Source: Thermoleophilia bacterium (lineage in GTDB: Bacteria > Actinomycetota > Thermoleophilia > UBA2241). Taken from it: a stretch of DNA of 64,000 bases. The notes under the pieces were generated by a model. It was not told the DNA's origin. It worked only from the letters and a program-made list of their open reading frames with translations, and searched no databases. Position numbers and translations under genes: made by a program. Below are positions 1 through 64,000 of this stretch, piece by piece. The stretch spans positions 593,419 to 657,418 of the forward strand of contig JAXGZO010000001.1 in assembly GCA_040776965.1 (NCBI GenBank). The letters run 5' to 3'. The first letter of the stretch is position 1. Each line of letters begins with the position of its first letter.

Positions 1-1
1 T

Positions 2-247
2 GCCGTGGATGCACTCATCTCCTGGATCCGAGATCTCTGGGTGGTCGCCTGTGGTGGTCTCGATGTACTCTGGAACCGCGACTGCGCGGGGGAGCTCATG
101 CGGGCGGCCGTCGGCTCCCCCGACCACTACGCACAACTACTCGTCGCCCTCGGGCAGACGCGCAAGGATCTATCGTTTACTATCGATCAGAGGCTCGCGT
201 TACAGGCGTTGTTCGCGCGCTTCGAGGAGGTCGCTGAGAGTGGCTAG
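2..247 (+). CDS. 3' end of an upstream gene. Possibly the DNA polymerase III delta-prime (HolB) C-terminus, judged from its position before ricT/yaaT.
   Basis: ORF runs in from the window edge and stops at 245-247. The holB-yaaT neighbourhood is known from Bacillus. No catalytic motifs are visible in this fragment. Confidence 0.35.
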   Translation, partial: AVDALISWIRDLWVVACGGLDVLWNRDCAGELMRAAVGSPDHYAQLLVALGQTRKDLSFTIDQRLALQALFARFEEVAESG

Positions 248-1205
248 AATCGCCAGCGTCGTCTTTCGCAGCGGCGGCAAGATCTATCAGTTCGACGCCG
301 GTCAACTGGAGCTCGTGGCCGGCGACCACGTTATCGTCGACACCACACGCGGCGTGGATGTAGGCAAGCTCGTCGACGTTGTTCAGGAGATGCCGGACGA
401 ACAGGCGCCCGGCGGCCTCAAGCGTATCGTCCGCAAGATGACGGAGCGCGACCACGAGGCCGTCGCTTCGCGTCGCGAGGCCGAGGTGGAGGCCAAGCTC
501 GTCTGTCGTCGATTGGCCGAGGAGCTTAAGCTCGAGATGAAGATCATCGAGGCTCGCCAGGTCTTCGACGGTACGAAGATGATCGTCACCTTTTTTGCGG
601 AGGAGCGGGTCGACTTTCGCGAGCTCCTCGTCAAGGCTAACGACCGTCTTAAGCGGCGGATCGAGCTTAGGCAGGTCAGCGCCCGTGATGAGTCACGGAT
701 TGTAGGCGGCTACGGCCCCTGCGGCCGGCCGCTCTGTTGCGCCACCTTCGCCGGCGACCAGGAGCCCGTCTCCATTCGTATGGCAAAGGCGCAGAGCTTG
801 CCGCTCAACCCCACGAAGATCTCCGGGTGCTGTGGTCGCCTCATGTGCTGCCTGAAGTACGAGCACGAGACCTATCTCGCGTTTCAGCGGCGGGCTCCCA
901 AGCGCGGCGCTTTCGTGAAGACGCCGGAGGGAGAGGGGCGGGTCGTAGAGGTGCTCACCTCACGCGAGCGCGTCGCCGTCGACCACGGCGAGGGGCGCAC
1001 GGCCACGTATACGCTCGATGAGCTGGAGCGCCCGGCGGAGCGACCTTCCGAGCGGTCCACCGCTCGCCCCTCCGGTCAAGGCTCCGGCGGTCGACCCCCC
1101 GAGCGCCCCTCCGGCCGCCCCTCCGGTCGCTCTTCCGGCCGTGCTCCCGGACGTTCTGCGGGGCGGCCCGCCGAGCGTCGCCCCGAGAAGGGCGGGTCGG
1201 CCTAA
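240..1205 (+). CDS. ricT: PSP1-domain protein RicT/YaaT with a low-complexity RPSG-repeat C-terminal tail
   Basis: GTG at 240 is preceded by GAGGAGG at 224-230. The product aligns closely to B. subtilis YaaT (KIYxFD, GPCGRxLCC, PTKISGxCGRLMCCLKYE). An N-terminal extension from position 9 is unlikely. Confidence 0.85.
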   Translation: MARIASVVFRSGGKIYQFDAGQLELVAGDHVIVDTTRGVDVGKLVDVVQEMPDEQAPGGLKRIVRKMTERDHEAVASRREAEVEAKLVCRRLAEELKLEMKIIEARQVFDGTKMIVTFFAEERVDFRELLVKANDRLKRRIELRQVSARDESRIVGGYGPCGRPLCCATFAGDQEPVSIRMAKAQSLPLNPTKISGCCGRLMCCLKYEHETYLAFQRRAPKRGAFVKTPEGEGRVVEVLTSRERVAVDHGEGRTATYTLDELERPAERPSERSTARPSGQGSGGRPPERPSGRPSGRSSGRAPGRSAGRPAERRPEKGGSA

Positions 1206-1269
1206 CGAGCGCCGCCCCCGCTTGGCAAGACGCCGAGCTGCTGGTACCATACCCGCACGCTTTTCGCGT

Positions 1270-1345
1270 GGGCCGTTAGCTTAGTTGGTAGAGCAGGGGA
1301 CTCTTAATCCCAAGGTCGAAGGTTCGAATCCTTCACGGCCCACCA
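1270..1345 (+). tRNA. tRNA-Lys (anticodon CTT)
   Basis: Cloverleaf with acceptor gggccgt/acggccc, anticodon loop cuCUUaa and 3' CCA. Very similar to E. coli tRNA-Lys. Confidence 0.9.
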
Positions 1346-1847
1346 CCAAACGATGGTCGTCCTCAGCTGCAGTGCACACCATCCGCATCCGATGAGTACT
1401 CGTCGTCCTCCCCCTCGTTTTTATCACGGCATTTGCTGTGCTCTCTCCTTCGTTAGTTGCTGCGTCCGCAGGTGCCGCCGAGGCTCTCTCTCCTTCCGCC
1501 ACCTTCGCCCTCGGCCTCTTTGCTCTCACCGGCGGGGGCGTCAACTGGAGGCTGCAGGTCTCCGCCGCGACGAAACATCTCAACTCCACTTCCTGCACTA
1601 ACACCCTCAATCGCTCCACCGAGGCTGCGGGTGACGTGGAGAGGCAGAAGTCCTTCACCGTTACGGCACCAAGGCTAAGGGGGCTTACACCTACACCCTG
1701 GCGGCTGACGACGAGGCCGGCAACGCGCAGCGCGAGGCCGGCACTGCGAAGATCGGGGTGAAGTAGGGGGAAGAGGGCGCATGCGCCCAAACGCGCAAGG
1801 TTGTGGTTGCCCTTCGGCTTTCCCCTCTGGTATCGTGAAACTCACAT

Positions 1848-2546
1848 GTGGCACTTCTTCGCATCTCCCTCTATGCGTTCGCTCACTCCGTGAGCAACGG
1901 TCGTCCTTCATCGCGCTCGGGCGCGGGGCGACGCAGCCTGAAGGCGGCGTACACCGACGGCGCCAGGGCTCGCGTTTTGCGGTTGGGCGCCGTGCTGGCG
2001 AGGCGGGGGGTCACGGCCAACATGATCACCCTCACCGGCCTCCTCGTGCACTTCTTCGCGCTGCCACTCATTCTCACCGGGCGGTTTCTCGGGGCGGCGT
2101 GCATCTTCGCCCTGGCCGCCATCTGCGACCTCCTCGACGGTGCGGTGGCGCACGCCGGCGCCGGGGCGACTGTAGCCGGCGCTTTTTTGGACTCCACCAC
2201 CGACCGCATCTCCGAGCTCCTCGTGTTCGGCACGCTCGCCATCTTCTTCGCGCGCGCCGGTCGCTGGCCCGAGATGGTCGCCACACTCGTGTTCCTCGGA
2301 GCGGCGCAGATCGTCTCGTACGTACGCGCGCGCGCCGAGGCCCTCGGTACGGAGTGCAAGGTGGGGTTTATGTCGCGCCCCGAGCGGGTGGTGGGGTTAG
2401 GTCTCGGCTTTATCTTCAGTAGCTACGCCATCGCGGGCGTCAACGTGCTTACCTTCATGGTTTTTCTACTCGCTACGCTCACCACGCTCACCGCTGTGCA
2501 TCGCATCGTGTACGTGATGCGAAGGCTTCGCCGCATCCAAACCTGA
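1848..2546 (+). CDS. CDP-alcohol phosphatidyltransferase, phosphatidylinositol-phosphate synthase-like (PgsA1-like). Start uncertain, possibly GTG 1992.
   Basis: Shows the D-x2-D-G-x2-A-R...G-x3-D-x3-D signature ([11 protein letters not shown]...[11 protein letters not shown]). Aligns to M. tuberculosis PgsA1 (RVxLTPxxVT...ISYxRARAE). Lies immediately upstream of ino1. Confidence 0.75.
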
Positions 2547-2694
2547 GCTCGCGCCTCACCCTCGTACCCTCCCTCTTGAGCGTGGGTCGCGTGGTATACT
2601 CGCCTTCGTTCTCATTAGCCCTCGGTGTGTCCATTATCCGAGGTTCGCGAATTCAAGCGGTCGATCGACCGTGTTATGTGGAGGTTTACCGATC

Positions 2695-3798
2695 TTGGGC
2701 AATCCAGTGCGCGTCGCGATCATCGGCGTTGGCAACTGTGCTTCGTCGTTCATTCAGGGTGTTGAGTTTTATAAAAACGCGAAGAAGACCGACTTCGTAC
2801 CCGGCCTCATGCACCCCGTGCTCGGCGGGTATCACATCAGCGATATTGAGTTCGTAGCGGCTATCGACATCGATAAGCGCAAAGTCGGTCTCGACCTCAG
2901 TGACGCGATCTTTAAGGCCCCTAACAACACCGTGAAGTTCTGCGATGTGCCGAAGAAAGGCGTCCAGGTGGTGCGCGGCATGACGCACGATGGCCTCGGC
3001 AAATACCTCTCGGAGGTTATCGAAAAGGCTCCGGGTTCCACCGCCGATATCGCCGGTATCCTCAAGGAGACGCAGACCGATGTGGTGGTTAACTACCTGC
3101 CGGTGGGGAGCGAGCAGGCCACGAAGTGGTACGCCGAGCAGATCCTCGCGGCCGGCTGTGCCATGGTCAACTGCGTCCCCGTCTTCATCGCCCGCGAGCC
3201 GTACTGGCAGCGCCGTTTCGTAGAGGCCGGTGTGCCCATAGTGGGCGACGACATCAAGAGTCAGGTGGGCGCCACCATTGTGCACCGCGTGCTCACCCGT
3301 CTCATGCGCGAGCGCGGCGTTAAGCTCGAGCGCACCAGCCAACTCAACGTAGGCGGCAACACCGACTTTCTCAATATGCTCGAGCGCGAGCGCCTCGAGA
3401 GCAAGAAGATCAGCAAGACGAACGCGGTGACGAGCCAGCTCGACTACGATATGGGTGCCAAAAACGTCCACATCGGTCCGAGCGACTACGTGGAGTGGCT
3501 CGACGATCGTAAGTGGGCGTACGTGCGCATGGAGGGTCGTACCTTCGGCGATGTGCCGCTCAACATCGAGCTCAAGCTCGAGGTCGTGGACTCCCCCAAC
3601 AGCGCGGGTATCGTGATCGACGCCGTGCGGTGTGCCAAGATCGGGCTGGACCGCGGTCTCGCCGGCTCGCTTGAGGGCCCCAGCAGCTACTTTATGAAGT
3701 CGCCGCCGGTGCAACACCCCGACGACGTCTGCCGCCGCATGACCGAGGAGTTCATCGCCGGAGAGGGCGCCGGCGCGACCGCAGTCTGCCAGGGCTGA
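2695..3798 (+). CDS. ino1: myo-inositol-1-phosphate synthase (MIPS/Ino1)
   Basis: TTG at 2695 sits 10 nt after GGAGG (2680-2684). Near-colinear identity to mycobacterial Ino1 ([22 protein letters not shown], [17 protein letters not shown], [26 protein letters not shown], SPNSAGxxIDAVR). Confidence 0.92.
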
Positions 3799-3833
3799 AC
3801 CGCGTACGCGCGGGCGCGCGGCCCCGTCTTTCC

Positions 3834-5729
3834 GTGAAGAGCCTTAAGATCGGCGTCTTTACCCCCTTCTCGTGGGGGTCGACATCGGGCGTTAACAGGC
3901 AGGTCCAGGCGCTCGTCGGCCGACTCACCGCGCGCGGCCACCGTGTGACGGTGATCGCCCCCGGCACCGGCCACCTCCTGGCCGCCGAGACGGGGCGGCG
4001 GGTGAGTGGGTTTTTGGCCGGCGAGCGTTCGGCGCCATTCTCGCCGGATGCCCCGTACCCCCGGCTCTTCCTCCTCGACCCGGCGTACGCCGTCCGCGAG
4101 GCTCGCCGTCAGCAACTCTCCTTCGCAGCCTCGGCCGGGTTCGTGCCCGAGATCGCCGCACTGCTCTCGGCGGAGGACTTCGACCTTTTGCACCTCCACG
4201 AGCCGTTCGTCTCGGGGGTCGGGCCGGCGATCGTGCGGCACGCGATGTGTCCGGTGGTCGCGAGTCTCTACGACGACCCCGAGCGTTTAGAATCGTTTCG
4301 GGGAGCTCGCCAGCGGATGCAAGAGCTCTTCGACTCCCTCGACGAGGCGATCGCCGTCTCGGGTGTCGCGCGCGACGCCGCTGCGCTCGCCCTCCCGGGT
4401 CCGTACCGCGTGGTCCCACTCGGCGTCGATCTCGACGCTTTCTTTCCGGATGACGACGAGGCCTCCGGCCCCCTTCGGCTGGTCTTTAGCGGGCGGGATC
4501 CTCGTCGTCAAGGGCTCAGCGTCCTCCTGCAGGCGCTGCGCAACCTCGTAGATCTCGCCCCATCGGTCACGCTCGACGTGTACGGCGCTGGCTCCTTTGA
4601 GCGGCGCTACGCGCGGCTTATCCCCCCGGCGTTCGCTGACCGCATTACCTTTCATCGAGGGGAGCCGAAGGGGGCGCGGCCGGAGGCCTTTCGCCAAGCC
4701 GATATCGTCTGCGTGCCCTCGCTCGCCCCCGCTATCGCCGAGGTGACGGTGCTCGAGGCGATGGCGAGTGGCGCCGCTGTGGTCGCCTCGGCCGTCCCGG
4801 AGCACGAGGAGATCGTGCAGCACGGCCGCAACGGCCTGCTGGTGCGGCCGCGCGATTCGGTCAAGCTCTCCGCCGCGCTCCGCGAGCTCATCGTCGACGC
4901 CCCTCTTCGGAGACGGCTCGTTGCTCAGGCTCATTGCGACGTGCAGCAGTACGGCTGGGATCGTGTGCTCGACGAGCTCTGCTCGTGCTACGGCGCGGCG
5001 GCGCGGCGGCGAAAACCACCTTCGCTTCGTCCCGCTCATCGGCGTCAGCTGCTCGCCGACCTCCACGTGCATAGTTGCCACAGCAAGGATTCCATCGCCC
5101 CGGTGAAGGGTATCCTCGAGCGCGCCCACGCGGTGGGGCTCGACGTGGTGGCGATCACCGACCACGACACCGTGGAGGGCGGCCTTGAGGCGCGCGAGAT
5201 CGCCGACCGTTACGGCGTGCGCGTGATCGTGGGCGAGGAGATCATGACGAGCGAGGGCGAGGTCATAGGCCTCTTTTTGGAGCACACGATCCCACCCGGT
5301 ATGAGCTTCGTCGAGACGATCGCGGCGATCAAAGAGCAGGGAGGGGTGGTCACGGTGCCGCACCCGTTCGACCGGCTCCACAAGGTGCCCAGTCCTCGGC
5401 TTTTGCGCGAGAACGTCGCCGAGATCGACGCCATCGAGGTCTTTAACTCGCGGCTCTTGCTGCCGCGGTGCAACGACCTCGCTGAGCAGTTCGCCCGTCG
5501 CTACCGGCTACCGGCCGTCGCCGGGAGCGACGCTCACGTGCTCCCCGGCATCGGGACGGCGTTCTGCGGCATCGAGGAGTTTGATGGGGCGGAGGACTTC
5601 GTCGCCGCCCTCGCCGAGAGCACTATCGTGCGCCGCCCACGTAGTCTCATGTATCTGCAGTCACTTAAGTTCATCCAGACAAAACTCGTGCCCGCACGCA
5701 TCGGCGACCGAGAGGGTCAGCCAGCCTAG
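3834..5729 (+). CDS. Fusion protein: N-terminal GT4 glycosyltransferase (PimA-like) and C-terminal PHP-family metal-dependent phosphoesterase
   Basis: N-terminus has the GT4 fold and EX7E-like region (VVASAVPEHEEIVQHGRNGLLV). C-terminus has PHP motifs (DLHVHSxHSKDS, ITDHDTVEG, PHPFDR, GSDAHV). GTG start. No clear RBS. Confidence 0.8.
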   Translation: MKSLKIGVFTPFSWGSTSGVNRQVQALVGRLTARGHRVTVIAPGTGHLLAAETGRRVSGFLAGERSAPFSPDAPYPRLFLLDPAYAVREARRQQLSFAASAGFVPEIAALLSAEDFDLLHLHEPFVSGVGPAIVRHAMCPVVASLYDDPERLESFRGARQRMQELFDSLDEAIAVSGVARDAAALALPGPYRVVPLGVDLDAFFPDDDEASGPLRLVFSGRDPRRQGLSVLLQALRNLVDLAPSVTLDVYGAGSFERRYARLIPPAFADRITFHRGEPKGARPEAFRQADIVCVPSLAPAIAEVTVLEAMASGAAVVASAVPEHEEIVQHGRNGLLVRPRDSVKLSAALRELIVDAPLRRRLVAQAHCDVQQYGWDRVLDELCSCYGAAARRRKPPSLRPAHRRQLLADLHVHSCHSKDSIAPVKGILERAHAVGLDVVAITDHDTVEGGLEAREIADRYGVRVIVGEEIMTSEGEVIGLFLEHTIPPGMSFVETIAAIKEQGGVVTVPHPFDRLHKVPSPRLLRENVAEIDAIEVFNSRLLLPRCNDLAEQFARRYRLPAVAGSDAHVLPGIGTAFCGIEEFDGAEDFVAALAESTIVRRPRSLMYLQSLKFIQTKLVPARIGDREGQPA

Positions 5730-5823
5730 CGCGATGCCTTTTCCCTCCTCGTTCGCGCTGTTGCGAGGGATTCACCTCTGTGGGGCGAACACCTAACGGT
5801 ACCTTGTGAAGTGAGGCAGAGGC

Positions 5824-6426
5824 GTGGCACAACCCAGCGAGATCTACGACAAATACCTTGCGCGGGCGATCGCTGAGATCAACGAGCTCACCGGCGAGAT
5901 TCTTCATTGCTCTCGCTGTAAGTACACGCGGATGATGCCGGTCATCGGCTCCGGGCACCCCATGGCCGACGTCTTTTTGGTGAAGTACCGCGTACGCCCC
6001 TCGGAGTTGCAAGAGGGTGTCGCCTTCTTCGGGCGCGCGGGCTCGGCGCTCATGAAGAGCTGTCAGCGCCTCAAGGTGGACCCCCTGCAGATCTACGGCA
6101 CCAACGTCATTAAGTGCAACCACCTGCGCGGGGTGCGCCCGGAGGGGCACTGCCTCGACCACCTTCGTCGCGAGCTGGCTGTGGTGGGCCCCAAGCTCGT
6201 CGTCGCTATGGGGAGCGAGACGGTCGATGCGCTCAACGCGGCCGAGGTGCCGCTCGCGAGCCCGCTCACGTACCAGCCGGGTGAGATCCTCGAGTTCACA
6301 CCGGGCGTGGAGGCTCTCATCACCCCCGACATCGACCTCTGTCTCGACGAGCAGCGCCTCAAGGCTTCCTTCTGGAGCGCCTTCCGCCGGCTCGGGGATT
6401 GGTACGCAGACACACCGCCGTTTTAG
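5824..6426 (+). CDS. Uracil-DNA glycosylase superfamily protein (family 4/5-like)
   Basis: CxxC near the N-terminus, a GxGxPxAxxxxV(G/K) region (IGSGHPMADVFLVKYR) and size around 200 aa. GTG start. Confidence 0.65.
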   Translation: MAQPSEIYDKYLARAIAEINELTGEILHCSRCKYTRMMPVIGSGHPMADVFLVKYRVRPSELQEGVAFFGRAGSALMKSCQRLKVDPLQIYGTNVIKCNHLRGVRPEGHCLDHLRRELAVVGPKLVVAMGSETVDALNAAEVPLASPLTYQPGEILEFTPGVEALITPDIDLCLDEQRLKASFWSAFRRLGDWYADTPPF

Positions 6427-6429
6427 CGT

Positions 6430-7197
6430 ATGCTGAGCCGCCGGCCCGAAGCGTCCGAGTGCACCTCCTCGCGTTCGCTCCTCTCCGGGCGGCGTATCGC
6501 GCTCGCCTGTGCGGCCGCCGCGCTGATCGCGGCGTGGGGGGCGGGTAGCGGTTGGCTCCCCGTGCTCGCCGACGCGCCCAACGCCTTGATCTCCTCGGCC
6601 GTGGTGCTCTCCCTCGCCGGCCTCTTCGTCTGGGCCCTCCTGCCGCTCCAGGCGCTCGGCCGGCGCCTTCCGCTCGTCACCGTGGTGGCGCTGCCGCTCG
6701 CCGTGCTCTTGGTCTGGCTCGGCTGGATCCCACTCGCCAACGTCGCCAAGGTGCTCGCGGCGGCTGCGCTCGGCATCTGGATCGCCTTCGAGATAGAGCA
6801 GCTCAGCTGGATCGTCGCGGTGGCCGCCGTCTCCACGCTCGTCGACATCATGAGCGTTGCCGTGGGGCCCACCAAGGCTATCCTCGGCCAGGGGCCGGTC
6901 GTGGTGGGGTACTTCACCGTCGCCATCACCTGGATGGGCTACGCCTTTACGGAGGGGTACTCGGGGTTGGGGGTGAGCGACGTGATCTTCTTCGCGCTCT
7001 ACCTCGGCGCCGCGCAGCGGTTCGGCTTGCGGGTGGGGTGGAGTGCGGTGGCCATGGTGGCCTCGTTTCTCGTCACGCTCGCCGTGGCGTTGTGGTGGCG
7101 GGCACTGCCGGCGCTGCCGCTGCTCGCCGTGGCCTTTTTGTGCACCAATGCCGATTTAATCTGGGCCCGCCTGCGGCGGCCCGGGCCAGCGGTGTAG
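6430..7197 (+). CDS. Integral membrane protein (multi-TM), unknown function
   Basis: ATG at 6430 overlaps the preceding stop. Highly hydrophobic with GC-rich codon usage. The alternate frame 6552-7301 is Arg/Ala-rich and rejected. Confidence 0.55.
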   Translation: MLSRRPEASECTSSRSLLSGRRIALACAAAALIAAWGAGSGWLPVLADAPNALISSAVVLSLAGLFVWALLPLQALGRRLPLVTVVALPLAVLLVWLGWIPLANVAKVLAAAALGIWIAFEIEQLSWIVAVAAVSTLVDIMSVAVGPTKAILGQGPVVVGYFTVAITWMGYAFTEGYSGLGVSDVIFFALYLGAAQRFGLRVGWSAVAMVASFLVTLAVALWWRALPALPLLAVAFLCTNADLIWARLRRPGPAV

Positions 7198-7233
7198 CAG
7201 CTCCGCTCTTGTGTCGCGAGTGCGCGGAGCGAC

Positions 7234-8379
7234 TTAGAGGTCGGCGAAGTGCTCCGGGGTGCCCTCGTAGGCGACCACGTTATTTTTGCCACTCCGCTTA
7301 GCCTTGTACATCATCTCGTCGGCGATCTTTACGAGAGCGTCAACGCCCATGTGGGCGGGGGCATTAACAAAGCCCACGCTGCAGGTGAGGGTGCCGATAG
7401 TTGCGAAGGTGTGGGCCTCCACCTCTGAGCGCACGCGCTCCGCAATCGTTGCTATCGTGGTGCTCGGTGTATCGGGCATGAGCAGGAGAAACTCCTCTCC
7501 GCCCCAGCGAATGATGCCGTCGTCCATCCTGAGGCACTCGCGCAGGAGGGCTGCGAACTCTATGAGCGTCTCGTCGCCGACCTCGTGGCCGTAGGTGTCG
7601 TTGATGGTTTTAAAGTTGTCGATGTCGAACAGGATGGCGGCTATCATGTGCTTCGCTTTATTGTTCTCCGTGAGCTCTTTGACCCTGTAGGAATACCAGG
7701 TACGGTTATTGAGTCCGGTGAGCTTGTCGGTGACAGACATGCGCTCAAGTTCCTTTTGCTGCACGTATTTTTCGCGCTTCGATATATTGCTTGTGCGTTT
7801 AAACCAGGATAAAAATACTATTGCAAGAACGAGATAAGATACAGACTGTACGTAGTCGATCTTGTCTTTACTGTGAAGTGTAAAGAAGCTTGCTGCTATA
7901 AATGCGAGTGCAGCGAGCGTATTCATGATGGAGAATCGAGTCCACTGTATGTGGAATACAGAGGTGAATATCATCATGAGCATTATTGCCGATACCTGAT
8001 ATGGATAGTCCTGATAATCAAGAGCTATAATCATATAGGAATAAGTCAGCATTATTGTGAGCAATGCGATCACTATACATATATCAAGCAATGTATAGCT
8101 ATTGACACGCTTAATGACCCTGCTGATGATTACACAAACAAGAAGATCAACGGTTCGCGCCGCGATAGAATGAGCTATATCTTGCGGTGGCGCCTCGTAG
8201 TCGAGCAGGAAGAAAACTAAAAATATAAGCCCGGCATAAAGGATGAGTCGCGCAGTTCTCGCTTTAGTCTCGAGTACGAGGGAGTCGCCGTATGCGCGCT
8301 CGAGCTCGGTGTCGTTAAACTTGCCCCAGGCGTTGATGTAGTCGGGGCGCCTTCTGAAGATCGAGTTGCCGAGTATCAT
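7234..8379 (-). CDS. Membrane-anchored diguanylate cyclase (multi-TM N-terminal domain plus GGDEF domain with GGEEF active site)
   Basis: Carries RxGGEEF, an I-site-like RxxD, DxLTGLxNR and KxAKRSGKN. The N-terminal half is polytopic membrane. ATG at 8379. Confidence 0.85.
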   Translation of the reverse strand: MILGNSIFRRRPDYINAWGKFNDTELERAYGDSLVLETKARTARLILYAGLIFLVFFLLDYEAPPQDIAHSIAARTVDLLVCVIISRVIKRVNSYTLLDICIVIALLTIMLTYSYMIIALDYQDYPYQVSAIMLMMIFTSVFHIQWTRFSIMNTLAALAFIAASFFTLHSKDKIDYVQSVSYLVLAIVFLSWFKRTSNISKREKYVQQKELERMSVTDKLTGLNNRTWYSYRVKELTENNKAKHMIAAILFDIDNFKTINDTYGHEVGDETLIEFAALLRECLRMDDGIIRWGGEEFLLLMPDTPSTTIATIAERVRSEVEAHTFATIGTLTCSVGFVNAPAHMGVDALVKIADEMMYKAKRSGKNNVVAYEGTPEHFADL

Positions 8380-8520
8380 GAACAGCCGCCTGCCGGATCT
8401 TCCTGCGAAAATAATCTTATCTCGGAGTCGGCCTCGGCGCTATTTTTTTAACCCGCGCTCGTGGGATGCTCGGCGATTTGTGGAGGTGGGCGCGGGCGCC
8501 GTGTCGTTTCTGCGAACGTC

Positions 8521-9903
8521 TCAGTTCTTAACGAAGAGCGCGACCGTCTCCACGTGGTGGGTCTGCGGAAACATGTCGACGGGGGCGACCCGCTCGAGGC
8601 GGTAGCCGAGCTCCACGAGCTCGGCCCCGTTGCCGGCGAGCGTGGTGGGGTTGCACGAGACGTAGACGAACCGGTCGGCGCCGAGCGCGGCCGCGCGCTG
8701 CAGGGCCTTGCGGGCCATGCCCGCGCGCGGCGGATCGGTAATGAGCACTGCGGGCCTCTCCGCGTCGTCCGCGCGCGCCGCGTTAAGCGTGGGGTGCGGC
8801 GGAAACTTGAGCAGCGGCCGCACGTTGTGCGCGTAAAAGTGGATGTTCGCGATGCCGCCGAGCTGGGCGTTTTCGCGCGCGGCGAGGATGGCCTCCTCTT
8901 GGATCTCGATAGCCTGCACCGAGCCGGCTCGCAGGGCGAGCGGCAGGCTGATGGAGCCGATGCCGCAGTAGAGGTCGACGGCCGGCCTGGTGGCATCCGG
9001 GGCGGCCAGCCGCAATGTGGTCTCGTAGAGTACCTCGCACATCGCGCTGTTGGTCTGCAAAAAGGCGGTGGCCGGCACGCGGAGCTCTACGCCGGCGAGG
9101 CGCTCGCGGAGGAAGGGCTCGCCGAGCAGGAGGTGTGGCTCGCCCACCGCGGCGTCGGCGAGTGCGTCGTTGACGGTAACGGCGAAGGAGGTACAGCCGC
9201 AGGCCTCGGCGACGCGCTCGGCGAGCTCGCGCTCCTCGGGGAACCGCGAGGTGACGAAGAGGTTGAGCAGGAGGTCGCCGCTCGTAGCGCTCTCGCGCAC
9301 CACGAGGTGACGCAGGAGGCCCTCGTGGCGGTGGCGGTTGTAGGGGGTGAGGCCGAGGGAGCGGCAGGCCTCGAGGGTAGAGGCTCGGGCGAGGTTCATG
9401 CGCTCCGAGGCCAAGTGGCAGTCGTGGAGCTCCACGATCTCGTGCCAGGAGCCGCGGCGGTGGAGCCCCAGAAGGGGGCGGCCGTCTTCGCTCTGCCCAA
9501 ACGAGAACTCCATCTTGTTGCGGTAGCGCCAGGGGTGCGCCATGCCGCGCACGGGCTCCTGCGTGAACCCGGTGAGGTGGCCGAGCCGCTCCAGGGAGTC
9601 GGCCACCTGCTGCGCCTTGTACTCGAGCTGCGCGTCGTACGAGAGCGTCTGCCACTCGCAGCCGCCGCACTCGTGCGCGTGCGCGCAGGTGGGTGCGCAA
9701 CGGCGTGGGGAGGGGGTGAGCACCTCGAGGGTGGTGGCCTCCGCGTGGCTGCGCTTGCGCCGCGTGACGCGCGCCCGCACGCGGTCGCCCGGTACGGCGC
9801 CGCGGAGGAAGACGACGAAGTCGTCGTGGCGCGCCACGCCCTGACCTCCGTAGGCGAGGGTCGTGACGTCGAGCTCGAGGATGTCTCCGGGGCGCGGTGG
9901 CAT
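8521..9903 (-). CDS. 23S rRNA (uracil-C5)-methyltransferase, RlmD/RumA family (TRAM + 4Fe-4S + SAM methyltransferase)
   Basis: TRAM domain at the N-terminus (DILELDVTTLAYGGQGVAR), Cys cluster CxxxxxxCGGCxWQ and a C-terminal class-I methyltransferase. ATG at 9903 is preferred over the 35-aa extension to 10008. Confidence 0.85.
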   Translation of the reverse strand: MPPRPGDILELDVTTLAYGGQGVARHDDFVVFLRGAVPGDRVRARVTRRKRSHAEATTLEVLTPSPRRCAPTCAHAHECGGCEWQTLSYDAQLEYKAQQVADSLERLGHLTGFTQEPVRGMAHPWRYRNKMEFSFGQSEDGRPLLGLHRRGSWHEIVELHDCHLASERMNLARASTLEACRSLGLTPYNRHRHEGLLRHLVVRESATSGDLLLNLFVTSRFPEERELAERVAEACGCTSFAVTVNDALADAAVGEPHLLLGEPFLRERLAGVELRVPATAFLQTNSAMCEVLYETTLRLAAPDATRPAVDLYCGIGSISLPLALRAGSVQAIEIQEEAILAARENAQLGGIANIHFYAHNVRPLLKFPPHPTLNAARADDAERPAVLITDPPRAGMARKALQRAAALGADRFVYVSCNPTTLAGNGAELVELGYRLERVAPVDMFPQTHHVETVALFVKN

Positions 9904-10043
9904 AGTGGTGCAGTCTACTCGTTCGTCGGCTCGACCGCGAGCGAAGGTAAAGGCAAGCGCCGATGCTCGTCGTCCCTTGACGCAAGTACGTCTTCGCGGT
10001 ACGTTCAAAATCCTTTTCTGAAATCGATACCCGCGGGATCTGT

Positions 10044-11030
10044 ATGAAAAGAGGTGCCGTGTTTGGTGGCTTCGCCTCAGAGCTTCGCAAGCTGCGTCGT
10101 CCCGCCTTTCTCTGGGTCACGCTGGTGGCGATCGTTCTCGCCGTCATCATCGCGGCCTTTAGTCAGCAGAGTCAGCGGACGTATCTTTTTAACCTCCGCG
10201 ACGGCGAACGCCAGTTCCTCGCCACCCCACCCGCGCCGGCCGACCTCGGCCTCAAGCCCGGCCCGGCCTACCGAAGGGCGATCGCCGAGCAGCAGCAGAG
10301 TCTGCACCGGCAGGTCGTGGAGGCGACCGCTCAAGCGGAGCTCGTGGGCGCTACGCAGCACCCCGCCGGTGCCCTTGGCTTTGTAGCCCGGCTCCTGGCA
10401 TCCTCACTCGGCTTCTTTGTCGTCTGCCTTCTCGCCGGTCTCCACGTAGGCGGAGAGTGGGAGCAGGGCAGCGTGAAAGACGTGCTCATCCGCGAGCCCA
10501 GCCGTCTGCGCTTCGTAGCGCTCAAGACGCTCTCGCTCTGGGCGGCGAGCGGCGCTATCCTCCTGCTCGCCTGGCTCGGCGTCGCCCTCTTCGGGCTGCT
10601 CTCGCAGCATCTCTGGCCGCTCCCGCAGCCTCCCTCAACCGCCGCCGTATGGCTCTGGGGTGGCCGCCAGCTCCTGCGAGCGCTCCCCGTGCTCTTGCTC
10701 TTCGTCACCACGGGGGTGAGCTTGGCTGTTCTGTTGAGGAGTGTGCTCGCGCCGGTGGTGGGTGGGGTGGTGTTGGCCGCCACTGGGTTTTTTCTCTCGC
10801 AGTTCGATCTCGTCTGGGGGTGGGTGTTCCCCTCCAGCTGGATCGCCGAGATTATGCAGTACGACACCAATCGCGCCCCCGTTAACTTTCTGCTCGACCA
10901 CCCCCTTACGGCCAGTCGAGTTACGGCGATGCCGTGGGGGGTGGCGCTCGGCGCAGTGGTGCTGCTGAGCGCCCTGCTCTTCGCCGGTACGGCGAAGCGC
11001 ATGGGCGCGCGGCGCGACAGCGTGGTGTAG
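10044..11030 (+). CDS. ABC-2-family permease-like membrane protein (orphan; no adjacent ATPase)
   Basis: Six predicted TM segments. Conserved ExExGT-like loop (GGEWEQGS) typical of ABC-2 permeases. Confidence 0.5.
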   Translation: MKRGAVFGGFASELRKLRRPAFLWVTLVAIVLAVIIAAFSQQSQRTYLFNLRDGERQFLATPPAPADLGLKPGPAYRRAIAEQQQSLHRQVVEATAQAELVGATQHPAGALGFVARLLASSLGFFVVCLLAGLHVGGEWEQGSVKDVLIREPSRLRFVALKTLSLWAASGAILLLAWLGVALFGLLSQHLWPLPQPPSTAAVWLWGGRQLLRALPVLLLFVTTGVSLAVLLRSVLAPVVGGVVLAATGFFLSQFDLVWGWVFPSSWIAEIMQYDTNRAPVNFLLDHPLTASRVTAMPWGVALGAVVLLSALLFAGTAKRMGARRDSVV

Positions 11031-11053
11031 CAGTGCGGGGAGGGGGCGAGCGG

Positions 11054-11452
11054 CTACAGCGCCGCGAGCACGCTCACGTGCACGCGGCGCCTGCGCGGGC
11101 CGTCGAACTCCGCGAAGTAGATACCCTGCCAGGTGCCGAGCTCGAGGCGTCCGCCTTTGAGGGGCACGAGGATGCTGCTGCCGATGATGCTCGCCTTGGC
11201 GTGCGCGTCGGCGTTGCCCTCCGCGTGCGCGTAGCTCTGGCTCTCGGGCACGAGGCGGTTGAGGATAGCGGTGAGGTCGGCGCGCACCGAGGGGTCGGCG
11301 TTCTCGTTAATAGTGACGCCGGCGGTGGTGTGGGGAATATAGACCATCACGGCGCCGTCGGTGCCGCCCATGGTGCGGACCGCCGCCTCGACCTCCGCGG
11401 TGATGTCGACGAAGGTGGTGCGGCTCGGTGTTTGGATGTCGAGGGTCTTCAT
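11054..11452 (-). CDS. YjbQ/UPF0047 family protein (secondary thiamine-phosphate synthase-like)
   Basis: Full-length match to the YjbQ family pattern (TxxVDITxxV...YIPHTTAGxxINENADPxVxxDL...HxxGNxDAHxK). Confidence 0.85.
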   Translation of the reverse strand: MKTLDIQTPSRTTFVDITAEVEAAVRTMGGTDGAVMVYIPHTTAGVTINENADPSVRADLTAILNRLVPESQSYAHAEGNADAHAKASIIGSSILVPLKGGRLELGTWQGIYFAEFDGPRRRRVHVSVLAAL

Positions 11453-12111
11453 ACGGGTCTCCTTTTCGCCCTGAGGCGGTCGAAGGGGGACGAGCGCCGG
11501 CGGTGGGGGGTGGTGTGCCCTCGCTTAATGGCGGCCACCACATCGGCGGTGGAGCGGATGGAGTCGGGGAACTCGGTAGAGCACCGCATGATGCGGTCGG
11601 CCTCGTGGGCGTCGCTGCCGCCGGTGCGGGGCAGGCCGAGGCGCTTCGCGATGGCCTCGGCCTCCGTTACGTAGCGCTTGCCGAGCCAGTTGCCGTTGTA
11701 CACCTCGACCGCGTCGATGAGGTTGGCGACCTCGCGCTCGAGGCCGGTGTAGTAGACGGAGCGGCTGCGCCCGCCGCCCGCCGTCGGATGCACCCAGACC
11801 ACGGCGGCGTCATCTGGCACGTCGCCGGGGCGTGGTGCCGGCTGCACGTCGCGGAGCGTTGTGAGAAAATCAGGGTCCGGCGAGAAGACGACGAAGTCGC
11901 CGTACTGCGTGCTGATCTCGACGCCGCGGATGAGGAGGATTCCCTTCGCTGCGAGCAGGGGCTCCAGCGCCACGTTGTCGCTCAGGTCGCCGTGATTGGT
12001 GAGCGCAATAGCTCGTATGCCGCCTCGCACGCAGCGCTCGATGTACTCCTGCGTGGAGATCGCGGAGCAGCGGGAGGCGGGAAAGGTGTGCGTATGCAGA
12101 TCGATGAGCAT
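11449..12111 (-). CDS. PHP-domain metal-dependent phosphoesterase
   Basis: LHTHTxxS, LTNHGD and GGSDAHE motifs. 4-nt overlap with downstream yjbQ. Confidence 0.8.
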   Translation of the reverse strand: MLIDLHTHTFPASRCSAISTQEYIERCVRGGIRAIALTNHGDLSDNVALEPLLAAKGILLIRGVEISTQYGDFVVFSPDPDFLTTLRDVQPAPRPGDVPDDAAVVWVHPTAGGGRSRSVYYTGLEREVANLIDAVEVYNGNWLGKRYVTEAEAIAKRLGLPRTGGSDAHEADRIMRCSTEFPDSIRSTADVVAAIKRGHTTPHRRRSSPFDRLRAKRRPV

Positions 12112-12278
12112 AAGGGGATTATATAGGTCTCACTTCATTTCTCCCCCCGTTTTCGACGGAGGGAGGAACTACGCGGGCAGAAGGCGAAAAAGGTCTTCAC
12201 CTCAAACCGCCGAATGAGGCAAGCGAGGCGAGGCGGGTCATACTTCACGAGTGCAATCTGAGAAGGTGAGCGTGTAAC

Positions 12279-13961
12279 GTGGAGAGAAACGAGAGCAGGG
12301 TGCAGGAGGCAACGGGTCTCGGTAAGAGACTTCCGGAGATCTACAAGTTCTTCCCGCAGGGCGCCGACAGCGGGGTTGCTCTTCACATCGGCTACTGTCG
12401 CGGGCGGGGCGAAGTCACTTGGGAGGACTCGATCCTCGCGTTTCCCGGTATCGAGACCACCGTCTTTGAGTACTCGCCGCTCGGCGGCCTCTCGTTTCTC
12501 CTCGAGAGCGGCGAATGCTTGCTCTACAACGGTGCGTTTGAGCGCATCGAGGAGCTCCCGGACGATCCCGGGGAGAACGTCATCATCGCCTTCACGCAGA
12601 AGGACATCGTCGTCTTCTTTAAAGAGACGCACATCGGCGAGATTACGGTATGCACGCTCATCGACATCTCCTCTCGGCTCAAATACCTCGAGGCGATTAT
12701 CGCCGAGAACGAGCAAGATAGGCTGACGGGGCTCTTTAACAGGGCATCCTTCCTCAAGCGGTGCCGCAAGCTCCTCCTCGGCGGCGGCTTCGGCGCGATG
12801 GCCTACATCGACCTCGACAACCTGAAGAACCTCAACGATGCGTGGGGGCACGATACCGGCGATCGCTACTTGGTCGCCCTCGCCGACTGGCTTCAGAGCT
12901 TCTTTGAGGAGATGCCGCGGGAGCGTAGGGTCTTTAGCCGCCTCTCGGGCGACGAGTTCGCGGTCTTCGTGGGCGGGTTTGAGAGCGAAGCCGAGAGGGA
13001 TGCTTGCGTCAACGGGTTCAACGAGACTCCCCCCTTCGCGTTGCCGGACGGTAAAGAGGGGAAGCTCTCCTTCTCCACCGGCGTGGCGAGGTACCCGGAG
13101 GACTCCACCGGTATCGACGACCTCCTCGTCTACTCCGACTTCGCCATGTCGCTCGTGAAGCGCAACGACAAGGGGTCGATTCGCTTCTTCGAGCGCCGCG
13201 AGCACGACACGTTCTGGAGCCTCTCCAAGGGCTTGGCGGATCTCGACCAGATCATTCGGGAGCGCGATATCTTCTTTAATTACATCCCGTACGTCTCGAG
13301 CGATTCGGGCGCGCCCGCGATCTTCGATCTCTTCCCGGTGAGCTCGCTCGAGAGCCTCGAGAACATCGAGCGCATCGCCCTCATCGGCAAGCACAGCCAT
13401 CGCCTCGGCGAGCTCGACCACCTCGTCTACGAGCTGATCGTGGAGGAGCTCACCCTGCTGGCCGACCTTAAGTTCGACCAAGTGGTCGCCCTCGGCTACA
13501 TGCCGCAGGACCTCCTCTACCACGGTAAGCTCGAGGAGCTGTTGTGGCGCTCCAACTTCCCCTCGCAGCGCCTCTGTCTCGTCTTCGACTCGGAGATGCG
13601 CAGCTACTACGACTACATGCGGACCATCGACGGCATTAACCAACTCGGCATGCTCTTCGGCTTCCGCAACTACACGCCGAAGACCTCCGCCGTTGCCTTC
13701 GAGTTCTCGCCCCACATCGTGCGCCTCAGTGAGGAGTTCGTGCGGGACTGCAGCGCCAATGTGGAAATGCAGGAGGAGATCCGCACGCTTAAATCCCAGG
13801 CCAAGGCCTCGGGGTTCAGTATCGTCGCCGGGCACATTTCTTCGGCTGCCGATTTCGAGTTCTTGAAGGGCTTAGGTATCGACCTGCTTGGTGGGCCAGC
13901 CGTCTTCGGCGATGTGAGCAGGGGCGAGATCGAGTCCATCGCGCGCACTACGCTCTTTTAG
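12279..13961 (+). CDS. Signalling protein: N-terminal unknown domain, GGDEF domain (SGDEF variant) and degenerate EAL-like C-terminal domain
   Basis: DRLTGLFNR and RLSGDEFAVF lie in the GGDEF core. The C-terminal region has EAL-like blocks (FRNYTPKTS ~ DDFGTGYSS; IVAGHISSAADFEFLKGLGIDLLGG ~ AEGVET...GQG) but lacks the E-A-L and catalytic residues. Confidence 0.8.
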   Translation: MERNESRVQEATGLGKRLPEIYKFFPQGADSGVALHIGYCRGRGEVTWEDSILAFPGIETTVFEYSPLGGLSFLLESGECLLYNGAFERIEELPDDPGENVIIAFTQKDIVVFFKETHIGEITVCTLIDISSRLKYLEAIIAENEQDRLTGLFNRASFLKRCRKLLLGGGFGAMAYIDLDNLKNLNDAWGHDTGDRYLVALADWLQSFFEEMPRERRVFSRLSGDEFAVFVGGFESEAERDACVNGFNETPPFALPDGKEGKLSFSTGVARYPEDSTGIDDLLVYSDFAMSLVKRNDKGSIRFFERREHDTFWSLSKGLADLDQIIRERDIFFNYIPYVSSDSGAPAIFDLFPVSSLESLENIERIALIGKHSHRLGELDHLVYELIVEELTLLADLKFDQVVALGYMPQDLLYHGKLEELLWRSNFPSQRLCLVFDSEMRSYYDYMRTIDGINQLGMLFGFRNYTPKTSAVAFEFSPHIVRLSEEFVRDCSANVEMQEEIRTLKSQAKASGFSIVAGHISSAADFEFLKGLGIDLLGGPAVFGDVSRGEIESIARTTLF

Positions 13962-14168
13962 CGGTTCAGCGGCTTAAAGGCGGGGGCGGGCGGCCGTAAG
14001 GCTTACCCGCCCTCGTCTTCGTTCGTCAGCGCGTGGCGCGCCCTTCTCTCGGCTTCCCCTCTTTCTTCTTCGCCCGGATGTTTAGCTGCTGGCCCCGCTG
14101 GCAATAAAGTTGATAGACTTAGACTCAAGTTTGTTGCTAACGACTGCGATCCGCGAAGGAGGATCCCT

Positions 14169-16076
14169 ATGGGCAAGGTAATCGGCATCGACTTGGGCAC
14201 GACCAACAGCGCGATGGCCGTGCTCGAAGGCGGCGAGCCGACCGTTATCCCCAACAGCGAGGGCGGGCGCACCACCCCGTCGGTGGTCGCCTTCTCGAAG
14301 AGCGGTGAGCGCCTCGTGGGGAGCGTCGCCCGTCGTCAGGCGGTCACGAACCCCGAGAACACCGTGTTCTCCATTAAGCGGTTCGTGGGCCGTAAGTACG
14401 GCGACGTCTCCGAGGAGATGACGATGGTGCCGTACCACGTGCAGAGCGGTCAGAACGGCGACGCCGTGGTCGAGATCGGTGGCTCCTCCTACACTCCGCC
14501 TGAGATCTCCGCGATGATCCTGCAGAAGCTCAAGCGCGACGCCGAGGACTACCTGGGCGAGAAGGTCACCGAGGCCGTCATTACGGTGCCGGCGTACTTT
14601 AACGACTCGCAGCGCCAGGCCACCAAAGACGCCGGCAAGATCGCCGGTCTCGAGGTTAAGCGCATTATCAACGAGCCTACGGCGGCCGCGCTCGCCTACG
14701 GCCTCGACAAAGAGCACGACCAGACGATCCTCGTGTTCGACCTCGGCGGCGGTACCTTCGACGTCTCCATCCTCGACCTGGGCGACGGGGTCTTCGAGGT
14801 GCGTTCCACCAACGGCGACACGCACCTCGGCGGCGACAACTTCGACAAGGCCGTCGTGGACTGGATGGTCGCCGAGTTCAAGCAGGCCCAGGGTATCGAC
14901 CTGCGCGGCGACAAGATGGCGCTGCAGCGGCTCTACGAGTCGGCCGAGAAGGCCAAGATCGAGCTCTCCACGACGCAGACCAGCGCGATCAACTTGCCGT
15001 TTATCTCTGCCGACGAGAACGGGCCGAAGCACCTCGACCTCACCCTCAGCCGGGCGAAGTTCGACGAGCTCACGAGCGATCTGCTCGAGCGCATCGTCGC
15101 GCCGGTGCAGAACGCGATCAAGGACGCGGGCCTGAGCGCGAGCGAGATCCACCACGTGATCCTCGTGGGCGGTATGACCCGCGTGCCGGCCGTGCAGGAG
15201 AAGGTCAAGGCGCTCATCGGCAAGGAGCCGCACAAGGGCGTCAACCCGGATGAGGTCGTCGCTGTGGGCGCCTCGATCCAGGGTGGTGTGCTCGCCGGCG
15301 AGGTCAAGGATGTGCTGCTGCTCGACGTGACGCCGCTCAGCCTCGGCATCGAGACCAAGGGTAACGTGTTCACCAAGCTCATCGAGCGCAACACGACGAT
15401 CCCGACCAAGAAGAGCGAGGTCTTCAGCACCGCCGACGACAACCAGACGAGCGTCGAGATCCACGTGCTGCAGGGTGAGCGCGAGATGGCCCGCTACAAC
15501 AAGACGCTCGGCAAGTTCCAGCTGGTCGGCATCCCGCCGGCGCCGCGCGGCATACCGCAGATCGAGGTCGCCTTCGACATCGACGCCAACGGGATTGTGC
15601 ACGTGAGCGCCAAGGATCTCGGCACCGGCAACGAGCAGAAGATCACCATTACGGCCTCGAGCGGCCTCAGCGAGCAGGACATAGAGCGCATGATGAAGGA
15701 CGCCGAGGCGCACGCCGAGGAAGACCGGCAGGCGCGTGAGCTCGCCGACGTGCGCAACAACGCCGAGAACCTGCTCTACAGCACCGAGAAGTCGCTGAAG
15801 GACACGGGTGACAAGATCGACGCCTCCACCAAGGGTGAGATCGAGGCCGCCGCAGCCGAGCTGCGCACGGCGCTCGAGGGCACCGACCAGGAGGCCATCA
15901 AGGCCAAGACCGAGGCGCTGATGCAGGCTTCGCACAAGCTCGCCGAGGCCGTGTACCAGCAGGCGCAGCAGCAGACCGCTCCCACCGGCGACGGTGCGGG
16001 GAGCCAGGCTCCCTCGGACGACGAGAACGTCGAAGACGGCGACTACGAAGTCATCGACGGCGACGAGAAGAAGTAA
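14169..16076 (+). CDS. dnaK: Molecular chaperone DnaK (Hsp70)
   Basis: Starts [14 protein letters not shown] with full Hsp70 signatures. RBS GAAGGAGGA at 14153-14161. Confidence 0.98.
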
Positions 16077-16106
16077 AAGCGGGTGCGTACACCTAAGGAG
16101 GACAGC

Positions 16107-16562
16107 ATGGGCATCATTCGATGGGATCCATTCCGTGAGCTGACGCAGACCCAGAACCAGTTCAGCAGGCTCGTGGACCAGGTGTGGGGCGGTCGTCAGG
16201 AGAGCTGGGTGCCGCCGGTCGACGTGTTCGACAAAAAAGAGGCCGTCGTGCTTAAGGCGGAGCTGCCCGGCATGGACGCTGACGATATCGCGATCGAGGT
16301 CGAGGACAACGTGCTCACGATCAAGGGTGAGCGCCGCTTCGAGGAGGTCGTAGAGGACGAGCGGTACTACCGCGTGGAGCGGAGGTTCGGTAGCTTCCAG
16401 CGCAGCCTCGCCCTGCCGCAGGGCGTGGATGCTGAAGGCATCGTCGCCGGCTACGACGACGGTATCTTGACGATCACGGTGCCGAAGCTGGAGGAAGAGA
16501 AGCCGAAGCGTATTGAGGTGAAGGCCAAGAAGGCGGTCGACGCCGAGAAGAACGACGACTGA
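16107..16562 (+). CDS. Hsp20/alpha-crystallin small heat-shock protein
   Basis: ATG at 16107 follows AAGGAGG (16095-16101). Alpha-crystallin domain present (VDVFDKKEAVVLKAELPG...LTIKGER...GILTITVPK). Confidence 0.92.
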   Translation: MGIIRWDPFRELTQTQNQFSRLVDQVWGGRQESWVPPVDVFDKKEAVVLKAELPGMDADDIAIEVEDNVLTIKGERRFEEVVEDERYYRVERRFGSFQRSLALPQGVDAEGIVAGYDDGILTITVPKLEEEKPKRIEVKAKKAVDAEKNDD

Positions 16563-16644
16563 CGGAAGCGCACGGACGCTACGAAGCAGGTCGGCGGGGG
16601 GGGCGGGGCGCCGCCCGCCGGACCAGGAGACTACAGGCAGGGTC

Positions 16645-17244
16645 ATGACGGAGAAAAAGAAGACGAAGCACGCCGGCGCGAAGCGTACGATCCCCGTCGA
16701 TCGCGTCGGCGAGGAGACGATCGACGTTCAGCAGCCCGCGCAGGAGGGCGCTGCGGCGTCTGTGCAGGAGTCCGCATCCGCCGTGGCCGATGAACTCGCC
16801 GCAGCGCTGGCGCAACGCGACGAGTACCTCGATCACCTACGGCGTCTCCAGGCCGAGTTCGACAACTACCGCAAGCGTGTGCGGCGTGAGGCGGAGGAGC
16901 TTCGCCTGCAGGCGGCGGAGGCGGTTATGGAGTCATTACTCCCCGTGCTGGACAACATGGCACGCGCCCTGAACGCCGCCGCGAGCTGCGAGGACGAGCA
17001 GCTGCTCGACGGCCTCAACCTCGTGGCGGGGCAGTTTAAAGCAGCCCTCCAGGGGAGCGGCCTTGAGGAGGTCGCCGTGGAGGCCGGAACGCCCTTCGAC
17101 CCGACCTTTCACGAGGCGATTACCACACAGACATCCGACGAGTATGAGGAGGATGCGGTGCTCCAGGTGCTGGAACGTGGCTACCTGCTGAACGGTAGGT
17201 TGCTGCGTCCGGCCAAGGTCATCGTAGTGAGTGGGGATGGCTGA
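16645..17244 (+). CDS. grpE: Nucleotide exchange factor GrpE
   Basis: GrpE coiled-coil and C-terminal beta-domain (FDPxxHEA...LxxGY). RBS AGGAGA upstream. Confidence 0.93.
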
Positions 17245-18373
17245 TTTTTACGACATACTCGGCGTCTCCAAGGGCGCCTCTCAGGACGAGATCAAGAAGG
17301 CGTTTCGTAAGCTCGCCCGCGAGTACCACCCCGACAAAAACCCGGGCAACGCGACGGCTGAGGAGAAGTTCAAAGAGGTTAACCAAGCCTACGAGACGCT
17401 CTCCAACCCGGAGAAGCGCAAGCAGTACGACGAGTTCAGCCGCCTCGGCGGCTTCGCCGGTGCCGGCGGCTACCGACCGGGCACCGGAGGCTACCAGGGC
17501 CAGGGTTTCGACCCACGGATGTTCGGAGAGGGCGCTCAGCAGTTCGACATGGGCGACCTCGGCGATATTCTCGGCAACCTCTTCGGAGGGGGGGCGGCCG
17601 GAGCGGGCGGCGGCCGCCGTAGGACGGCCGCCGAGCGCGGAGCCGATCTCCACGTGGAGATCACGGTCTCCTTCGATGATTCGCTCCACGGCGTGCAGGT
17701 GAAGATCCCGGTGGAGAAGCCCGATACGTGCGAGGGCTGCAGAGGCACCGGCGCTCGTCCGGGCACCGGGCCCACCGTCTGTTCGGCATGCGGCGGTCGT
17801 GGGAGCGTGGTGCAAAACCAGGGCTTCTTCGCGCTCTCGCAGCCCTGCTCTCGCTGCCACGGTCAGGGCACGGTGATTGAGCAGCCCTGCGCCGTCTGCG
17901 GCGGCAGCGGGTTGCAGCAGCGCACGCGGCGCTACGCGGTCAAAATTCCGGCCGGGGTGAAGGACGGCACCAAGATCCGCATTAAGGGGAAGGGTGAGGC
18001 CGGCCGCCGCGGCGGAGCGGCCGGCGACCTCTTCGTGCGGGTCAAGGTGGAGGAGGACGACGTCTTTGTACGTCGTGACGACGACGTGATCCTCACCCTC
18101 TCCATCACGGTCGCGGAGGCGGCGCTCGGCACGAGCATCAAGATCCCCACGCCGGGCGGCGGGCGGGTCTCGCTCAAGATCCCCGCCGGGAGCCAGGAGG
18201 GCCGTACGCTCCGCATTCGCTCCAAGGGCGCGCCCAAGCTTCGCGGCGGCCACGGCGATCTTTTGGTCCGGCTGCACGTGTGCGTGCCGGAGAAGCTCAC
18301 GAAGGAGCAAAAGCGGCTCTTCGAGCAGTTGGGGAGCACGCTGACGAGCCCGCGTGAGACGGACCTCAGCTGA
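17237..18373 (+). CDS. dnaJ: Chaperone DnaJ (J-domain, G/F region, 4x CxxCxGxG zinc fingers)
   Basis: [10 protein letters not shown]...HPDKN J-domain and four CxxCxGxG repeats. ATG at 17237 overlaps the grpE stop by 8 nt. Confidence 0.95.
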
Positions 18374-18396
18374 GCTGAGATGAGGAGGTGACGGCG

Positions 18397-18807
18397 ATGC
18401 TGTTCGACGACTTCGACGCCCCGCTCTTCATGATCTCGGTGGCCGCGGATCTCGCGGGTATGCATCCGCAGACGCTGCGGATGTACGAGCGTCGTGGCCT
18501 GGTAAGCCCGGGCCGCACCGCCAAAAACACACGGCGCTACTCCCGCCGCGACGTGGAGCTCCTGCGGCGCATCCAGGAGCTCACCGACCTCGGCCTCAAC
18601 CTCGCCGGCGTTAAGCGAGTGCTGGCGATGGAGGAACGGGTCGCCGAGCTCGAGCTCGAGCTCGAGCGCTTGCACGGCCTCCTCGCTGCGGCGGAGGTCG
18701 AGATGCGTCGCGAGGTCGAGCGGGTTGAGAGCGCACACCGCTTCGAGCTCGTGCCGGTCGCGCGGACGCAGATCGTTCCACTGGGTCGCCGTCGCAGGCG
18801 CATGTGA
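18397..18807 (+). CDS. hspR: Heat-shock transcriptional repressor HspR (MerR family)
   Basis: MerR-type HTH (ISVAADLAGMHPQTLRMYERRGL) and a C-terminal coiled coil. ATG at 18397 is 8 nt after AGGAGG. Lies downstream of dnaJ as in actinobacterial dnaK operons. Confidence 0.9.
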   Translation: MLFDDFDAPLFMISVAADLAGMHPQTLRMYERRGLVSPGRTAKNTRRYSRRDVELLRRIQELTDLGLNLAGVKRVLAMEERVAELELELERLHGLLAAAEVEMRREVERVESAHRFELVPVARTQIVPLGRRRRRM

Positions 18808-18808
18808 C

Positions 18809-18842
18809 GGCGGGGAGGCCGCCGAGAGGTTGCCTCCCCGCC
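18809..18842 (+). terminator. Perfect 11-bp GC hairpin (GGCGGGGAGGC...GCCTCCCCGCC) immediately after the hspR stop; weak U-tract
   Basis: Inverted repeat read directly from the sequence. It lies 32 nt upstream of the clpC ATG. Confidence 0.4.
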
Positions 18843-18874
18843 CGGCGACCTTCTTCTCGAGAGGTAGGTGGCTG

Positions 18875-21307
18875 ATGGACGTCAGTAAATTCTCAGAACG
18901 AGCCCGTGAGGCGATTGAGACGGCACAAGGGGTCGTTCGCCGTGGCTCCGGTAACGTACTCGGCACCGAACACCTGCTCATCGGCGTGCTCTCGCTGCCG
19001 GGTGGCGTGGTGGAGCAGCTCTTTAACCTCCTCGGCGTCGACAAAGGCGCGACCATGACGCGAGTCGAGCGGATCGCGCAGAACCAGCCGGCCGGCACCG
19101 GCGGCCCCTCCGGCCCCTCGGAGATGCTCTACATGACGCCGCGCGCCAAGGTTGCCATCGACAAGGCTCTTGAAGAGGCGCAGAAGCTCGGCGACGAGTT
19201 TATCGGCACCGAGCACCTCCTCCTCGGCATCTTCCTCGAAGGAGAGGGGCCCGGGAGCGCCGTGCTGCGCGACGTGGGCGTGACGGAGGAGGCGCTGCGG
19301 CGGGCACTCGCCGAGGTGCGCTCCTCCGGCGTGGACTACGAGGCCACCGCGAGCGGCGAGAGTATGCTCAAAAAGTACACGCGTGACCTCACCACCATGG
19401 CGCGCGAGGGCAAGCTCGACCCGGTGATCGGCCGAGACGATGAGGTTAAACGCGTTATTCAAATACTCAGCCGCCGCACCAAAAACAACCCCGTCCTGAT
19501 CGGCGAGCCCGGGGTGGGCAAGACCGCGATCGCCGACGGCCTCGCGCAGAAGATCGTGAACGGCGACGTGCCGGAGATCCTCCGCGGCAGGCGTGTGCTC
19601 GCGCTCGACCTCGCCGGCATGCTCGCCGGTGCCAAGTACCGCGGTGAGTTCGAAGAGCGCCTCAAGGGCGCCCTGGACGAGATCATGCGCGCAAACGATG
19701 TCGTGCTCTTTATCGATGAGCTCCACACAGTGGTGGGGGCGGGCGCCGCCGAAGGTGCGATCGACGCCTCCAACATGATGAAGCCGATGTTGGCGCGCGG
19801 TGAGCTGCAGTGTATCGGCGCCACCACGCTCAGCGAGTACCGCCGCTACATCGAGAAGGACGCCGCACTGGAGCGGCGGTTCCAGCCCGTGCTCGTGGGG
19901 CAGCCCACGGTGGAGGAGACGATCGCGATCCTCGAGGGGCTCCGCGAGAACTACGAGGCGCACCACAAGGTGAGGATCACGGACGAGGCGCTCCGCCAGG
20001 CGGCGTACCTCTCCGACCGCTACATCAGCGACCGCTTCTTGCCGGACAAGGCGATCGACCTTCTCGACGAGGCGGCGAGTAAGTTGCGGATAGAGGCGAC
20101 GATGCTGCCGCCGGCGCTCCGCGAGAAGGAGCGTGAGCTTCAAGAGCTCGCGCGCGAGGGTGCCGCTGCGGTGCAGGCGCAGGACTACGAGCGCGCCGCC
20201 CAGCTTAAAGAGCAGACCGATGCCATCCAGGAGGCCTTCGTGAAGGAGAAGGACGCCTGGCTGGCCGACAAGGGCATCGCCGACGCCACCGTCGGTGCCG
20301 ACGACATCGCGGAGCTGGTGAGTGAGTGGACGAGTATCCCCGTGCAGCGCATGCTGCAAGGTGAGGCCGAGAAGCTCCTCACGATGGAGGAGGATCTTCA
20401 TAGACGGGTGATCGGCCAGAACCGAGCGGTCGAGGCCGTCTCGGAGGCCGTTCGCCGCGCGCGTGTCGGGCTCAAGGATCCCAAGCGGCCGATCGGTTCC
20501 TTCCTCTTCTTGGGGCCGACCGGTGTGGGTAAGACCGAGTTGGCCCGCGCGCTCGCCGAGTTCCTCTTCGACGACGAGAGCGCGCTGATCCGTCTGGATA
20601 TGGGCGAGTACATGGAGAAGCACTCGGTCTCGCGCATGGTAGGGGCCCCGCCCGGCTACGTCGGCTTTGAGGAGGGCGGCCAGCTCACCGAGGCGGTTCG
20701 TCGTCGCCCCTACAGCATCGTGCTCTTCGACGAGATCGAGAAGGCGCACCCCGACGTCTTTAACACGCTCCTTCAGATACTGGACGACGGACGCCTTACC
20801 GACGGCAAGGGCCGCACCGTCGACTTTAAAAACACCGTGCTGATCATGACGAGTAACGTTGGGAGCGGCGAGATCAAGAAGAGCCAGCTGGGGTTCACCG
20901 GCTCCTGCGAGACCGCCTCAGGTGAAGAGCTTGAGCGACGGTTGCTCGCCGAGCTGCGTCGCTGTTTTCGCCCCGAGTTTCTCAATCGGATCGACGAGAT
21001 CATCGTCTTCGATTCGCTCAGTGAGGAGGAACTCTCGCAGATCATCGACATCCTCCTCGGGAGCCTGCGCACGCTCGTGGAGGAGCGCGGCATGAAGCTC
21101 GAAGTAAGCGCCGCCGCGAAGGCGTTTATCGCTGCGGAGGGTTATGATGCGGAGTACGGGGCTCGTCCGCTAAGGCGAGCGCTCCAACGGCTCCTCGAGA
21201 ATCCGCTCTCGAGCGCCCTGTTACGCGGTGAGTTTTGCGCCGGCGACACGGTTGTCGTTGGGGTTGACGATGGGGGAGAGTCCCTCACGCTTGCGGTGGG
21301 GCGCTAA
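18875..21307 (+). CDS. clpC: Clp/Hsp100 AAA+ chaperone, ClpC-type (two NBDs, UVR-like middle motif, LGF ClpP-docking loop)
   Basis: Start [13 protein letters not shown]... (ATG 18875); the ORF-track 5' extension is rejected. Has Walker A GEPGVGKT and GPTGVGKT, the middle motif [16 protein letters not shown] and the KSQLGFTG loop. About 810 aa. Confidence 0.9.
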
Positions 21308-21326
21308 CGATCGTAAGGAGGGTGCT

Positions 21327-21656
21327 GTGAATTTCGATGATGATGGCGGAACTTCGAGGGGGTTTGATGCCAGCAACGGCTTCAAGGAGCTCGTGATCGT
21401 CGCCTACCTCGACGATTTTAAGATTATCGGTACGGCGCACTTCGGTGTCGCCGGTCGGAGTAGTTCGCGGCGCTCCTCCGACTACATTCACGCGTTTCGC
21501 GACTCGAGGCTCACTCTCTCGCAGGTTCGCATCTACAACAGGGATACCCAAGAGCTCTACGAGGCAGCTCCCTTCGTGATCCTCAACCTCAACAAGGTGG
21601 ACTTTCTCTACGCGCGCGAAGATGGGGCGGCGGGAGAAGAGGGTTCGTTCGCCTAG
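21327..21656 (+). CDS. Hypothetical small protein
   Basis: GTG at 21327 is 6 nt after AAGGAGG, just after the clpC stop. No recognisable domain. Confidence 0.45.
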   Translation: MNFDDDGGTSRGFDASNGFKELVIVAYLDDFKIIGTAHFGVAGRSSSRRSSDYIHAFRDSRLTLSQVRIYNRDTQELYEAAPFVILNLNKVDFLYAREDGAAGEEGSFA

Positions 21657-21676
21657 TCCCTTCAGCCGAAGGTGGC

Positions 21677-22915
21677 TTAGGGCTGCGCCGGGTCGGGTTG
21701 CGTCGTCCACCCCTTCTCTCCCTCAATACGCAACAAGAAGACGGGGATGAGGAGGGCTGCAAAGTACAGGGCGAGCAATACGGTGAACAAGGCGGTATAG
21801 GAGCCGGTATGGGCGAGTACATATGAGCTCAGCTGGTTGCCGAAGAGCCCCGCCATCGCCCAGGCGGTGAGCGAGAGCCCGTGGATCTTGCTGATGTTCT
21901 CCATACCGAAGCAATCAGACAAAAGAGTGGGGAGATTGCTAAAGCCTCCACCGTAGGTGGAGTTAATAGCGCAGAGAAGCAGTACTACGATAAAGGCATT
22001 GCCGATAGTTACACTATCCGTGGCGAGTGCGAGGAGGAGCGAGGACACCGAGAGCAGGAGCATAAAGCTATAGATGCTGCTTCGCTTCTTTAATCTGTCT
22101 GATATAACCGAGTAAAAGAACCGTCCACTAGAGTTGAATATAGCTGTTATTGAAGAAAGAGATCCTATGGCAACTATCGATAGTCCGATGTGTTTCATGA
22201 GATCTTTTTCTTGAGATATAAGAGCTAGTCCGCAGCTGATGTTTAAGAAAAGAATAAACCAAACCGCAATAAAATTGCGATTCTTTGCAAGCGAAAAGAA
22301 AGACACCTTGCTTTTCTCATGCTCCTCAGTATAGCCATCTGGCTTTTTTATGAGAAAAACAGCGGTCATCATGAGTAGGAAATAAGTAGCCGACAAGATA
22401 AAAAAGGTACTTATAATTCCAAAGTTTTTGTTTAAGACGACGATGGCCGGACTCGCAATCACCTTCGCGAGTCCGAAGCCCGTGATGGCGAGCCCCGTCG
22501 CTAGCCCCTTATTTTTTGAAAACCAGAGCATCAGTGTTTTAACGGGGGAGATATAGCCAATGCCAAGGCCTACCCCCATGAGGACACCGTAGCTTAGATA
22601 CACACCAGGTAAGCTTTCAAAGAGAAGAGAAACGCCCGTTAAGGCCATTCCAAGAGAGAAGCACGCTGCGGCGATAAGCGACGAGCGCTTTACGTTTTTC
22701 TCAACGAATCCGCCGGAGAAAGCGGCGGATATGCCTAAAAAGAAAATCGCTAGGCTAAAGGCCCACTCCACATCGGCAACCCCACGCCCGATGCTCTCCG
22801 CTATATCGAACTTCAGCAGCGACCAACAGTACACGCTGCCGATGCTGCAATGAATTAAAAGTGCAGGTGCGGCACCGTGCTTTATGGCGGGCGCATACTT
22901 TTTAAGGAAGTTCAT
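21677..22915 (-). CDS. MFS transporter (oxalate/formate antiporter-like family)
   Basis: Twelve-TM MFS topology. Conserved loop GxLxDRxGxR-like (VISDRLKKRS). The central ~400 nt is markedly AT-rich. Confidence 0.85.
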   Translation of the reverse strand: MNFLKKYAPAIKHGAAPALLIHCSIGSVYCWSLLKFDIAESIGRGVADVEWAFSLAIFFLGISAAFSGGFVEKNVKRSSLIAAACFSLGMALTGVSLLFESLPGVYLSYGVLMGVGLGIGYISPVKTLMLWFSKNKGLATGLAITGFGLAKVIASPAIVVLNKNFGIISTFFILSATYFLLMMTAVFLIKKPDGYTEEHEKSKVSFFSLAKNRNFIAVWFILFLNISCGLALISQEKDLMKHIGLSIVAIGSLSSITAIFNSSGRFFYSVISDRLKKRSSIYSFMLLLSVSSLLLALATDSVTIGNAFIVVLLLCAINSTYGGGFSNLPTLLSDCFGMENISKIHGLSLTAWAMAGLFGNQLSSYVLAHTGSYTALFTVLLALYFAALLIPVFLLRIEGEKGWTTQPDPAQP

Positions 22916-23189
22916 TAGTGCCGCTTCTTTCCTATGGTTTGCTCCGCCAAGGGCGAGAGATTGCGCCCGTATGGAGCTCGGCGATCAGGGGCTCTCTCTT
23001 TTTTTCGGCAGAACGACGGCGGCAATTAAGGAATTTTTCGCTCGCAGTGCGCGTTTCGGCCCGTCGGGCGCGGAGGCGCCCAGAAGGAGCTCGCTCGGCG
23101 TGCGAAAAAAGGCGAGCTTGAGACAGGTCGCCCGAAGAGCTGCTCGGGTCTCCCTGATGGGGTGTGCTCGTTTGCTCGAGTTCCGCGCG

Positions 23190-24401
23190 TTACACGGTGC
23201 GCGGCACTCGCTCGTTCAAGAGCTTGGCCTTGACCTCCTGGACGGTGACGCCCTCGAGGTTGCGCCGGGCTAAGAGGGCGGTCGCTCCGCCGCCGCCGAC
23301 GGCGAGATACGAGTCGGCGTCGATGCGCCGAAGGGCGCGGATGCTCCCCCCAAACCCCGCCACTTCCTCGCCGTAGGCGAACTCTCCGTTGGGGGCGCGG
23401 GTGAGGATGCGCGTCTCGCCGTTGGTAAAGGCGCCGCCCACCACGACCCATGAGTCCGCGTCGAGCGGCTGGATGCCGTTGACGTTGGCTCCGAAGCCCT
23501 CCACGGGCTGGCTGTAGCCGAAGCCCCCCTCGTCGTCTCGGGTGAGGATGCACGTGGCGCCCCTCGCCCCCGCGACGATCCACGAGGAGTCGTTGATCGC
23601 GTGGATCGTGCTGATGGAGGAGCTGGGGAATCCCTCTACGCGCTCGCCGTAGGAGGAGTTGCCACGGGGGTCGCGGGTGAAGATGCGCGTCTCGCCGCCG
23701 TCGCCGGCGACGATCGTGGAGGTCGCGTCGACCTTCTCGCTCGCTCGGATGTTGCCGCCGAAGCCCTCGATGTTCTCCCGGTAGATAAAGCTGCTCTGCG
23801 CGTACCTCGTTAAAATCCTCGTCTCGCCGTTGTGCCCGGCGATAAAAAACGAGTCGTTGTTGATGCGTTCTACGGTCGTGATGGCGGAGGTGAAGCCCTC
23901 GATGGCCTCTCCGTAGGCGAAGCCGTCCTCCTCCGAGGAGGTGAGGAGGCGTGTCTCGCCGTCGTAGCCGGCGACGATCCACGAATGGTCGTCGACGGCG
24001 TGCACCGCGCTGATGCTGTTGGTGAACCCCTTTGCCTCGTCGCCGTAGAGGAAGATGCTTGCGTCGAGGCGCGTGAGTACGCGGGTTTCGCCGTAGTCCC
24101 CAAACGCTATCCACGAGGTGTGCCCGAGGGGCTCGACGAGAGTGATGCCGCTCGTGAAACCCTCGACGGCGTGTACGTAGACCAAGTCGCCGAACCCGAG
24201 CTCCTCCGCGAGCTCTCGCTTGTGCTCAAGGAGGAGCTTGTCGAGCTCGAGCTCCGCGTCCTTTACCTTGTCTCTAAACTCCGACGCGGTGACCTCATCC
24301 GGGAGTTTGCCGTTTTCGTTAACGTACTTCTCTATCGTCTTGAGCTCTTTGAGAAAATCGTTGTAGAGCTTGAGCTGTTGTTTTAATCTGCGAGATTTCA
24401 T
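23190..24401 (-). CDS. Repeat protein: N-terminal coiled coil plus seven tandem ~42-45-aa repeats (YGExxEGFxxxI...D.SW.VAG..GETRILTR); possible 7-bladed beta-propeller. No family assigned.
   Basis: Repeats read directly from the translation. ATG at 24401 lies 1 nt after the vWA gene stop. Confidence 0.7.
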   Translation of the reverse strand: MKSRRLKQQLKLYNDFLKELKTIEKYVNENGKLPDEVTASEFRDKVKDAELELDKLLLEHKRELAEELGFGDLVYVHAVEGFTSGITLVEPLGHTSWIAFGDYGETRVLTRLDASIFLYGDEAKGFTNSISAVHAVDDHSWIVAGYDGETRLLTSSEEDGFAYGEAIEGFTSAITTVERINNDSFFIAGHNGETRILTRYAQSSFIYRENIEGFGGNIRASEKVDATSTIVAGDGGETRIFTRDPRGNSSYGERVEGFPSSSISTIHAINDSSWIVAGARGATCILTRDDEGGFGYSQPVEGFGANVNGIQPLDADSWVVVGGAFTNGETRILTRAPNGEFAYGEEVAGFGGSIRALRRIDADSYLAVGGGGATALLARRNLEGVTVQEVKAKLLNERVPRTV

Positions 24402-24402
24402 A

Positions 24403-26481
24403 TTACCTGGTTACCGTGTCGCTTAATTTGCGTTGCAAATTTTGAATAAGAAGATCTGGTAGTTTGCTTACTTCGCTTCCAATGATAATGCCGTTATCGC
24501 CCCATACGTCTTTAAAGACTTTTCCGTCGGTATCGTCTCCAACTAAAAACGCAACTAATTCGATGTGCTGCTCTCGTAGATGGTTTACGTAGAGTTTCAC
24601 CTCATCGATATCGAAGGGTTCTCCGTCGGTGATCTCAAAGATGATCTTCTTCATCTTTCCCTTTTTGAGGTCGACCTGCCGCTTTGAGTCGTAGGTGAGG
24701 TCGTTCAGGAGGTGCTTGAGTACCCCCGCGTTCTCGGTAATGCCCTCGCGGGCGTCTAAAAAGACGATGGATTGAATGATCTCCGACATGGACTGCGCGC
24801 TCGTCTCGTCTTTTGAGAACCTCTTGATCTGCCGGTAGTCGTTGCCGAAGACGAACATCTCGGTGATGGCTCGCAGCGAGAAGCCGTCGCGCATGAGCTC
24901 CTCGTTGAAATCCCTAACGGAGGTGAGGAGCAGCGTCGCCGCGAGCTTTGCCTGGTGGATCCTGTCGCCGTTCATCGACCCGGAGTTGTCGATCACCAGC
25001 GATATCTCGATGGACTCGGGCACCTTGATCTTCTCGCAGTCCACCGCGCGCCGGTCGTAGACGTTGAGCTTGGGCTGCTTGCCCTCCAGGATCTGCTCGC
25101 GGTACTCGGGGTACTGCTGGATGAACTCGTAGACGTTGAGCCTGCCCCTGGGCTGCCGGGTGTGCACGGTGAGCGCGCTGTCGTAGTACTCGCCGATCAG
25201 CCTGCTCCAAAAGTCGACCATCTGGAGGCGCTCGCCTTTAATGCCCTGCGCGATCTCGTCGAACTTTTGGCGCACCTCCGGGGTGATGCTGAAGTCGCGG
25301 TCGAAGGCGCGCTGCCGCTCGAGGCGGTCGCGCTCCGCTCGCTCCGCCCGGGTCATCTCGTCCTCTCGCTGTTTTTTGAGGATCTCCTCGATAAGCTGCT
25401 CATCCTCCTCGGGGGAGTGGGTGAGGGGCGAGTCTTGCTGGGCGAATCGCGTGAAGAACTCGTCGATGAGCTCATCGATGTCGTAGGCTGCGTCGTCTTC
25501 TGGGGGCTGAACTCCGCCGGCCTCGTTGCCGTGCCCCTCGGTCTGCTCGTCGCTGCGCTCCTCGCCCAGGCCCTCTTCCTCCTGGCTCCTGCGGCCCTCC
25601 TGCGTGTGGGTCTCGCTCCTCGCCTCGTCGTCACCGCTCGCCTCGCCGGTCTGTGGCCACTCCGGCAGGAGGCGCTGGAGGTCCTCCAGTAGGAGCTCCA
25701 AAAACGTGGGCAGGATGCGCTCGCCGATGATCTGGTAACGGAGGGCCGGGTCGATAGGCCCCAGGGTCGGTTTGAGTTTTTTGTTGAGGATGTCGACGAT
25801 GGTGCGCCCAAACCAGATCTTTTGGCGGAGCGCCTCCGTCACGGGCTCGGAGATGACCGATCGCGCGCCGTCGGGGACCATCTCGTCGCGCACCAAGGGG
25901 CGCACGAGCTGCGTGTACAGCGGGCGCTCGGTGAAGTCGCTCTCGCCTCCGCCGAGCTTGAGGTAGATATCGCGGACCTGCTCCCTGCCGGAGGGCTGGC
26001 TGTAGTAGCCGGCCTTTCGCGCCACGGTGGTGTTGAGGTAGAGCTCGTCGATGGCGGCGTAGAGCTGGGCGATGACGGTGGAGAGGTGGCGCCGGAGGGA
26101 GGAGCTGCTGAGGCCGTTTCGCTCCTCCTCGCTGAAGTTCTTCAGCACCACCTCGCCGGCGAGGATCTTCTTTGTAAACTCCCTCGCCGCGCGCTCGATG
26201 AAGGCGAACTTCGCGCTGTGCGCGGCCGGGTTGTGGCGCACGTCGGTGAAGTGCGAGAGCTCGCGAAAGAGCATCCACCTGAACTGATCCTTGGTGATCT
26301 GGTTCTCGGCAAGCCAGCGCAGGGGGATGCGGACGGTGTGGTCGCCGTGGTGGTAGGAGAACGCGTCGCCCTCGGGGTCGAGGGCGTACTTAAGGCTGCG
26401 GTCGCCGGCGAAGACGTCGAGCAGCGGGCGGCTTTTTTTGAGCCACTCGGAGGCGATGCTCTCGTAGCGGTCGAGCGGCAT
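24403..26481 (-). CDS. Large vWA-domain protein (C-terminal von Willebrand A domain with DxSxS MIDAS; ~480-aa unassigned N-terminal region with acidic linker)
   Basis: VIDNSGSMNGDRI... MIDAS motif. ATG at 26481 overlaps the AAA gene stop (TAATG); the alternative GTG at 26520 is rejected. Confidence 0.8.
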   Translation of the reverse strand: MPLDRYESIASEWLKKSRPLLDVFAGDRSLKYALDPEGDAFSYHHGDHTVRIPLRWLAENQITKDQFRWMLFRELSHFTDVRHNPAAHSAKFAFIERAAREFTKKILAGEVVLKNFSEEERNGLSSSSLRRHLSTVIAQLYAAIDELYLNTTVARKAGYYSQPSGREQVRDIYLKLGGGESDFTERPLYTQLVRPLVRDEMVPDGARSVISEPVTEALRQKIWFGRTIVDILNKKLKPTLGPIDPALRYQIIGERILPTFLELLLEDLQRLLPEWPQTGEASGDDEARSETHTQEGRRSQEEEGLGEERSDEQTEGHGNEAGGVQPPEDDAAYDIDELIDEFFTRFAQQDSPLTHSPEEDEQLIEEILKKQREDEMTRAERAERDRLERQRAFDRDFSITPEVRQKFDEIAQGIKGERLQMVDFWSRLIGEYYDSALTVHTRQPRGRLNVYEFIQQYPEYREQILEGKQPKLNVYDRRAVDCEKIKVPESIEISLVIDNSGSMNGDRIHQAKLAATLLLTSVRDFNEELMRDGFSLRAITEMFVFGNDYRQIKRFSKDETSAQSMSEIIQSIVFLDAREGITENAGVLKHLLNDLTYDSKRQVDLKKGKMKKIIFEITDGEPFDIDEVKLYVNHLREQHIELVAFLVGDDTDGKVFKDVWGDNGIIIGSEVSKLPDLLIQNLQRKLSDTVTR

Positions 26482-28877
26482 TACGCTATCAGGCTCTCCA
26501 GGGAGGAGACGAGGGAGCACAGCTCATTGAGCTTCTGCTCGAGCGCGTCGAACTCCTCCTCGGTGATCTCGTCCTTAAAGGTGGCCTCGAGGGCCTCGTA
26601 GATCTGCGGGTACGAGCTCCGCCTCTCGGGTTCGCCGTACAGGAGGTCGATCATCTGCTTTAGGCTGAAGAACTCGCTTCGCTGTTTTTTGTAGGTGTAC
26701 GCCTTGGTTCGGATGTCGTCGAGCGTGAGCGACCGGTGCTCCACGCTCTCCTTGTGCGTGTCGATCCTCCAGCCGTCGAGTTCGCTGAAGAGCCCAACGA
26801 GTTTGGCCTGCTCCGCGATGAAGTGCTGATCTTTAACGTACTCGCCGCTGATGGACCCGAGGAACTCATCCCACAGCGCCATGCTGATATCGCGCTTGGA
26901 GCCCTCGTCCCACGCCTCGATCACGCGCAGCACGTGGCGGACCGAGAGCACGTAGGAGTCGAGGGAGGGCTTCTCGCCGGAGGAGTCGCCGGCCACGTCG
27001 GCGTTTACCGCGCTCTCCTCCCACTTGCCGGAGAAGACGTCTTGGGTGATGCGCGCCAGCTGGCAGAGCCTGAAGATGTCGTCGATGGCGCCCTGCGGGA
27101 GCTCAAGGTTGCCGCGCTCGTCGGCGAGTTTCGTCATGACGATGTAGAAGAGCTCGTTGAGGCGCGGATCCCGCTGGTTACCGAGGTTGCCCTCTTTGCT
27201 CTGCGTCACGTAGTCGTAGGCCTTCTCGCTCAGCCGCGAGAGGTAGGCGGCGTTCAGCGAGTTAACCCCGGCGTAGGCCATCTTGGAGCTGCTGTTGAGG
27301 TTGCCGGTCATGATGATCGAGAAGCCATTCGCTATGGTGACCGCGTCGTCACCCGGGATGATCGCCTTCTCGCCCGGCCGTTTGGTGAGGATGTCGTTCA
27401 TCGACGCCAGTACCTCGGGCATGATCAGGTTGATCTCGTCGATCACGATCGGCTTGCCCTCGGTGATCGCCTTGTAGAGGGCCTTGCGCACCTTGGCAGA
27501 CTCCGTGGCGATCTGCGTTTGGTTGTTGCCGGCTACCGCGGATTCGATCACCGCCCTTTGGGCGGTGAGCTCGTCCGCGTCGGTGACGGTGGGGTGGTTG
27601 TGCCGCCAGAGCGCGAACTCGGCGTCGACCTTGTCGCTGATCTCGTGGGGGAGGGGCGCGCCGATGGCCTTAACGACGAGGGCGGTCTCCGTGTAGAGGT
27701 CCTCCGTCGTCGTCGTCCTGGAGCCGACCACCTCGTAATACTTGATCTTGTCGATGACCTCACGGTCGCCTCTTTTGAGGCCCCGGAGGTAGTGCTGGTA
27801 CAGCGCGTCGTACTGCGCGAGGAGGGCTTCGCCGCTCGCGTTTGGGTGCTCCGCCAAAAACGCTCGGAGGTCCTCCTCGATGTGCAGGTCGACCATGTGG
27901 TGCAGCGACGCCGTGCGGGCGATCTCGCTCTTGCCGGCGCCCAGGTGGCCGGTTAAAAAGACGGGGTGGCCGTTCTCCATCTTGTCGAGGAGCCACTCCT
28001 TGGTCTGCGCCACGGAGGGCACATCGACGATCTCGCCCCTCCTGTGGTGGGCGATCTGCTCGAGGTAGTCGTCGGACTTAATAAGGTAGTAAGCCTCCGG
28101 GTTTTTGGCCTCGAGCTCTCGGAGAGCCCGTTTCTTCTCGATGAGCGTGCGGAGGTGGGCGTCGCGAAGCACCTGGTGCTCATCGCGTCGGTCGGTAAAG
28201 AGGTGCCGGAGGACCCCGTACGAGATGCGCTCCAGCCTTATCGACGTTTTGAGGTCGTTGTACTCCCTCAGCGCGATGTCGTGCTCCGATCGCTTGAGGA
28301 ACCTCAAAAAGTACTCGGTCTCGAGGTCGATCTCGCCCCGCAGACTCTCTCTGTCGGCGCGAAGCCGGGAGAGCTCGTGGTGCAGCTCGTCGCTCTTCTC
28401 GCGGACGACGGCGTCGATGGAGCGCCGCAGAAAACCGCCGATGCTCGCCGTCGCGCTCGCCCTCGCGAGTGTGTCGAGGAGCGAGAGGTGTTTGCGGATC
28501 TGCGCGTCGATAGCCAGGAGCTTGTCGAGCACGTCTTCTTTGTAGTTCAGGTGGTTCGTGATGCGCTCGAGGTCCTGGCAGGTGAGTACGTCCAGGAGCC
28601 GTGACTCCTCCTCGGGGGCCGAGAGGGGCTCGTGGTCGTCGCGGTCGGCGATCTCCCGCAGGTGGAGCGCCTGGAGGGCCTCTCGGGCGTTGGCGATCGC
28701 CCTCGCGTCGTCGCGGAGCTTCGCCGCCCGCAGGGCGTCGATGGCCGCGCCGCGTTGGTCTTCGTCGCGCTCTCTCGCGCGCAGTATGCGGGCGGCCAGC
28801 GCCGACCGCTCCTCTCTCGAGCCGGACGGAGCGCGGTTCGAGGTTGTGTGTGCTGGTGTTCTCTCCACGGTGGTCAT
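26481..28877 (-). CDS. MoxR-like AAA+ ATPase, unusually large (798 aa) with N-terminal coiled coil and an insert between the Walker motifs
   Basis: Walker A FLTGHLGAGKSEIART. Walker B/sensor PIVIDEINLIMPEVLASMNDIL (DEINxxxP as in MoxR/CbbQ/NorQ). Confidence 0.8.
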   Translation of the reverse strand: MTTVERTPAHTTSNRAPSGSREERSALAARILRARERDEDQRGAAIDALRAAKLRDDARAIANAREALQALHLREIADRDDHEPLSAPEEESRLLDVLTCQDLERITNHLNYKEDVLDKLLAIDAQIRKHLSLLDTLARASATASIGGFLRRSIDAVVREKSDELHHELSRLRADRESLRGEIDLETEYFLRFLKRSEHDIALREYNDLKTSIRLERISYGVLRHLFTDRRDEHQVLRDAHLRTLIEKKRALRELEAKNPEAYYLIKSDDYLEQIAHHRRGEIVDVPSVAQTKEWLLDKMENGHPVFLTGHLGAGKSEIARTASLHHMVDLHIEEDLRAFLAEHPNASGEALLAQYDALYQHYLRGLKRGDREVIDKIKYYEVVGSRTTTTEDLYTETALVVKAIGAPLPHEISDKVDAEFALWRHNHPTVTDADELTAQRAVIESAVAGNNQTQIATESAKVRKALYKAITEGKPIVIDEINLIMPEVLASMNDILTKRPGEKAIIPGDDAVTIANGFSIIMTGNLNSSSKMAYAGVNSLNAAYLSRLSEKAYDYVTQSKEGNLGNQRDPRLNELFYIVMTKLADERGNLELPQGAIDDIFRLCQLARITQDVFSGKWEESAVNADVAGDSSGEKPSLDSYVLSVRHVLRVIEAWDEGSKRDISMALWDEFLGSISGEYVKDQHFIAEQAKLVGLFSELDGWRIDTHKESVEHRSLTLDDIRTKAYTYKKQRSEFFSLKQMIDLLYGEPERRSSYPQIYEALEATFKDEITEEEFDALEQKLNELCSLVSSLESLIA

Positions 28878-29011
28878 ACTTTCGTCTCTAACAGAGGGTG
28901 ACCAGATGTTACCAGCATGGCCGCCGCCCGCGCTCGCGTGCAGGCGCGGCGGCCCGCCCGCGCGAGCGTGTGCTAGACTCTCCGTTATCCATCGAGCTAG
29001 GAGTTCTTCGC

Positions 29012-29365
29012 GTGCCTATCTACGAGTATCACTGCGATGCGTGCGGCACCTCGGTAGAGATCTTTCAGAAGATGAGCGACGAGCCGTTGCGCACCTGCGA
29101 CTGCGGCGGCGAGCTGCGAAAGGTCCTGCACCCCATCGCCATCCACTTTAAGGGCTCGGGGTTCTACAGCACTGATTACGGCAAGGGCTCCGGTCGCTCC
29201 TCCCAGCAGTCTGGCGCGGCCTCGTCCTCCGCCTCCGCTGGCTCCTCGAAGCCCTCCTCGGAGCCCAGCTCCTCCACCGCTTCGGAGGGCGGCTCCTCCT
29301 CGAGCACCACCACCTCCACCGCGCCGCCGGCCGAGAAGAGCTCCGCCGCCACGAAGGGCTCGTAG
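29012..29365 (+). CDS. FmdB-family zinc-ribbon protein with Ser/Thr-rich C-terminal tail
   Basis: GTG at 29012 is 7 nt after AGGAG. Starts VPIYEYHCDACG, with a second CxxC (CDCGG). Confidence 0.7.
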   Translation: MPIYEYHCDACGTSVEIFQKMSDEPLRTCDCGGELRKVLHPIAIHFKGSGFYSTDYGKGSGRSSQQSGAASSSASAGSSKPSSEPSSSTASEGGSSSSTTTSTAPPAEKSSAATKGS

Positions 29366-29385
29366 CGGTCGAAGGCGGTGCGGCG

Positions 29386-30166
29386 TTGCGTATCCTCCTC
29401 ACCAACGACGACGGCCTCCAGGCGCCCGGCATCGCCGCGCTCTTCGACGCATTGGAGGGCCTCGGCGAGCTCACCGTTATCGCGCCGGACCACAACGCGA
29501 GCGGCGTGGGGCGCGCCATTACCGTCACTCGCCCCCTCCGCGTGAGCGCCGAGCGCTTCGGCGCCGGTCGGCTGGGCGTCGTCTGCGACGGCACCCCGTG
29601 CGACTGCGTCCGCGTGGCGATGCTCGGCGCCCTGGGGCCGCCCCCAGACCTCGTCGTCTCCGGGGTCAACGCCGGCCCAAATATGGGCACCGACGTTACG
29701 TACTCGGGCACCGTAGGCGCCGCCCTCGAGGCGGCCCTCTGGGGGCGTCCGGCCGTCGCCTTCTCGGTGGCCTCGCGCGAGCCGCGCGAGCTCGCCTCGT
29801 CCGCCGGTCTCCTCCGCTCGCTTGTGGAGCGGGTCGCCGAGCGCGGGCTCCCCTCCCGCACCATCCTCAACGTTAACCTCCCCGACCTCCCCCTCCGTGA
29901 GATCGCCGGGGTCCGGCTCGCCCGGCTCGGCGGATCGAGTTGCTGGGACGGCCTCTCGCTTATCGACGGCGTTAACGGCAAGGAGGGGGCGGAGCCGCGG
30001 GAGTACCTCGCCCCCTGCGGTTGTCTCGCGGTGGAGCGACCGGAGCTCACCGATTTTGGAGTGGTCAGCGGCGGGTTCGTAGCCGTCACGCCGCTCTCTA
30101 TCGATCCGTTCGCCGCCGAGTTCTTCGAGGAGCTCCCGGACTGGGGGCTCAGTTTGGAGCATCTCC

Positions 30167-30174
<8 letters not shown>
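29386..30174 (+). CDS. surE: 5'/3'-nucleotidase SurE
   Basis: ILLTNDDG and IAPDHNxSG motifs. TTG start. Confidence 0.9.
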
Positions 30175-32958
<2,784 letters not shown>

Positions 32959-33055
32959 GCGGCCGGCCGGAGGCGCTCGGCTCATCGGTCGCTTTAAGCG
33001 CCGGGGTTCTCCTCGCCGCCCGAAGCCGGTACACTAAGCACCGCGCTTTTTACGG

Positions 33056-33131
33056 GCCGACGTAGCTCAGCTGGCAGAGCAACCGCCTTGTAAGCGGTAG
33101 GTCGGCGGTTCGATCCCGCCCGTCGGCTCCA
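33056..33131 (+). tRNA. tRNA-Thr (anticodon TGT)
   Basis: Cloverleaf with acceptor gccgacg/cgtcggc, anticodon loop cuUGUaa, T-loop GGTTCGATCC and 3' CCA. Confidence 0.9.
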
Positions 33132-33259
33132 TCCTTCGCTCCGTGTTGGAGTTGTGCTCGCGTTGCGTGGTGCCCGCGCTTGCACTCGAGCCCCAAAACG
33201 GCGATGCTTAGGAGACGATGTTACACCGCGCGGCTCTCCGTTATCGCCGCCGAGAAAGG

Positions 33260-33568
33260 ATGAGAATGCCCGCTCCCAAGAGAAGGCCCCGCACCGACAA
33301 GAAGAGGGGCCGGCCTTTTGATTCATCGCGCCGTCGTTTTTGCCAGTTCTGCAAAGACAAGGTCGACGAGGTCGATTACAAAGATACCACCACGCTTCGT
33401 CGCTTCACGAGCGACCGCGGCAAAATTAAGTCACCTCGCGTCACCGGCACGTGCCGCCGTCATCAGCGTCAGGTCTCCCACGCCATTAAGCGCGCTCGCG
33501 AGATGGCGCTGCTGCCGTACGTGGCTGCGGGCAAGACGGTCGGTGAGGGTCGCCGCCGCTCGCGCTAA
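33260..33568 (+). CDS. rpsR: 30S ribosomal protein S18 (possibly starting at the second ATG, 33266)
   Basis: Conserved S18 core ([13 protein letters not shown]...LRRFxSxRGKIxxxRxTGxCxxHQRQVxxAIKRARxMALLPY). RBS AAAGGA is upstream. Confidence 0.88.
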
Positions 33569-33669
33569 CGGCTCCATTCTCTCCGCTCTTCGCGTTGTGC
33601 GAAGCCCGCGGCGGCGCCCTTAAAAGAGGGCGCTACCGCGGGCTTCTCGTCGTTCCCGCATCTTTTTTC

Positions 33670-34383
33670 TCAGTCTCTGTGTGGCCTCTCGCCCGCGTGT
33701 GTCTCCCCCTGTGTGATGCGCCAGATCGCCTCGTCGAAGGGGGCCTTGCGGCTAGGGCAGTTCGCGCGGTGGCACACCTGGCAGCTCGTGAACTCGATCT
33801 CGCCGTGAAAGGCGATCCCCGAGCAGGAGACGGTGGGCACCATGAGCAGCGAGGTGGTGAGCCAGACGCCGATGGACTCCCGCACGTCGCCGAGGAGAGA
33901 GAAGAGGTCCCGCTGCTGGGCCAGCGGCCACATGGTGGCGTCGCCCGACCCGGGCTCGATAACCGAGAGCGAGGGGAGCCTGTAAGTGGCGCGTAGGTGG
34001 TCGAGGAGGTGCGCTACGGCCGCCTTGAGGAGCTCTTGCTTTATGGCCCAGAGCCAGTGCTCCTCGAGCGCGTCGCCCGAGGGAGAGGCGAGGGCGTCGG
34101 CCTCGGTGCCGCAGGTGGCGACGTGGGGGAAGACGCGCTCGATGGCGTCGAGGTTGGTGCGCAGCGAGCGGCTCCTGAAGCGCACGCCGTTGAGCACGAC
34201 CGTGTCCTCGCCCTTCTCCTCCACCACGGCGACGTCGTAGACAGCCTTGGGTCGCCCGACCTCTTGCACCTTCGCGGCGAGCTCCTGAAACGTCTTCGCA
34301 CTATTAGTGCCCGGAGTGATGTGTTGCTCCTCCAGGAGCCTCTCGATGTCGAGGGTAAACGGGATGTTGAGCAGGGTGGTCAC
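33670..34383 (-). CDS. Hypothetical protein, possibly a MetH activation-domain-like (B12-related) fold; C-terminal Cys-rich segment
   Basis: Clean 237-aa ORF with RBS. No confident motif assignment could be made by eye. Confidence 0.45.
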   Translation of the reverse strand: MTTLLNIPFTLDIERLLEEQHITPGTNSAKTFQELAAKVQEVGRPKAVYDVAVVEEKGEDTVVLNGVRFRSRSLRTNLDAIERVFPHVATCGTEADALASPSGDALEEHWLWAIKQELLKAAVAHLLDHLRATYRLPSLSVIEPGSGDATMWPLAQQRDLFSLLGDVRESIGVWLTTSLLMVPTVSCSGIAFHGEIEFTSCQVCHRANCPSRKAPFDEAIWRITQGETHAGERPHRD

Positions 34384-34449
34384 GGGTGCCTCCTCGCGGG
34401 GAAGAGCTGGTGGTCGTGAGCGTGGGGATGGCGTCTACTGAGAAGTGAG

Positions 34450-34525
34450 TGGAGCCGACGCGCGGAATCGAACCGCGGACCCCATCATTACGAGTGATGT
34501 GCTCTGCCAGCTGAGCTACGTCGGC
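34450..34525 (-). tRNA. tRNA-Thr (anticodon CGT)
   Basis: The reverse complement gives gccgacgtagctcagctggcagagca...cuCGUaa...ggttcgattcc...CCA. Confidence 0.88.
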
Positions 34526-34532
34526 TTAAAGA

Positions 34533-34608
34533 TGGAGCCCGGTCGCGGATTCGAACCGCGGACCCCCTCCTTACCATGGAGGTGCTCTGCCTGCTGAGCT
34601 AACCGGGC
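34533..34608 (-). tRNA. tRNA-Thr (anticodon GGT)
   Basis: The reverse complement gives gcccggttagctcag...anticodon loop auGGUaa...ggttcgaatcc...CCA. Confidence 0.88.
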
Positions 34609-34612
34609 ACTC

Positions 34613-34697
34613 TGGTGGGGGAGCTAGGATTCGAACCTAGGTAGGCTGCGCCAACGGATTTACAGTCCGCCCCCTTTAGCCACTCGGGCACTCCCCC
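34613..34697 (-). tRNA. tRNA-Tyr (anticodon GTA), long variable arm
   Basis: The reverse complement gives gggggagtgcccgagtggctaaaggg...cuGUAaa...long variable arm...ggttcgaatcc...CCA (85 nt). Confidence 0.88.
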
Positions 34698-34824
34698 GGA
34701 GCGAGGCAAGATGCTAAAGCAAAGCGGACGTGTTTTCAACCGCCCTCACGCGAGCCTTTTCGAGCGGGTCCCCCGGCTGCGATTTGAGCGAGCGGAAGCT
34801 GTGTGGTACCTTATGCCTCCGAGT

Positions 34825-34901
34825 GGCGGCGTAGCTCAGCTGGTTAGAGCAGCGGAATCATAATCCGCGTGTCCGGGGTTCGAGTCCCTGCGCCGCTACC
34901 A
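34825..34901 (+). tRNA. tRNA with CAT anticodon (elongator Met or Ile2/lysidine type; not initiator-like)
   Basis: ggcggcgtagctcagctggttagagca...auCAUaa...ggttcgagtcc...CCA. It lacks the three consecutive G-C pairs in the anticodon stem that mark initiator tRNAs. Confidence 0.85.
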
Positions 34902-34939
34902 TTTCTCTTTAACGTCCTGAAGAGAGCCGAGGTGCGGAT

Positions 34940-36214
34940 GTGGCGAGCTGCATGAAGCTTTCAGGAACCTTCACTCCCCCCGGCGACAAATCCATCTCCC
35001 ACCGCGTGGGGCTCTTCTCGCTCTTGGCCTCTGGGCGGTGCGCTGTGCAGAACTACTCGCCCTGCGCCGACTGCGCCTCCACGCTGGAGGCGGTGAGGTG
35101 CCTGGGTGGGGTGGTCGAGGGCGACGCTCGCGAGCTCCTGCTCCACGGGGTGCGGGGTCGGCTCGGCTCCGCAGAGCCGACCGGCGTGGTCGACTGCGGC
35201 AACTCCGGCACCACCTTGCGGCTCCTCATGGGCTTGCTGGCCGGCCGGCCCGGGCGCTTTGTGCTCACCGGCGACGCCTCGTTGCGCCGTCGCCCCATGG
35301 AGCGGGTGGCTGAGCCTCTGCGGCGGATGGGGGCCGGCGTGGCCTGCAGCGGGGGCACGCCCCCGGTGGAGGTCGCCGGCGGTGCGCTCACGGGCATCAC
35401 CTACGAGCTGCCCGTGGCCAGCGCCCAGCTCAAGAGCGCTTTGCTCCTCGCCGGCTTGCAGGCCTCCGGCGAGACGGTGGTGCGCGAGCCGGCGCTCAGC
35501 CGCGACCACACCGAGAGGTTGCTGAGCGCCCTCGGCGCCGACATCGCACCCGTTGAGGGCGCTTGGCGGGTGCGGGCCTCCTGCCTCACCCTCCCCGAGC
35601 GACTACGTGTGCCCGGCGACGCCTCCTCGGCGGCCTTCTTCCTCTGCGCCGCGGCCATCATGCCCGGCAGCGACGTCACCGCCGAGGGCGTGCTCCTCAA
35701 CCCCACGCGAGTTGGCTTTTTGGAGGTGCTGAGGCGCATGGGCGCTCGGGTCGAGGTGCAGCTACAGGGCGAGGAGCCCGAGCCGTGGGGTCGGGTGCGG
35801 GTAGTGCACGGCCCGGCGCTTCGGGGCTGCGCCGTGGAGGCCCGGGAGATCCCCCTCTTGGTGGACGAGGTGCCTATCCTCGCGCTGGTGGCCAGCCAGG
35901 CTCACGGCACCACGGTCTTTAGGGACGCCGGTGAGCTACGCATTAAAGAGACTGACCGCCTCGCCGCCGTGGCTGAGCAGTTGGGCGCCATGGGCGCGCA
36001 CATCCGCGTGCTCGGCGACGACCTCGTCGTTCAGGGCCCCACGCCCCTGCGCGCCGCCGTCGGGCTAGACTCCCTCGGCGACCACCGCATCGCCATGACG
36101 CTGCGCCTCGCGCTCTGTTTGGCGGGGTCCGAGGGGACGATCGCCGACGAGGACTGCGCGGCCGTCTCCTACCCGAGCTTCTCGCATCACCTGGCGGCAC
36201 TGCTCCGTGGATAA
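34940..36214 (+). CDS. aroA: 3-phosphoshikimate 1-carboxyvinyltransferase (EPSP synthase)
   Basis: PGDKSISHR, a GNSGTTxRLL-like region and the C-terminal LGDHRIAM motif. GTG at 34940 is 5 nt after GAGGTG. Confidence 0.95.
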   Translation: MASCMKLSGTFTPPGDKSISHRVGLFSLLASGRCAVQNYSPCADCASTLEAVRCLGGVVEGDARELLLHGVRGRLGSAEPTGVVDCGNSGTTLRLLMGLLAGRPGRFVLTGDASLRRRPMERVAEPLRRMGAGVACSGGTPPVEVAGGALTGITYELPVASAQLKSALLLAGLQASGETVVREPALSRDHTERLLSALGADIAPVEGAWRVRASCLTLPERLRVPGDASSAAFFLCAAAIMPGSDVTAEGVLLNPTRVGFLEVLRRMGARVEVQLQGEEPEPWGRVRVVHGPALRGCAVEAREIPLLVDEVPILALVASQAHGTTVFRDAGELRIKETDRLAAVAEQLGAMGAHIRVLGDDLVVQGPTPLRAAVGLDSLGDHRIAMTLRLALCLAGSEGTIADEDCAAVSYPSFSHHLAALLRG

Positions 36215-36776
36215 CCTCTACCTGACCGGCTTTATGGGGGCGGGCAAGTCCACGATCGGGGTCGAGCTCGCTCGAGCGCTCGGGCGGCGTTTCGTCGACC
36301 TCGACGAGCTCGTCGCCCGCCGCCTGGGCATGCCTATACCCCAGGCGTTCGCCCGTCTGGGCGAGGCGGCCTTTCGCTCCGCCGAGACGGCGGAGCTCGC
36401 GCGCGTAGCGGGGTGCGACCGCCTTGTAGTGGCGGTGGGCGGTGGGGTGCCGGAGAGCGCCGCCAACCGCCAGCTGATGCGCGCCAGCGGGCGTGTGCTG
36501 TACCTCGACGTGAGCCTGGCGGCCTGCCGGGCACGCCTGGGACCTGCCGAGACGGCCTCTCGTCCGCTCTGGGCCGACGAGGCGGAGCTGAGTGCGCTGT
36601 ACGCTCGGCGTCGCCCGCTCTACGCCCGCTGCGATCTCAGCGTGCTCACGGACGGCCTCAGCCCTCGGGAGGTGGTGGCGGCACTCTGCGCCGAGCTCAT
36701 GCCTGAGGAGGGCTTAGGGCGTGCTTCGATCAATCGGACCATCGTTCGCGCTCAAGTGCGCGAGGGGGGAGGGTGA
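36207..36776 (+). CDS. aroK: Shikimate kinase
   Basis: P-loop GFMGAGKST near the N-terminus. GTG start overlaps the aroA stop. Confidence 0.9.
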   Translation: MDNLYLTGFMGAGKSTIGVELARALGRRFVDLDELVARRLGMPIPQAFARLGEAAFRSAETAELARVAGCDRLVVAVGGGVPESAANRQLMRASGRVLYLDVSLAACRARLGPAETASRPLWADEAELSALYARRRPLYARCDLSVLTDGLSPREVVAALCAELMPEEGLGRASINRTIVRAQVREGGG

Positions 36777-36777
36777 G

Positions 36778-37863
36778 ATGAGCGGGGTTTCGGGGAGCCT
36801 CACGGGCGAGCTGCTAAAAGTCATGACCTTCGGCGAGTCTCACGGCTCCGCCGTGGGTGCGGTGGTCGACGGCGTGCCGGCCGGATTGGTGCTGACTGCG
36901 GAGATGATTCAGCGCGACCTCGACCGTCGCCGGCCCGGACGATCCCCCTTTACCTCGCCCCGTCGTGAGGACGATCACGTGGAGCTGCTCTCCGGGGTGG
37001 CTAAGGGGCGTACGCTGGGCTCGCCTATCGCGTTGCTCGTGCGCAATCGCGACGCCCGCTCCACCGACTACGGCCCCCTCGCCGAGGTGTTTCGCCCCGG
37101 GCATGCCGACCTCACGTATCACGCCAAGTACGGTCTGCCGCCTCAGCCCGGCGGCGGCCGGTCCTCAGGCCGAGAGACGGTGGGCCGGGTGGCGGCCGGC
37201 GCGGTGGCGCGAGCCCTTCTCGCCCCGCTGGGCGTGACCCTAAGCGCCTGCACGGTCGGCGTGGGGGAGGTGAGGGCCGCAGAGGGCCAGCGCGACCTCG
37301 CGTTCGCCGAGACCGATCCGCTGCGGTGCCCCGACCCCGCGGTCGCGGGCGCTATGGCGGATGCGGTCCGCGCCGCCCAAGCCGCCGGCGATAGCGTGGG
37401 CGGGGTGGTGGAGGTCGTGGCGAGGGGCGTGCCCGCCGGTTTGGGCGAGCCTGTCTTCGCCAAGCTCGACGCCCTTTTGGCCGGCGCCATGATGTCGATC
37501 GGCGGGGTCAAGGCGGTGGAGGTCGGCGCGGGGCTCGCCGTGGCCTCCCGCAGGGGGAGCGCCAACAACGACCAGATGGACGCCGGCGGCTTCGCGAGCA
37601 ACAACGCCGGCGGCATTCTGGGCGGCATCGCCAGCGGCCAGGAGATCGTACTGCGCCTGGCGGTGAAGCCCACCCCCTCCATCGCTGCCCCTCAGAGCTC
37701 CAGGGATCTGAACGGCGAGCAGCAGACCCTGCGGACCCTCGGCCGCCACGATCCCTGCCTCTGCCCTCGGGTCTGCCCGGTGGCCGAGGCCATGGCCGCC
37801 CTCGTGCTGGCCGACGCGTGGCTCCTCTTCCGCGCTAGGTGGGGGGTCGCAGCGCCGTCTTGA
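36778..37863 (+). CDS. aroC: Chorismate synthase
   Basis: ATG at 36778 follows GAGGGGGGAGGG. Contains TFGESHG, GRSSGRETxxRVAAGA and a GGxSNNDQ-like motif (GSANNDQM). The upstream part of the ORF-track extension is rejected. Confidence 0.95.
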   Translation: MSGVSGSLTGELLKVMTFGESHGSAVGAVVDGVPAGLVLTAEMIQRDLDRRRPGRSPFTSPRREDDHVELLSGVAKGRTLGSPIALLVRNRDARSTDYGPLAEVFRPGHADLTYHAKYGLPPQPGGGRSSGRETVGRVAAGAVARALLAPLGVTLSACTVGVGEVRAAEGQRDLAFAETDPLRCPDPAVAGAMADAVRAAQAAGDSVGGVVEVVARGVPAGLGEPVFAKLDALLAGAMMSIGGVKAVEVGAGLAVASRRGSANNDQMDAGGFASNNAGGILGGIASGQEIVLRLAVKPTPSIAAPQSSRDLNGEQQTLRTLGRHDPCLCPRVCPVAEAMAALVLADAWLLFRARWGVAAPS

Positions 37864-37920
37864 CAAAGGTCCTCTCGGGGTGTTCTACTGAAAAACAGTC
37901 GAAGAAGGGCTATCACTCAC

Positions 37921-38046
37921 ATGACGGGCAGAGCAAAAGTAAGAGCGGGCGCTGAGGGGGTCACCTTCCCCACGGCGACCGCTTTTTTCTTTAGCTACTA
38001 TTATTTTACGAGCATCTGCCCGTCGGCGGAGGAGGTCCTGAGCTAG
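37921..38046 (+). CDS. Candidate 41-aa leader peptide MTGRAKVRAGAEGVTFPTATAFFFSYYYFTSICPSAEEVLS, with a control region of 4 Phe and 3 Tyr codons among 8
   Basis: Translated directly: ATG at 37921 and TAG at 38044-46. The run TTT TTC TTT AGC TAC TAT TAT TTT uses AT-rich codons in a GC-rich genome. It lies between aroC and the DAHP synthase gene. Confidence 0.55.
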   Translation: MTGRAKVRAGAEGVTFPTATAFFFSYYYFTSICPSAEEVLS

Positions 38047-38076
38047 CCTAACGAAGCTTAAGCAGACCGACACCGA

Positions 38077-38116
38077 GGCCATGGGCAGACCGTAGAGTCG
38101 CCCGTGGCCTTTTTTG
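38077..38116 (+). terminator. Intrinsic terminator/attenuator: 10-bp stem GGCCAUGGGC...GCCCGUGGCC followed by UUUUUUG
   Basis: Inverted repeat at 38077-86 and 38100-09 plus a T6 run (38110-15). It sits 60 nt upstream of the DAHP synthase ATG and 31 nt downstream of the leader-peptide stop. Confidence 0.6.
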
Positions 38117-38178
38117 TTGTCTCGGTACGGAACCCTTGACCGGTATGCGCCGGTCGGCCCCCGAGGGAGGAGAGAGAG

Positions 38179-39086
<908 letters not shown>

Positions 39087-39090
<4 letters not shown>

Positions 39091-40232
39091 AGGGGGCGCT
39101 CAAGGGGGTCCCGGAGGCGCCCGTTCAGCGGATCGCCGAGCACCGCCGGTGTATCGACGCCGTGGATCGAGAGATCCTCGACCTGCTCAACCGGCGCGCT
39201 GGCTACGCGCTGGCTATCGCTCGCGCCAAGGGTGCGGGCAGGATCGCTGAGTTCGCGCCCGACCGCGAGAGCACCCTGCTGCGCGACCTCGTGGAGGCCA
39301 ATAACGGGCCGTTTCCCGACGCGGCGCTGCGGGCGATCTTCACCGAGGTGATCAGCGCCTGCAGGGCGTTGCAGCGGCCGCTGAGCGTTGCCTTCTTGGG
39401 GCCGGAGGCGACCTTTAGCCATCAGGCGGTGCTGCAGCAGTTCGGCAGCTCGTGCGATCTGGCACCGCAGGCCACGATCGCCGACGTTTTCGATGAGGTG
39501 GAGCGCGGGCGCTCCCAGGTCGGCGTGGTGCCGGTGGAGAACTCCAGCGAAGGGGGCGTTAACGCCACCCTCGATCGACTCCTGGTGAGCGACCTCGAGG
39601 TCTGTGGGGAGATCTACTCGAGGGTGCATCAGGCCCTCATGAGCGCTTCCGGCGGTTTAGCGGCCGTCCAGCGCGTGTACTCCCACCCTCAGGCGCTGAG
39701 TCAGTGCCGGGAGTGGCTGCAGCGCAACCTGCCCGAGGCCGTGCTCTTGGAGACGACCAGTACGGCCGCAGCCGCTCGCCGCGCCGGCGAGGAGCCGGGT
39801 TCGGCCGCCATCGCCGGTGAGCTCACCGCGGAGCGCTACGGGCTGACCGTGCTGGCCGCTGGTATTCAAGACAACCCGCACAACACCACGCGCTTCTTCG
39901 TGCTCCGCCGCGAGGAGTGCCCGCCGACGGGGGTCGACAAAACCTCTCTCCTCTTCGTCGCCTCGCATCGGCCGGGATCGCTCTACGACGCCCTGGGCCA
40001 CCTCTCGGCGCGCGGGTTAAACCTCACGCGCATTGAGTCGCGGCCCAGCAAGGATCGGCCGTGGCAATACACCTTCTTCGTGGATCTGGAGGGCCACAGG
40101 GACGATGAGCCGGTGGCCGACGCTCTGGCTGATCTGGCCCCCTGTGTCGACAGTCTGAAGGTCCTGGGGTCTTACCCGCAGGGCTTCGTGGAGCGGGCCT
40201 CCCGAGTGGATCCTCAGGGGGAGTGCGGGTGA
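39087..40232 (+). CDS. pheA: Bifunctional chorismate mutase / prephenate dehydratase (P-protein) with C-terminal ACT domain
   Basis: CM helix region ([16 protein letters not shown]), PDT region ([18 protein letters not shown]) and an ACT domain. GTG overlaps the DAHP synthase stop. Confidence 0.92.
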
Positions 40233-41062
40233 GTCAGACGGTCGAGAGCGGCGTGGTGGTGGGCCTGATCGGCGGGCGAGGCAGCATGGGGCGCTGGTTG
40301 GAGCAGCGGCTGGTGCACGCCGGCTGCCGGGTGCTCGTCGCCGACGTCTGCGAGGGCCCCGTAAAGCCGGAGTTCGTGGCCGACTGCCAGATCATCGTTG
40401 TAGCTGTACCCATCAGCGCCGTGGAGGAGGTGATGGCCGAGATTGGCCCATACACCCGCCCCGACGGTCTCGTTATGGACATCGCCTCGCTTAAAGAGGC
40501 TCCCCTCGCGGCTATGCTCAAGCACGCCCGCGGCGAGGTGGTGGGGTGCCACCCCCTGTGCGGGCCGACGGTCGACCAACTCGAGGACCAGATCGTGTTT
40601 CTCTGCGAGGGGCGAGGCGAGCGTTGGCGGGGGTGGGTGGAGCGGTTTTGGGAGAGTCAGGGGGCGAGGGTGGTGGAGATCGCCCCCGAGCGTCACGATC
40701 GGCTTATGGCCGTGGTGCAGAGCCTGCGCCACCTTCTGCTGTACGGCTTGGGCGATGGCTTACGCCAGCTGGGGTTCGACCTCAACGACCTGGAGCTGGC
40801 CGGTCCGCGGTTTCGCTCGCTGATGGAGTTGCTCCAGCGGCAAGTCGAGCAGCCTCCCTCGCTCTACGCCGAGCTCGCCCTCGGGAACCCGCACGTTGCG
40901 CAGGCGCTTGAGGCGCTCACCCTCGGTTTTGAGGACGTAAAGTCGACCCTGGCACGGCGTGACCGCCGGGGGCTAGAGGAGACGATGGCACGCGTTGAAG
41001 GCTGGAGCCGAGCTCTGGTTGAGCCCGAGGCGCCTAGGCCAAGAAGCGCATCCAGCGGATAA
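40229..41062 (+). CDS. tyrA: Prephenate/arogenate dehydrogenase
   Basis: Rossmann GLIGGRGSMG and a prephenate dehydrogenase core. GTG at 40229 is 7 nt after GGGGAG. Confidence 0.88.
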   Translation: MSQTVESGVVVGLIGGRGSMGRWLEQRLVHAGCRVLVADVCEGPVKPEFVADCQIIVVAVPISAVEEVMAEIGPYTRPDGLVMDIASLKEAPLAAMLKHARGEVVGCHPLCGPTVDQLEDQIVFLCEGRGERWRGWVERFWESQGARVVEIAPERHDRLMAVVQSLRHLLLYGLGDGLRQLGFDLNDLELAGPRFRSLMELLQRQVEQPPSLYAELALGNPHVAQALEALTLGFEDVKSTLARRDRRGLEETMARVEGWSRALVEPEAPRPRSASSG

Positions 41063-41255
41063 GGCCGAAGTACCAGGCGACGACGCCGAGGATCACGACC
41101 CAATACGATTTGGTGATGGCGATCAGCATGATCGTGATGCCGATCATGGCGAACGTCCACCACCTCCGCGCCTTGAGTTGATCGGCGTTGAGGCTCTCTT
41201 TACCGGAGAACGGCCCCTTCGATCCCTTTGGTGACTCTGTAGATTCTTCTGTCAT
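41034..41255 (-). CDS. Small (73-aa) two-TM membrane protein, convergent with and overlapping the tyrA 3' end
   Basis: Only the last 73 codons (MTEESTESPKGS...WMRFLA) of the long 41034-41885 ORF are plausible. The upstream part of that ORF reads through a tRNA gene. Confidence 0.35.
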   Translation of the reverse strand: MTEESTESPKGSKGPFSGKESLNADQLKARRWWTFAMIGITIMLIAITKSYWVVILGVVAWYFGLIRWMRFLA

Positions 41256-41324
41256 GGGGGGCAGTGTACACGAGATTCGCGGTGGGTGCTGAGTGGTGTG
41301 GCGCGAGGGCGGTAGAATACGGGT

Positions 41325-41798
41325 GTGGACACTACCGGGACCTTCATCGGCGTCGTGAGCGACACGCACGGCCTCTACGACGAGCAGTTCGACGAGCTCC
41401 TCGCCGGCGCGGCTCACATCATCCACGCCGGCGACATCAACGACCCAACCACGCTCGTGCGCCTGCGGCGCCTCGCCCCGCTCACCGCGGTCGCCGGCAA
41501 CACCGATCTGCACGACCCTCGCTTCGATCTGCCGTGGGAGGCGCAGCTGGAGGTCGCGGGCCTGCGCGTGCTCGTCTGCCATATCCTGGAGAGCCTCATG
41601 CGGCATCACGACCCGGTCGCCGAGGGCTTCGACCTCGTGATCACCGGCCACACCCATCGGCCTCGAATCGAGTGGCGCGGCGAGACGCTCTTCGTGAACC
41701 CCGGCTCGGCGAAGAGCCCGCGGGGAGGCCGGGAGCGCACCTTGGCCATCGTCGACGTCGTGGGGGGTCGGCCGCAGCCGCGCATTGTGGTGCTGTGA
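41325..41798 (+). CDS. YfcE/MJ0936-family metallophosphoesterase
   Basis: Carries the GVVSDTHG, AGDIND and GHTH motifs. Confidence 0.8.
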   Translation: MDTTGTFIGVVSDTHGLYDEQFDELLAGAAHIIHAGDINDPTTLVRLRRLAPLTAVAGNTDLHDPRFDLPWEAQLEVAGLRVLVCHILESLMRHHDPVAEGFDLVITGHTHRPRIEWRGETLFVNPGSAKSPRGGRERTLAIVDVVGGRPQPRIVVL

Positions 41799-41815
41799 GG
41801 TGGGGGAGAAGAACT

Positions 41816-41892
<77 letters not shown>

Positions 41893-41929
41893 CGCGGAGA
41901 GGGATTTTACCCGAACGGCGCCGGATTCG

Positions 41930-43024
41930 CTACCGCCGCGTGCGACCGCCCGCTCCGTCGCCCACACTGCGCCCCTGCGAGGCGAGCAGCGCGAGGAGGC
42001 TCTCGTTGATGGCGTCGGCGGTCTCGTGGGCGGCGGCCTTCTGCGGGTAGATTTCGTACTTCGCTCGCTCCGGTGCGGGGGTGAGGTTGGGCATGATCAC
42101 GTTGGCGCCGCGAAGGAGGCCGTGAGTCCTGCCCGTACTCCGCTTAAGCAGCGAGAGCGCCGTGGTGGCCGGGAGGTTCGCGTCGGGGCGCACGAGGCGG
42201 GTGAGCGCGATGACCTTGCAGGTCGCGAGCTCGGTGTTAGGCGCCTGGTCGGCGGGCCAGTCGTCGCTCGCGGTGCGGCGTGCGAACTCGTGGCCGAGCG
42301 GCGTATCGGGGTGGGGGAGGTAGGGGCCGATGCCGATCATGTCCATGTCGGTGCTGCGGAAGAGCTCGATGTCGTCGGCGATGGAGGCGTAGGTTTGGCC
42401 GGGGAGGCCGACCATGATGCCGGTCCCCGTCTCGTAGCCGAGCTCCTGAAGGCGGGCGAGGATCGCGAGGCGGTCGCTCACGCGCCCCGGGAGGTCGGGG
42501 TGGATGCGGCGGTAGAGCTGCTCGTCGGAGGTCTCGAAACGCAGGAGGTAGCGGTCGGCGCCGGCCTCACGCCAGAGTGAGAGGTCGGCGTCTGAGCGCT
42601 CGCCAAGGCTGAGGGTGACGGCGAGCTCCGTCTCCTGGCGGAGGCGCCGCACGACGCGGGCGACCCAGTCGGCGGCGAGGCCGTAGTCCTCGCCGGCTTG
42701 GAGCACTACGGTGCCGTACTTGTACGCGCGTGCGCGGTGCGCGCACGCGAGGATGTCGTCGGCGGACATGCGGTAGCGCTCGACCGCGCGGTTGCCCGCC
42801 CGGATGCCGCAGTACGCGCAGCGCCGCACGCAGTGGTTTGAGATCTCGATGAGCCCGCGGAGGTGCACCGCGTCGCCCACGGTGCGGCGGCGTGTGTCGT
42901 CGGCCGCCCGCCAGAGCTGCTCAAGGCGGGTTTCGTCGCGCTCGCGGAGCCAGCGCTCGATCTCCTCGTGGGTGAGGGCGTCGCCGACGCCGATGGCCGG
43001 GCTCGCCTGCGGTCGCCCGGTCAT
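41930..43024 (-). CDS. hydE: [FeFe]-hydrogenase maturase HydE (radical SAM)
   Basis: CVRRCAYCG radical-SAM cluster in a biotin-synthase-like fold. ATG at 43024 overlaps the hydF stop (ATGA). Confidence 0.9.
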   Translation of the reverse strand: MTGRPQASPAIGVGDALTHEEIERWLRERDETRLEQLWRAADDTRRRTVGDAVHLRGLIEISNHCVRRCAYCGIRAGNRAVERYRMSADDILACAHRARAYKYGTVVLQAGEDYGLAADWVARVVRRLRQETELAVTLSLGERSDADLSLWREAGADRYLLRFETSDEQLYRRIHPDLPGRVSDRLAILARLQELGYETGTGIMVGLPGQTYASIADDIELFRSTDMDMIGIGPYLPHPDTPLGHEFARRTASDDWPADQAPNTELATCKVIALTRLVRPDANLPATTALSLLKRSTGRTHGLLRGANVIMPNLTPAPERAKYEIYPQKAAAHETADAINESLLALLASQGRSVGDGAGGRTRR

Positions 43025-44322
43025 CAGCACGGATCGCTTGCCGGCGCGTCGCCTGCGGTCGCCGCCGGCGAGCGGCCGGAGCGCCCCTCGCCCGCCGCGT
43101 GCATCGCCGCGAGGGCCGCCGGGAAGGGCTCGAGCGCTCGCTCGAGGATGCCGAGGCTGAAGGCGATCACGAGGCCGTAGTTGGTGAGGGGTACGCCGGC
43201 TTGTTTGCAGCGCAACACCCTGCGGAGCATCGCCTTGCGGTTAAAGGTGCAGCCGCCGCAGTGCACGATGAGGTCCCACTGTGAGGGGTCCTCGGGGAAG
43301 TCGTGGCCCTGCACGTGCTCTATTTCGAGCTCGCCGCCGACGTACTGCGCGAGCCACCGCGGGATCTTGACGCGTCCGATGTCCTCGGCGATGGGGTGGT
43401 GGCTGCAAGCCTCGGCGATGAGCACGCGGGAGCCCGGCTTGAGGTTGTCGATCGCGAGCGCGCCCTCCACCTGGCTCGTGAGGTCTCCCTTAAAGCGGCT
43501 GAAGAGGATGCTGAAGCTGGTGAGGGGGACCCCCGCCGGGGTGGCGGCCGCGACCTCCTCGAAGGCCTGCGAGTCGGTGATGACCAGCTTGGGCGGGCCC
43601 GTGAGCTGCGCCAGCGCGTAGTGCAGGTCGCGGTCCTTAACCATGAGCGCCAGGGCGTCGTTGTCGATGAGGTCGCGGATCGACTGCACCTGGGGGAGGA
43701 TCAGCCGGCCGCGCGGTGCCTCTTTGTCGATGGGCACCACGAGGACGGCGAGGTCGCCGGGGGCCACGAGGTCGCCGAGGATCGTGGGGTTGTCGATAAA
43801 GTCCGCGGGGGTGCTGTCGAGTAGCGCTTGGCGGAACTCGAGCACCCCTTTGCCCTCGGCGGCGACGGTGGAGACGGGCGTGAGCCCGAGCTCTTGCAGG
43901 CGGGGTATCGGCGGCGGCTGCGTTACCACGTCCGCCTTGTTGGCCACGACGACCGCGGGGATACCGCGCTCCTGGAACTCGTCGAGGATGCCGTCTTCGT
44001 ACGCCCCCCAGGTGCCCGCCTCGGTGACGAGGACGCCGAGATCCGTGCGGTCGAAGACCTGCAGGGTGCGCCGCGCGCGGAGCTCTCCGAGCGCGCCGAC
44101 ATCGTCGATGCCGGCGGTGTCGATAAAGAGCACCGGGCCGAGGGGGAGCAGCTCCATCGGCTTCTCCACCGGGTCGGTGGTGGTGCCGGCGAAGTCGGAG
44201 ACGATGGAGACCTGTTGGCGTGTGATGGCGTTAAGCAGGCTGCTTTTGCCCACGTTGCGACGGCCGAAGAGGCCGATGTGAAGCCGCATCCCCCGCGGCG
44301 TATCCATGAGGCCCGGTTGCAT
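43024..44322 (-). CDS. hydF: [FeFe]-hydrogenase maturation GTPase HydF (alternative starts at 44307 or 44289)
   Basis: G1 GRRNVGKSS, the G3/G4 motifs, and the C-terminal CxH...HCGGC cluster-binding motif. Confidence 0.9.
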   Translation of the reverse strand: MQPGLMDTPRGMRLHIGLFGRRNVGKSSLLNAITRQQVSIVSDFAGTTTDPVEKPMELLPLGPVLFIDTAGIDDVGALGELRARRTLQVFDRTDLGVLVTEAGTWGAYEDGILDEFQERGIPAVVVANKADVVTQPPPIPRLQELGLTPVSTVAAEGKGVLEFRQALLDSTPADFIDNPTILGDLVAPGDLAVLVVPIDKEAPRGRLILPQVQSIRDLIDNDALALMVKDRDLHYALAQLTGPPKLVITDSQAFEEVAAATPAGVPLTSFSILFSRFKGDLTSQVEGALAIDNLKPGSRVLIAEACSHHPIAEDIGRVKIPRWLAQYVGGELEIEHVQGHDFPEDPSQWDLIVHCGGCTFNRKAMLRRVLRCKQAGVPLTNYGLVIAFSLGILERALEPFPAALAAMHAAGEGRSGRSPAATAGDAPASDPC

Positions 44323-44335
44323 GGCTCTCCCGGGG

Positions 44336-44596
44336 TCAGCGGTTGAAGAGCATGGTCTGCGTCTGCACGCCGTCCAGAGCGTCGAGCTTGGCGGTGATCG
44401 CGGTGGCCGTCTCCTCGCCGCCGAGCAGCTCGAGGATGATCAGGCCGCTCGGCGAGCAGGACTGCTCGTCGGTCTCGTGGAGCCCAATGCGCGTTTTAAT
44501 GCTGCAGCCGTACTCGGTGAGCACGCGCTGGACCTCCGCGGCGCCGGCGGAGCGGTTGGCTACGTAGATGCCGAGGATCACAGAGGTGTTGTTCAC
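44336..44596 (-). CDS. Putative iron-only hydrogenase system regulator (TM1266-like small ACT-like protein)
   Basis: 86-aa protein between hydG and hydF with GAGAGGA RBS and GTG start. Position and size match the TM1266 family, which is conserved in hydEFG clusters. Confidence 0.65.
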   Translation of the reverse strand: MNNTSVILGIYVANRSAGAAEVQRVLTEYGCSIKTRIGLHETDEQSCSPSGLIILELLGGEETATAITAKLDALDGVQTQTMLFNR

Positions 44597-44617
44597 GGTC
44601 GTTCCTCTCGTGGGTGA

Positions 44618-46021
44618 TTAGCAGAGCACGTCGCGTTGTCCGGAGCGGACGCGGTCGACCATCTTCTGGGTGTGGGCGGCGCGCACGGAGTCCATCTCGC
44701 CGATCTTGTGCGCGATAAGGCGTTCGCCGACCTCGCGCGTCTCGGGATCGCCGTAGTCGAGTAGGTACTCGAGGAAGGTGCTGATGGCGTTGGGGTCGCA
44801 GTGGTGCTTAATGTCGCCCGGCTTGGCGAGATCCATAAAGTCCATGCCGGTGCGGCCGAGCCGGTAGCACGCCGTGCAGAAGGAGGGGACGTAGCCGAGC
44901 TCCGCGATGTCGTGGATGACCTCGTTGAGCGAGCGGTGGTCGCCCAGTTGGAACTGGGCGGCGTCGAACCGCTCGTCCTCCTCGTACCCGCCGGGGTTGG
45001 TGCGGCTGCCGGCGGAGATCTGGCTGACGCCGAGGGCGAAGGTCTCCCGGCGGATGTTCGCCGTCTCGCGGGTGCTCATGATGAGGCCCGTGTAGGGCAC
45101 GGCGAGCCGGAGGATCGCGACGATCTTGCGGAAGTCGACGTCGCTCACCGGCTGCGGCGGTTCGCTCGCCATCTCCGAGCCGGAGGCCGGCTCGAGGCGC
45201 GGCACGCTGATCGTGTGTGGGCCCACGCCGTAGGCGCGCTCGAGCTCGCGGATGTGCTGCATCATGGCGAGGATCTCGAAGCGCCAGTCGAAGAGGCCGA
45301 AGAGGACGCCGATGCCGACGTCGTCGATGCCCGCCTCCATGGCGCGGTGCATACCGGTGACGCGCCAGTCGTAGTTGCGCTTCTTGCCGCCGAGGTGGAC
45401 GTTGCCGTAGGTGCCGCGGTGGTACGTCTCCTGGAAGAGCTGGAAGGTGCCGATGCCGGTGGCCTTGAGCTCTTTGAAGTCCGCCACCGAGAGCGGCGCG
45501 ATGTTGACGTTAACGCGGCGGATCTCGCCGTTGTCGCGCTTTACATCGTAAATGGTCTCGATGGCGTCGAGGACGTACTGGAACCCCTGCTTGGGGTAGG
45601 ACTCCCCGGCGACGAGCAGCACGCGCTTGTGGCCTTCGTCCACGAGCACCTCGATCTCGCTGCGGATCTCCTCCTGCGTGAGCGCGCGCCGCTGGAGCTC
45701 CTTGTTGCGCGCGCGGAAGGCGCAGTAGAGGCAGTCGTTAGAGCAGAGGTTGCTGATGTAGAGCGGGGCGAAGAGCACGAGTCGCGCCCCGTAGATCGCG
45801 TCTTTGACGTCGCGGGCGGCGGCGAAGAGCTCGGCGAGGAGCTCCGGGTCGCTGATGGAGGTGAGGATGGCGACCTCGTCCATCTCCAGGCCGCCCAGCT
45901 CGCGTGCCTTCGCGAGGATCTCGCGCACGAGCCCCGCATCTTTCTTAGTCGCCGCCTCGAGGGCTTCGGCGACGCGGCTTTCGTCGATGAATGAACCGGA
46001 TTCGGCGGGTTCGGTCTCCAT
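44618..46021 (-). CDS. hydG: [FeFe]-hydrogenase maturase HydG (radical SAM tyrosine lyase)
   Basis: N-terminal CSNDCLYC and C-terminal CTACYRLGRTGMDFMDLAKPGDIKHHCDPN (CX2CX22C). RBS GAAGGAG. Confidence 0.92.
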   Translation of the reverse strand: METEPAESGSFIDESRVAEALEAATKKDAGLVREILAKARELGGLEMDEVAILTSISDPELLAELFAAARDVKDAIYGARLVLFAPLYISNLCSNDCLYCAFRARNKELQRRALTQEEIRSEIEVLVDEGHKRVLLVAGESYPKQGFQYVLDAIETIYDVKRDNGEIRRVNVNIAPLSVADFKELKATGIGTFQLFQETYHRGTYGNVHLGGKKRNYDWRVTGMHRAMEAGIDDVGIGVLFGLFDWRFEILAMMQHIRELERAYGVGPHTISVPRLEPASGSEMASEPPQPVSDVDFRKIVAILRLAVPYTGLIMSTRETANIRRETFALGVSQISAGSRTNPGGYEEDERFDAAQFQLGDHRSLNEVIHDIAELGYVPSFCTACYRLGRTGMDFMDLAKPGDIKHHCDPNAISTFLEYLLDYGDPETREVGERLIAHKIGEMDSVRAAHTQKMVDRVRSGQRDVLC

Positions 46022-46035
46022 ATGACTCCTTCGCT

Positions 46036-46074
46036 GGGAGGAGGCGACCCCGTGTGGAGAGGTCGCCTCCTCCC
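46036..46074 (-). promoter_or_regulatory. Very stable 14-bp perfect stem-loop (GGGAGGAGGCGACC-N11-GGTCGCCTCCTCCC) between hydA and hydG, with a second 7-bp hairpin at 46082-46098
   Basis: Inverted repeats read from the sequence. No U-tract follows in transcript orientation. The hydG RBS lies immediately 3' of it. Confidence 0.45.
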
Positions 46075-46112
46075 TTCAGTGAACAGGCTCCGCCTGTTGT
46101 ACCCCGAGTCGC

Positions 46113-47885
46113 CTAGACGGTCTGCTTCTCGGTGTAGTTGGTGTGGAGCAGTTCGTGTGAGATGTGGCCGCACGGTGCCCCGAGGTACTCCTCGTAGAGC
46201 TTGGCGACGGCCGGGTTTTCGTGTGACTTGCGCAGCTCGCGGCCCTCGTCCTCGCGGAAGATCGCCGCCGTGCGGGCCAGGCGAACCTCGTCGGTCGTGA
46301 AGCGCGGCTGGCCGCCGCCGCCGATGCAGCCACCGGGGCAGGTCATGATCTCGATGAAGTGGTACTCCGCCTCGCCGGCTTTGACCTGCTCGATGACCTT
46401 CTGTGCGTTGACGAGGCCGTGGGCCACGGCGACCTTGAGCTCCGCGCCCTCGAGGAAGGCCCAGTCGCCCTTCGCCCCCTCGATCTTAACCGACGCGGTC
46501 TTGACGCCGTCGAGGCCGGCGATGGGCTCGACGTGGAGGTTGGGGAAGGGGAACGGCACCTGGGTGACGATCTCCCACGCCGTGCGCAGGGCCGCCTCCA
46601 TAACGCCGCCGGAGTTGGCGAAGATGTCGGCGGCGCCGGTGCTGATGCCCAACGGCGCGTCCATCTCCTCGTCGGGGAGGTTGCGGAAGTCGATGCCCGC
46701 CTGCTTGATGAGCGTGCCGAGCTCGCGGGTGGTGAGCACGATGTCCACGTCGCGGGCGCCGCTGTCGTTCATCTCCGGGCGCGCCGCCTCGAACTTCTTG
46801 GCGGTGCAGGGCATGATCGAGACGACCACCATATCTTGCGGCTCCACGCCGATCTTCTTGGCGTAGTACGTCTTGGCGACGGCCCCGAACATCTGCTGCG
46901 GCGACTTGCAGGTGGAGAGGCAGTCGAGCATGTCGGGGTTGAAGTGCTCCATGTAGTTGATCCAGCCGGGGGAGCAGCTGGAGAATTGCGGGAGCGCGAC
47001 CTTCTCGCCGTCGACCAGGGCCTTCTTGAGGCGCAGGAGGAGCTCCGTGCCCTCCTCCATAATGGTGAGGTCGGCCGAGAAGTTGGTGTCGAACACGGCG
47101 TCGAAGCCGAGGCGCCGCAGGGCGGCGGTCATCTTGCCGGTCACGAGCGTGCCCGGCTCGTAGTCGAAGCACTCGCCGAGCGCGGCGCGGATGGCCGGCG
47201 CGGTCTGCACCACGACCGTCTTGGTGGGGTCTTCGAGTGCCGCCCAGACCTGGTCGATCTGGCTGCGCTCCGTGATGGCGCCCACGGGGCAGACGGCCGC
47301 GCACTGGCCGCACTGCACGCAGACCACGTCGCTGAGGTTTTGGGAGAAGGCCGGGCCGATCACGGTGGTGAAGCCGCGGCCCTGCGCGAAGAGCGCGCCG
47401 ACCCCTTGGACCTCGTTGCAGACGGTGACGCAGCGGCGGCAGGCGACGCATTTGCCGGTGTCGCGTACGAGCGCCGGCGTGCTGGCCTCGACCACTTTGC
47501 GGGTCCTCTCGCCCTCGTAGGGGATCTCCTTGACCCCGAGGGTGGCGGCGAGGCTGCGGAGCTCGCAGTCCTCCGAGCGGTCGCACACTTGGCAGTCGCC
47601 GTCGTGCTCCGAGAGGAGGAGCTCGACCACGGTGCGGCGGCCGTTGCGTGCTCTGGCGCTGTTGGTTTTAACGACCATACCGTCGGTGGCGGGCTGGCTG
47701 CACGAGGCGACCAGCGTGCGGGCGCCCTCGACCTCGACGAGACAGACCCGGCACGCGCCGATGCATTGAAGGTCTTCGAGGTAGCAGAGGGTGGGGATGT
47801 GGATCCCCGCTTGGCGAGCGGCCTGGAGCACCGTAGCGCCCTCAGGGACCTCGACCTTGATGTTGTCAATGGTGAGGATTGGCAT
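46113..47885 (-). CDS. hydA: [FeFe]-hydrogenase catalytic subunit HydA (N-terminal 2Fe-2S + His-ligated 4Fe-4S + 2x4Fe-4S ferredoxin domains + H-cluster domain)
   Basis: H-cluster motifs MPCTAKKFE (L2) and EIMTCPGGCIGGGGQP (L3). The L1 motif reads FSSCSPGW instead of the canonical FTSCCPxW. Confidence 0.92.
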   Translation of the reverse strand: MPILTIDNIKVEVPEGATVLQAARQAGIHIPTLCYLEDLQCIGACRVCLVEVEGARTLVASCSQPATDGMVVKTNSARARNGRRTVVELLLSEHDGDCQVCDRSEDCELRSLAATLGVKEIPYEGERTRKVVEASTPALVRDTGKCVACRRCVTVCNEVQGVGALFAQGRGFTTVIGPAFSQNLSDVVCVQCGQCAAVCPVGAITERSQIDQVWAALEDPTKTVVVQTAPAIRAALGECFDYEPGTLVTGKMTAALRRLGFDAVFDTNFSADLTIMEEGTELLLRLKKALVDGEKVALPQFSSCSPGWINYMEHFNPDMLDCLSTCKSPQQMFGAVAKTYYAKKIGVEPQDMVVVSIMPCTAKKFEAARPEMNDSGARDVDIVLTTRELGTLIKQAGIDFRNLPDEEMDAPLGISTGAADIFANSGGVMEAALRTAWEIVTQVPFPFPNLHVEPIAGLDGVKTASVKIEGAKGDWAFLEGAELKVAVAHGLVNAQKVIEQVKAGEAEYHFIEIMTCPGGCIGGGGQPRFTTDEVRLARTAAIFREDEGRELRKSHENPAVAKLYEEYLGAPCGHISHELLHTNYTEKQTV

Positions 47886-47902
47886 CCTTCAGCACTCCTT
47901 GA

Positions 47903-50900
47903 TTACGAGCAATACTTGCCGTAGTCGCAACGCAGGCAGCGTTTCGCCTCGGCCACGGCGACGGGGGCGGCCCAGCAGAGCTCGACCTCGTCGAAGGACG
48001 AGACGCGCTGCTCGCGGGGCAGCTCCTCGACCGCCGCGCGGTTGTACTCGACCGGGTCGGCGTCGGGGTCGTAGGAGGTTTGCACCTCGGTCTCACGGCG
48101 CCAGAAGGCGTGATTGGCGCCGGTGAGGTATTCGTCGATCGAGGCGGCCGCTCGTTCGCCGGCCCCGATGGCCTCGACGACCGAGGAGGGGCCGGTGGCC
48201 GCATCGCCGCCGGCGAAGAGCCAGTCCGCGGAGGTACGGCCCGTCTGGCGGTCGGTGACGAAGTAGCCGCGGCGGTCGAGCTCGACATCGCAGTCGCCCG
48301 TGAGCGGATCTGCGTCGAGCCACTGGCCGATTGCCGCGATGACGGTGTCGGCCTCCACCACGAACGAGGGGTTCGCGCTGGCGACCGGGCGGCGACGGCC
48401 GCTCTTGTCGTAGTCGCCGAGGGTCATCTCGTTGCAGCGAACGCCGATGACGTTGCCGTCGGCGTCGCGGAGGATCTCCTCCGGCGCCGTGAGCGTGAGC
48501 ACCTGGATGCCCTCGAGGTCGGCGGCGTCGACCTCCTCCGCCCACGCCGGCATCTCCACCCGCGTGCGGCGGTAGAGGATGCGTACCTCCTCGGCACCGA
48601 GACGCAGGGCGGTACGGGCGGCGTCGATAGCCGCGTTGCCGCCGCCGATAACCGCGACCTTTTTGCCCATCGGAGCGGAGCCCGTGAGGTTGTACTGCTT
48701 GAGGAAGGAGAGCCCGTCGTACACGCCGGGGCCGTCCTCGCCGGGGACGCCGATCGTGCTGCCCTGCGGGGCGCCGACCGCGAGGAAGACGGCCTCGTAG
48801 CCGTCGGCCTTGAGGCTCTCGAGCGAGAAGTCGCGCCCGAGCGCCTTGCCGAGCTCGATCGTGGTGCCCATGCGCTCGATCATCTCGATCTCGCGCTCAA
48901 GCTCGTTGCGGGGCAGGCGGTACGCCGGGATGGCTTGAACGAGCATGCCGCCGGCTTTGTCCTCCGCCTCGAAGATCGTCGGCTTATAGCCGAGTCGGGC
49001 GAGGAAGAAGGCGCAGCTCAGGCCGGCGGGGCCGCCGCCGATAATGGCAACCTTACGGGCGGCGTTCGCCTCGTTCTCGATGACGTCGGGGAGAAGCGCC
49101 TCTTGCTCCTGCTCCACCATGAAGCGCTTGACGTGGCGAATGGCGACGGCCGAGTCGATCCCGGCGCGTTGACACTTGCTCTCGCAGGGGTGGAAGCACA
49201 CGCGGGCGCAGATGCTGGCCAACGGGTTGCGGTTGCGGTGGACCCTGAGGGCCTCGTCGTACCGCTCCTCGCCGACCAGCGAGACGAAGGCCGGGATGTT
49301 GACGCTCGCCGGACAGGCGTTGTTGCAGCGGGCCAAGAACATGGAGGCGCAGACGCCGGCCTCGCAGTACTTGTCGCGGATGTGGGCCTCGTACTCGTGG
49401 CGGAAGTGGCGGATCGTCGAGAGGACCGGGTTCGGGGCGGTTTGACCGAGGCCGCAGAGGGCGGTCTCTTGAATGGCCTCGCCGAGCGCGATGAGGCGCT
49501 CTATGTCGCCCTCCTCGCCCTTGCCGTTGGTGATGCGCTCGATGATCTCGAGCATCCGCTTGGTGCCGACACGGCAGGGCGGGCACTTGCCGCAGCTCTC
49601 CTCCTGGGTGAACTCCAGGAAGAAGCGGGCGATGTCGACCATGCAGGTGTCTTCGTCCATGACGATGATGCCCCCGGAGCCCATAATGGCGCCGAGCTCC
49701 TGCAGGGTTGCGTAGTCGACGGGTACGTTGAGGTGCTCCCTCGGGATGCACCCGCCAGAGGGGCCACCGAGCTGGGCGGCTTTGTAGCTCTTGCCGTCTG
49801 GAATGCCGCCGCCGACCTCGTAGATGAGCTCGCCGAGCTGCATGCCGATCGGGACCTCCACGAGGCCCGTGTGCTGCACGTTGCCGCCGAGCGCGAAGAC
49901 CTTCGTGCCCTTACTCTTCTCGGTGCCGGTGCTCGCGTACCACTCGGCGCCCTTGAGGATGATGGGCGCGATGTTGGCGAACGTCTCGACGTTATTGAGT
50001 ACGCTGGGCTTGCCCCAGAGGCCCGAGACGGCCGGGAACGGCGGGCGCGGGCGGGGCTCGCCGCGATGGCCCTCAATAGAGGTCATCAGCGCGGTCTCCT
50101 CGCCGCAGACGAAGGCGCCGGAGCCCATGCGGATCTCGAGGTCGAAGCTAAAGCCGCTGCCCATGATGTCGTCGCCGAGCAGGCCGTACTCGCGCGCCTG
50201 CCCGAGGGCGTGCTCGAGGCGCTCAACGGCGAGCGGGTACTCGGCGCGCACGTACACGTAGCCCTGATGAGCGCCGATCGCGTAGGCGCCGATCGTCATG
50301 CCCTCGATCAGCGAGTGCGGGTCGCCCTCGAGAACCGAGCGGTCCATGAAGGCGCCAGGGTCGCCTTCATCGGCGTTGCAGAGGATGTACTTAACCTCGC
50401 TGTCCTGCTGCTGGGTGAACTTCCACTTGAGGCCGGCGGGGAATCCGGCGCCGCCGCGGCCGCGCAGGCCGCTCGCGAGGACCTCCTCAACCACGTCGGT
50501 GGGGGACATCTCGGTGAGCGCCTTGGCGAGCGCCTGGTAGCCCTCCCGGGCGATGTACTCGTCGATGTTCAGCGGGTTAATGACGCCGGAGTTGCGGAGC
50601 ACGATCTTGACCTGGCGGTTGAAGAACGGGATGTCGTCCATCTCGGCCTGGGTCTTCTCGGTGCCCGGCGCGTGGCTCACGAGGCGCTCGACGATCCGGC
50701 CCTTGAGGAGGTGCTCCTCGACGATCTCCGGCACATCGTCCACGCTGATAGTTTGGTAAAAAACGCCATCGGGGTAGATAAGGGCGACCGGACCCTGGAC
50801 GCACGGACCAAGGCAGCCGGTCTCGATAACTTCGATTTCGTCGGAGAGGCCGCGCTTCGCGAGCTCGGCGCGGACGGCCTTGCTCAGCTCCAGCGCGCCG

Positions 50901-50956
50901 GAGGCGATGCAACCGCCGCCGGTGCAGATCAAAAAGTGACTTCTCACATCAGCCAT
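47903..50956 (-). CDS. hydB: HydB (NuoF-like flavoprotein subunit) fused to a C-terminal GltD/NfnB-like NAD(P)H:FAD oxidoreductase module (1017 aa)
   Basis: N-terminal thioredoxin-like 2Fe-2S, then the NuoF core (GLRGRGGAGFP, CGKCPPCRVGT), then 2x[4Fe-4S], then two Rossmann motifs (VAIIGGGPAGLSCA; VAVIGGGNAAIDAA). Confidence 0.9.
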   Translation of the reverse strand: MADVRSHFLICTGGGCIASGALELSKAVRAELAKRGLSDEIEVIETGCLGPCVQGPVALIYPDGVFYQTISVDDVPEIVEEHLLKGRIVERLVSHAPGTEKTQAEMDDIPFFNRQVKIVLRNSGVINPLNIDEYIAREGYQALAKALTEMSPTDVVEEVLASGLRGRGGAGFPAGLKWKFTQQQDSEVKYILCNADEGDPGAFMDRSVLEGDPHSLIEGMTIGAYAIGAHQGYVYVRAEYPLAVERLEHALGQAREYGLLGDDIMGSGFSFDLEIRMGSGAFVCGEETALMTSIEGHRGEPRPRPPFPAVSGLWGKPSVLNNVETFANIAPIILKGAEWYASTGTEKSKGTKVFALGGNVQHTGLVEVPIGMQLGELIYEVGGGIPDGKSYKAAQLGGPSGGCIPREHLNVPVDYATLQELGAIMGSGGIIVMDEDTCMVDIARFFLEFTQEESCGKCPPCRVGTKRMLEIIERITNGKGEEGDIERLIALGEAIQETALCGLGQTAPNPVLSTIRHFRHEYEAHIRDKYCEAGVCASMFLARCNNACPASVNIPAFVSLVGEERYDEALRVHRNRNPLASICARVCFHPCESKCQRAGIDSAVAIRHVKRFMVEQEQEALLPDVIENEANAARKVAIIGGGPAGLSCAFFLARLGYKPTIFEAEDKAGGMLVQAIPAYRLPRNELEREIEMIERMGTTIELGKALGRDFSLESLKADGYEAVFLAVGAPQGSTIGVPGEDGPGVYDGLSFLKQYNLTGSAPMGKKVAVIGGGNAAIDAARTALRLGAEEVRILYRRTRVEMPAWAEEVDAADLEGIQVLTLTAPEEILRDADGNVIGVRCNEMTLGDYDKSGRRRPVASANPSFVVEADTVIAAIGQWLDADPLTGDCDVELDRRGYFVTDRQTGRTSADWLFAGGDAATGPSSVVEAIGAGERAAASIDEYLTGANHAFWRRETEVQTSYDPDADPVEYNRAAVEELPREQRVSSFDEVELCWAAPVAVAEAKRCLRCDYGKYCS

Positions 50957-50972
50957 GTCGCTTCACCTATTC

Positions 50973-51344
50973 TCAGGTCTTGATCAGGTAGTCGTCGACG
51001 GGGGAGCCGCCCACGAGGTGGGTTTCGACGATAGCGTGGACCTTAGCTTTGTCGAGGAGGCCGTAGCGATACGTGGTGCCGTCGGCCATCGTGATAGTCG
51101 CCATCGGCTCCTGCTCGCAGAGGCCGGCGCAGCCGCTCTGATGGAGGCTTACCGAGGAGGCGTCGGCGGCGGCGAGCTCGGTTATAAAGGTGGCGACGAT
51201 CTCGCGTGCGCCGGCCGCGATGCCGCACGTGCCCATGTGCACGGTCACCTGAACGTCTTTGCGGCCACCCCGTAGATCGATGTCGGCTTTTGCCTTTTCG
51301 GCGAGTGCCCTGAGCTGCTCGGGGCTCGTGATTTTATCGGCCAT
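50973..51344 (-). CDS. Small thioredoxin-like [2Fe-2S] ferredoxin (HndB-like hydrogenase subunit)
   Basis: 123-aa protein with four Cys (CGIAAG...CAGLCEQEP) in a hydrogenase operon context. Confidence 0.7.
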   Translation of the reverse strand: MADKITSPEQLRALAEKAKADIDLRGGRKDVQVTVHMGTCGIAAGAREIVATFITELAAADASSVSLHQSGCAGLCEQEPMATITMADGTTYRYGLLDKAKVHAIVETHLVGGSPVDDYLIKT

Positions 51345-51346
51345 GG

Positions 51347-51883
51347 TTACGCGCTCCTTTCGGCCGGGGTCGCCACGTCGGTGTACTGAGCGATGATCTC
51401 GTTAACTCGCTTTGGCTTGACGCGGTGGTGGACGTCCTCGTCGACCATGATGACCGGCGCGAGGCCGCAGGCGCCGAAGCAGCGGCCGATCTCAAGGGAG
51501 AACTCGAGATCGTCGGTTGTGCCGCCAACGTCGATGCCGAGGTCTTTTTTAAAGGCCTCGAGGACGGCGACGCCGCCCCTTACGTAGCACGCCGTGCCGA
51601 GGCAGATGCGGATGAGGTGCTTGCCGCGGGGCACCGTAGTGAAGAATGAGTAGAAGCCGACGACGCCGGCGACCTCGCTGTACGGTTTGCGGAGCTTCTT
51701 GGCGATGTGCTTGAGGGCGACCTCCGGCAGGTAGCCGAAGATACCCTGGGCGAGCTGCAGCACGGGGATGAGTGCTCCCGGCTTGTCACGATACTCGTCG
51801 ATGACCGCGTCGAGTCGTGCCAGGAGCTCCTCCTCGGTGAGCTCTTCGGCGCAGCACGCGCACGATTTCACCTGTTCAGTCAT
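51347..51883 (-). CDS. hydC: NuoE-like [2Fe-2S] subunit of the hydrogenase (HydC/HndA)
   Basis: Signature CLGTACYVRGG...CFGACGLAPV. Confidence 0.9.
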   Translation of the reverse strand: MTEQVKSCACCAEELTEEELLARLDAVIDEYRDKPGALIPVLQLAQGIFGYLPEVALKHIAKKLRKPYSEVAGVVGFYSFFTTVPRGKHLIRICLGTACYVRGGVAVLEAFKKDLGIDVGGTTDDLEFSLEIGRCFGACGLAPVIMVDEDVHHRVKPKRVNEIIAQYTDVATPAERSA

Positions 51884-51933
51884 TCGCTCTTCCTCCCTGT
51901 CGTCTGCTGGGGCCGCTTGCGGGGATCGGTGTG

Positions 51934-52428
51934 TTAGGGCAGCGCTTGCTGGTAGGCGACGAGTGCCGGGAGCTTGGCGGGCAGCTCGCTGCTACGCAGG
52001 CTCGTCAGCTCGTCGTCGTTGCGGAGTGAGATGCGGAACTCCACCTCGGGGTGAGTGGCCACCACGACGAGAAGGCTGGTGGCCACATCGCCGAGCGGTG
52101 GACGGTCGACGTTGTTAAGGCTCATATGGACGCGCACGGATGCACCGCCGAGCTCCTCGGAGCGGCCGAGTGCGAGTCCGCCACCGCTCGCCTCGGCCGC
52201 TTGTCGAAAGAGGCTGAGGCCGAGGCCGGTTTTTTTGGTCGGTTTCGTCGTGAAGAAGGGGTTGAGGGCCTCGCTGGGCTGCACCGGAAGGCCCGGCCCG
52301 TTGTCGTCGATAGCCATAGTGAGGCTGTCGCTGGCGTGATCGGCCGCGATGTCGACGGCGATGATCGTCGCTCCGGCGCGGAGCGAGTTCTCGAGAATAT
52401 CGAGGAGGTAGAGCGAGAGATCATGCAT
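51934..52428 (-). CDS. Stand-alone histidine-kinase-like ATPase (HATPase_c) protein
   Basis: N-box/G-box-like DDNGPGLP and GLGLS motifs. No HisKA/DHp domain or phospho-acceptor His region. Confidence 0.75.
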   Translation of the reverse strand: MHDLSLYLLDILENSLRAGATIIAVDIAADHASDSLTMAIDDNGPGLPVQPSEALNPFFTTKPTKKTGLGLSLFRQAAEASGGGLALGRSEELGGASVRVHMSLNNVDRPPLGDVATSLLVVVATHPEVEFRISLRNDDELTSLRSSELPAKLPALVAYQQALP

Positions 52429-53161
52429 CGTCGACGCTCCTGCCGTGCTCGCCGCGCAGTGCGGCGGCGAGCTCCGTGAACGACGGATTGGCCACGTGCA
52501 GGGTGGTGCGTACGGCGCCGATATCGCTGAGGTAATGAGCGTCTGATGAGTGCAGGATCGGCAGGCCGTGGATGCGGAACTCCTCCTCGGCGGGGGAGCC
52601 GGGCGCGATGTGGCGGGAGAGCTCTACGGCGTCGAAGCCCGCGTCTGTTGGGAAGAAGCCGAGCTGGCCGATGGCGCCGAACGTTTTGCGGTCGATATGC
52701 GCGGCGACCGCGAGGCCGCTGTGACGGTGGATGAGCGCTGCCGTGTCGTTGATGTCGAGGAGGGTGGCCATCGCGAGGGCCTTCTCCTCTGTGGCGAGGA
52801 GCTCGCCGGCGGCGCTGAGGACCGACTGGGTGCCGAAGAACGCCTCGTAGCCGTCGTCGACGGGCGGTAGCGACGCCCCCGCCTCCGCGGCCGCCGCCTC
52901 CGCCGCCTCCGCGGTGGGGAAGAGGCCGACGACGTGGCACTCCTCGGCCGAGGTGATCTCCATGCCGGCGAGCACGACGAGGTAGTCGCCGGCCGCCTCT
53001 TGCACGGCAGCGACGTTGCGCGCACTGTTGTGGTCGCAGATCGCGATCATCCCGAGGCCTTCAGCCAGCGCTCGCTCGACGATAGCCGCCGGGGTCATAC
53101 TCTCGTCCGCGCAGGGTGAGAGCGCCGTGTGAATATGGAGATCGGCGAAACAGTGGTTCAC
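52421..53161 (-). CDS. PHP-domain protein (hydrogenase-operon associated)
   Basis: Motifs DLHIHTALSPC, ICDHN and HSSDAHY. Confidence 0.8.
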   Translation of the reverse strand: MNHCFADLHIHTALSPCADESMTPAAIVERALAEGLGMIAICDHNSARNVAAVQEAAGDYLVVLAGMEITSAEECHVVGLFPTAEAAEAAAAEAGASLPPVDDGYEAFFGTQSVLSAAGELLATEEKALAMATLLDINDTAALIHRHSGLAVAAHIDRKTFGAIGQLGFFPTDAGFDAVELSRHIAPGSPAEEEFRIHGLPILHSSDAHYLSDIGAVRTTLHVANPSFTELAAALRGEHGRSVDDA

Positions 53162-53508
53162 ACATGGCTTCCTTTGACGCCGAGTTCGTAGAGGCGGCCG
53201 ACGGTGGTGAACGTATCGCAGGGTGAGATGTAGAGCTTAATACCTACGGAGCGCGCCTTAGCGACGACGTCGTCTTCCGGCTGGCGGCCGCTCGCGAAGA
53301 CGACGGCCGCGAGGTTGGCGTGGCTGGCCACCGCGATCACGTTGAGGTGCACCTGCAAGGTGACGAGGACGCCACCCTTGGGGCCGTGGGCGAGGACGTC
53401 GCTTAAGAGGTCGGAGGCGTAACCCTGCGTGATCTCGGCGTCGCCGCCGGCGAGCTCCGGGGTGAGCTCCGTGAGGGTCAGTTCGTTGGCGAGGTACTCG
53501 AGATTCAT
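53158..53508 (-). CDS. DRTGG-domain protein
   Basis: 116-aa protein in a hydrogenase operon context, consistent with the DRTGG family. The assignment is by pattern only. Confidence 0.6.
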   Translation of the reverse strand: MNLEYLANELTLTELTPELAGGDAEITQGYASDLLSDVLAHGPKGGVLVTLQVHLNVIAVASHANLAAVVFASGRQPEDDVVAKARSVGIKLYISPCDTFTTVGRLYELGVKGSHV

Positions 53509-54266
53509 AGGGGGATCTCCTTTAGGGGACGCTCCAGCGCCGAGCAGACCTCATAGTTCTCGCAGAGATCGAGTGCGTTGAGGGACTCGAGTGCGACGGC
53601 GTTCTCTCCGTCGTCGTCGACGTGGGAGAAGAAGACGGCGGACTCGAGCGCGGCGATGATATCGATGTACTCGACGAAGATGTCGTCGGGAAGGTGGAGG
53701 GGGATGGGCGAGAAACTCACGATGCTCTTAATGCCGGCGCCGACGAGCGCCTCTGCGGCGCTCTGCGCCGCCGATGCCGGAAGCGCTAGGACCGCTGTCT
53801 CAATGCCCGAGTCGTGCACGACCTCCTCGAGCGCGGAGGTGTGGAAGCAGGGGCAGCCGTGGAGAGAGGAGCCGACAACCGCCGGGTTGGTGTCGAAGGC
53901 GGCGGTGATAGACGCGGAGGAGAGCGTCGTTGAGGCGTGTGCGAGGATAGCCCGCCCGAGGTTGCCGACGCCGACCAACGCGATACGGTGCTGCTGCTCG
54001 TCGTCGAGGAACGCGCTCATGCTCGTGATGCACGCGGCGACGCCGTACCCCTTGCTGGGGCTGCCCGAATACCCGATAACCATGAGGTCGCGACGGACCT
54101 GAGCCGCGCTCACCGCCGCGTGCCGCGCGAGCTCGTGGGAGTAAACATGGGCGGTGCCTTCCTCGCGGAGGGCGAGCAAGATGCGGCGGTAGCGACTTAT
54201 GCGAGAAACAGTCTTTCTGGATACCACCGCAGCTCCTGAATCGGCGAGGGGATCGCAAGAGAGCAC
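53505..54266 (-). CDS. rex: Redox-sensing transcriptional repressor Rex (start possibly at an internal GTG giving VVSRKTVSRISRY...)
   Basis: Winged-helix N-terminus (SRYRRILLAL) and NADH-binding Rossmann (IALVGVGNLGRAI). Confidence 0.85.
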   Translation of the reverse strand: MLSCDPLADSGAAVVSRKTVSRISRYRRILLALREEGTAHVYSHELARHAAVSAAQVRRDLMVIGYSGSPSKGYGVAACITSMSAFLDDEQQHRIALVGVGNLGRAILAHASTTLSSASITAAFDTNPAVVGSSLHGCPCFHTSALEEVVHDSGIETAVLALPASAAQSAAEALVGAGIKSIVSFSPIPLHLPDDIFVEYIDIIAALESAVFFSHVDDDGENAVALESLNALDLCENYEVCSALERPLKEIPL

Positions 54267-54270
54267 ACGC

Positions 54271-54286
54271 TGTGAAATTCATCACG
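54271..54286 (+). promoter_or_regulatory. Candidate Rex operator half-palindrome TGTGAAATTCATCACG just upstream of rex
   Basis: Matches 10 of 12 defined positions of TGTGAA-N4-TTCACA. Confidence 0.3.
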
Positions 54287-54349
54287 ATTATCGCTGTCGC
54301 GCTCTCGTGGTGTCAAATGCGGGCGTTGCCTTTTCGAGCGGTACAATGA

Positions 54350-55771
<1,422 letters not shown>

Positions 55772-55800
55772 CCCGCCTCGGGGCGTGCTACACTCGGCCG

Positions 55801-56232
55801 ATGGATACCGCAGCTCTCCAGAGCGCTCGCTTCTCCACGTACCTTCGTGTGCGGTACGCCGAGACCGACACGGCCGGTGTTGTCTATTACGCCAACTACC
55901 TCACGTACTTCGAGGTCGCCCGCGTCGAGCTGCTCCGGGCGCTCGGGCGGCCCATCACGGCCATCGAGCAGGAGGGGATCCTGCTCCCGGTGGTGGAGGC
56001 GCGCGCTCAGTACCTTCGGCCCGCGCGCCTCGACGACCAGCTCGAGGTCTCGCTAGCCCTCGCCTCCCTCGGCCGGGCATCCTTCGCCTTCGACTACGAG
56101 ATCCGTCGCGACGAGCTCCTTTTAACGACGGGCTGGACGCGGCTCGCCGCCTGCGCGCGCACCACGGGCCGCGCCGTGCCCCTGCCGCCATGGCTACGCG
56201 AGCTCTTGGCCGGATTCGGGGGTCTCGCGTGA
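55801..56232 (+). CDS. Acyl-CoA thioesterase (YbgC/4HBT hotdog family)
   Basis: Hotdog-fold pattern (VRYAETDTAGVVYYANYLTYFEVAR). Confidence 0.85.
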   Translation: MDTAALQSARFSTYLRVRYAETDTAGVVYYANYLTYFEVARVELLRALGRPITAIEQEGILLPVVEARAQYLRPARLDDQLEVSLALASLGRASFAFDYEIRRDELLLTTGWTRLAACARTTGRAVPLPPWLRELLAGFGGLA

Positions 56233-57173
56233 CCGAGCCCCTGAATCCGAACTCCTCCACCCAGTCTTGCTATCGGCACCCCGGTCGCGCTACCGGGGTC
56301 TCCTGCGTGCGCTGCGGGCGCCCCATCTGCCACGAGTGCATGGTGCCGGCTCACGTGGGCTTTTGGTGCCCTGACTGCGTGGGGCAGCAGCGGTCGTCGA
56401 CCACGGGCTCGGGGGCGCGGCGGACTCGCGTCTTCACGCGTCAGGAGATCACCGCTCGGTGGGCGGGGGGCGGCTCGCTGCGTCGCCCGCTGATCACGCT
56501 CATCCTCCTCGGCATCAACGTCGCCGTCTTCGTGCTCGAGCTCCTCACCGGCGCCGTCGGGCTCCTGGGCGGGGGCTCCAGTCGTATGCTCTACAACCTC
56601 GGTGCTCTGTACTTGCCGAGTGTGCTGATCGACCATGAGTACTGGCGCATGTTCACGGCGGCGTTTCTCCACGGGGGCCTGCTCCATCTCCTCTTCAATA
56701 TGTGGGCGCTCTGGGTGCTCGGCGAGTACCTGGAGGCGGCCGTGGGGCGCGTTCGCTTTCTCGCGCTCTACTTACTCTCTGCGTTCGCGGGCTCTACGCT
56801 GGTGTTGTTCGCGGCGCCGGTTAATTCGCTCGTAGTGGGGGCGTCTGGTGCTATCTTCGGCCTCTTCGGTGCACTTGCCGTTCACGCCTACCTCAATCGC
56901 AACCGCGACCCGCAGTCGCGCGCCATCCTCACGAACGTCGCGTTTGTGCTGGTCATCAACCTTGTCTTCACCTTCATGGGCAGCATGATCTCCTGGCAGG
57001 CGCACGTCGGCGGGCTTATCGCCGGCGCTGTGCTCATGTACGCCCTCATGCTCGGCGGTCGTCGCCACCTGCGCGACGAGCTGGGTAGAGCCGACCTCGT
57101 GGTTCTCCTCTTCGCAGCTATCAGCCTCTCTGCGCTGACCTATTGGCATGTTGCCACTTTTGCGCTGCAGTAG
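56229..57173 (+). CDS. Rhomboid-family intramembrane serine protease with N-terminal zinc-ribbon
   Basis: GTG at 56229 overlaps the thioesterase stop. Has CxxC...CxxC at the N-terminus, the catalytic GASGAIFG and a downstream His (AHV), and the WRxxT/HxxxxHLxxN rhomboid motifs. Confidence 0.85.
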   Translation: MTEPLNPNSSTQSCYRHPGRATGVSCVRCGRPICHECMVPAHVGFWCPDCVGQQRSSTTGSGARRTRVFTRQEITARWAGGGSLRRPLITLILLGINVAVFVLELLTGAVGLLGGGSSRMLYNLGALYLPSVLIDHEYWRMFTAAFLHGGLLHLLFNMWALWVLGEYLEAAVGRVRFLALYLLSAFAGSTLVLFAAPVNSLVVGASGAIFGLFGALAVHAYLNRNRDPQSRAILTNVAFVLVINLVFTFMGSMISWQAHVGGLIAGAVLMYALMLGGRRHLRDELGRADLVVLLFAAISLSALTYWHVATFALQ

Positions 57174-57345
57174 GTATCGGGTCGCTTTCGGGTTCCTTCT
57201 CCCTCTCCGCTGGGTACTCTCCGCTTTGTTGGCTCGTATCTCTCCCGTCTCCTCGCTTGCTGCGCCTCCTTCTGCGCGACTCGGGGAGTTCTCGCAGCTC
57301 CAAGTTATGCTTCCTTAAGGGACTATCTTCTGTGAGAGGTAACAG

Positions 57346-58632
57346 ATGAAAGTAAATATGGAAAAAAATACCATTAGAAAATACCATCGAATTGAATTAC
57401 CAGCAAAAGTAAGAATAAATGAAAAATGGCATAATGTAAAAGATTGGTCTCTTGGTGGATTCATGGTAATGGATGTCACCGATGTTTTTGAAAAAGAGAT
57501 AAATTATGACGTAAAGCTTCTATTGCCATTTGATAGCGTAGAGATAGTAGTAGATGTTACAGCTAAAGTAGCTTGGTCGAGAAATGACAGAGCTGGGTTT
57601 TCTTTTGTAAACCTTAGCTCGAAAGCTAAGAATATACTAAAGACTTATCTAAAGGATAGCATAGAGGGAAATCTAGGTGAAATAGACGGTGTTTTAGCGT
57701 ATGTAGATGCACAAGAAATACCACTCCCTATAGAAACTCCAATGACCTCTAATGAAGAGATAGATTTTCAGAGGTCGTTCTATAAAAGAAGCATTCGCTA
57801 CATTATTATAGCATTGGCAGTAGTTGCAATTGCACTAATTATTGTGTTCTCAACTATGACAAGAGCGACAAGTTTAAGGGCAGTAGTATCATCAGCAAAA
57901 GTCAACGTAGATGCTCCATTTGATGGAATGGTAACAAATATATATGTTAAAAGTGGAGACTCTGTAAAAAAGAATCAAATTTTAGCCATATTAGATAATG
58001 GTGATATAAAGAGAAGCGTGGAAACACAGCGATATGCGGTTTTAGCTTCAGAGAAAGAGCTACATGAAGCAAAAGCATTACTAAGAATGGCTAAAAATGG
58101 TAAGTATGTATACAGTAAATATTCTGCAAGCGCAAGTTTATCAATTCTTAATTCAGAAGTTGGAGTTAAGGCTCAGAAGCTCAATGAGGAAAAATCTAGA
58201 TTACGAGAGCTTCTCAGTGAGCTCGACAAGGCAAATCTACGGAGTCCTTGTGATGGCTTTGTTTATGTCTGTAAGCCCTCTATAGGATCAAGCGTTCGCA
58301 AATACGATCAATTCTTTATACTCCAGCCTAACGAAAATGCAAATATGTACATACTTGCTCGATTTACATTTGACGCAGCTAAGGGTATTTCACCTGGAAG
58401 TACAGCAGATGTATTTATTCCATCGCTGGGTAAAAGAGTAAAGGGAACGGTTCGATCTATGGGAACCCAGGCACTTGGTGGCGCAGAGGGATCTCTTGAT
58501 TTAGAGATAAGCACACAAGAGGTTCCAGTTGCTATTGTATTGAATGACAATAGTTTGAATTTGAAAAGTGGTATCTCAGCAATAGTAGATGTAAGAACTC
58601 CAATTAAAGCAAGGTTAAAGCGCATACTGTGA
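57346..58632 (+). CDS. PilZ domain - TM - HlyD-like membrane-fusion-protein fusion (Alg44-like c-di-GMP-binding co-polymerase architecture)
   Basis: PilZ motifs R(K)xxxR (IRKYHR) and D/NxSxGG (DWSLGG). Single TM. Biotin-lipoyl-like MFP hairpins (DAPFDGMVTNIYVKSGDSV; SPCDGFVYV). Coding sequence is ~35% GC. Confidence 0.8.
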   Translation: MKVNMEKNTIRKYHRIELPAKVRINEKWHNVKDWSLGGFMVMDVTDVFEKEINYDVKLLLPFDSVEIVVDVTAKVAWSRNDRAGFSFVNLSSKAKNILKTYLKDSIEGNLGEIDGVLAYVDAQEIPLPIETPMTSNEEIDFQRSFYKRSIRYIIIALAVVAIALIIVFSTMTRATSLRAVVSSAKVNVDAPFDGMVTNIYVKSGDSVKKNQILAILDNGDIKRSVETQRYAVLASEKELHEAKALLRMAKNGKYVYSKYSASASLSILNSEVGVKAQKLNEEKSRLRELLSELDKANLRSPCDGFVYVCKPSIGSSVRKYDQFFILQPNENANMYILARFTFDAAKGISPGSTADVFIPSLGKRVKGTVRSMGTQALGGAEGSLDLEISTQEVPVAIVLNDNSLNLKSGISAIVDVRTPIKARLKRIL

Positions 58633-61352
58633 GAAAAGTTTACTGCGAATCAACTCCTAGAATATTAACGACAAAAGACGCCGTTCTAAAGTCTCTTAGA
58701 GTTACTATTCTTTATATAGCTGTTATTGCCATCTTTCTCTCTCTTATACCAGAGGAAGCTTGGTATATAAAAGGGCATAGTGGGTTGATCGTTATAGGTG
58801 TGTTCGGAATATGGCGATACTCATGGCAAGTTATTCATATTATCAGAATGCTCATTTACCGCATGAAGAGATTCCCTGTCATGCGAGAAGAGGCATGCAG
58901 GCTAGAGGATAAATATCCAAAAAGACTCTATTTCGTTATTCCATCATACTTTGAGATGCCTGAGATAGTTTTAAAGGTATTCAAATCAATTATGGATGAG
59001 TGCTCTTCTTTGCCATGCGAAATGATTTCAATAATCATGAGTGTTGGATCGCAAGAAGAAGTAAATCATATAAATAAATTTGCAATAGAGAACTACGATC
59101 TAAGAAATGTGAAAATCACGTTCATGATCCAAAAATCAGGCAAGAGAATTGCAATGGGTCATGCTCTAAGGGCTGTATCAAGGGATTTCAATAGAGTATC
59201 TCAATGGGATGAGAGCAACAAAGATGATCTAGTTGTAATGATGGATGGTGATGCAGTATTAGTGAGTGGAATACTTGAGAAAACTCTACCATTATTTAAA
59301 ATAAAACCAAATCTTGGCGTTGTTACTCCAAATAACATAGCGCTCTCAATACATCCCGATAGCATATTTCAAATCTGGTATCAGCTGAAATTTATGCAGA
59401 GAAATCATACATTTCAGTCACATAGTTTGTCGAAGAGAATTCTGACAACTACCGGAAGATTTTGTGTTTATCGTGCCCCAATTGTCGTTGATAATGAGTT
59501 TATTAAGTTCGTTGAAACAGACCATATCGATCATTGGATATTCGGGCGATTCAGGTTCCTTATGGGCGATGATAAAAGTACATGGTTTTATTGCCTAAAA
59601 GAGGGATATGAAATGCTCTATATCCCTGATGCTCATGTGCTATCAATTGAAGAGCGATCTAAGGGATTTTTTAAAACATCCATATCTCTTATGAAGAGAT
59701 GGTATGGTAATACATTAAGAAATAATAAAAGAGCAATTATGCTCGGTCCAAAAAAGATGGGATTTTTTATATGGTGGTGTCTAGTTGATCAAAGATTGAC
59801 AACATGGACACCACTTGTTGGTCTTGTAAGCTCGATAATGTTATCGATATTTATTTCTCCATATTATTTTATGTTCTATATGATTTGGGTTTTGATAACA
59901 AGACTTTTGATGTCATGGGTTTATGTTCTGCAAGGAATGCGTCTGAGGGTAGAACATATTATTATTATGATATATGTACAATGGGTTGGCTCAATTGTAA
60001 AGCTAATAACAATGTATAATTTAAAAAAGCAGTCATGGGATAAGGGAGAAAGTAGTGATTCAATTTATGAAGAATTACACGGTATCTTTCCTGTTTTCCA
60101 AAAATCCATTAGACATATGATGGTTGGGTTGAATATATTTATACTATTTATCTTTTGTGGACTATCGACGCACGCTCTTTCCGTTCCGCCACTGGCATTT
60201 TTTAAGGATTTTTTCACAATACAAGCAGCGGAGAGGCCGTCTTCTAGGGTGATAAATGCTGCTGAATTCGGAGCAGTAGGGAATGATTCAGTAGCTGACG
60301 ATGTGGCAATAAATAAAGCCATAAGATCGGTAAGCAGCGATGCGCAAACTACACTACAGTTGCCATCTGGAAGGCTTATACTTAATGCTCCAATACGTGT
60401 AAATAAAAGTAATATAACTATCGCCGGCGATAAAAATTCATCCACGATACTAGACTCTCATTTCTCCATAAAAGAAGGATCATCAGCAATAGTAGTTAGC
60501 GGAGATAAAGGTGCTAGTATCGGAAGTCTATCTGTCGACGCGAAAAAAAATGACGAAGTACTCCTGATAGATCCTCGATATAAATCTGAGAGTACATATA
60601 AAAATGCAGAGTATATATGGATCGGAACTCCAAATACAAAAGAATTTCTCGATAAAATAGGATCAAAAGAGTGGAATAGAGAATATCCGTGGCTTCGACA
60701 GACGATCGTTCAATCATATAGCATAAGCAAGGATGCTATTAAAATACTTAAACCGCTATCTTTTGACATGCCAGAAAAAGCAGAAATTTACGCTCCAAAT
60801 ATTATTAGAGGAATTACTATTAAGGATTTATCATTAACGCAAGCTGTTCCGAATATGAAAACTCAGCAAGCGAAGTCACAGTACAGAGATCTTGCATCAA
60901 AATATGCAGTTAACGGAATAAGCTTTGAGTGGGCTGCTCATTCAGCTGTTGAGAATGTTACTATTGACTACGCAGGGAGAAATCCAATATCGCTGGAGAA
61001 TTCGTACTCTGTAAATATGAAGAATCTCCACATCGATGGATCGTGGAATAAGGGAAAAGACGGTAACGGGTACGTGAGGTTTTCTCGTTCTTATTACTGC
61101 TCGATAGCTGATAGTGAGATAAAGGATATAAGACACCTGGTATTTCAGTGGAGCTCTTCTCATAATACCGTTGAGCATTGCAAGATATACGTCGATGTCA
61201 ATTTCCACGGCGGATTCAGCCACGATAACCTCGTTACCGGATGCACTATCAGCCCGCCGGACTCTCATCCCTGGGGTAGGGTCACTCGGATGAAGAAGGG
61301 CGGGTCGCACTGGGCCCCGGCGGACGGTGAGGGCAACGTGGTGAGGCGGTAG
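58629..61352 (+). CDS. Membrane GT2-family polysaccharide synthase fused to a C-terminal right-handed beta-helix (polysaccharide lyase/epimerase-like) domain
   Basis: GT2 core (DxD-like DGD, QRLTTW resembling QxxRW) flanked by TM helices. The C-terminal ~380 aa shows beta-helix repeat character (NxTIxG, VxNxTI). GTG overlaps the upstream stop. The gene is low-GC except for the last ~150 nt. Confidence 0.75.
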   Translation: MRKVYCESTPRILTTKDAVLKSLRVTILYIAVIAIFLSLIPEEAWYIKGHSGLIVIGVFGIWRYSWQVIHIIRMLIYRMKRFPVMREEACRLEDKYPKRLYFVIPSYFEMPEIVLKVFKSIMDECSSLPCEMISIIMSVGSQEEVNHINKFAIENYDLRNVKITFMIQKSGKRIAMGHALRAVSRDFNRVSQWDESNKDDLVVMMDGDAVLVSGILEKTLPLFKIKPNLGVVTPNNIALSIHPDSIFQIWYQLKFMQRNHTFQSHSLSKRILTTTGRFCVYRAPIVVDNEFIKFVETDHIDHWIFGRFRFLMGDDKSTWFYCLKEGYEMLYIPDAHVLSIEERSKGFFKTSISLMKRWYGNTLRNNKRAIMLGPKKMGFFIWWCLVDQRLTTWTPLVGLVSSIMLSIFISPYYFMFYMIWVLITRLLMSWVYVLQGMRLRVEHIIIMIYVQWVGSIVKLITMYNLKKQSWDKGESSDSIYEELHGIFPVFQKSIRHMMVGLNIFILFIFCGLSTHALSVPPLAFFKDFFTIQAAERPSSRVINAAEFGAVGNDSVADDVAINKAIRSVSSDAQTTLQLPSGRLILNAPIRVNKSNITIAGDKNSSTILDSHFSIKEGSSAIVVSGDKGASIGSLSVDAKKNDEVLLIDPRYKSESTYKNAEYIWIGTPNTKEFLDKIGSKEWNREYPWLRQTIVQSYSISKDAIKILKPLSFDMPEKAEIYAPNIIRGITIKDLSLTQAVPNMKTQQAKSQYRDLASKYAVNGISFEWAAHSAVENVTIDYAGRNPISLENSYSVNMKNLHIDGSWNKGKDGNGYVRFSRSYYCSIADSEIKDIRHLVFQWSSSHNTVEHCKIYVDVNFHGGFSHDNLVTGCTISPPDSHPWGRVTRMKKGGSHWAPADGEGNVVRR

Positions 61353-61369
61353 CTGGTTCGGAGGGCGAT

Positions 61370-62200
61370 ATGCAGGAGCTGCGCGAGGGTGTTTGGTTGC
61401 ACGGCGCCGTGGCCGATGGGTTTCCGACGGTCGCCGCCCTCGTCTTTACGGCGACCCACGCCTTCGTGATCGACACGCTGTGCTCGCCCGGCGACATGGC
61501 GCCGGTGTGCGAGCACATCGCCCGCTTCGGTGCGAGGAGGCGAACGCTCGTGATCAATACTCATCATCACTGGGATCACGTGTACGGCAACGCGGCCTTT
61601 CCCTCCGCCGTTCTCTTCGCACACGAGTCGTGTCCCGGGCTCCTTCGCTCTCATCTCCTTGAGGAGGATGTGCCGCCTCCGCCGCCCGAGGGCGTGCCGA
61701 TCCCCAGCGCGACCTTCAGAGATCGCGTCACCTGCGGCGATGCGGAGGATCCCCTGCAGCTACTGCACGCTCCGGGCCACACGCAGGACTCACTCGTCGC
61801 CCTGTTGCCCTCCACCGGCGTCCTCTTCGGCGGCGACGCGGTGGAGTGGCCGCTGCCGAGCTTTGAGCAGCGCGGCGGCGTGAGGGCCTGGCTGCGGACG
61901 CTCCGTGCGCTCAAGCGTCTCGACTTCTCGCTCATCGTCCCGAGCCACGGGCCTCCCATGGACCGCTCTCTGCTGCGGGCAAACGAGCGCTATATCGTCG
62001 AGACCTCCGAGGCGGTTGAGCGGGAGTGGCGCCGGGGGAGGGGGAGGAGGGAGCTCGACCTGCCGGCGGAACGCTTTCTCGCTCCGGGGGTCGAGGTCGA
62101 CGCCCTTTATCGGGCGGCCCACGAGGCGAACCTTCGGTGGCTATGGGAGGAGTGCGAGCTGGGCTTCTTCGACCCGAACGGCATGCGGCAAAAAGAGTAG
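61370..62200 (+). CDS. MBL-fold metallo-hydrolase
   Basis: THHHWDH and downstream His/Asp motifs. Confidence 0.85.
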   Translation: MQELREGVWLHGAVADGFPTVAALVFTATHAFVIDTLCSPGDMAPVCEHIARFGARRRTLVINTHHHWDHVYGNAAFPSAVLFAHESCPGLLRSHLLEEDVPPPPPEGVPIPSATFRDRVTCGDAEDPLQLLHAPGHTQDSLVALLPSTGVLFGGDAVEWPLPSFEQRGGVRAWLRTLRALKRLDFSLIVPSHGPPMDRSLLRANERYIVETSEAVEREWRRGRGRRELDLPAERFLAPGVEVDALYRAAHEANLRWLWEECELGFFDPNGMRQKE

Positions 62201-62251
62201 ACATTCCCCGTGAATATGTGTACAAAGGGGATCTAAGGAGGTGAGAGGTTC

Positions 62252-62482
62252 ATGACTGAACTCAAAGAGCAGGTCGAGCGGGCCCTCGGCGATATCCGCC
62301 CGGCTCTTCAGGCCGATGGCGGCGATATCGAGTTGATCGACGTAGTGGATGGCGTGGTTCAGGTTCGCCTGCAAGGGGCGTGTGCAGGGTGCCCCATGTC
62401 GCAGATCACCCTAACCGACGGCGTGGAGCGTCATCTTAAAAACGTCGTACCCGGCGTGGAGCGTGTGGAGAACTTCGCCTAA
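62252..62482 (+). CDS. NifU-like (Nfu C-terminal domain) Fe-S cluster assembly protein
   Basis: CxxC (CAGCPMS) in a NifU C-terminal fold. Strong RBS AAGGAGGTGAG. Confidence 0.85.
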   Translation: MTELKEQVERALGDIRPALQADGGDIELIDVVDGVVQVRLQGACAGCPMSQITLTDGVERHLKNVVPGVERVENFA

Positions 62483-62693
62483 GAGGGCGAGACATCGTTC
62501 GCGATAGTGCGGCCGGCCGGCGAGCCTCTCCGGGCTTCGCCGGCCGGTTTCGTTTTCCGGGGCAGTCGTCTTTACCGTTTGTTTATACGCCGCTCATCGG
62601 AGAGCGGTATACTTTCTCCACAGGAGAGGATGAGGCGAGCTCTTGGCGTACGCGTTGGTGCGCCGAGGGTCGTCTCTGGATAACGGGGGGGCA

Positions 62694-64000
62694 ATGACAG
62701 CGCCGGAAGAACACACAAGCAGTTCGGAGTGCGATCGAACGATCTCCCCCTCTGCGGAGGAGTTCCTCAGCAACATGCCTGTCGATCTCGACGATGACGA
62801 CCTTCGAGATCCAGACCTCTTTTTTAACCGCGAGCTGAGCACGCTCGAGTTCTTTCAGCGGGTGCTCGATGAGTCGTACGACCTCACCAACCCACTCCTG
62901 GAGCGTCTCAAGTACGTCGGCATCACCAGCTCCATTCTCGGCGAGTTCTTCATGGTGCGTATCGCCGGCCTGCGTCAGCAGGTCGAGGCCGGTGTCACCA
63001 GCGCCGCGGCAGATGGCTGGACGCCCCAAAAGCTTTTGCCGGCCGTCCGTATGCGCGCGTTCGAACTCATGGAGGCGGCGCGCACGCGGCTCTCGGAGCT
63101 CATGCCCGAGCTCAGGGAGGCGGGTATCCACATCGTAGAGTACGAGGAGCTCAACGCCGAGCAAAAGGCCGAGCTCGCGAAGTATTACGATGCCCAGATC
63201 TTCCCCGTGCTGACGCCCCTCGCCTTCGACCCAGGCCGCCCCTTCCCCCACATCTCGAATATGAGCCACAACCTGGCGGTGACGGTGCGCGACCGCGCGG
63301 GCGAAGACCACTTCGCGCGGGTCAAGATCCCCTCGGTGCTGCCGCGTCTCATTAAGGTGTCCTCCGCCAAAGAGGGGCAGTGGTTCGCCTGGCTCGAGCA
63401 GGTGATCGCGGCTAACCTCGGCACGTTGTTCCCCGGCATGGAGATTATCGAGTCGAGTCCGTTTCGCGTAACTCGCGACGCCGACCTTGAGATTCAAGAG
63501 CTCGAGGCCGACGACCTCCTCGAGACCATCGAGCAGTTCGTCCGCCGCCGCCGCTTTGGCTCGGTTATTCGCGTGACGATCGACGACACCATGCCCGAGC
63601 ACACGGCCGCCCTGCTTAAGGAGAACCTCGAGCTCGCGGACCACGACCTCTACGTGGTGAAGTCACCACTCGGGCTCAGCGATCTCGGCAGCCTGAGCTG
63701 GGTCGATGCCCCCGAGCACAAATACCCGCCGCTCGTTCAGGCGGTCGCGCCGTCCTTGCGCGGCGTAGAGGGCTCCGACATCTTCGCCGCCATTCGCCAG
63801 CGCGACGTGCTCATCCACCACCCCTACGAGACCTTCGACTCGGTGGTGGAGCTCATGAACGCCGCCGCGGAGGACCCCGACGTACTGGCCATTAAGACGA
63901 CGCTCTACCGGGTGGGTCGCAACGCCCCCATCGTCGACGCCCTCATGCAGGCGGCGGCGAACGGCAAGCAGGTCGCCGCGCTCGTGGAGCTCAAGGCCCG
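62694..64000 (+). CDS. ppk: Polyphosphate kinase 1 (5' part; continues beyond window)
   Basis: ATG at 62694 follows GGGGGGG. DPDLFFNRELSTLEFFQRVL is a hallmark PPK1 N-terminus. The ORF is not in the track because it has no in-window stop. Confidence 0.93.
   Translation, partial: MTAPEEHTSSSECDRTISPSAEEFLSNMPVDLDDDDLRDPDLFFNRELSTLEFFQRVLDESYDLTNPLLERLKYVGITSSILGEFFMVRIAGLRQQVEAGVTSAAADGWTPQKLLPAVRMRAFELMEAARTRLSELMPELREAGIHIVEYEELNAEQKAELAKYYDAQIFPVLTPLAFDPGRPFPHISNMSHNLAVTVRDRAGEDHFARVKIPSVLPRLIKVSSAKEGQWFAWLEQVIAANLGTLFPGMEIIESSPFRVTRDADLEIQELEADDLLETIEQFVRRRRFGSVIRVTIDDTMPEHTAALLKENLELADHDLYVVKSPLGLSDLGSLSWVDAPEHKYPPLVQAVAPSLRGVEGSDIFAAIRQRDVLIHHPYETFDSVVELMNAAAEDPDVLAIKTTLYRVGRNAPIVDALMQAAANGKQVAALVELKA

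Follow-up and report, generated by a model that had tools for sequence, protein, structure and literature searches.

A PHP domain fused to a PimA-like glycosyltransferase as a candidate phosphatidylinositol-phosphate phosphatase in Thermoleophilia-like Actinomycetota

A locus of a Thermoleophilia-like actinobacterium encodes a 631-aa protein in which a PimA-like GT4 glycosyltransferase is joined to a PHP-family phosphoesterase, and comparative genomics makes this PHP domain a somewhat probable phosphatidylinositol-phosphate (PIP) phosphatase, and plausibly a new family of enzymes for a step that is already known. The locus as a whole is, on balance, best explained as a compact operon that makes phosphatidylinositol (PI) de novo and carries out the first modification of the head group. 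A dedicated phosphatase is required in this pathway because the products of PIP synthases (PIPS) bear a phosphate that must be removed, and the enzyme involved has been called 'as-yet-unidentified' (PMC4634129). The first-pass annotation described this step as poorly defined in bacteria, which still applies to mycobacteria and other Actinobacteria, where the enzyme remained unidentified in July 2026 and EphE has been proposed (bioRxiv 10.64898/2026.07.15.738315), but not to Bacteroides, where the PgpA-like BT_1525 was genetically proven to be a PIP phosphatase (Heaver et al. 2022, PMC9246714). If the assignment is true, the PHP domain and the Bacteroides enzyme would be functional counterparts without being homologous.

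The window, meaning the whole 64-kb stretch of DNA that was analysed, contains the following features at this locus:

1848..2546, + strand: PIP-synthase-like CDP-alcohol phosphatidyltransferase, 232 aa (Pfam, NCBIfam and PDB matches)
2671..3798, + strand: myo-inositol-1-phosphate (inositol-3-phosphate) synthase Ino1, 375 aa (PF01658, TIGR03450)
3834..5729, + strand: GT4::PHP fusion protein, 631 aa (single uninterrupted ORF)
3840..5003, + strand: PimA-like GT4 (GT-B) glycosyltransferase domain, residues 3-390 (matches PimA in sequence and fold)
5004..5048, + strand: basic linker RRRKPPSLRPAHRRQ, residues 391-405 (low model confidence, variable alignment)
5049..5693, + strand: compact PHP metal-dependent phosphoesterase domain, residues 406-620 (PF02811 and PF13263)
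5824..6426, + strand: UDG-superfamily Fe-S-type protein, 200 aa (weak UDG matches, constant operon companion)
6430..7197, + strand: polytopic membrane protein, 255 aa (hydrophobic multi-span sequence)

The three ORFs for the PIPS-like protein, Ino1 and the fusion all lie at these coordinates and have a coding-type composition (GC3 0.81-0.82 versus GC2 0.40-0.52), and the identities originally given to them hold up in comparisons with Pfam, NCBIfam and the PDB. Pfam and NCBIfam profiles detect no PgpA domain among the operon proteins, and the operon holds no PatA-type acyltransferase or LemA/Nudix genes. The PIPS-like ORF matches CDP-OH_P_transf (PF01066, E 5e-11), and its top NCBIfam models are archaetidylinositol-P (AIP) synthase at 123 bits and PIP synthase at 119 bits, both scores being below the equivalog cut-offs. 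Among solved structures, M. tuberculosis PgsA1 (6h53, E 2e-22) is the closest to it, and the inositol-phosphate-binding arginines are kept (R155 and R195 of the M. tuberculosis enzyme are R180 and R219 in the window), as is S132. The arginine of the DxxDGxxAR signature is replaced by histidine in this copy only, and the start of the gene is ambiguous (GTG 1848 or GTG 1890; relatives have 175-204 aa). Ino1 matches Inos-1-P_synth (PF01658, E 6e-38) and, over its full length (residues 13-362), the actinobacterial model TIGR03450 at 557 bits against a curated cut-off of 638; furthermore, it is 71-73% identical to Ino1 from PI clusters of Chloroflexota.

Pfam places GT4 domains at residues 18-383 of the 631-aa protein and PHP plus PHP_C at residues 409-596, and the AF2 model of the protein has a pLDDT of 81 and a pTM of 0.79. 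Among solved structures, the N-terminal part is closest to PimA (2gej/4n9w, E 1e-26 to 2e-27, about 25% identity). PimA scores 99 bits compared with 41 for the next match, and the next glycosyltransferase has an E value of 1e-9. Foldseek with the AF2 model also returns PimA first (E 1e-23, TM 0.84 versus 0.76 for the next), and the structural matches include sucrose-phosphate synthase (6kih). H120 and E123-P124, which belong to the HIHEP motif of PimA, are invariant. The first glutamate of EX7E, present in 35 of 38 relatives, is Ala300 in the window, so that the equivalent of PimA E274 is absent from this copy; E308 is retained. Because of this substitution, glycosyl transfer by the window copy seems doubtful, as does the channelling to a PIM-like product that had been suggested. 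Both the GT4 part and the PIPS with its altered signature are atypical in sequence. The linker (RRRKPPSLRPAHRRQ) has a pLDDT of 59-72 and lies where the alignment is variable.

The PHP domain, on the other hand, looks like an active enzyme, since its site is complete and invariant and its conservation exceeds that of the GT4 part (mean pairwise identity of 75% versus 58%). All four motifs quoted in the first-pass annotation are present (HVHSCHS 411-417, DHD 443-445, PHPFD 509-513 and GSDAH 564-568), the metal ligands H411, H413, D419, H444, E468/E469, D566 and H568 are identical in 38/38 fusions, and H510 is conserved in at least 90% of these. When modelled separately (pLDDT 90.6), the domain is closest in fold to the RNase AM PHP, TM0559, PsfC and BAD_1165, with 16-26% identity to any solved member; its closest solved neighbours in fold either act on RNA or nucleotides (RNase AM, Cv1693) or have no assigned function. 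It is compact, with about 215 residues, and is missing the insert of about 80 aa found in TrpH/RNase AM/Cv1693. The C-terminal helix is not amphipathic, so the PHP part shows no sign of anchoring itself in the membrane. One member of the same subfamily is fused to LPG_synthase_TM, a lipid-related membrane domain, and another to dephospho-CoA kinase (CoaE::PHP), the latter of which hints at nucleotide chemistry. To our knowledge, no solved or characterised PHP-family enzyme uses a phospholipid substrate, and no paper in the literature searched connects PHP domains with both phosphatidylinositol and glycosyltransferases.

Thermoleophilia-like Actinomycetota have a genuine, conserved family of GT4::PHP fusions, with more than 120 protein clusters at 90% identity sharing the same architecture. 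The metagenome set comprised 80 fusion loci of 35-60% identity, and 75 of these encode the fusion as one ORF. Ino1 lies upstream in all 31 loci with at least 2.5 kb of upstream sequence and PIPS as well in 28, the remaining three being explained by ORF-calling overlap or contig truncation. In these loci, therefore, the fusion does not occur mainly where PIPS and Ino1 are lacking, a distribution that the first-pass annotation had named as contrary to its proposal. The order PIPS-Ino1-GT4::PHP is retained in all informative loci down to 35% identity and is shared by seven of seven distinct genome or assembly contexts. Synteny within Thermoleophilia is in part inheritance, because the whole neighbourhood is colinear in that clade. 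The UDG-like gene comes after the fusion gene in 69/69 informative loci, and in a divergent group its start overlaps the fusion stop. Its product scores weakly against PF03167 (35 bits) and the type-4 UDG model (52 bits, cut-off 250); the cysteines are kept, GE(A/G)PG is replaced by KYxxRPSE and the UDG catalytic motifs are missing. The membrane-protein gene begins 3 nt after the UDG-like gene and has no match in Pfam or NCBIfam; 36 of 57 informative loci, all of them from the closer relatives, carry it downstream.

The same PHP subfamily is coupled to a PIPS-like gene in a second lineage. Saccharibacteria encode a stand-alone PHP protein of 216-221 aa that is 39% identical to the window domain (tblastn) and shares its GEEIxTxxGE(V/I)IGLFL, PHPF(D/E) and EV(F/Y)NxR motifs. 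Its gene is flanked by a PIPS-like gene on one side and a CarS/CDP-diglyceride-synthase-like gene on the other, in overlapping or abutting frames, an arrangement found in four loci, 55-60% identical to the first, with a PIG-L gene near. These PIPS-like proteins retain both inositol-phosphate arginines, and the operon contains neither a glycosyltransferase nor PAP2. As there is no glycosyltransferase, the substrate is most simply PIP itself, and frame overlap with PIPS is what would be expected if the enzyme takes off the phosphate still present on the PIPS product. The distribution in Chloroflexota is mixed: in one group the PHP gene and a PIPS-GT4-PatA-like acyltransferase-Ino1 cluster are 2.3-4.3 kb apart, whereas 71 of 80 Anaerolineae/Chloroflexota loci with a stand-alone homologue have zero inositol genes within 10 kb, the PHP gene there adjoining cell-wall genes on the opposite strand. 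The independent coupling in Saccharibacteria and the cluster of this one Chloroflexota group speak for a PIP phosphatase, most Anaerolineae homologues against it.

These data are consistent with a short pathway. Ino1, as is usual for its family, would convert glucose-6-phosphate into inositol-3-phosphate, which the PIPS-like enzyme, judging from its conserved phosphate-binding arginines, would join to CDP-diacylglycerol to give phosphatidylinositol-3-phosphate (PIP). The PHP domain, presumably a trinuclear-metal phosphoesterase, may then remove the inositol phosphate to yield PI, as the fusion and the operons of independent lineages suggest. By its similarity to PimA, the GT4 part is predicted to bind PI at the membrane surface and, where EX7E is intact, to move a sugar, probably mannose, onto it. 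It could also tether the soluble phosphoesterase to the membrane beside its lipid substrate, and this may be its main role in the window copy.

In most relatives a gene for a PAP2_3 membrane protein lies immediately upstream of PIPS. It is unlikely that this protein is the real PIP phosphatase, in the way that the PAP2 enzyme PgpB acts on PGP, with PHP hydrolysing another phosphoester. The PAP2 superfamily takes in lipid phosphate phosphatases, and PAP2_3 adjoins or overlaps PIPS in 26 of the 27 fusion loci whose upstream sequence reaches at least 3.5 kb and is next to PIPS in L085, L093 and L089 as well. However, it is not found in the 64-kb window, whose organism would have to carry the gene elsewhere in its genome, and L081, L083 and L088 have no such gene in their upstream flanks, yet retain the PHP fusion; the Saccharibacteria operon likewise has PHP and no PAP2. 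Moreover, PAP2_3 is without any solved relative, and the one curated family it matches (35 bits) is that of BT_1522, an AUR1-like phosphoinositol-dihydroceramide synthase. This family is a transferase that B. thetaiotaomicron does not need to make PI (PMC9246714).

Two other readings concern the PHP domain itself. An improbable one treats it as a housekeeping nucleotide/RNA phosphoesterase similar to RNase AM or pAp phosphatase, or as an NDP-hydrolysing helper that clears the GDP/UDP product of the transferase, the link to inositol genes being inherited synteny and not a common chemistry on PIP. The nearest solved folds and sequences (RNase AM, BAD_1165, Cv1693), the CoaE::PHP fusion, the Anaerolineae homologues and the colinear neighbourhood point this way, but the window domain is without the insert borne by those enzymes, the in-frame fusion survives at 35-60% identity while its PHP part stays strongly conserved, and the gene is translationally coupled to a PIPS-like gene in an unrelated phylum, in an operon devoid of GT. 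In addition, two further stand-alone PHP paralogues in the window are free for housekeeping. Pairs and fusions of a GT and a phosphatase that glycosylate and then dephosphorylate are common, and on the model of MshA/MshA2 and the sucrose-phosphate and trehalose-6-phosphate synthase/phosphatase pairs, the GT4 part could act first, on PIP or (as MshA does) on soluble inositol-3-phosphate, leaving PHP to dephosphorylate the glycosylated product. The structures that rank next for the GT4 part include MshA and sucrose-phosphate synthase, and Ino1 adjoins the fusion gene. This order is nevertheless very unlikely: PimA is clearly ahead in both bits and TM score, the Saccharibacteria PHP has no partner GT in its operon, and some fusions, including that of the window, have lost one EX7E glutamate but keep the PHP site intact, a pattern that fits poorly with dephosphorylation depending on a prior GT step.

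The preferred reading, a PHP-type PIP phosphatase, has parallels in known systems. The mycobacterial pgsA1-patA-pimA operon (Rv2612c-Rv2610c), which functions in early PIM synthesis, also combines a PIP synthase with a PimA-type GT4, MtPgsA1 and MsPimA are, among solved structures, the best matches of the window proteins in sequence, and the pathway in common would be CDP-DAG + Ins-P -> PIP -> PI -> PIM1. In contrast to that operon, the window has Ino1 inside and lacks the acyltransferase and LemA/Nudix genes, and mycobacterial PimA has no C-terminal PHP. The proposed mycobacterial PIP phosphatase, the alpha/beta-hydrolase EphE (Rv3670), is predicted to form a complex with PimA and Rv2609c, and its knockout is PIM-deficient (bioRxiv 10.64898/2026.07.15.738315). 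EphE and the PHP domain are unrelated in fold, but both are putative enzymes for the same missing step, each envisaged as a phosphatase physically tied to PimA at the membrane, and the independently predicted non-covalent association of EphE matches the logic of the covalent gene fusion. The cluster BT_1522-BT_1526 of B. thetaiotaomicron unites MIPS, PIPS, the PIP phosphatase BT_1525 and an AUR1/PAP2_3-like gene that is unnecessary for PI (PMC9246714), and the operon of the relatives (PAP2_3-PIPS-Ino1-GT4::PHP) has the same parts list, with an unrelated, GT-fused PHP-fold metalloenzyme as the candidate in place of the PgpA-like protein. The distorted-barrel PHP fold and the His/Asp/Glu trinuclear site are also those of RNase AM/TrpH (7ug9, 9etk), Cv1693 (2yb1), TM0559 (2anu) and HisJ/HisK, whereas the fusion and operon partners of the window domain are lipid enzymes. 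Cv1693 is a 3',5'-bisphosphonucleotide phosphatase, and HisJ/HisK are histidinol-phosphate phosphatases. Finally, sucrose-phosphate synthase, with its SPP-like domain, similarly joins a GT4 covalently to a phosphatase-type domain within one short pathway. In such synthase-phosphatase fusions glycosyl transfer comes first and a HAD-fold phosphatase then acts on a soluble sugar phosphate, while the window fusion has a PHP fold, a likely membrane-lipid substrate and a phosphatase that likely acts first.

Prokaryotic synthesis of phosphatidylinositol (PI) proceeds via phosphatidylinositol-phosphate (PIP), as has been known since 2010, and the PI-derived glycolipids of actinobacteria (PIM, LM and LAM) matter for tuberculosis. 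To our knowledge, a PIP phosphatase has been shown in Bacteroides only, where the enzyme is PgpA-like. The phosphatase was "as-yet-unidentified" in 2015 (PMC4634129), the PgpA-like BT_1525 was identified genetically as the Bacteroides PIP phosphatase in 2022 (PMC9246714), and the mycobacterial enzyme was still "as-yet unidentified" and "long-sought" in a preprint of July 2026, in which EphE is proposed for the role and predicted to form a complex with PimA, without biochemical proof (bioRxiv 10.64898/2026.07.15.738315). A PHP domain that is fused to a glycosyltransferase in the window is a candidate for this step, and we lean slightly towards the reading that it acts as the PIP phosphatase. 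Support comes from genomic context, namely the fusion itself and operons in three lineages, and a search of the literature library found no paper joining a PHP domain, phosphatidylinositol and a glycosyltransferase.

The three open reading frames that the first-pass annotation had described lie on the plus strand, and their coding composition is strong (GC3 0.81-0.82):

1848-2546, plus strand: CDP-alcohol phosphatidyltransferase, PIP-synthase-like (PIPS), 232 aa, with NCBIfam and PDB matches
2671-3798, plus strand: Ino1, full-length, actinobacterial type, with PF01658 and TIGR03450 matches
3834-5729, plus strand: GT4::PHP fusion, 631 aa; Pfam places GT4 at residues 18-383 and PHP plus PHP_C at residues 409-596

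The two best NCBIfam models for the PIPS product, NF040950 (archaeal AIP synthase, 123 bits against an equivalog cut-off of 180) and NF045883 (PIP synthase, 119 against 170), are both below their cut-offs, but they outscore all other NCBIfam models by far, and the closest solved structure is M. tuberculosis PgsA1 (E 2e-22). Class I CDP-alcohol phosphotransferases carry the signature D1xxD2G1xxAR...G2xxxD3xxxD4 with eight absolutely conserved residues (PMC4634129). The window copy retains seven of the eight, the arginine of DxxDGxxAR being replaced by histidine (H102, codon CAC, 2136-2138), a change found in this copy alone, since the arginine is kept in all ten PIPS relatives compared. As far as the alignment indicates, the PIPS family as a whole satisfies the class I signature and the window copy deviates from it. 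The phosphate of inositol-phosphate is bound in the mycobacterial enzyme by R155 and R195, a pair described as common to every PIP synthase (PMC4634129). With MtPgsA1 numbering based on residues 19-197 alone, R180 and R219 of the window PIPS align with these two arginines, S132 is conserved, K135 is replaced by arginine and the RPER motif is retained. Both phosphate-binding arginines are also present in the PIPS of the Thermoleophilia relatives and of Chloroflexota, and in the PIPS-like proteins of Saccharibacteria, which argues that the products of the window enzyme and its relatives should all be phosphorylated lipids that need a phosphatase downstream. As a predicted PgsA1-type enzyme, the window PIPS would combine CDP-DAG with L-myo-inositol-1-phosphate to yield PIP. 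Ino1 scores 130 bits with PF01658 (cut-off 27) and 557 bits with TIGR03450 across 350 of 355 model positions, below the strict equivalog cut-off of 638. A scan for terminators and promoters between the genes of the operon returned signals no better than chance.

The fusion belongs to a sizeable family. The protein search returned more than 120 clusters with the GT4 plus PHP architecture, the best match being 61% identical, and those with a named source are Thermoleophilia or Actinomycetota MAGs annotated simply as "glycosyltransferase". In all seven distinct assembly contexts the order is CDP-OH_P_transf, Ino1, GT4::PHP and a UDG-like gene, and a metagenome scan added 80 loci with full-length relatives, whose identity falls from 60% to 35%. 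Homologues concentrated in genomes lacking PIPS and Ino1 had been named at first pass as the pattern that would speak against the proposal; instead, Ino1 lies upstream of the fusion in 31 of the 31 metagenome loci having at least 2.5 kb upstream, and PIPS also in 28, the three loci without a visible PIPS being attributable to ORF-calling overlap or contig truncation. The GT4 and PIPS genes belong to one operon, both in the window and in every informative relative. Among closer relatives the whole neighbourhood is colinear (RicT, TRAM methyltransferase, YjbQ and DnaK), so synteny inside the clade is partly inheritance. Some divergent loci have unrelated genes between Ino1 and the fusion, and the persistence of the gene order down to 35% identity despite such insertions is the more telling evidence. 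The inserted genes of the divergent group were considered as pathway enzymes and set aside, as they encode GNAT and beta-propeller/Vgb-lyase-like proteins. Apparently separate GT4 and PHP genes at two loci (L088 and L089) are likelier to be frameshift errors than natural unfused forms, because these assemblies broadly contain fragmented genes, for example HSP70 in pieces.

The N-terminal part of the fusion matches Pfam Glyco_transf_4 and Glycos_transf_1, which assigns it to the GT-B fold and family GT4. The first-pass description of it as PimA-like holds by sequence and by fold: in a phmmer search PimA is the top solved relative at 99 bits, where the next glycosyltransferase reaches 41, and a Foldseek search with the AF2 model (pLDDT 81, pTM 0.79) also places PimA first (E 1e-23, TM 0.84, 25-26% identity). 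Both criteria make a PimA-like identity likelier than an MshA-like one. Both the PimA-like N-terminal motif and HxHEP are conserved. GDP-mannose would be the donor and PI the acceptor, a specificity that cannot be read from 25% identity. At the first glutamate of the EX7E motif, equivalent to PimA E274, which is important for PimA catalysis, the window protein has alanine (A300, 4731-4733), and the second glutamate, E308, for which PimA has E282, is retained. The first glutamate is present in 35 of 38 fusion family members and the second in 34; the nearest relative of the window protein (P0001) shares the alanine, and four other members have arginine or glutamine at the second position. As the EX7E glutamates are not universal and the PHP part is more conserved (mean pairwise identity in the family 75% for PHP versus 58% for GT4), the GT4 module of some members may be mainly a PI-binding, membrane-targeting partner. 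Within the 64-kb window there is no second GT4 or PatA-type acyltransferase.

The window PIPS (H102) and GT4 (A300) are both off-consensus at signature catalytic positions, which could reflect true functional drift, relaxed selection or assembly error, and the window copy needs qualification within the PIP-phosphatase proposal.

All four PHP motifs reported at first pass are found in the 631-aa protein. PHP (polymerase and histidinol phosphatase) enzymes bind as many as three metal ions through histidine, aspartate and glutamate ligands from four motifs, and the fusion has H411 and H413 (HxH), D419, H444, E468 and E469, H510 and D566-x-H568. These ligands are invariant across 38 of 38 fusions save H510, with a conservation of at least 90%, and PF02811 and PF13263 both exceed their cut-offs for this domain. 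The domain is compact, with about 25 residues where TrpH, RNase AM and Cv1693 have an insert of about 80; in alignments to 3e0f, 9etk, 2yb1 and 7ug9 the query at about residue 83 jumps to about residue 170 of the chain. The hallmark of the TrpH/YciV (RNase AM)-Cv1693 group is this insertion of about 80 residues between core strands 3 and 4, in proteins of about 290 aa in total, and membership in the TrpH/RNase AM/pAp phosphatase group was rejected, as the insert domain is missing and the NCBIfam equivalog models, with cut-offs of 375-400 bits, give scores of just 49-54. The nearest solved folds are the RNase AM PHP, TM0559, PsfC and BAD_1165 (16-26% identity), none of which is a lipid enzyme. 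An amphipathic membrane-anchoring helix at the C-terminus was also considered, and is unsupported because the hydrophobic moment is just 0.1-0.3. No operon protein matches the PgpA family in Pfam or NCBIfam, so the PHP domain, if it does the job of a PIP phosphatase, would be a non-homologous enzyme that hydrolyses the inositol-3-phosphate monoester of PIP and releases PI.

Two further PHP proteins are encoded in the window:

11449-12111, minus strand: stand-alone PHP paralogue, about 30% identical to the fusion PHP
52421-53161, minus strand: stand-alone PHP paralogue, about 30% identical to the fusion PHP

One of the paralogues overlaps a YjbQ/UPF0047 gene, a pairing kept in relatives, and the other lies in a DRTGG/Rex-like (CoA_binding plus Put_DNA-bind_N) cluster. 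Both lack the subfamily motifs GEEIxTxxGE[VI]IGLFL, PHPF[DE] and EV[FY]NxR, which are common to the Thermoleophilia, Saccharibacteria and Chloroflexota PHPs. A search of a representative library with the PHP domain returned 306 representatives at E<1e-30, in which the fusions rank first and stand-alone proteins next. Two members of the subfamily have odd fusion partners (P0322 and P0389), one being dephospho-CoA kinase (CoaE::PHP) and the other an LPG_synthase_TM membrane domain; these point in different functional directions, the LPG_synthase_TM fusion being membrane- or lipid-related and the CoaE fusion nucleotide-related.

The genome-contig scan with the full protein used exact peptide patterns and matched the PHP domain only, so that it provides a sample of stand-alone homologues, and there are no full-length fusions among its matches. 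The sample comprises 80 PHP proteins of about 227 aa, mostly from Anaerolineae, which are 37-47% identical to the window PHP. At 71 of the 80 loci there is no inositol gene within 10 kb, and the PHP gene stands alone among PBP, FtsW/RodA, FHA and MurJ genes of the opposite strand. Five Chloroflexota loci have a cluster of PIPS, GT4, PatA-like acyltransferase and Ino1 genes at 2.3-4.3 kb from the PHP gene. In one Saccharibacteria locus (L075) the PHP gene shares an overlap with a PIPS-like gene and abuts a CarS/CDP-diglyceride-synthase-like gene, with PIG-L adjacent, and the overlapping trio recurs in three more Saccharibacteria loci that are just 55-60% identical. The PIPS-like, PHP and CarS-like operon is found at:

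L075, 9265-11889
L090, 4379-8998
L092, 4378-7363

The CarS-like protein is of the CDP-archaeol-synthase type (139 bits, cut-off 148), and the trio would make up a complete route from PA through CDP-DAG and PIP to PI. As it contains no glycosyltransferase, it argues that the substrate of the Saccharibacteria PHP is PIP itself. Together with the PIG-L deacetylase, the operon hints at GlcN-inositol phospholipids made via an archaeal-type cytidylyltransferase in these host-dependent bacteria.

Downstream of the fusion, two more genes follow on the same strand:

5824-6426, plus strand: UDG-superfamily protein, 200 aa, directly after the GT4::PHP gene
6430-7197, plus strand: polytopic membrane protein, 255 aa, beginning 3 nt past the UDG-like gene

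In 69 of 69 informative loci the gene after the fusion is the UDG-like one, and in the group with 35-39% identity its start overlaps the fusion stop codon. Family-4 uracil-DNA glycosylases have motif A GE(A/G)PG, motif B HP(S/A) and four Fe-S cysteines. The UDG-like protein conserves the Fe-S-type cysteines, has a conserved KYxxRPSE in place of motif A, lacks HP(S/A) and scores 40-52 bits against UDG cut-offs of 125-250; it is probably not a DNA glycosylase. The membrane protein has no Pfam or NCBIfam match, and its gene is found downstream in 36 of 57 loci, in closer relatives and not in the divergent group.

Elsewhere in the window, a low-GC island (57346-61352, plus strand; GC 0.37-0.55 in a 65% GC genome) carries genes for a PilZ–HlyD-like protein and for a GT2 of 907 aa that includes a pectate-lyase-like domain, and looks like a horizontally acquired exopolysaccharide synthase pair under c-di-GMP control. 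Two GGDEF genes are located at 7234-8379 (minus strand) and 12279-13961 (plus strand). At the other side of the operon, tRNA-Lys(CTT) at 1270-1345 is followed by about 500 nt without a convincing gene (1346-1847), immediately upstream of PIPS. Relatives have PAP2_3, HMA or VTT-domain genes in this place, and the gene-poor stretch is possibly the scar of a deletion or rearrangement.

A credible rival is that the PAP2_3 product, an AUR1-like membrane protein, is the real PIP phosphatase. Its gene adjoins PIPS in relatives of the window operon:

L085, 573-1340: PAP2_3 gene abutting PIPS
L093, 3142-3951: PAP2_3 gene abutting PIPS
most of L094-L173: PAP2_3 gene abutting PIPS

PAP2 enzymes include lipid phosphate phosphatases, and the gene abuts PIPS in 26 of 27 informative metagenome loci; however, it is missing from the 64-kb window and from three further loci (L081, L083 and L088). 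Its sole curated match, moreover, is the AUR1-like phosphoinositol-dihydroceramide synthase family of BT_1522, a gene that is dispensable for PI synthesis in B. thetaiotaomicron, where the separate phosphatase BT_1525 of the same cluster is required. A comparison of PAP2_3 with solved structures gave no match. The presence of the gene in most relatives suggests that in many Thermoleophilia PAP2_3 would also transfer phosphoinositol to another lipid, or serve as a second PIP phosphatase.

The assignment of PIP phosphatase activity to the PHP domain is a reasonable proposal that is new to the literature, has survived its falsification test and is independently supported by Saccharibacteria. It combines a known step with a candidate new enzyme family and a new fusion architecture. 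One phylum ties the PHP domain to PIPS through fusion and another through translational coupling, and as the domain is soluble, readily expressed and has an evident active site, the missing step is directly testable. If the proposal is true, the PHP superfamily gains a class of lipid substrates, thousands of entries named "PHP domain-containing protein" or "glycosyltransferase" could be correctly annotated, and a minimal PI pathway of three or four genes could be rebuilt in E. coli. It would also bear on inositol-lipid synthesis in the ultra-small, host-dependent Saccharibacteria, and lend natural support to PIP phosphatase and PimA as a single physical unit. A broader and distinctly tentative model is that Thermoleophilia, Saccharibacteria and some Chloroflexota have their PIP phosphatase in the compact PHP subfamily, which would be the first PHP lipid-phosphate phosphatase and a third non-homologous solution beside BT_1525 and the proposed EphE. 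In Thermoleophilia it would be joined to a PI(P)-targeting PimA-like module, catalytically degenerate in some members including that of the window, and would work with the always co-encoded Fe-S UDG-fold protein without DNA-glycosylase motifs. Given the match of PAP2_3 to the BT_1522 family and the separate phosphatase in the Bacteroides cluster, the operon of the relatives has the same parts list as that cluster, with the PHP domain occupying the place of BT_1525.

What the first reader, a model, noticed from the sequence alone, without database searches (positions are those of the whole stretch)
7234..8379. Compositionally chimeric diguanylate cyclase: AT-rich membrane domain grafted onto a GC-rich GGDEF domain
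Within one ORF, about the first 130 nt and the GGDEF-encoding 3' half are ~65-70% GC. Roughly 500 nt encoding the polytopic membrane segment (about 7740-8250) are strongly AT-rich, with codons such as TTA, ATA and TTT that are rare elsewhere.

The neighbouring membrane protein at 6430..7197 encodes equally hydrophobic sequence with GC-rich codons, so hydrophobicity alone does not explain the drop. The MFS gene (21677..22915) shows a similar internal AT-rich block. Together with the low-GC PilZ/GT2 island, this points to recombination with DNA from a low-GC donor, partly involving c-di-GMP signalling modules.
Basis: seen in the sequence. Interest (0 to 1): 0.5.

Follow-up and report, generated by a model that had tools for sequence, protein, structure and literature searches.

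The report
Acquired diguanylate cyclase with patchy codon usage
A c-di-GMP-making enzyme gene that this high-GC actinobacterium (class Thermoleophilia) picked up from elsewhere keeps a 530-base AT-rich core inside otherwise host-like codons; this is a real but fairly ordinary trace of gene transfer, not a foreign domain grafted onto a native one.

Summary
ORF 7234..8379 (-) encodes a 381-aa MASE8 + GGDEF diguanylate cyclase. Its third-codon-position GC (GC3) is 0.88 in codons 1-34, 0.45 in codons 35-211 (window 7747..8277) and 0.80 in codons 212-381. Host genes average 0.87 (sd 0.09), and native membrane genes reach 0.81-0.92.

The "graft" reading is only partly right. The whole gene, not just the membrane part, is lineage-specific. 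In 4 close and 33 more distant relatives (Thermoleophilia/Solirubrobacterales), the rumA-like gene sits directly next to the 255-aa membrane-protein/UDG genes, with no GGDEF gene between them.

Both halves find the same distant relatives: ~370-aa MASE8-GGDEF proteins, at most 28% identical in the membrane part and about 40% in the GGDEF part. Both halves also have the amino-acid composition of that family, not of the host. Only synonymous sites differ.

The MFS gene is a clearer parallel. All its blocks match Clostridia-like transporters from ~30% GC genomes, yet its GC3 steps from 0.54 to 0.84.

My best reading is one foreign gene that adapted to host composition (ameliorated) unevenly, in blocks (confidence 0.4). 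The main rival is a later replacement of the sensor core (0.3). No donor was found. Interest is modest: a new member of a known kind.

The parts
7198..8520 (.). Lineage-specific insertion between the stop codon of the 255-aa membrane-protein gene and the stop codon of the rumA-like gene. It carries the GGDEF gene with a 141-nt upstream spacer and a 36-nt downstream spacer.
   Evidence: In L005-L008 (rumA protein 72-74% identical) the two convergent genes are only about 45-80 bp apart. None of 37 Thermoleophilia/Solirubrobacterales loci has a GGDEF homologue between rumA and UDG. No flanking repeats, mobility genes or Rfam hits were found.
7234..8379 (-). ORF of 381 aa encoding a MASE8-GGDEF diguanylate cyclase.
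   Evidence: Pfam GGDEF 139 bits and MASE8 29.0 bits (cutoff 26.2). TIGR00254 150 bits. Aligns to PleD 1w25. AlphaFold model has pLDDT 82. The identical protein occurs in 4 Logan contigs and on an NCBI contig of 1.66 Mb.
8278..8379 (-). Codons 1-34: N-terminal cytoplasmic segment with the family motif F21..E27 (FNDTELERAY). Codon usage is host-like, GC3 0.88.
   Evidence: Segmentation. F21 is invariant and E27 nearly invariant in the family alignment.
7747..8277 (-). Codons 35-211: AT-rich core encoding the six-helix membrane sensor (MASE8) and the start of the long linker helix. GC 0.412, GC3 0.45. Codon usage is rich in ATA, CTT, GTA, GCA and TAT.
   Evidence: Helices 24-60, 65-91, 95-119, 127-140, 146-167 and 170-215 in the model. 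The family residues R75, W146 and R202 are kept.
7237..7746 (-). Codons 212-381: end of the linker helix plus the GGDEF catalytic domain. GC3 is 0.80 (host-like), but the amino-acid composition is family-like rather than host-like.
   Evidence: (codon log-ratio 0.70 against host 1.05, sd 0.15).
7489..7503 (-). GGEEF active-site motif (residues 293-297).
   Evidence: Read directly from the sequence. Invariant in the family alignment. Aligned to the GGEEF of PleD.
7519..7530 (-). RMDD, an RxxD inhibitory (I-) site five residues upstream of GGEEF (residues 284-287).
   Evidence: R284 and D287 invariant.
6430..7197 (+). Native flanking gene for a 255-aa polytopic membrane protein. It serves as the control for hydrophobicity (GC3 0.92).
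   Evidence: Orthologues 60-69% identical lie directly next to rumA in L005-L008. Kyte-Doolittle mean 1.11.
8521..10008 (-). Native flanking gene for a rumA-like TRAM/uracil-5 RNA methyltransferase. The true start is probably about 25-37 codons downstream of the ORF start.
   Evidence: Pfam. Relatives align from residue 24-38 onward. The first 37 codons have GC3 0.49.
21677..22915 (-). Comparator: an acquired OFA-family MFS transporter with its own GC3 step (0.54 in codons 1-337, 0.84 in codons 338-412, break near 21904).
57346..61352 (+). Comparator and possible functional partner: a low-GC island encoding PilZ-TM-HlyD (Alg44-like architecture, with RKYHR and DWSLGG motifs) and a GT2-beta-helix protein. 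GC3 is 0.26-0.32, stepping to 0.77 in the last 57 codons (near 61179).

Best explanation
**What it is.** The ORF encodes a complete, probably active membrane-bound diguanylate cyclase. It has a short cytoplasmic N-terminal motif and six transmembrane helices (MASE8). The last helix runs without a break into a GGDEF domain. That domain has intact GGEEF, metal-binding DxD and RxxD feedback sites.

**How it probably works (inferred).** A signal sensed in or at the membrane is passed along the continuous helix to dimerising GGDEF domains, which make c-di-GMP. A plausible client is the PilZ-HlyD/GT2 polysaccharide module 50 kb away, which was also acquired.

**Origin.** The whole 1.3-kb gene was gained by horizontal transfer into the spacer between two convergent native genes. 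It came from an unidentified organism of lower GC that carried the same MASE8-GGDEF architecture.

**The compositional 'chimera'.** It exists only at synonymous sites. The 5' 100 nt and the 3' 510 nt have drifted to the host's codon usage. The 531-nt sensor core has done so only part-way. I commit to one acquisition followed by block-wise, uneven adaptation to host base composition (amelioration), not to a domain graft. What makes the process block-wise was not established. Tract-like gene conversion or GC-biased repair is my guess.
For: **Shown**
- Gene identity and motifs and the fold.
- Absence from the syntenic site in 37 relatives.
- The sequence is reproducible in 4 assemblies.
- GC3 blocks of 0.88 / 0.45 / 0.80.

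**For a single ancestry of both halves**
- The same homologues are best for the membrane part and tied-best for the GGDEF part.
- The query is proportionally more divergent than other family pairs in both halves: 0.195 against 0.234 in the membrane part, and 0.379 against 0.450 in the GGDEF part, a ratio of about 0.84 for each.
- GC1 and GC2 of both halves equal those of homologues from 47-56% GC genomes, in which GC3 is uniform along the gene.
- Rare ATA codons persist in the GC3-rich parts (p = 5e-4) and dominate the core.
- The core's C/G-ending Leu codons follow the host's unusual CTC over CTG preference, unlike the homologues (p = 9e-5). This suggests long residence.

**Parallel case in the same window**
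- All three blocks of the MFS gene have the same best hits, from ~30% GC genomes. The ratio of query-to-homologue identity over homologue-to-homologue identity is flat across the gene. Yet GC3 runs from 0.40 to 1.00.

**Against site-wise selection**
- Within each block GC3 does not differ between conserved and variable sites.
Against: - The block edges are sharp and the contrast is large. Uniform site-by-site amelioration cannot produce that, so the model needs an unidentified tract-like or region-specific process.
- The least constrained part of the protein is the least ameliorated. That is the opposite of a simple neutral expectation at the amino-acid level.
- The breakpoints fall next to the two most conserved motifs (F..ELE..Y and DKLTGLNNR). 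Crossovers between homologous alleles would be expected exactly there.
- The CTC preference does not distinguish the core from the low-GC island, 8:2 against 13:8 (p = 0.43). An unknown donor with a CTY preference is therefore not excluded.
- No close homologue exists anywhere (at most 33% identity among 5.8 billion clusters; at most 28% for the core among 1.84 billion representatives). History therefore cannot be read from a tree.
Confidence: 0.4

Rival explanations
1. Two-step mosaic. An older, already ameliorated MASE8-GGDEF gene had its sensor core (codons ~35-211) replaced later. The replacement was a younger, lower-GC segment of the same family, with junctions at the conserved N-terminal motif and at the start of the GGDEF domain.
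For: - Sharp, step-like GC3 edges.
- The edges sit at the conserved motifs that flank the variable core.
- The core shows neither synonymous nor amino-acid shift toward the host.
- Sharp-edged patches that ignore gene and domain borders recur in the window, for example inside the VWA domain at about 24624 and in the GT2 and MFS genes. That is the geometry expected of imported tracts.
Against: - No donor or closer relative of the core exists.
- Both halves point to the same homologues and are equally diverged.
- Alleles differing by about 35-45 points of GC3 and by much protein sequence would share too little nucleotide identity for homologous recombination. An in-frame, in-register illegitimate swap at both ends is improbable, and it would have had to happen several times in 64 kb.
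- In the MFS gene all blocks have the same Clostridia-like affinity.
Confidence: 0.3
2. A resident, native GC-rich GGDEF gene of this lineage received a foreign AT-rich membrane domain from a low-GC donor.
For: - The compositional contrast itself.
- Relatives do carry native GGDEF and EAL genes elsewhere.
Against: - No gene exists at this site in 37 relatives.
- The amino-acid composition and the GC1/GC2 of the GGDEF half are unlike a native GGDEF gene.
- The GC3-rich parts retain rare ATA codons.
- The GGDEF half has no close relative at all, native or otherwise. Its best hits are 41-47% identical and include the MASE8 clade.
- The GC-rich N-terminal 34 codons also belong to the MASE8-family architecture.
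Confidence: 0.07
3. The AT-rich core is kept AT-rich by selection. It might be a binding or nucleation site for a nucleoid-associated silencer of foreign DNA, an internal or antisense promoter, or slow-translation codons that help membrane insertion.
For: - Two sigma-70-like matches lie on the opposite strand inside the block, at 8002-8031 and 8102-8130. Three such sites were found in the region, against 1.0 (sd 0.9) expected.
- AT-rich patches persist in several acquired genes.
Against: - Promoter-like hexamers are expected by chance in AT-rich DNA.
- There is no Rfam hit. The antisense ORF 7873..8220 has no NCBIfam family match.
- Native membrane genes use GC-rich codons throughout, so membrane insertion does not require AT-rich codons in this host.
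- GC3 within the block does not depend on site conservation.
Confidence: 0.08
4. Assembly or binning chimera. Reads from a low-GC organism were joined into a high-GC contig.
For: The source is a metagenome-derived or poorly sampled genome, and the composition changes abruptly.
Against: - Four independent run-level assemblies are 100% identical across both junctions and the flanks.
- The reading frame is intact, and the family architecture is continuous across both junctions.
Confidence: 0.02

Closest known systems
MASE8-GGDEF diguanylate cyclases (Pfam PF20968 + PF00990), e.g. P0002, P0003, P0142, P0143 and the Breznakiella homolactica GGDEF protein P0009
   Same: - Same length (about 365-380 aa) and same order of parts: N-terminal F..ELE..Y motif, six-helix membrane domain, KR..Y linker, then a GGDEF domain with GGEEF and RxxD.
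   Different: - Only 23-28% identical in the membrane part and about 40% in the GGDEF part.
- Lacks the 'PN' of the family's PNRW motif (a 3-residue gap).
- Sits in a 64% GC Thermoleophilia genome, whereas the closest relatives sit in 47-56% GC genomes with uniform GC3.
PleD GGDEF domain (PDB 1w25/2v0n), the reference diguanylate cyclase
   Same: The catalytic domain aligns over aa 213-371 (105 bits). It shares DxD...NDTxGH, the RxxD I-site and GGEEF.
   Different: PleD is driven by receiver domains. Here the input is a membrane sensor. No biochemical data exist for this protein.
Mosaic genes / partial horizontal gene transfer (as defined in PMC3241670), classic amelioration of transferred genes (my own knowledge: Lawrence and Ochman 1997; also PMC8461475), and GC-biased gene conversion in bacteria (PMC4450053)
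   Same: A gene made of alternating blocks with host-like and foreign-like nucleotide composition, in a genome that elsewhere holds un-ameliorated islands.
   Different: - In a textbook mosaic gene the host-like blocks derive from a host allele. Here relatives have no such allele, and the host-like blocks are foreign at the protein level.
- Textbook amelioration is gradual and uniform along a gene. Here it is step-like.
Alg44/Alg8-type c-di-GMP-activated polysaccharide synthases (comparison from my own knowledge)
   Same: The island at 57346..61352 pairs a PilZ-TM-HlyD-like protein, carrying RxxxR and DxSxxG motifs, with a GT2 glycosyltransferase. That gives the cyclase a plausible target.
   Different: - The proteins are not close to Alg44 or Alg8. 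PDB hits are only to efflux adaptor proteins.
- The GT2 is fused to a beta-helix domain.
- The link to the cyclase is inferred and the two loci are 50 kb apart.

Membership tests
GGDEF diguanylate cyclase (PF00990 / TIGR00254) | Domain profile match above the curated threshold | tested here: met
   Pfam 139.2 bits (cutoff 23.8), covering profile positions 2-161 of 161. TIGR00254 150 bits (cutoff 37.4).
GGDEF diguanylate cyclase (PF00990 / TIGR00254) | Intact GG(D/E)EF active site and metal/substrate-binding residues (DxD...N..D) | tested here: met
   RWGGEEF at residues 291-297. FDIDNFKTINDTYGH aligns to PleD's DIDFFKKINDTFGH.
GGDEF diguanylate cyclase (PF00990 / TIGR00254) | Synthesis of c-di-GMP from GTP | not testable with these tools
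   Needs an enzyme assay or an in-vivo reporter.
GGDEF diguanylate cyclase (PF00990 / TIGR00254) | RxxD allosteric I-site five residues upstream of GGDEF (present in many but not all family members) | tested here: met
   RMDD at residues 284-287, followed by GIIRW and then GGEEF. It aligns to RAID of PleD.
MASE8 membrane-associated sensor domain (PF20968) | Profile match above the gathering score | tested here: met
   29.0 bits against 26.2, aa 60-212 over profile positions 3-154 of 154. The margin is small. The precomputed annotation also lists PF20968.
MASE8 membrane-associated sensor domain (PF20968) | Polytopic helical membrane domain N-terminal to a signalling output domain | tested here: met
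   Six helices between residues 24 and 215 in the AlphaFold model; 10-residue block means of pLDDT there are mostly 70-90, falling to 63-68 around residues 120-150. Hydropathy stretches. Same architecture as the homologues.
MASE8 membrane-associated sensor domain (PF20968) | Conserved family residues in the membrane domain | tested here: inconclusive
   F21, E27, R75, W146 and R202 are kept. The PN of the PNRW motif is missing.
Horizontally acquired gene | Absent from the orthologous site in related genomes | tested here: met
   rumA abuts the membrane-protein/UDG genes in L005-L008. No GGDEF homologue lies between rumA and UDG in L005-L042.
Horizontally acquired gene | Composition and codon usage atypical for the host | tested here: met
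   The core is 10.8 sd below host windows in the codon log-ratio. The GGDEF half is 2.3 sd below. Amino-acid composition is family-like in both halves.
Horizontally acquired gene | Identifiable donor lineage or mobility machinery | tested here: not met
   Best homologues are at most 33% identical. No repeats, integrase or tRNA at the site. Plasmid and phage DNA searches hit only the conserved GGDEF core of unrelated genes.
Mosaic gene (partial HGT / intragenic recombination) | Blocks with significantly different composition and defined breakpoints | tested here: met
   LLR 28.4 against a permutation maximum of 11.6. Breakpoints at codons 28-38 and 198-217.
Mosaic gene (partial HGT / intragenic recombination) | Blocks with different phylogenetic affinity (donor against host allele) | tested here: not met
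   The same homologues are best for both halves, and divergence is proportional in both. Power is low at 25-40% identity.
Mosaic gene (partial HGT / intragenic recombination) | A host allele from which the host-like blocks derive | tested here: not met
   No allele in relatives. No homologue above 47% identity to the GGDEF half among the top hits of a 5.8-billion-cluster search that includes the source genome.

The most novel reading that the evidence does not exclude
In this small-genome Thermoleophilia lineage, foreign AT-rich DNA is assimilated to the host's composition in discrete tracts rather than site by site. This leaves sharp GC3 steps inside intact ORFs, and even inside single domains, of one protein ancestry. 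Four such genes occur in 64 kb: the GGDEF, MFS, GT2 and VWA genes. That would point to a recombination-linked, GC-biased conversion or repair process as the engine of amelioration. Acquired genes would then serve as a natural record of its tract lengths.
Probability: 0.15. Interest if true: 0.6.

Novelty: new member of a known kind. Interest (0 to 1): 0.3.

Why it matters
- **Annotation.** The gene is a full, probably active MASE8-GGDEF cyclase acquired as a unit. It is not a hybrid with a native domain, so inferences about native c-di-GMP signalling in Thermoleophilia should not rest on it.
- **Physiology.** The window also holds an acquired PilZ-HlyD/GT2 island. That suggests this organism imported both a c-di-GMP source and a c-di-GMP-responsive exopolysaccharide module. 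With the Clostridia-like lactate/oxalate-formate-type transporter, this fits life among low-GC anaerobes.
- **Method.** A composition-only reading, GC-rich meaning native and AT-rich meaning foreign, can mislead. GC1/GC2, amino-acid composition, synteny and per-block homology gave a different answer from GC alone.
- **Open question.** The repeated sharp GC3 steps within genes of single ancestry are unexplained. If general in the genome, they could inform how amelioration actually proceeds.

Tried and rejected
1. **Hydrophobicity or membrane-coding bias.** Rejected. Native membrane genes have GC3 0.81-0.92.
2. **Selection for optimal codons at conserved sites.** Rejected. GC3 is 0.40 against 0.45 (core) and 0.80 against 0.78 (GGDEF half) at conserved against variable sites.
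3. **Gene conversion of the GGDEF half by a resident paralogue.** No homologue above 47% identity among the top hits of a search whose database contains the source genome. Not supported.
4. **Donor hunt for the core.**
   - The word-indexed search with aa 1-212 returned nothing, not even the protein itself, so that result is a tool limitation and not evidence.
   - The exhaustive HMMER search gave at most 28% identity.
   - Plasmid and phage DNA searches hit only the conserved GGDEF core.
5. **Mobile-element signatures, diversity-generating or inversion systems.** No meaningful direct or inverted repeats and no Rfam family.
6. **C-to-T hypermutation of a once GC-rich core.** Disfavoured. ATA (12) far exceeds ATT (2), CTA is absent, and GC1/GC2 equal those of the family.
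7. **Antisense ORF 7873..8220.** No NCBIfam family match. Treated as spurious.
8. **An edge-inward amelioration gradient as a general rule.** Not upheld. The 5' edge of the large island is sharp (GC3 0.2 from the first codons), and the 24.3-24.6 kb patch is internal to an operon.
9. **Assembly chimera.** Rejected.
10. **Synteny test for the MFS gene.** Inconclusive. Gene order downstream of clpB differs in the one relative examined.
Full report
**1. The observation**

ORF 7234..8379 on the minus strand encodes 381 aa. Pfam finds a GGDEF domain at aa 216-367 (139 bits). It also finds a MASE8 membrane sensor domain at aa 60-212, just above threshold (29.0 bits against 26.2).

In 120-nt windows GC falls from about 0.58-0.64 to 0.35-0.45 between about 7600 and 8200. 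At third codon positions a three-segment maximum-likelihood fit gives:

| Codons | Window coordinates | GC3 |
|---|---|---|
| 1-34 | 8278..8379 | 0.88 |
| 35-211 | 7747..8277 | 0.45 |
| 212-381 | 7237..7746 | 0.80 |

The log-likelihood ratio is 28.4, against a maximum of 11.6 in 300 permutations. Native genes of similar length stay within the permutation null. An abrupt step is the best-fitting shape, and broad ramps are disfavoured.

The other genes of the window average GC3 0.87 (sd 0.087) in 40-codon windows. If the core's amino-acid sequence were written with host codon usage it would be 0.562 GC, not 0.412.

The neighbouring 255-aa membrane protein is more hydrophobic and has GC3 0.92. 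Two other hydrophobic native genes have 0.81-0.83. Four independent assemblies are identical to the window across the gene.

**2. Where the window comes from, and the state of the site in relatives**

The source genome is not among the species representatives. The nearest genomes are uncultured Thermoleophilia, whose rumA-like protein is 72-74% identical, followed by Solirubrobacterales.

In all four close relatives the rumA-like gene is followed, 45-80 bp later, by the convergent orthologue of the 255-aa membrane protein, and then by UDG and the GT4-PHP gene. Across all 37 informative loci, no GGDEF homologue lies between rumA and UDG.

The whole interval 7198..8520 is therefore a gain in this lineage. 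That includes the GC-rich GGDEF half. No repeats, mobility genes or RNA families mark the insertion.

**3. Homology of the two halves**

A search of 5.8 billion protein clusters found the identical protein only in the source genome and in Logan contigs. The next best hits are 32-33% identical MASE8-GGDEF proteins of the same length.

An exhaustive HMMER search of 1.84 billion representatives with aa 1-212 alone found 18 other proteins, all at most 28% identical. Most are about 370 aa long, with the match covering their N-terminal ~200 residues, which is the length and layout of MASE8-GGDEF proteins. P0142 has both domains on record; P0143 has only the GGDEF hit on record.

The best hits of the membrane half are P0142, P0143, P0002, P0144 and P0003. 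Two of them, P0143 and P0142, are statistically tied with the top hits of the GGDEF half (136-137 bits against a maximum of 144).

In a family alignment the query is proportionally more divergent in both halves:
- membrane part: 0.195 against 0.234 for other family pairs
- GGDEF part: 0.379 against 0.450

The GC-rich first 34 codons carry the family's N-terminal motif, with F21 invariant and E27 nearly so. At the protein level I see no evidence of two origins.

**4. What differs between the blocks**

The closest homologues sit in 47-56% GC contigs. Their GC3 is the same in both halves of the gene (0.57/0.52, 0.53/0.64, 0.76/0.73 and 0.64/0.63). Their GC1 and GC2 differ between halves just as in the query. 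For the query:

| Block | GC1 | GC2 |
|---|---|---|
| Membrane core (codons 35-211) | 0.46 | 0.32 |
| GGDEF half (codons 212-381) | 0.55 | 0.39 |

About 5 points of the GC drop are therefore a family trait of the encoded protein. Only the GC3 contrast is specific to this gene.

The GGDEF half is not native-like:
- A native GGDEF gene of a relative has GC1 0.71, GC2 0.44, GC3 0.95, FYMINK 0.18 and GARP 0.34.
- The query's GGDEF half has FYMINK 0.28 and GARP 0.24.
- Its codon usage lies 2.3 sd below host windows, while the core lies 10.8 sd below.
- The GC3-rich parts (codons 1-34 and 212-381) keep 4 ATA among 14 Ile codons, against 2.8% in the host (p = 5e-4).
- ATA is also the dominant Ile codon of the core (12 of 21).

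The core's C/G-ending Leu codons follow the host's unusual CTC over CTG preference (8:2), unlike the homologues (16:79, p = 9e-5). The low-GC island shows 13:8, so this point is only suggestive.

Within each block GC3 is the same at conserved and variable sites. Codon-level selection on constrained residues therefore does not explain the pattern.

**5. The MFS comparator**

Gene 21677..22915 is an OFA-family MFS transporter. Its best homologues are 61-66% identical over 92-97% of the length. The named ones are Gottschalkia acidurici, Lachnospiraceae, Kineothrix and Erysipelotrichaceae.

The two closest, P0160 and P0161, sit on ~30% GC contigs. GC3 is 0.08-0.24 in the P0161 copies and 0.22-0.38 in P0160.

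In the window the gene has GC3 0.54 over codons 1-337. The next 26 codons are all G/C-ending, and the 3' block averages 0.84. Yet all three blocks have the same best hits. The ratio of query-to-homologue identity over homologue-to-homologue identity is flat at 0.76-0.96 across the gene.

So in this same genome, a gene of clearly single and clearly low-GC ancestry carries a sharp GC3 step. It also shows that such steps need not mean different protein origins.

Similar steps occur in two more genes:
- the GT2-beta-helix gene (0.32 to 0.77 at codon 850)
- inside the VWA domain of gene 24403..26520 (0.89 to 0.44 at codon 632)

In 780 kb of related genomes only four weak patches were found, none below 0.49 GC. 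The 64-kb window has four strong ones. One caveat applies: the relatives' loci all come from one conserved neighbourhood.

**6. What the protein is and how it probably works**

The catalytic domain aligns to PleD (1w25) over aa 213-371. The DxD...NDTYGH residues, the RxxD I-site (RMDD, residues 284-287) and GGEEF (residues 293-297) are all conserved.

An AlphaFold model built on 13 sequences has mean pLDDT 82. It shows six helices between residues 24 and 215. The last helix (170-215) continues directly into the GGDEF fold.

The following steps are inferred, not shown. A membrane-derived signal is passed along that helix. It controls the pairing of two GGDEF domains and hence c-di-GMP synthesis. 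Product inhibition acts through the I-site.

A candidate receiver is the PilZ-TM-HlyD protein at 57346..58632. It has RKYHR and DWSLGG motifs and sits next to a GT2-beta-helix protein in a 30-40% GC island.

**7. Explanations**

My best reading is that one foreign MASE8-GGDEF gene was inserted between two native genes. Its synonymous sites have since moved to host usage in the two flanking blocks, but only part-way in the core (confidence 0.4). The points in its favour are:
- the common affinity and equal divergence of both halves
- the foreign amino-acid make-up of the GC3-rich half
- the shared ATA codon signature
- the MFS precedent
- the implausibility of homologous recombination between alleles this different

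Its weakness is that uniform amelioration cannot make sharp blocks. A tract-like or region-specific process must be assumed, and I could not identify one.

The main rival is a later replacement of the sensor core by a younger, lower-GC segment of the same family (0.3). It explains the sharp edges and their position at conserved motifs. It lacks any donor, any phylogenetic signal and a credible mechanism.

The remaining rivals score low:
- a selection-maintained AT patch: 0.08
- an assembly artefact: 0.02

**8. Comparison with what is known, and novelty**

The protein passes the tests for GGDEF and, narrowly, for MASE8. MASE1 through MASE8 are previously defined membrane sensor domains (bioRxiv 10.1101/2021.11.05.467447).

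Horizontal acquisition is supported by synteny and composition. No donor or mobility machinery was found.

As a mosaic gene in the sense of PMC3241670, it meets the compositional criterion. It fails the criteria of different block affinities and of a host allele.

Amelioration (PMC8461475) and GC-biased gene conversion in bacteria (PMC4450053) are known frameworks. I therefore file this as a new, very divergent member of a known kind, with an unexplained block-wise composition.

Interest is 0.3. The more novel reading, tract-wise assimilation of foreign DNA as a property of this genome, gets probability 0.15 and interest 0.6 if true.

Noticed in passing
window 21677..22915 (-): OFA-family MFS transporter. 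Its closest NCBIfam model is the L-lactate MFS transporter (250 bits, below the 320 cutoff). It was acquired from a Clostridia-like lineage: best homologues are 61-66% identical, and the two closest sit in ~30% GC contigs. GC3 steps from 0.54 to 0.84 at codon 337 (near 21904), although all blocks have the same best hits.
   Followed up: yes
window 57346..61352 (+): Low-GC island (30-40% GC) with two genes. One encodes a PilZ-TM-HlyD-like protein with RxxxR (RKYHR) and DxSxxG (DWSLGG) c-di-GMP-binding motifs, an Alg44-like architecture. The other encodes a GT2 glycosyltransferase fused to a beta-helix domain. The 5' edge of the island is sharp. GC3 steps to 0.77 in the last 57 codons (near 61179). 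It is a possible target of the acquired cyclase.
   Followed up: partly
window ~24310..24624, spanning the end of 24403..26520 (-) and the start of 23190..24401 (-): A short AT-rich patch inside an operon that otherwise has GC3 of 0.85-1.0. GC3 drops from 0.89 to 0.44 at codon 632, inside the VWA domain (aa 506-673) (LLR 38). The three genes at 23190..28877 (VWA, AAA_5 and one of unknown family) have low GC2, which suggests an older acquisition.
   Followed up: partly
window 8521..10008 (-): The rumA-like ORF probably starts about 25-37 codons downstream of the first possible start. Relatives align only from residue 24-38, and the first 37 codons have GC3 0.49.
   Followed up: partly
window 41930..51883 (-): This cluster holds an [FeFe]-hydrogenase large subunit and a fused NuoF-like/pyridine-nucleotide oxidoreductase. 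It also holds HydF and two radical-SAM proteins placed as the maturases HydE and HydG would be. It points to an anaerobic, hydrogen-metabolising lifestyle for a Thermoleophilia lineage whose main contig is only 1.66 Mb.
   Followed up: partly
whole window, compared with L005-L008 and L089: The host codon usage is unusual for a high-GC actinobacterium: Leu CTC exceeds CTG 3:1. Its GC3 (about 0.87) and GC (0.64) are lower than in the nearest relatives (GC3 0.94-0.96, GC 0.67-0.69). The lineage may be drifting to lower GC.
   Followed up: no
window 10044..11030 (+): A 328-aa hydrophobic protein next to rumA has no Pfam family and no tblastn match in the four relatives. A 313-aa gene with no Pfam family on record occupies the equivalent place in L089. 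It is either very fast-evolving or replaced.
   Followed up: no
L085 6888..7646 and L086/L087 downstream genes: In the genomes of the closest MASE8-GGDEF homologues, the cyclase gene is followed by a TetR-family gene and then other signalling genes. In L085 this is a PilZNR-PilZ protein. In L086/L087 these are a chemoreceptor and a GGDEF-EAL protein. The neighbourhood is conserved there and absent here.
   Followed up: no
tool behaviour: The word-indexed protein search with the membrane fragment (aa 1-212) returned no hit at all, not even the identical full-length protein. The exhaustive HMMER search later found that protein at 449 bits. Negative results from that tool for hydrophobic fragments should not be trusted.
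   Followed up: yes

Follow-up and report, generated by a model that had tools for sequence, protein, structure and literature searches.

A three-gene AAA+/vWA/propeller operon of a Thermoleophilia bacterium and its relatives: a candidate recognition machine with an interchangeable third subunit

The locus and its three proteins

The window analysed here is a stretch of 64,000 nt from a Thermoleophilia bacterium (GCA_040776965.1 JAXGZO010000001.1:593419-657418), and positions 23190-28877 of it are occupied by three intact open reading frames (ORFs) on the minus strand (Table 1), which lie exactly where the original prediction had placed them. The coupling that had been proposed for the three genes is present at both junctions: the stop codon of gene 1 (TAA, 26483-26481) shares bases with the start codon of gene 2 (ATG, 26481-26479) to give TAATG, and a single T separates the TAA of gene 2 (24405-24403) from the ATG of gene 3 (24401-24399). 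The GC3 of the trio (0.85-0.89) is host-like and equal to that of the host housekeeping genes, and an identical copy of the trio sequence is found in an independent assembly. The MFS gene does follow the operon, as had been noted, but it does not form part of it, because its GC3 is 0.59; nor is it related to the MFS gene that lies close to the nearest relative. The trio is surrounded by housekeeping genes (dnaJ-hspR-clpB, surE, ligA) and does not lie in a defence island. None of the three proteins matched any family of PADLOC-DB 2.0 at E<=1, and no recognisable effector was seen in the window copy. There is no reverse transcriptase among the genes adjoining the trio, and no template/variable repeat pair in positions 23000-29000.

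Table 1. Coordinates of the genes and protein features of the operon within the window
Feature	Residues (aa)	Position	Strand	Basis or conservation
Gene 1, 798-aa AAA+ ATPase of the AAA_5 (midasin/CobS-like) type		26481..28877	minus	ORF, Pfam, family profile
Gene 1, variable helical N-region	1-285	28023-28877	minus	
Gene 1, AAA module with two inserts	286-660	26898-28022	minus	
Gene 1, Walker A, GHLGAGKS	310-317	27927..27950	minus	G310, G313, G315, K316 invariant in 50 family members
Gene 1, Walker B, VIDEIN	478-483	27429..27446	minus	D480, E481 invariant in 50 family members
Gene 1, sensor-1 region MTGN and candidate arginine finger R548 (AAYLSRL)	523-526 (MTGN)	27234..27311	minus	T524, N526, R548 invariant in 50 members
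Gene 1, candidate sensor-2 motif, SVRH	645-648	26934..26945	minus	S645, R647 invariant in 50 members
Gene 1, conserved C-terminal extension	661-798		minus	
Gene 2, 692 aa (from ATG): family-specific N-domain, D/E-rich linker, helical middle region, C-terminal vWA		24403..26481	minus	
Gene 2, N-domain	1-270	25672..26481	minus	
Gene 2, RELSHFTD in N-domain	73-80	26242-26265	minus	
Gene 2, acidic linker	271-345	25447..25671	minus	32% Asp+Glu
Gene 2, vWA domain with complete MIDAS		24406..25005	minus	Pfam VWA 3.4e-9
Gene 3, predicted binder, 403 aa		23190..24401	minus	Repeat HMM, AF2, Foldseek
Gene 3, N-terminal two-helix hairpin (predicted)	1-67	24201-24401	minus	
Gene 3, seven predicted blades of ~44 aa	74-384	23250-24182	minus	
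Gene 3, short conserved tail after the blades			minus	

Gene 1 matches Pfam AAA_5 (PF07728) with 31.6 bits (gathering cut-off 22; 2e-7), and so do 48 of 50 family members. Its Walker motifs lie about 160 residues apart, and VIDEIN opens a DEINL...VL..LN..L stretch that aligns with the AAA modules of midasin. All five AAA+ elements can be assigned, the roles of sensor 1 and of the arginine finger being those we presume from general AAA+ knowledge, and SVRH being the likely sensor-2 motif. Judged by these motifs, the catalytic apparatus of this AAA_5 ATPase is intact. The N-terminal ~280 residues, which are helix-like by composition only, are the least conserved part of the family. The original prediction had called the protein MoxR-like. 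It is indeed a large ATPase with inserts, of the AAA_5 type, but it is not MoxR proper. Firstly, AAA_3 is absent from the Pfam matches of the window protein at E<=1, and also from the 25 most frequent of the 29 families matched by the 50 members (E<=0.01). Secondly, when the PDB was searched with the family profile (A5), only midasin was matched strongly (1e-29, in six stretches corresponding to all six modules), followed weakly by CobS (5e-4), and no RavA, MoxR, CbbQ or NorQ chain appeared at E<=10. The lack of AAA_3 and of a RavA/MoxR structure match sets it apart from the RavA/MoxR type, and profile comparison places gene 1 in the midasin/CobS branch of AAA_5.

In gene 2, the C-terminal vWA/MIDAS domain, the acidic linker and the unrecognisable N-domain are all as described originally. 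The Pfam VWA match (37.6 bits, cut-off 23.8) spans residues 493-660, and the five MIDAS positions, D498-x-S500-x-S502 (DNSGSM, residues 498-503), T582 and D619, are invariant in 16 diverse family members. The vWA profile also matches TRAP and integrin I domains, and is thus generic, not specifically midasin-like. Along its whole length, gene 2 shares 42% identity with the homologue in locus L001, in which the acidic linker is a low-complexity segment of variable length. The N-domain contains HExxH[FYL]xD in 28 of 64 relatives, and these 28 read LDDIYVN where the window protein has IDELYLN (aa 144-150). Near the motif, the predicted topology is a helix, three strands and the motif helix. These alignments identify the N-domain as a conserved family domain with an apparently ancestral HExxH that has degenerated in the window. 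The window copy does not carry the zinc-binding/catalytic motif, its first His being replaced by Arg (R73-E-L-S-H77), and since it reads RELSH, any peptidase activity has probably been lost.

The seven tandem repeats reported in gene 3 are real: each scores 49-65 bits against a hidden Markov model built from the other six (leave-one-out). Their mean pairwise identity is 40%, and TRF detected no tandem repeat at the DNA level. The suspected propeller fold was recovered, with moderate confidence, in an AF2 single-sequence model (pLDDT 72, pTM 0.66, ~28 strands), for which the top Foldseek matches were all 7-bladed WD40 propellers (E 1e-11 to 1e-8, TM 0.6-0.78), including beta-TrCP, ARPC1, WDR41 and Cia1. 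The Pfam WD40 match (E 0.036, 15.1 bits) is under the cut-off of 27, so that gene 3 is not assigned to this sequence family, and the best match in a PDB profile search was RACK1 (E 0.095). Gene 3 is soluble, its N-terminus is charged and helical, and no signal peptide was found. It is accordingly modelled as a cytoplasmic protein in which a helical hairpin carries a WD40-like propeller of seven blades.

The family and its interchangeable third gene

Far from being an orphan, the trio belongs by sequence similarity to a previously unnamed, three-part bacterial family with hundreds of members; 636 related ATPase cluster representatives were retrieved in a full HMMER scan. The family occurs in Patescibacteria, Bacillota and a few Actinomycetota, and it is frequent among the reduced genomes of Patescibacteria. 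In the ~80 loci inspected, from Patescibacteria/Saccharibacteria, Bacillota and Atopobiaceae, the ATPase mostly lies beside the same vWA protein, the architecture of gene 2 adjoining it in about 63-69 of 83 loci. The subclade of the window is extremely rare, with two sequences known, and the sole relative with >50% identity lies on an unrelated low-GC metagenome contig.

The third gene is an interchangeable binder module, which is replaced, multiplied, hypermutated and sometimes fused to the ATPase. Propeller-type partners are present in 58 loci, and 64 of 76 matches lie <=100 bp from the ATPase or vWA gene. In Saccharibacteria and in L001, a single locus holds several propeller paralogues, the homologues of gene 3 in L001 having 3, 5 and 7 repeats, and the ATPase and the propeller are fused in P0022, P0023, P0047 and P0034. 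In some Patescibacteria, a diversity-generating retroelement (DGR) targets the third gene and diversifies the C-terminal domain of its product. In two Patescibacteria loci (L065 and L067), DGR cassettes flank the vWA and ATPase genes; their reverse transcriptase matches RVT_1 at 2e-15, and 23/25 and 22/26 of the mismatches between the template and variable repeats (TR/VR) fall at TR adenines. In at least one further representative (P0088), the ATPase is fused to a domain that matches the C-terminal (variable-repeat) region of DGR targets. The N-terminal hairpins of propeller-type and DGR-type partners align with each other (hhalign 73%, P 3e-5; control 0.2%), and this hairpin is probably common to both types. 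LRR-like and beta-repeat proteins, called by inspection, are other types of third gene in deep Patescibacteria loci.

In 36 loci of Bacillota and Atopobiaceae, the ATPase gene lies directly downstream, on the same strand, of genes for a TetR protein and an MCRA/oleate hydratase (PF06100, match 2.7e-210), in most of them at a distance of 15-120 bp. No enzyme gene recurs as a neighbour across the Patescibacteria loci.

A possible mechanism and its alternatives

We propose that the three genes encode a single machine of the ternary AAA+/vWA kind, an explanation to which, mechanism included, we give an even chance of being correct. The ATPase would form a ring, and the vWA protein would be its adaptor, the MIDAS ion gripping an acidic residue of the partner. 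The propeller would be the target-recognition subunit; its N-terminal hairpin would serve for docking, and it would present the client that it has bound. The hydrolysis of ATP would then pull on or remodel the binder-client complex, just as Rsa4 and Ytm1, both of them WD40 proteins, are pulled from pre-ribosomes by midasin. A mechanistic template for vWA-AAA pairs is available (PMC7159879). The ancestral N-domain of the vWA protein, with its HExxH, probably cleaved something; given that the first His is an Arg in the window, the copy studied here would most likely be a non-proteolytic remodeller or a sensor.

That the binders are interchangeable and diversified speaks for surveillance, or for a conflict-type recognition of targets that vary, and not for the maturation of one fixed enzyme. 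On the other hand, the linkage to oleate hydratase in 36 loci suggests that this clade at least may serve a fixed metabolic client. The absence of PADLOC matches, the housekeeping neighbours, the generic vWA domain and a partner extension that is not ubiquitin-like also speak against our reading. In its boldest form, which we regard as doubtful, the family, in Patescibacteria, Bacillota and a few Actinomycetota alike, would be an undescribed cytoplasmic recognition machine in which interchangeable binders (WD40-like propellers, LRR-like repeats or DGR-hypermutated domains) hand variable targets to a midasin-like AAA+/MIDAS motor, ancestrally with a zinc peptidase; it would be a bacterial analogue of targeting by substrate receptors and a split prokaryotic sister of the eukaryotic midasin-Rsa4/Ytm1 module.

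Dedicated maturation or activation chaperones of the AAA+/vWA type include CbbQ-CbbO (Rubisco), NorQ-NorD (NO reductase), CoxD-CoxE (CO dehydrogenase) and CobS-CobT (cobaltochelatase). The trio might likewise serve one enzyme, with the propeller as a fixed scaffold, and the position of oleate hydratase upstream of the ATPase, the rank of CobS as second-closest solved relative and the sub-threshold CobT_C match of gene 2 are in line with this. However, no oleate hydratase gene was found in the window, the Patescibacteria loci share no enzyme, CbbQ, NorQ and RavA gave no structure match, and the NCBIfam CobT match has an E of 0.91. Paralogue expansion, module swapping and DGR hypermutation are, moreover, hard to square with a single client, and we consider this explanation unlikely. 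It seems similarly improbable that the system is a substrate-receptor-directed protease, in which the binder recruits, the ATPase unfolds and the HExxH domain degrades, and of which the window copy, lacking the first His, would be an inactivated relic. This possibility is favoured by the strict retention of HExxH[FYL]xD and LDDIYVN in the 28 relatives at 21-49% identity, by a predicted motif topology that would be compatible with a zincin core, and by the top structural matches of gene 3, which are F-box WD40 substrate receptors.

We think it very unlikely that the window trio is what remains, in decay and without function, of a cassette acquired by horizontal transfer. The loss of the His, the location of the sole close relative on an unrelated contig and the foreign MFS gene next to the trio would fit such a history, but the ORFs are full-length, the stop-start coupling is kept, the catalytic residues of ATPase and MIDAS are intact, the GC3 is that of host housekeeping genes, and the same sequence occurs in an independent assembly. 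Finally, a bacterial counterpart of midasin, stripping a WD40 assembly factor from a maturing RNP or other large complex, is hardly credible: the matches of the ATPase profile are almost confined to midasin, of which they cover all six modules, there is a D/E-rich linker before the MIDAS and a WD40-like partner with an N-terminal extension, and the family is common in reduced genomes, but its distribution is patchy (the window subclade comprising two sequences), its binders are variable, multiplied and hypermutated, its vWA domain is not specifically midasin-like, and it shows no linkage to ribosomal or RNA genes.

Under the recognition-machine reading that we prefer, the third subunit is a plug-in binder which, being hypermutated by a retroelement in Patescibacteria, implies recognition of changing targets within the cell, and this could give a function to the hitherto unexplained DGR targets of Patescibacteria. 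Oleate hydratase is involved in tolerance to host fatty acids, and the clade linked to it provides a phenotype that can be tested in gut and skin anaerobes amenable to culture. Clades with and without HExxH constitute a natural experiment on the place of proteolysis in the mechanism.

Comparison with known systems

Known pairs of AAA+ and vWA proteins are either chaperones dedicated to enzyme maturation or the core of predicted conflict systems. The family adds a third, widespread and unnamed layout. The earlier view that the trio falls outside the described classes is supported in that no profile puts its proteins in CbbQO, NorQD or CoxDE. CobS-CobT is similar in that the ATPase has no solved relative besides midasin except CobS, and in that CobT also has a C-terminal vWA domain; however, gene 1 is more than twice the size of CobS, and no CobN-like partner could be made out in the genes inspected near the operon, its place being taken by a propeller. 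The gene 2 match to CobT_C (E 0.0013, 18.9 bits) stays under the cut-off of 21, and that to NCBIfam TIGR01651 (CobT) has an E of 0.91; with no adjoining CobN-like gene either, the trio lies outside CobS-CobT.

The MoxR-vWA ternary conflict systems (Kaur, Burroughs, Iyer, Aravind 2020, PMC7159879) combine a helix-2-insert-clade AAA+ protein, a vWA protein and a variable third component; repeat or superstructure-forming domains are prominent among them, and they include a beta-propeller class. The trio has the same three kinds of component, but it does not belong to that class: its vWA domain ends the protein, its propeller is a separate, soluble, 7-bladed protein, its P-loop reads GHLGAGKS, and the family differs in its hosts. 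No component of the size or type of VMAP, iSTAND or FtsH adjoins the trio. Diversification of MoxR-vWA ternary systems by DGRs is documented (PMC10907252). The DGR-linked system of 2017, as far as it is summarised there, resembles the Patescibacteria members found in DGR cassettes and the P0088 fusion, whereas the window binder is a propeller, with no reverse transcriptase among the genes next to the trio and no TR/VR pair in 23000-29000; the likeness between the families is one to the summary. A vWA protein and an ATPase of the MoxR type likewise occur together with a propeller of the WD40 class in the Esr epibiont-sensing pathway of the actinobacterium Schaalia (preprint PMC13622651). There the propeller, EsrA, is the "sensor"; it is a secreted protein borne on a filament of Ig-like repeats, and its partners are a kinase, a phosphatase, an FHA protein and a transglutaminase. 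Gene 3, in contrast, has no signal peptide, and none of these Esr partners adjoins the trio.

Among solved structures, the closest AAA_5 module is that of midasin/Rea1, the eukaryotic pre-60S remodeller, which shares the DEINL..VL..LN..L motif, a D/E-rich segment before the MIDAS and a 7-bladed WD40-like partner with an N-terminal extension. Gene 1 is not midasin itself, as it has a single AAA module in 798 aa, with the MIDAS on a separate 692-aa protein. There is one AAA module per chain instead of six fused ones, the MIDAS protein carries a large unrelated N-domain and a vWA domain without specific midasin character, and the extension of the partner, ubiquitin-like in midasin, is a helical hairpin in gene 3; the family is also bacterial, patchy and without a link to the ribosome. 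The ATPase is nonetheless nearer to midasin than to any bacterial MoxR with a solved structure, which bears on the origin of the eukaryotic midasin-WD40 system.

Organization, composition and surroundings of the operon

The original prediction proposed that three minus-strand genes of the window form an operon encoding a MoxR-like AAA+ protein, a vWA protein and a propeller protein. This finding is genuine and its description is accurate: the three open reading frames have the predicted coordinates, the stop codon of gene 1 and the start codon of gene 2 overlap as TAATG, and a single base lies between the stop codon of gene 2 and the ATG of gene 3. A scan for consensus promoters and terminators at the operon ends gave nothing useful.

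Features of the window and of related loci (L-numbers denote genomic loci with ATPase relatives)
Feature	Position	Strand	Remarks
Gene 1, ATPase, 798 aa	26481..28877	minus	ORF
Gene 2, vWA protein, 692 aa	24403..26481	minus	ORF
Gene 3, repeat protein, 403 aa	23190..24401	minus	ORF
MFS transporter	21677-22915	minus	best NCBIfam model L-lactate MFS, 2.3e-74, under family cut-off
Example of oleate hydratase context	L018:7028-9538		TetR and MCRA upstream of the trio genes
DGR regions interleaved with vWA and ATPase genes	L065:1-6000; L067:3000-10000		complete DGRs, two Patescibacteria genomes
Paralogous neighbors of ATPase and vWA genes	L083:12061-13257; L078:8518-9297; L069:6176-9305, 13835-16161		

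The GC dip at 22-26 kb could be taken as a sign that the trio was recently acquired by horizontal transfer. However, we rejected this explanation because the GC3 of the three genes (0.85-0.89) is host-like, being the same as that of the nearby dnaJ, hspR, clpB, surE and ligA genes; the dip is due to amino-acid composition and to the MFS gene. A protein identical to that encoded by gene 2 is present in an independent assembly, and the window copy is intact and adapted to its host.

The MFS transporter gene downstream of the trio was also rejected as a component of the system. Its GC3 is 0.59, versus 0.85-0.89 for the trio and 0.84-0.90 in the adjoining genes; furthermore, it is not related to the MFS gene found near locus L001, the closest relative of the operon, and it is not conserved in the other loci. 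Its GC3 suggests that it was recently inserted from a foreign source in the interval between clpB and the trio, outside the system. The interval between clpB and the MFS gene also contains a 142-aa open reading frame (21228-21656, plus strand) with an intermediate GC3 (0.72) and without Pfam match, which may be either a piece of the inserted segment or no gene.

The dnaJ-hspR(MerR)-clpB heat-shock cluster (17231-21307, plus strand) directly adjoins the trio region. Its arrangement and a GC content of 65-70% point to a probable actinobacterial host; the 90%-identity cluster of ClpB comprises the window sequence alone. The window also contains four tRNA genes on both strands inside 450 bp (34453-34898) and three more at 1270, 33056 and 41818; no rRNA genes were found in the 64 kb. 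A low-GC island (57346-61352, plus strand; GC 0.37-0.55) carries the genes for a PilZ plus HlyD-like membrane-fusion protein and for a GT2 glycosyltransferase of 907 aa that includes a pectate-lyase-like domain, and looks like a horizontally acquired module for c-di-GMP-controlled exopolysaccharide synthesis. Just upstream of it lies a rhomboid protease gene (55785-57173), whose product matches the B-box zinc finger below threshold (20.9 bits; cut-off 24.1).

Domains and relatives of the three proteins

None of the three proteins had a meaningful match in NCBIfam or PADLOC. In the case of gene 1, Pfam identifies an AAA_5 domain (31.6 bits; cut-off 22), but the match covers only Walker B and what follows it, since the Walker A sequence GHLGAGKS (aa 310-317) and VIDEIN (aa 478-483) lie about 160 residues apart. 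Walker A, Walker B, T524/N526, R548 and S645/R647 are invariant in an alignment of 50 family members, and the ATPase is presumably catalytically competent. AAA_5 is present in 48 of these 50 members; the Pfam matches reported for them do not include AAA_3 (MoxR proper). Profiles made from a two-sequence alignment found no match in PDB, but deeper family profiles did. Thus, with the family profile midasin alone was significant among all PDB sequences (4e-14), and with the profile from Walker B to sensor 2 all six midasin modules were matched (1e-29, a value inflated through summing over multiple modules), followed by CobS (5e-4). Nothing beyond midasin and CobS was found with the latter profile at E<=10; therefore RavA, CbbQ, NorQ and MoxR are all absent. 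The ranking is clear, and by sequence affinity the module falls within the midasin/CobS branch of AAA_5.

The protein encoded by gene 2 has a Pfam VWA domain (residues 493-660; 37.6 bits, cut-off 23.8), preceded by a linker (aa 271-345) that is 32% Asp plus Glu. The five MIDAS positions are invariant in the alignment of vWA proteins. The matches of the vWA profile are to generic vWA domains, such as TRAP (2e-9) and integrin I domains, and the profile shows no specific likeness to midasin or CobT. Searches of Pfam and PDB with the N-domain yielded no relative, and its alignment (64 relatives) splits sharply into two groups. HExxH[FYL]xD and YNxLDDIYVN are kept in 28 of the 64, namely all Patescibacteria, Dehalobacterium, L001 and some unclassified MAGs, and a sequence resembling xELAxYPDW is found instead in the other 36, from Bacillota and Atopobiaceae; HExxH was therefore rejected as a feature of the whole family. 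The window N-domain is closer to the HExxH group, yet it has RELSHFTD and IDELYLN in place of the motifs, the Arg of RELSH being encoded by CGC. Given this RELSH motif, we rejected the idea that the window copy is an active zinc peptidase; it has probably lost any former peptidase chemistry.

Pfam returned nothing significant for gene 3, and its sequence profiles remained below significance for WD40. Each of its seven repeats of about 44 aa reaches 49-65 bits when compared with an HMM made from the remaining six, and no tandem repeat is present at the DNA level; the blades are therefore old and diverged. In a single-sequence AF2 model (pLDDT 72, pTM 0.66), the protein starts with a hairpin of two helices, after which come about 28 strands, and the top Foldseek matches of this model in PDB are all 7-bladed WD40 propellers (beta-TrCP, ARPC1, WDR41, Cia1 and ATG16L1; E 1e-11 to 1e-8, TM 0.6-0.78). 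Furthermore, a Saccharibacteria homologue passes Pfam Reg_prop. Together, these results support the predicted propeller at the fold level, with moderate confidence.

A family with exchangeable binders

Word-indexed protein searches limited to 8000 candidates gave 2, 0 and 1 matches, with a single ATPase relative among the matches listed (P0002, 53% identical), on metagenome contig PDWI01009041, which is locus L001. This locus contains the ATPase, a small upstream single-repeat ORF, a vWA protein 42% identical to gene 2 over its full length, and three complete homologues of gene 3 (5, 7 and 3 repeats) plus a fourth that is truncated at the contig end, all of them stop-start coupled. By contrast, exhaustive HMMER scanning of 1.84 billion representatives with a two-sequence ATPase profile retrieved 636 proteins with E<=1e-3, of which 185 reached E<=1e-30, mainly of 600-830 aa. 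The ATPase relatives therefore form a genuine family, modest in size, into which ordinary MoxR proteins are not drawn. The trio is a rare member of this unnamed yet sizeable family. The scan of species-representative genomes yielded 80 loci, in Saccharibacteria, Nanosyncoccus and other Patescibacteria, Peptoniphilus, Anaerococcus, Urinicoccus, Lacrimispora, Hungatella, Lachnospiraceae, Erysipelotrichaceae, Atopobiaceae and a few other MAGs. The plasmid and phage collections searched gave no match, IMG/VR one weak partial match, and a metagenome scan nothing other than the L001 contig again.

We searched every ORF of the loci with HMMs derived from the window and L001 proteins. In 63-69 of 83 loci, the ATPase is accompanied by a vWA protein that shares the N-domain and has its vWA domain at the C-terminus; truncated contigs account for many of the remaining loci. 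An iterated gene 3-type profile identified 76 proteins in 58 loci, 64 of them no more than 100 bp away from the ATPase or vWA gene, with up to five paralogues per Saccharibacteria locus. Bacillota have the gene order ATPase-propeller-vWA, the window and some Saccharibacteria have ATPase-vWA-propeller, and deep Patescibacteria have vWA-x-ATPase. HMMs also revealed ATPase-propeller fusions (family representatives P0022, which is the L034 gene, and P0023 and P0047), and a further one, P0034, matches Pfam WD40_like (1e-7); these fusions argue that ATPase and propeller cooperate directly.

In two Patescibacteria loci, L065 and L067, targets of diversity-generating retroelements (DGRs) flank the vWA and ATPase genes. 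In these DGRs, two variable repeats lie next to a template repeat and a gene for a reverse transcriptase (Pfam RVT_1, 2e-15), and 23 of 25 and 22 of 26 mismatches between template and variable repeats fall at template adenines. The targets begin with a helical region that is probably related to the propeller hairpin by profile-profile comparison (hhalign probability 73%, P 3e-5, 57 columns; control 0.2%), and in P0088 the ATPase is fused to a domain matching their C-terminal, variable-repeat region. It has been reported that DGR targets in CPR bacteria have no recognizable domains (Roux et al., PMC8144416). At other deep Patescibacteria loci, neighbor proteins have a helical N-terminus followed by 23-residue LRR-like repeats (L083, L078) or by beta repeats of about 38 residues (five paralogues, L069), recognized by inspection only and not by Pfam. 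The ATPase family plausibly includes the proteins of Paul et al. (2017), judging from how Doré et al. cite them.

In 36 loci (within L012-L059), from Tissierellia, Lachnospiraceae, Erysipelotrichaceae and Atopobiaceae, genes for a TetR protein and an MCRA/oleate hydratase (PF06100, 2.7e-210) lie immediately upstream of the ATPase and co-oriented with the ATPase-propeller-vWA genes, the gap being 15-120 bp in most cases. Neither the window nor the Patescibacteria loci contain an oleate hydratase gene. For the Bacillota/Atopobiaceae clade, the strongest case for a dedicated client comes from this linkage.

Possible mechanism and relation to known systems

The most economical mechanism, to which we give an even chance, is that a ring ATPase and a MIDAS adaptor act on a recognition subunit and its bound cargo. 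The ATPase would form the ring, the vWA protein would be its MIDAS adaptor, and the motor would work on the recognition subunit and whatever that subunit holds. Several facts underlie this proposal: the midasin-type AAA module is catalytically intact, the MIDAS is invariant and sits on a flexible acidic tether, the ATPase and the vWA protein strictly co-occur, the binder can be fused to the ATPase, and the binder is replaced, multiplied and hypermutated. Midasin provides a precedent for such a mechanism. The general scheme for vWA-AAA pairs (PMC7159879) is the other template. Biologically, the machine may serve in surveillance or conflict, or it may direct proteolysis in the clade with HExxH or mature a client in the clade linked to oleate hydratase.

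The AAA+/vWA ternary theme is already known as a general kind; what is noteworthy here is the affinity to midasin, the plug-in and DGR-diversified binders, and the linkage to oleate hydratase. Kaur et al. defined four MoxR-vWA ternary classes (PMC7159879). The third protein of their propeller class is membrane-associated and contains TPRs, its P-loop is GxxxTAKS rather than GHLGAGKS, and its hosts are Bacteroidetes, Planctomycetes and Proteobacteria, unlike those of the trio family; the window trio departs from that class on each of these points. The Esr pathway of Schaalia comprises a secreted propeller carried on an Ig-repeat filament, a kinase and an FHA protein (PMC13622651), none of which occurs in the trio. 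Placement among CbbQO or NorQD systems, which the original prediction had considered, received no support from profiles, and neither did RavA-ViaA. The window neighbors are housekeeping genes, and there is therefore no defense-island signature. The nearest characterized relatives of the motor are CobS-CobT and midasin, and the trio belongs to neither: it lacks both a family-level match to CobT and a CobN partner, and it differs from midasin in that its AAA module is single and its MIDAS is carried by a separate protein.

Follow-up and report, generated by a model that had tools for sequence, protein, structure and literature searches.

A putative leader-peptide attenuator with competing helices in front of a DAHP synthase-pheA-tyrA operon

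The operon and its leader

We have analysed the 315-nt gap (37864-38178) between aroC and a DAHP synthase gene in a window of 64,000 nucleotides, i.e., the whole stretch of DNA under study. In an earlier sequence-only reading, the gap was counted as 316 nt and the genome GC content was put at ~68%; the window actually measures 63.8%. The features of the locus are as follows.

37860..37865, + strand: -35 hexamer TTGACA of the leader promoter, read from the sequence, with the aroC stop TGA (37861-37863) inside it
37884..37889, + strand: probable -10 hexamer TCTACT, after an 18-nt spacer, with a TG at 37881-37882 (extended -10)
37901..37909, + strand: Shine-Dalgarno-like sequence GAAGAAGGG, 11 nt 5' of the leader AUG, a long spacing
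37921..38046, + strand: leader ORF, 41 codons plus UAG, product MTGRAKVRAGAEGVTFPTATAFFFSYYYFTSICPSAEEVLS*
37924..37932, + strand: segment A (ACGGGCAGA), leader codons 2-4, perfect complement of B, putative anti-antiterminator
37943..37984, + strand: hairpin 1, inside the leader ORF, -27.0 kcal/mol, z = -4.3
37984..38007, + strand: control codons TTT TTC TTT AGC TAC TAT TAT TTT, coding for FFFSYYYF
38015..38027, + strand: segment B (UCUGCCCGU C GGC), partner of A or of C
38028..38035, + strand: Shine-Dalgarno-like sequence GGAGGAGG, 8 nt 5' of the leader stop
38075..38118, + strand: intrinsic terminator T1, stem 38075-38111, core 38077-38086 / 38100-38109, U-tract 38110-38115, then GUU
38078..38089, + strand: segment C, stretch of the T1 5' arm that B captures in the antiterminator
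38100..38109, + strand: segment D, the T1 3' arm, followed by U6
38179..39090, + strand: type I-beta DAHP synthase of 303 aa, limited to the catalytic domain (NCBIfam PRK08673, 441 bits)
39087..40232, + strand: chorismate mutase / prephenate dehydratase (pheA), with a 4-nt overlap with the DAHP synthase gene
40223..41062, + strand: prephenate dehydrogenase (tyrA), with a 10-nt overlap with pheA, last gene of the unit

The reading frames of the three structural genes overlap in an operon-like manner, and tyrA is taken as the end of the unit since the next ORFs lie on the opposite strand. For the DAHP synthase, whose nearest relatives come from Desulfarculus MAGs (73–77% identity), the PRK08673 match covers only profile positions 64-334 of 338. 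Pfam reports DAHP_synth_1 and an overlapping NeuB match in this protein, and neither an ACT nor a chorismate mutase domain was found in it by Pfam. Since the enzyme is without an allosteric N-terminal domain, the attenuator may be the principal control over the flow of carbon into the aromatic pathway here.

Re-reading of the sequence gives the leader ORF the same coordinates and translation as proposed before, and likewise the 4 Phe and 3 Tyr in 8 consecutive codons. These codons had been described as rare. Actually, TTT makes up 34% of the Phe codons and TAT 23% of the Tyr codons in the window's long ORFs, and thus they are minor rather than rare. We have also scored all ORFs of at least 20 aa, in six frames over the whole window, by the number of aromatic residues in any 8-residue stretch. 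The leader, with 7 in 8, is the sole one among 704 ORFs to reach at least 6, and the runners-up have 5.

The promoter appears to be of the sigma-70 type judging from its two hexamers, with transcription predicted to start at ~37896-37897. Nearly all related loci have TTGACA at the equivalent place 5' of their leader ORF, and gtgTTTAGT, gtgTTTATT or gtgTTTACT occupies the -10 place in the relatives. On the other hand, the leader's Shine-Dalgarno is poorly spaced at 11 nt from the AUG, which counts against an attenuator reading; that of the relatives (GGAAG, GGGAG or GAGG) lies 5–7 nt 5' of the start codon.

A consensus scan for promoters and terminators returned only two overlapping chance matches, one hairpin inside the DAHP synthase gene. 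The leader promoter was not reported, as the scan demands an A at position 2 of the -10 box, which TCTACT does not have. Similarly, T1 was not flagged by a simple terminator scan that permits no internal mismatch and loops of 3–8 nt only. Since these rules are too strict for the T1 hairpin and for the -10 box, the scan output says nothing against either element.

Competing helices and their conservation

We have compared the leader with two sets of related loci, which supplied the decisive evidence. The genome set was picked by DAHP synthase similarity alone (MAGs of Desulfarculus, Desulfomonile and Syntrophales), and the metagenome set, with 28 loci, by terminator sequence alone. Among the 19 closest DAHP synthase loci, 18 carry a leader ORF with 5–7 aromatic residues in 8, together with a Shine-Dalgarno and the TTGACA promoter, and 7 aromatic residues are reached in 16 loci. 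The aromatic ORF is also present in the 28 metagenome loci. Overall, nearly all of the ~46 related loci show 6–7 aromatic residues in 8 (one has 5). The layout is conserved over the 18 genome and 28 metagenome loci as well, with an ORF of 27–42 codons, the aromatic run, and a stop 17–31 nt before the terminator; in the genome loci, the last aromatic codon is 30–39 nt from the stop, and the stop 17–29 nt from the terminator. The start codon, the open frame and the stop-terminator distance have been held in ~46 loci despite widely different GC content. Within the control run, F, Y and W are reshuffled among the relatives while aromaticity is kept, as expected for selection at the codon level and not for an RNA motif. 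In addition, each of the 20 metagenome loci with enough sequence has a DAHP synthase gene downstream, in the same orientation.

The 10-bp hairpin GGCCAUGGGC/GCCCGUGGCC with its six U residues had already been pointed out in front of the DAHP synthase gene, and we have confirmed it at 38077-38086 / 38100-38109, with U6 at 38110-38115. With its inner extension, T1 has a folding energy of -26.6 kcal/mol and, relative to dinucleotide shuffles, a z value of -6.1. Across 19 species, 92% of the cells in T1 pairs are standard, compared with 21–52% for controls slid by 1–3 columns; 7 pairs have changed on both sides, and the U-tract is conserved in the relatives. Based on folding and conservation, the T1 hairpin is real.

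Segment C can be captured by B instead of pairing with D. The sequence-only reading had suggested such an antiterminator between UCUGCCC (38014-38020) and GGGCAGA (38083-38089). The latter position holds, while the former is to be shifted to 38015-38021, and the complementarity exists but is longer than had been noted. It amounts to 12 bp with -22 kcal/mol as a duplex, in which UCUGCCCGU (38015-38023) pairs with AUGGGCAGA (38081-38089) and GGC (38025-38027) with GCC (38078-38080). In the relatives, 86% of the cells in antiterminator pairs are standard (slid controls: 33–39%) and 13 cells have changed on both sides. For example, where CUGCCC in B has changed to CUACCC, GGGCAG in C has changed to GGGUAG, and in locus L004 a B of CCGCUC is matched by a C of GAGCGG. 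The z value of B:C is below -2 in 26/26 metagenome loci.

Another partner of B had been overlooked, namely segment A in the start-codon region of the leader, which is located at the start of the ORF and 52 nt 5' of the first control codon. The A:B duplex has an energy of -29.3 kcal/mol (z = -6.4) and is part of the minimum-energy fold, where the aromatic codons are unpaired in a large loop shut by this helix (z = -5.7). RNAalifold on whole leaders recovers the terminator as the sole helix; the alignment does not keep A:B in register, since the window, L002 and L003 have their A 3–4 nt deeper in the ORF. For the relatives, both A:B and B:C were scored by per-sequence duplex energies against shuffles and not by RNAalifold. 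By this measure, B finds its partner in the start context of the relatives (AUGGGY or AUGGACAGA), with a mean z of -2.6 in the genome loci, and A:B reaches z < -2 in 13/24 metagenome loci, i.e., about half.

Hairpin 1 is followed by the U-run UUUUUUCUUU (37983-37992), which is at the same time the first three Phe codons and gives a terminator-like layout. An equivalent lies right 5' of the aromatic run in the closest clade (L001-L004, -17 to -24 kcal/mol); in more distant relatives it was not found. We propose that hairpin 1 may be a pause or translation-coupling checkpoint. 3' of T1, the U-run can pair with the Shine-Dalgarno of the DAHP synthase gene, which is not significant (z = -1.5). Most relatives carry a second, chained terminator, also overlooked before. 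A remnant of it was sought in 38111-38178 of the window, where only a small hairpin (38138-38155) without a U-run was seen.

To see how far ribosome position can shift these pairings, the leader was folded with ribosome masks. When a single stalled ribosome is masked, at any control codon, the predicted equilibrium fold keeps A:B and the terminator. B:C is the minimum-energy fold of 38012-38092, that is, before D has been made, and it becomes the best fold of the whole leader once the start and stall sites are both masked. Once the terminator is complete, the fold that contains it (-46.2 kcal/mol) is more stable than the antiterminator state (-33.1 kcal/mol) by ~13 kcal/mol, and antitermination would hence have to be kinetic and to require that A is blocked. 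Only with A occluded and the 3' arm of T1 still missing does the antiterminator become optimal, which leaves the simple two-state picture incomplete. A purely thermodynamic model with one ribosome was rejected, as the antiterminator never arose with one mask at the control codons or at the stop.

Attenuation and its rivals

The leader shows nearly all sequence features expected of a leader-peptide attenuator. Between a promoter and the regulated gene lies a short ORF that has a start codon and a Shine-Dalgarno. It holds a cluster of codons for the end products of the pathway to which DAHP synthase, pheA and tyrA downstream belong. An intrinsic terminator is placed between the leader stop and the structural gene, and an antiterminator that shares a strand with it begins just 3' of the control codons. 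Sequence and comparison together establish the ORF with its codon run, the terminator, the two alternative pairings, the conservation of these pairings, and the association with DAHP synthase. What the leader does not have is an anti-antiterminator that contains or abuts the control codons, so a single stalled ribosome leaves A unmasked. This position of A is a departure in layout and no argument against the mechanism as such. The earlier assignment to the pheL/aroR type therefore holds for the sequence-level elements and for their conservation with DAHP synthase, but not for the textbook placement of segment 1. Overall, we consider it highly probable (roughly 85%) that this leader is a ribosome-mediated transcription attenuator controlling the DAHP synthase-pheA-tyrA operon, and the operon is very probably turned up when Phe or Tyr runs short.

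In such an attenuator, the signal would be stalling. When Phe and Tyr are plentiful, or when the leader is not translated, the operon would be off: the ribosome would pass the eight control codons and B to reach the UAG at 38044, where it would sit between B and C. C:D would then form, A:B would form behind the ribosome, and RNA polymerase would terminate at 38110-38116. A ribosome at the leader stop physically covers neither B nor C, which speaks against the scheme. When Phe-tRNA or Tyr-tRNA is scarce, the ribosome would stall at 37984-38004, 5' of B, and leave B free to capture C immediately after its transcription, when D has not yet been made; no terminator would form, and the polymerase would enter the operon. 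In this on state, A might be kept off B by the stalled ribosome in between, or by trailing ribosomes queued back to the start codon. Hairpin 1 with its U-run may serve as a pause or checkpoint by which the polymerase is kept in step with the ribosome.

Three other explanations have been weighed against this one. The hairpin with U6 could simply be the terminator of the upstream aroA-aroK-aroC operon, with the aromatic ORF as an accident of an AT-rich spacer. Indeed, nothing terminator-like lies between aroC (end 37863) and the leader, and readthrough from aroC would stop at T1. Against this stand the conserved TTGACA promoter between aroC and the leader ORF, and the aromatic run, which is unique among the window's ORFs and recurs in every relative. 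Moreover, the ORF-terminator unit lies directly 5' of DAHP synthase where aroC is absent upstream or placed downstream, and the leader accompanies DAHP synthase in this way in L013-L018, L062, L115 and L173. The comparative data have refuted this explanation in practice, and we give it hardly any credence.

It is also conceivable that the RNA is sensed without translation. The unpaired aromatic codons in the loop closed by the strong A:B helix would then show the AU-rich UUUAGCUACUAUUAUUUUACGAGCA to an uncharged tRNA in a T-box-like manner, to a small molecule or to an RNA-binding protein, and the ligand would choose between B:C and C:D; that masking by a single ribosome leaves the structure unflipped fits such sensing. 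Yet a relevant match to the T-box or another of 4227 Rfam families is absent even at E = 10, the loop is conserved as aromatic coding content with F, Y and W permuted and not as RNA, and a start with Shine-Dalgarno, an open frame and a fixed stop-terminator distance are kept in ~46 loci, all of which make such a sensor very improbable. Hardly better are the chances that the ORF is translated for another role, either as a small hydrophobic peptide acting in trans, or within translational or Rho-dependent control where the hairpin would be an element for processing or stability. Trans-acting leader peptides such as peTrpL are described (PMC7298713, PMC7968998), the leader start region is sequestered by A:B, and the non-significant pairing of the U-run 3' of T1 with the DAHP synthase Shine-Dalgarno points the same way. 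However, the N-terminal half lacks conservation even among the peptides of close relatives, the C-terminal conservation (..VCP..) coincides with RNA segment B, and a protein search with the 41-aa peptide returned the identical sequence only, with no further homologues. T1 also has the full anatomy of an intrinsic terminator with a conserved U-tract.

Relation to known attenuators

The E. coli pheL-pheA attenuator is an experimentally supported analogue (PMC11802643, PMC3082878). In common with it and the trpL/hisL class, the present leader has a short ORF, a run of end-product codons and an intrinsic terminator before the first gene. It also shares with pheL-pheA the mutually exclusive pairings of the 1:2 / 2:3 / 3:4 type, and a regulated unit that includes chorismate mutase/prephenate dehydratase. 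Nevertheless, neither sequence nor covariance-model similarity to pheL is found (Phe_leader unmatched at E up to 10). The present leader is long, with 41 codons, and mixes Phe and Tyr, to which its relatives add Trp. Its control codons are placed in the A-B loop and not inside segment 1, which sets it apart from the trp, his and phe leaders. Further differences from pheL are that segment A falls within the first codons of the ORF, that the stop lies between B and C such that a terminating ribosome leaves the antiterminator strand uncovered, and that the first regulated gene is that of DAHP synthase.

The functional layout is the same as in C. glutamicum aroR-aroF, another experimentally supported analogue, where a leader with Phe and Tyr codons likewise lies directly 5' of a DAHP synthase operon. 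There, aroR (Phe-Tyr-Phe) attenuates the aroF-led operon, which is transcribed more strongly upon stalling at these codons (PMC11802643; Neshat et al. 2014 as cited there; PMC7356990); Tyr availability is reportedly without effect. aroR has only three control codons, compared with a run of 7 in 8 here. The likeness is one of described layout: aroR belongs to Actinobacteria, whereas the relatives of the present leader come from Desulfarculus, Desulfomonile and Syntrophales MAGs, and homology in sequence or structure is unlikely given this distance between phyla.

Aromatic T-box leaders of Firmicutes also use a terminator/antiterminator switch in the 5' leader to read tRNA charging in amino acid operons. 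They sense the uncharged tRNA directly and without translation, while the conserved element here is an ORF, and the leader has no T-box sequence, stem I or Rfam match. No T-box motif was seen in the window's leader sequence. A cmscan of 37000-39000 against 4227 Rfam families, with E up to 10, gave only weak chance matches to unrelated families, Phe_leader not being among them, and 15 related loci gave only tRNA matches at the gathering threshold. A T-box or another known riboswitch or leader was thus rejected, as neither the window region nor the 15 related loci have a relevant Rfam match.

Our literature search for aromatic attenuators in delta-proteobacteria/Desulfobacterota returned only a passing mention of Desulfobacterium autotrophicum. 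In one sentence, Gurvich et al. (PMC3082878), who surveyed gamma-proteobacteria, name a possible Phe-codon leader for pheA in a few other bacteria, among them this species and Bacteroides. Structure, family definition and a link to DAHP synthase are not given there, and the likeness is by description only. Considering the Rfam results and the searched literature, the leader represents an undescribed family of the classic leader-peptide kind, the principle itself not being new. Such control is apparently undescribed in Desulfarculus-like sulfate reducers and syntrophs, and the leader offers a concrete, testable element of aromatic biosynthesis regulation in these little-studied anaerobes. It also indicates that control of the first enzyme of the pathway by leader-peptide attenuation is widespread beyond the model proteobacteria and actinobacteria. 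The ~46 loci define the family well enough for RNA-family curation. Annotation could gain too, since the leader ORF is unnamed and unannotated in the protein collection searched.

The layout is unusual in having control codons between helices, a segment that overlaps the start codon and, in the relatives, tandem chained terminators, and it should be a natural system for studying how ribosome position, beyond masking, steers RNA folding. As a tentative idea, possible rather than likely, the leader may belong to a widespread aromatic attenuator family of Desulfarculales, Desulfomonilales and Syntrophales that uses an extended chain of alternative helices, with the start-codon segment A as the first link. 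The off state would then be A:B / C:D / E:F and the on state B:C / D:E, and A would be neutralised by trailing ribosomes jammed onto the start codon and not by the stalled ribosome itself. Fitting such a chain, the first aromatic codon is at about codon 10–12 or 20–24, a distance from the AUG of approximately one or two ribosome footprints, and the start context AUGG(G/A)YAGA mimics a terminator arm. The terminator-like hairpin with its Phe-codon U-tract in the closest clade could, in the same sense, abort a polymerase that is not closely trailed by a ribosome.

Two further observations concern the window's own leader and the leader stop. In terms of the proposed chain, the leader of the window would have lost the E:F link. 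The Shine-Dalgarno-like GGAGGAGG near the leader stop is conserved in the family, with GGAGG or AGGAGG located 5–12 nt 5' of the stop in most relatives.

The leader ORF and its setting

The gap between aroC and the DAHP synthase gene, put at 316 nt in the sequence-only reading, is present and measures 315 nt. Translation verifies that it holds a 41-codon leader ORF with the product MTGRAKVRAGAEGVTFPTATAFFFSYYYFTSICPSAEEVLS*, and reading of 37700-38400 places the described codons TTT TTC TTT AGC TAC TAT TAT TTT at 37984-38007. The flanking genes, including those for the pheA/tyrA functions, are also as first described. The UCUGCCC segment does exist, but its position is corrected to 38015-38021. 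As to codon usage, TTT (34%) and TAT (23%) are minor codons, as had been suggested, but not rare ones, and the GC content is 63.8% in the window instead of the ~68% claimed for the genome.

Features of the leader region (window coordinates)
Upstream of the leader: aroA, aroK, aroC
37860-37865: TTGACA box, -35 hexamer of the leader promoter, enclosing the aroC stop codon TGA (37861-37863)
37884-37889: TG-extended TCTACT, 3' of the TTGACA box
37921-38046 (+): leader ORF
37924-37932: segment A, leader codons 2-4, ACGGGCAGA
37943-37984: hairpin 1, within the leader ORF
38015-38027: segment B
38078-38089: segment C, 5' arm of the terminator
38100-38109: segment D, 3' arm of the terminator
Downstream of the leader, with overlapping reading frames: type I-beta DAHP synthase, chorismate mutase/prephenate dehydratase, prephenate dehydrogenase

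We have surveyed the six frames of the window for ORFs of 20 aa or longer (n = 704), and the leader ORF alone shows more than five aromatic residues in an 8-residue stretch. The same ORF is listed without a name, as a 41-aa protein, in public protein data from NCBI and Logan sources, where it is the single sequence of its 90%-identity cluster; gene calling has thus caught it, yet its nature as a leader peptide has gone unrecognised. No homologue of the peptide beyond itself was found in the protein collection searched.

Based on TTGACA and TCTACT, transcription is predicted to start ~25 nt 5' of the leader AUG. A consensus promoter scan did not report this promoter because of its -10 hexamer rule. 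Since there is no terminator between aroC and the leader, readthrough from aroA-aroK-aroC would likewise be under attenuator control.

Pairing segments and their conservation

The proposed terminator hairpin GGCCAUGGGC/GCCCGUGGCC is confirmed at 38077-38086 and 38100-38109, and U6 comes next at 38110-38115; the hairpin and its inner extension fold at -26.6 kcal/mol (z = -6.1). The antiterminator B:C, which is the optimal fold of 38012-38092 at -33.1 kcal/mol, occupies nearly all of the terminator 5' arm, and when D is included stability favours the terminator state (-46.2 kcal/mol). In addition, segment A is perfectly complementary to the part UCUGCCCGU of B (38015-38023), which also pairs with the terminator arm. 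This A:B helix (-29.3 kcal/mol, z = -6.4) and the GC-rich hairpin 1 (-27.0 kcal/mol, z = -4.3), neither mentioned in the sequence-only reading, both appear in the minimum-energy fold of 37895-38120, a fold of unusual stability (-101.8 kcal/mol, z = -5.7). Directly 3' of hairpin 1 lies UUUUUUCUUU, so that the first three Phe codons stand as its "U-tract". From this terminator-like form we would guess at a pause or coupling checkpoint; the hairpin is confined to the closest clade of the window.

A DAHP synthase protein scan with one genome per species has given 80 loci (numbered L001 onwards), the closest being from Desulfarculus, Desulfomonile and Syntrophaceae/Syntrophales MAGs (59-77% identity). 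Just 5' of the gene, 18 of the 19 closest loci carry a small ORF in which 5-7 residues out of 8 are aromatic (7 out of 8 in 16 of these 18), such as FFYFSYYYFTAVCPVAGEV, YFYFWRFYYFVCLPVSGGL and YWFYYFYASVCPLLRRT. They have in common a TTGACA promoter, a Shine-Dalgarno sequence and a terminator-type hairpin with U-run, the hairpin being GGCCAUGGGYAGA...CCCAUGGCC and the leader stop codon lying 17-29 nt 5' of it. Within the aromatic run, F, Y and W change places freely while the aromatic character is kept; the N-terminal half of the peptide is unconserved, and its conserved C-terminal "VCP" overlaps segment B. Such a pattern fits selection on codon identity and RNA pairing, rather than on the peptide or a fixed RNA loop.

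For the pairing statistics, a 19-species alignment was used with the partner slid as control. Standard pairs make up 92% of cells in the terminator (21-52% when slid), with 7 pairs altered on both sides, and 86% in B:C (33-39% when slid). There, CUGCCC/GGGCAG is compensated as CUACCC/GGGUAG, and in L004 as CCGCUC/GAGCGG with the 3' arm altered to match. For A:B, too, the genome set shows significant complementarity (mean z = -2.6).

As an independent sample, we have scanned metagenomes with the terminator sequence only. Among the 120 matching loci, 28 have an aromatic-rich ORF upstream, and all 20 of those with enough sequence show a same-strand DAHP synthase gene 80-460 nt downstream. B:C complementarity is significant in 26/26 loci (mean -24 kcal/mol, mean z = -5.0), and A:B in 13/24 members only. 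Overall, the leader finding is real, and the element belongs to a conserved family that is apparently uncurated.

A second hairpin with U-run (E:F), 10-15 nt past the first, is found in 14 of 19 sequences (window plus 18 genome loci), namely L001-L003 and L005-L015 (e.g. L007:2952-3031, L005:254-327). It is absent from the window at 38111-38178, where the first hairpin has a good U6. The first hairpin of L001-L004 is followed by a poor U-tract, so the second may be the real terminator in L001-L003; L004 lacks it. The strands D and E, E being the 5' arm of the second hairpin, are strongly complementary (-9 to -26 kcal/mol, mean z = -3.6), the weakest case being L003 (-9.2 kcal/mol, z = +1.0). 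Such sequences would allow a helix chain, A:B/C:D/E:F (OFF) versus B:C/D:E (ON).

Mode of action and rival explanations

The earlier proposal of a Phe/Tyr ribosome-mediated attenuator is thus supported by four elements, all of them present: a terminator, an ORF that is translatable and carries control codons, an antiterminator, and a competitor (A) for the antiterminator strand, the last two being conserved. Most likely the leader operates by classical attenuation. With plentiful charged tRNA, the ribosome would cross B and halt at UAG (38044), covering ~38029-38058, between B and C; C:D would then pair, A:B would pair behind the ribosome, and transcription would terminate at the U-tract. With scarce Phe-tRNA or Tyr-tRNA, it would halt with its A site at 37984-38004, 11 to 31 nt 5' of B, leaving B exposed to pair with C ahead of D synthesis. 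This step would be kinetic; in known attenuators, likewise, the terminator state is more stable once complete.

Segment A is the weak point of the attenuation model: in equilibrium folding, masking one stalled ribosome always gives A:B and the terminator, and the antiterminator forms only when the start region is masked too. A ribosome between A and B may hinder the long-range A:B helix, as would happen to B:C with a ribosome at the stop. A line of trailing ribosomes may also build up behind the stalled one and occupy the start codon, i.e., segment A; the two ways out would not exclude each other. In nearly all members the first aromatic codon is about codon 9-12 or 20-24 (phylogenetically non-independent values), a distance from the AUG of roughly one or two footprints of a ribosome, which fits a queue. 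A reading that combines chained helices with queued ribosomes is somewhat unlikely.

A translation-independent sensor (T-box-like, riboswitch or protein) is disfavoured, since Rfam matches are lacking (none for the leader region even at E = 10), the loop sequence is permuted across relatives, and the start, frame and stop are conserved. The hairpin as a plain aroC terminator is excluded, because the leader stays with DAHP synthase even at loci where aroC does not lie next to it upstream. A further layer, from a trans-acting peptide or from control that is translational or Rho-dependent, may exist but is not needed.

A Shine-Dalgarno-like GGAGG/AGGAGG is kept 5-12 nt 5' of the leader stop in most relatives (38028-38035 in the window), encoding the ..LRR.. 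ends of the peptides. The minimum-energy fold of the window leader pairs this motif with the stretch from the leader Shine-Dalgarno sequence to the AUG, and it could hold the terminating ribosome via the anti-Shine-Dalgarno sequence.

Known systems, wider occurrence and other window features

The proposed attenuator is of a known kind and unsurprising in principle, with putative variant features. Leader attenuators of this kind are E. coli trpL, pheL and pheST and C. glutamicum trpL. Different from textbook cases, the control codons lie between segments instead of in segment 1, segment 1 overlaps the leader start, the stop codon is between segments 2 and 3, and the run mixes Phe and Tyr, with Trp added in relatives. 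In C. glutamicum, aroR is a Phe-Tyr-Phe leader peptide 5' of the DAHP synthase gene aroF (PMC11802643, PMC7356990), and a single sentence of Gurvich et al. states that Bacteroides and Desulfobacterium autotrophicum may use pheL (PMC3082878). The present family is not described in the literature searched (excluding the Lopatovskaya et al. 2010 survey) or in Rfam.

Aromatic-rich ORFs (e.g. MKTQNAYYAGYFYFGYYFKIGP, MISHNSNTPNSFFFSYYFWFQ) lie upstream of type I-beta DAHP synthase genes in other groups as well, namely Spirochaetia, Oscillospiraceae, Lachnospiraceae, Negativicutes, Bacteroidota and Desulfuromonadales (L019, L022, L023, L030, L032, L034, L041, L042, L053, L055, L078). A script found an unrelated hairpin with U-run 23-55 nt past the stop in 10 of these 11 loci; L019 has a similar one by eye only. 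None of the 11 leaders matches Rfam. Aromatic leader-peptide control of DAHP synthase therefore looks widespread and largely uncurated.

The window DAHP synthase (38179-39090, 303 aa) consists of the catalytic domain alone, apart from a ~25-48-residue N-terminal extension outside the matched domain, so it may lack feedback inhibition and rely on attenuation. The L013-L018 homologues have an additional starting domain (MIIVMKK..ATEEQI), which is similar to the ferredoxin-like regulatory domain found in the Thermotoga enzyme.

Elsewhere, a strongly AT-rich island (~57300-60850) stands within the 64% GC window, with a 907-aa ORF (58629-61352, +) carrying a family-2 glycosyltransferase domain and a pectate-lyase-like beta-helix, which may be a horizontally acquired polysaccharide gene; lesser AT-rich patches lie at 7800-8230, 22134-22919 and 24381-24461. 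Past tyrA, on the opposite strand, are a 283-aa ORF without Pfam or NCBIfam match (41034-41885, -) and a HydE-type radical SAM maturase of [FeFe] hydrogenase (41930-43030, -), the latter being consistent with an anaerobic host.
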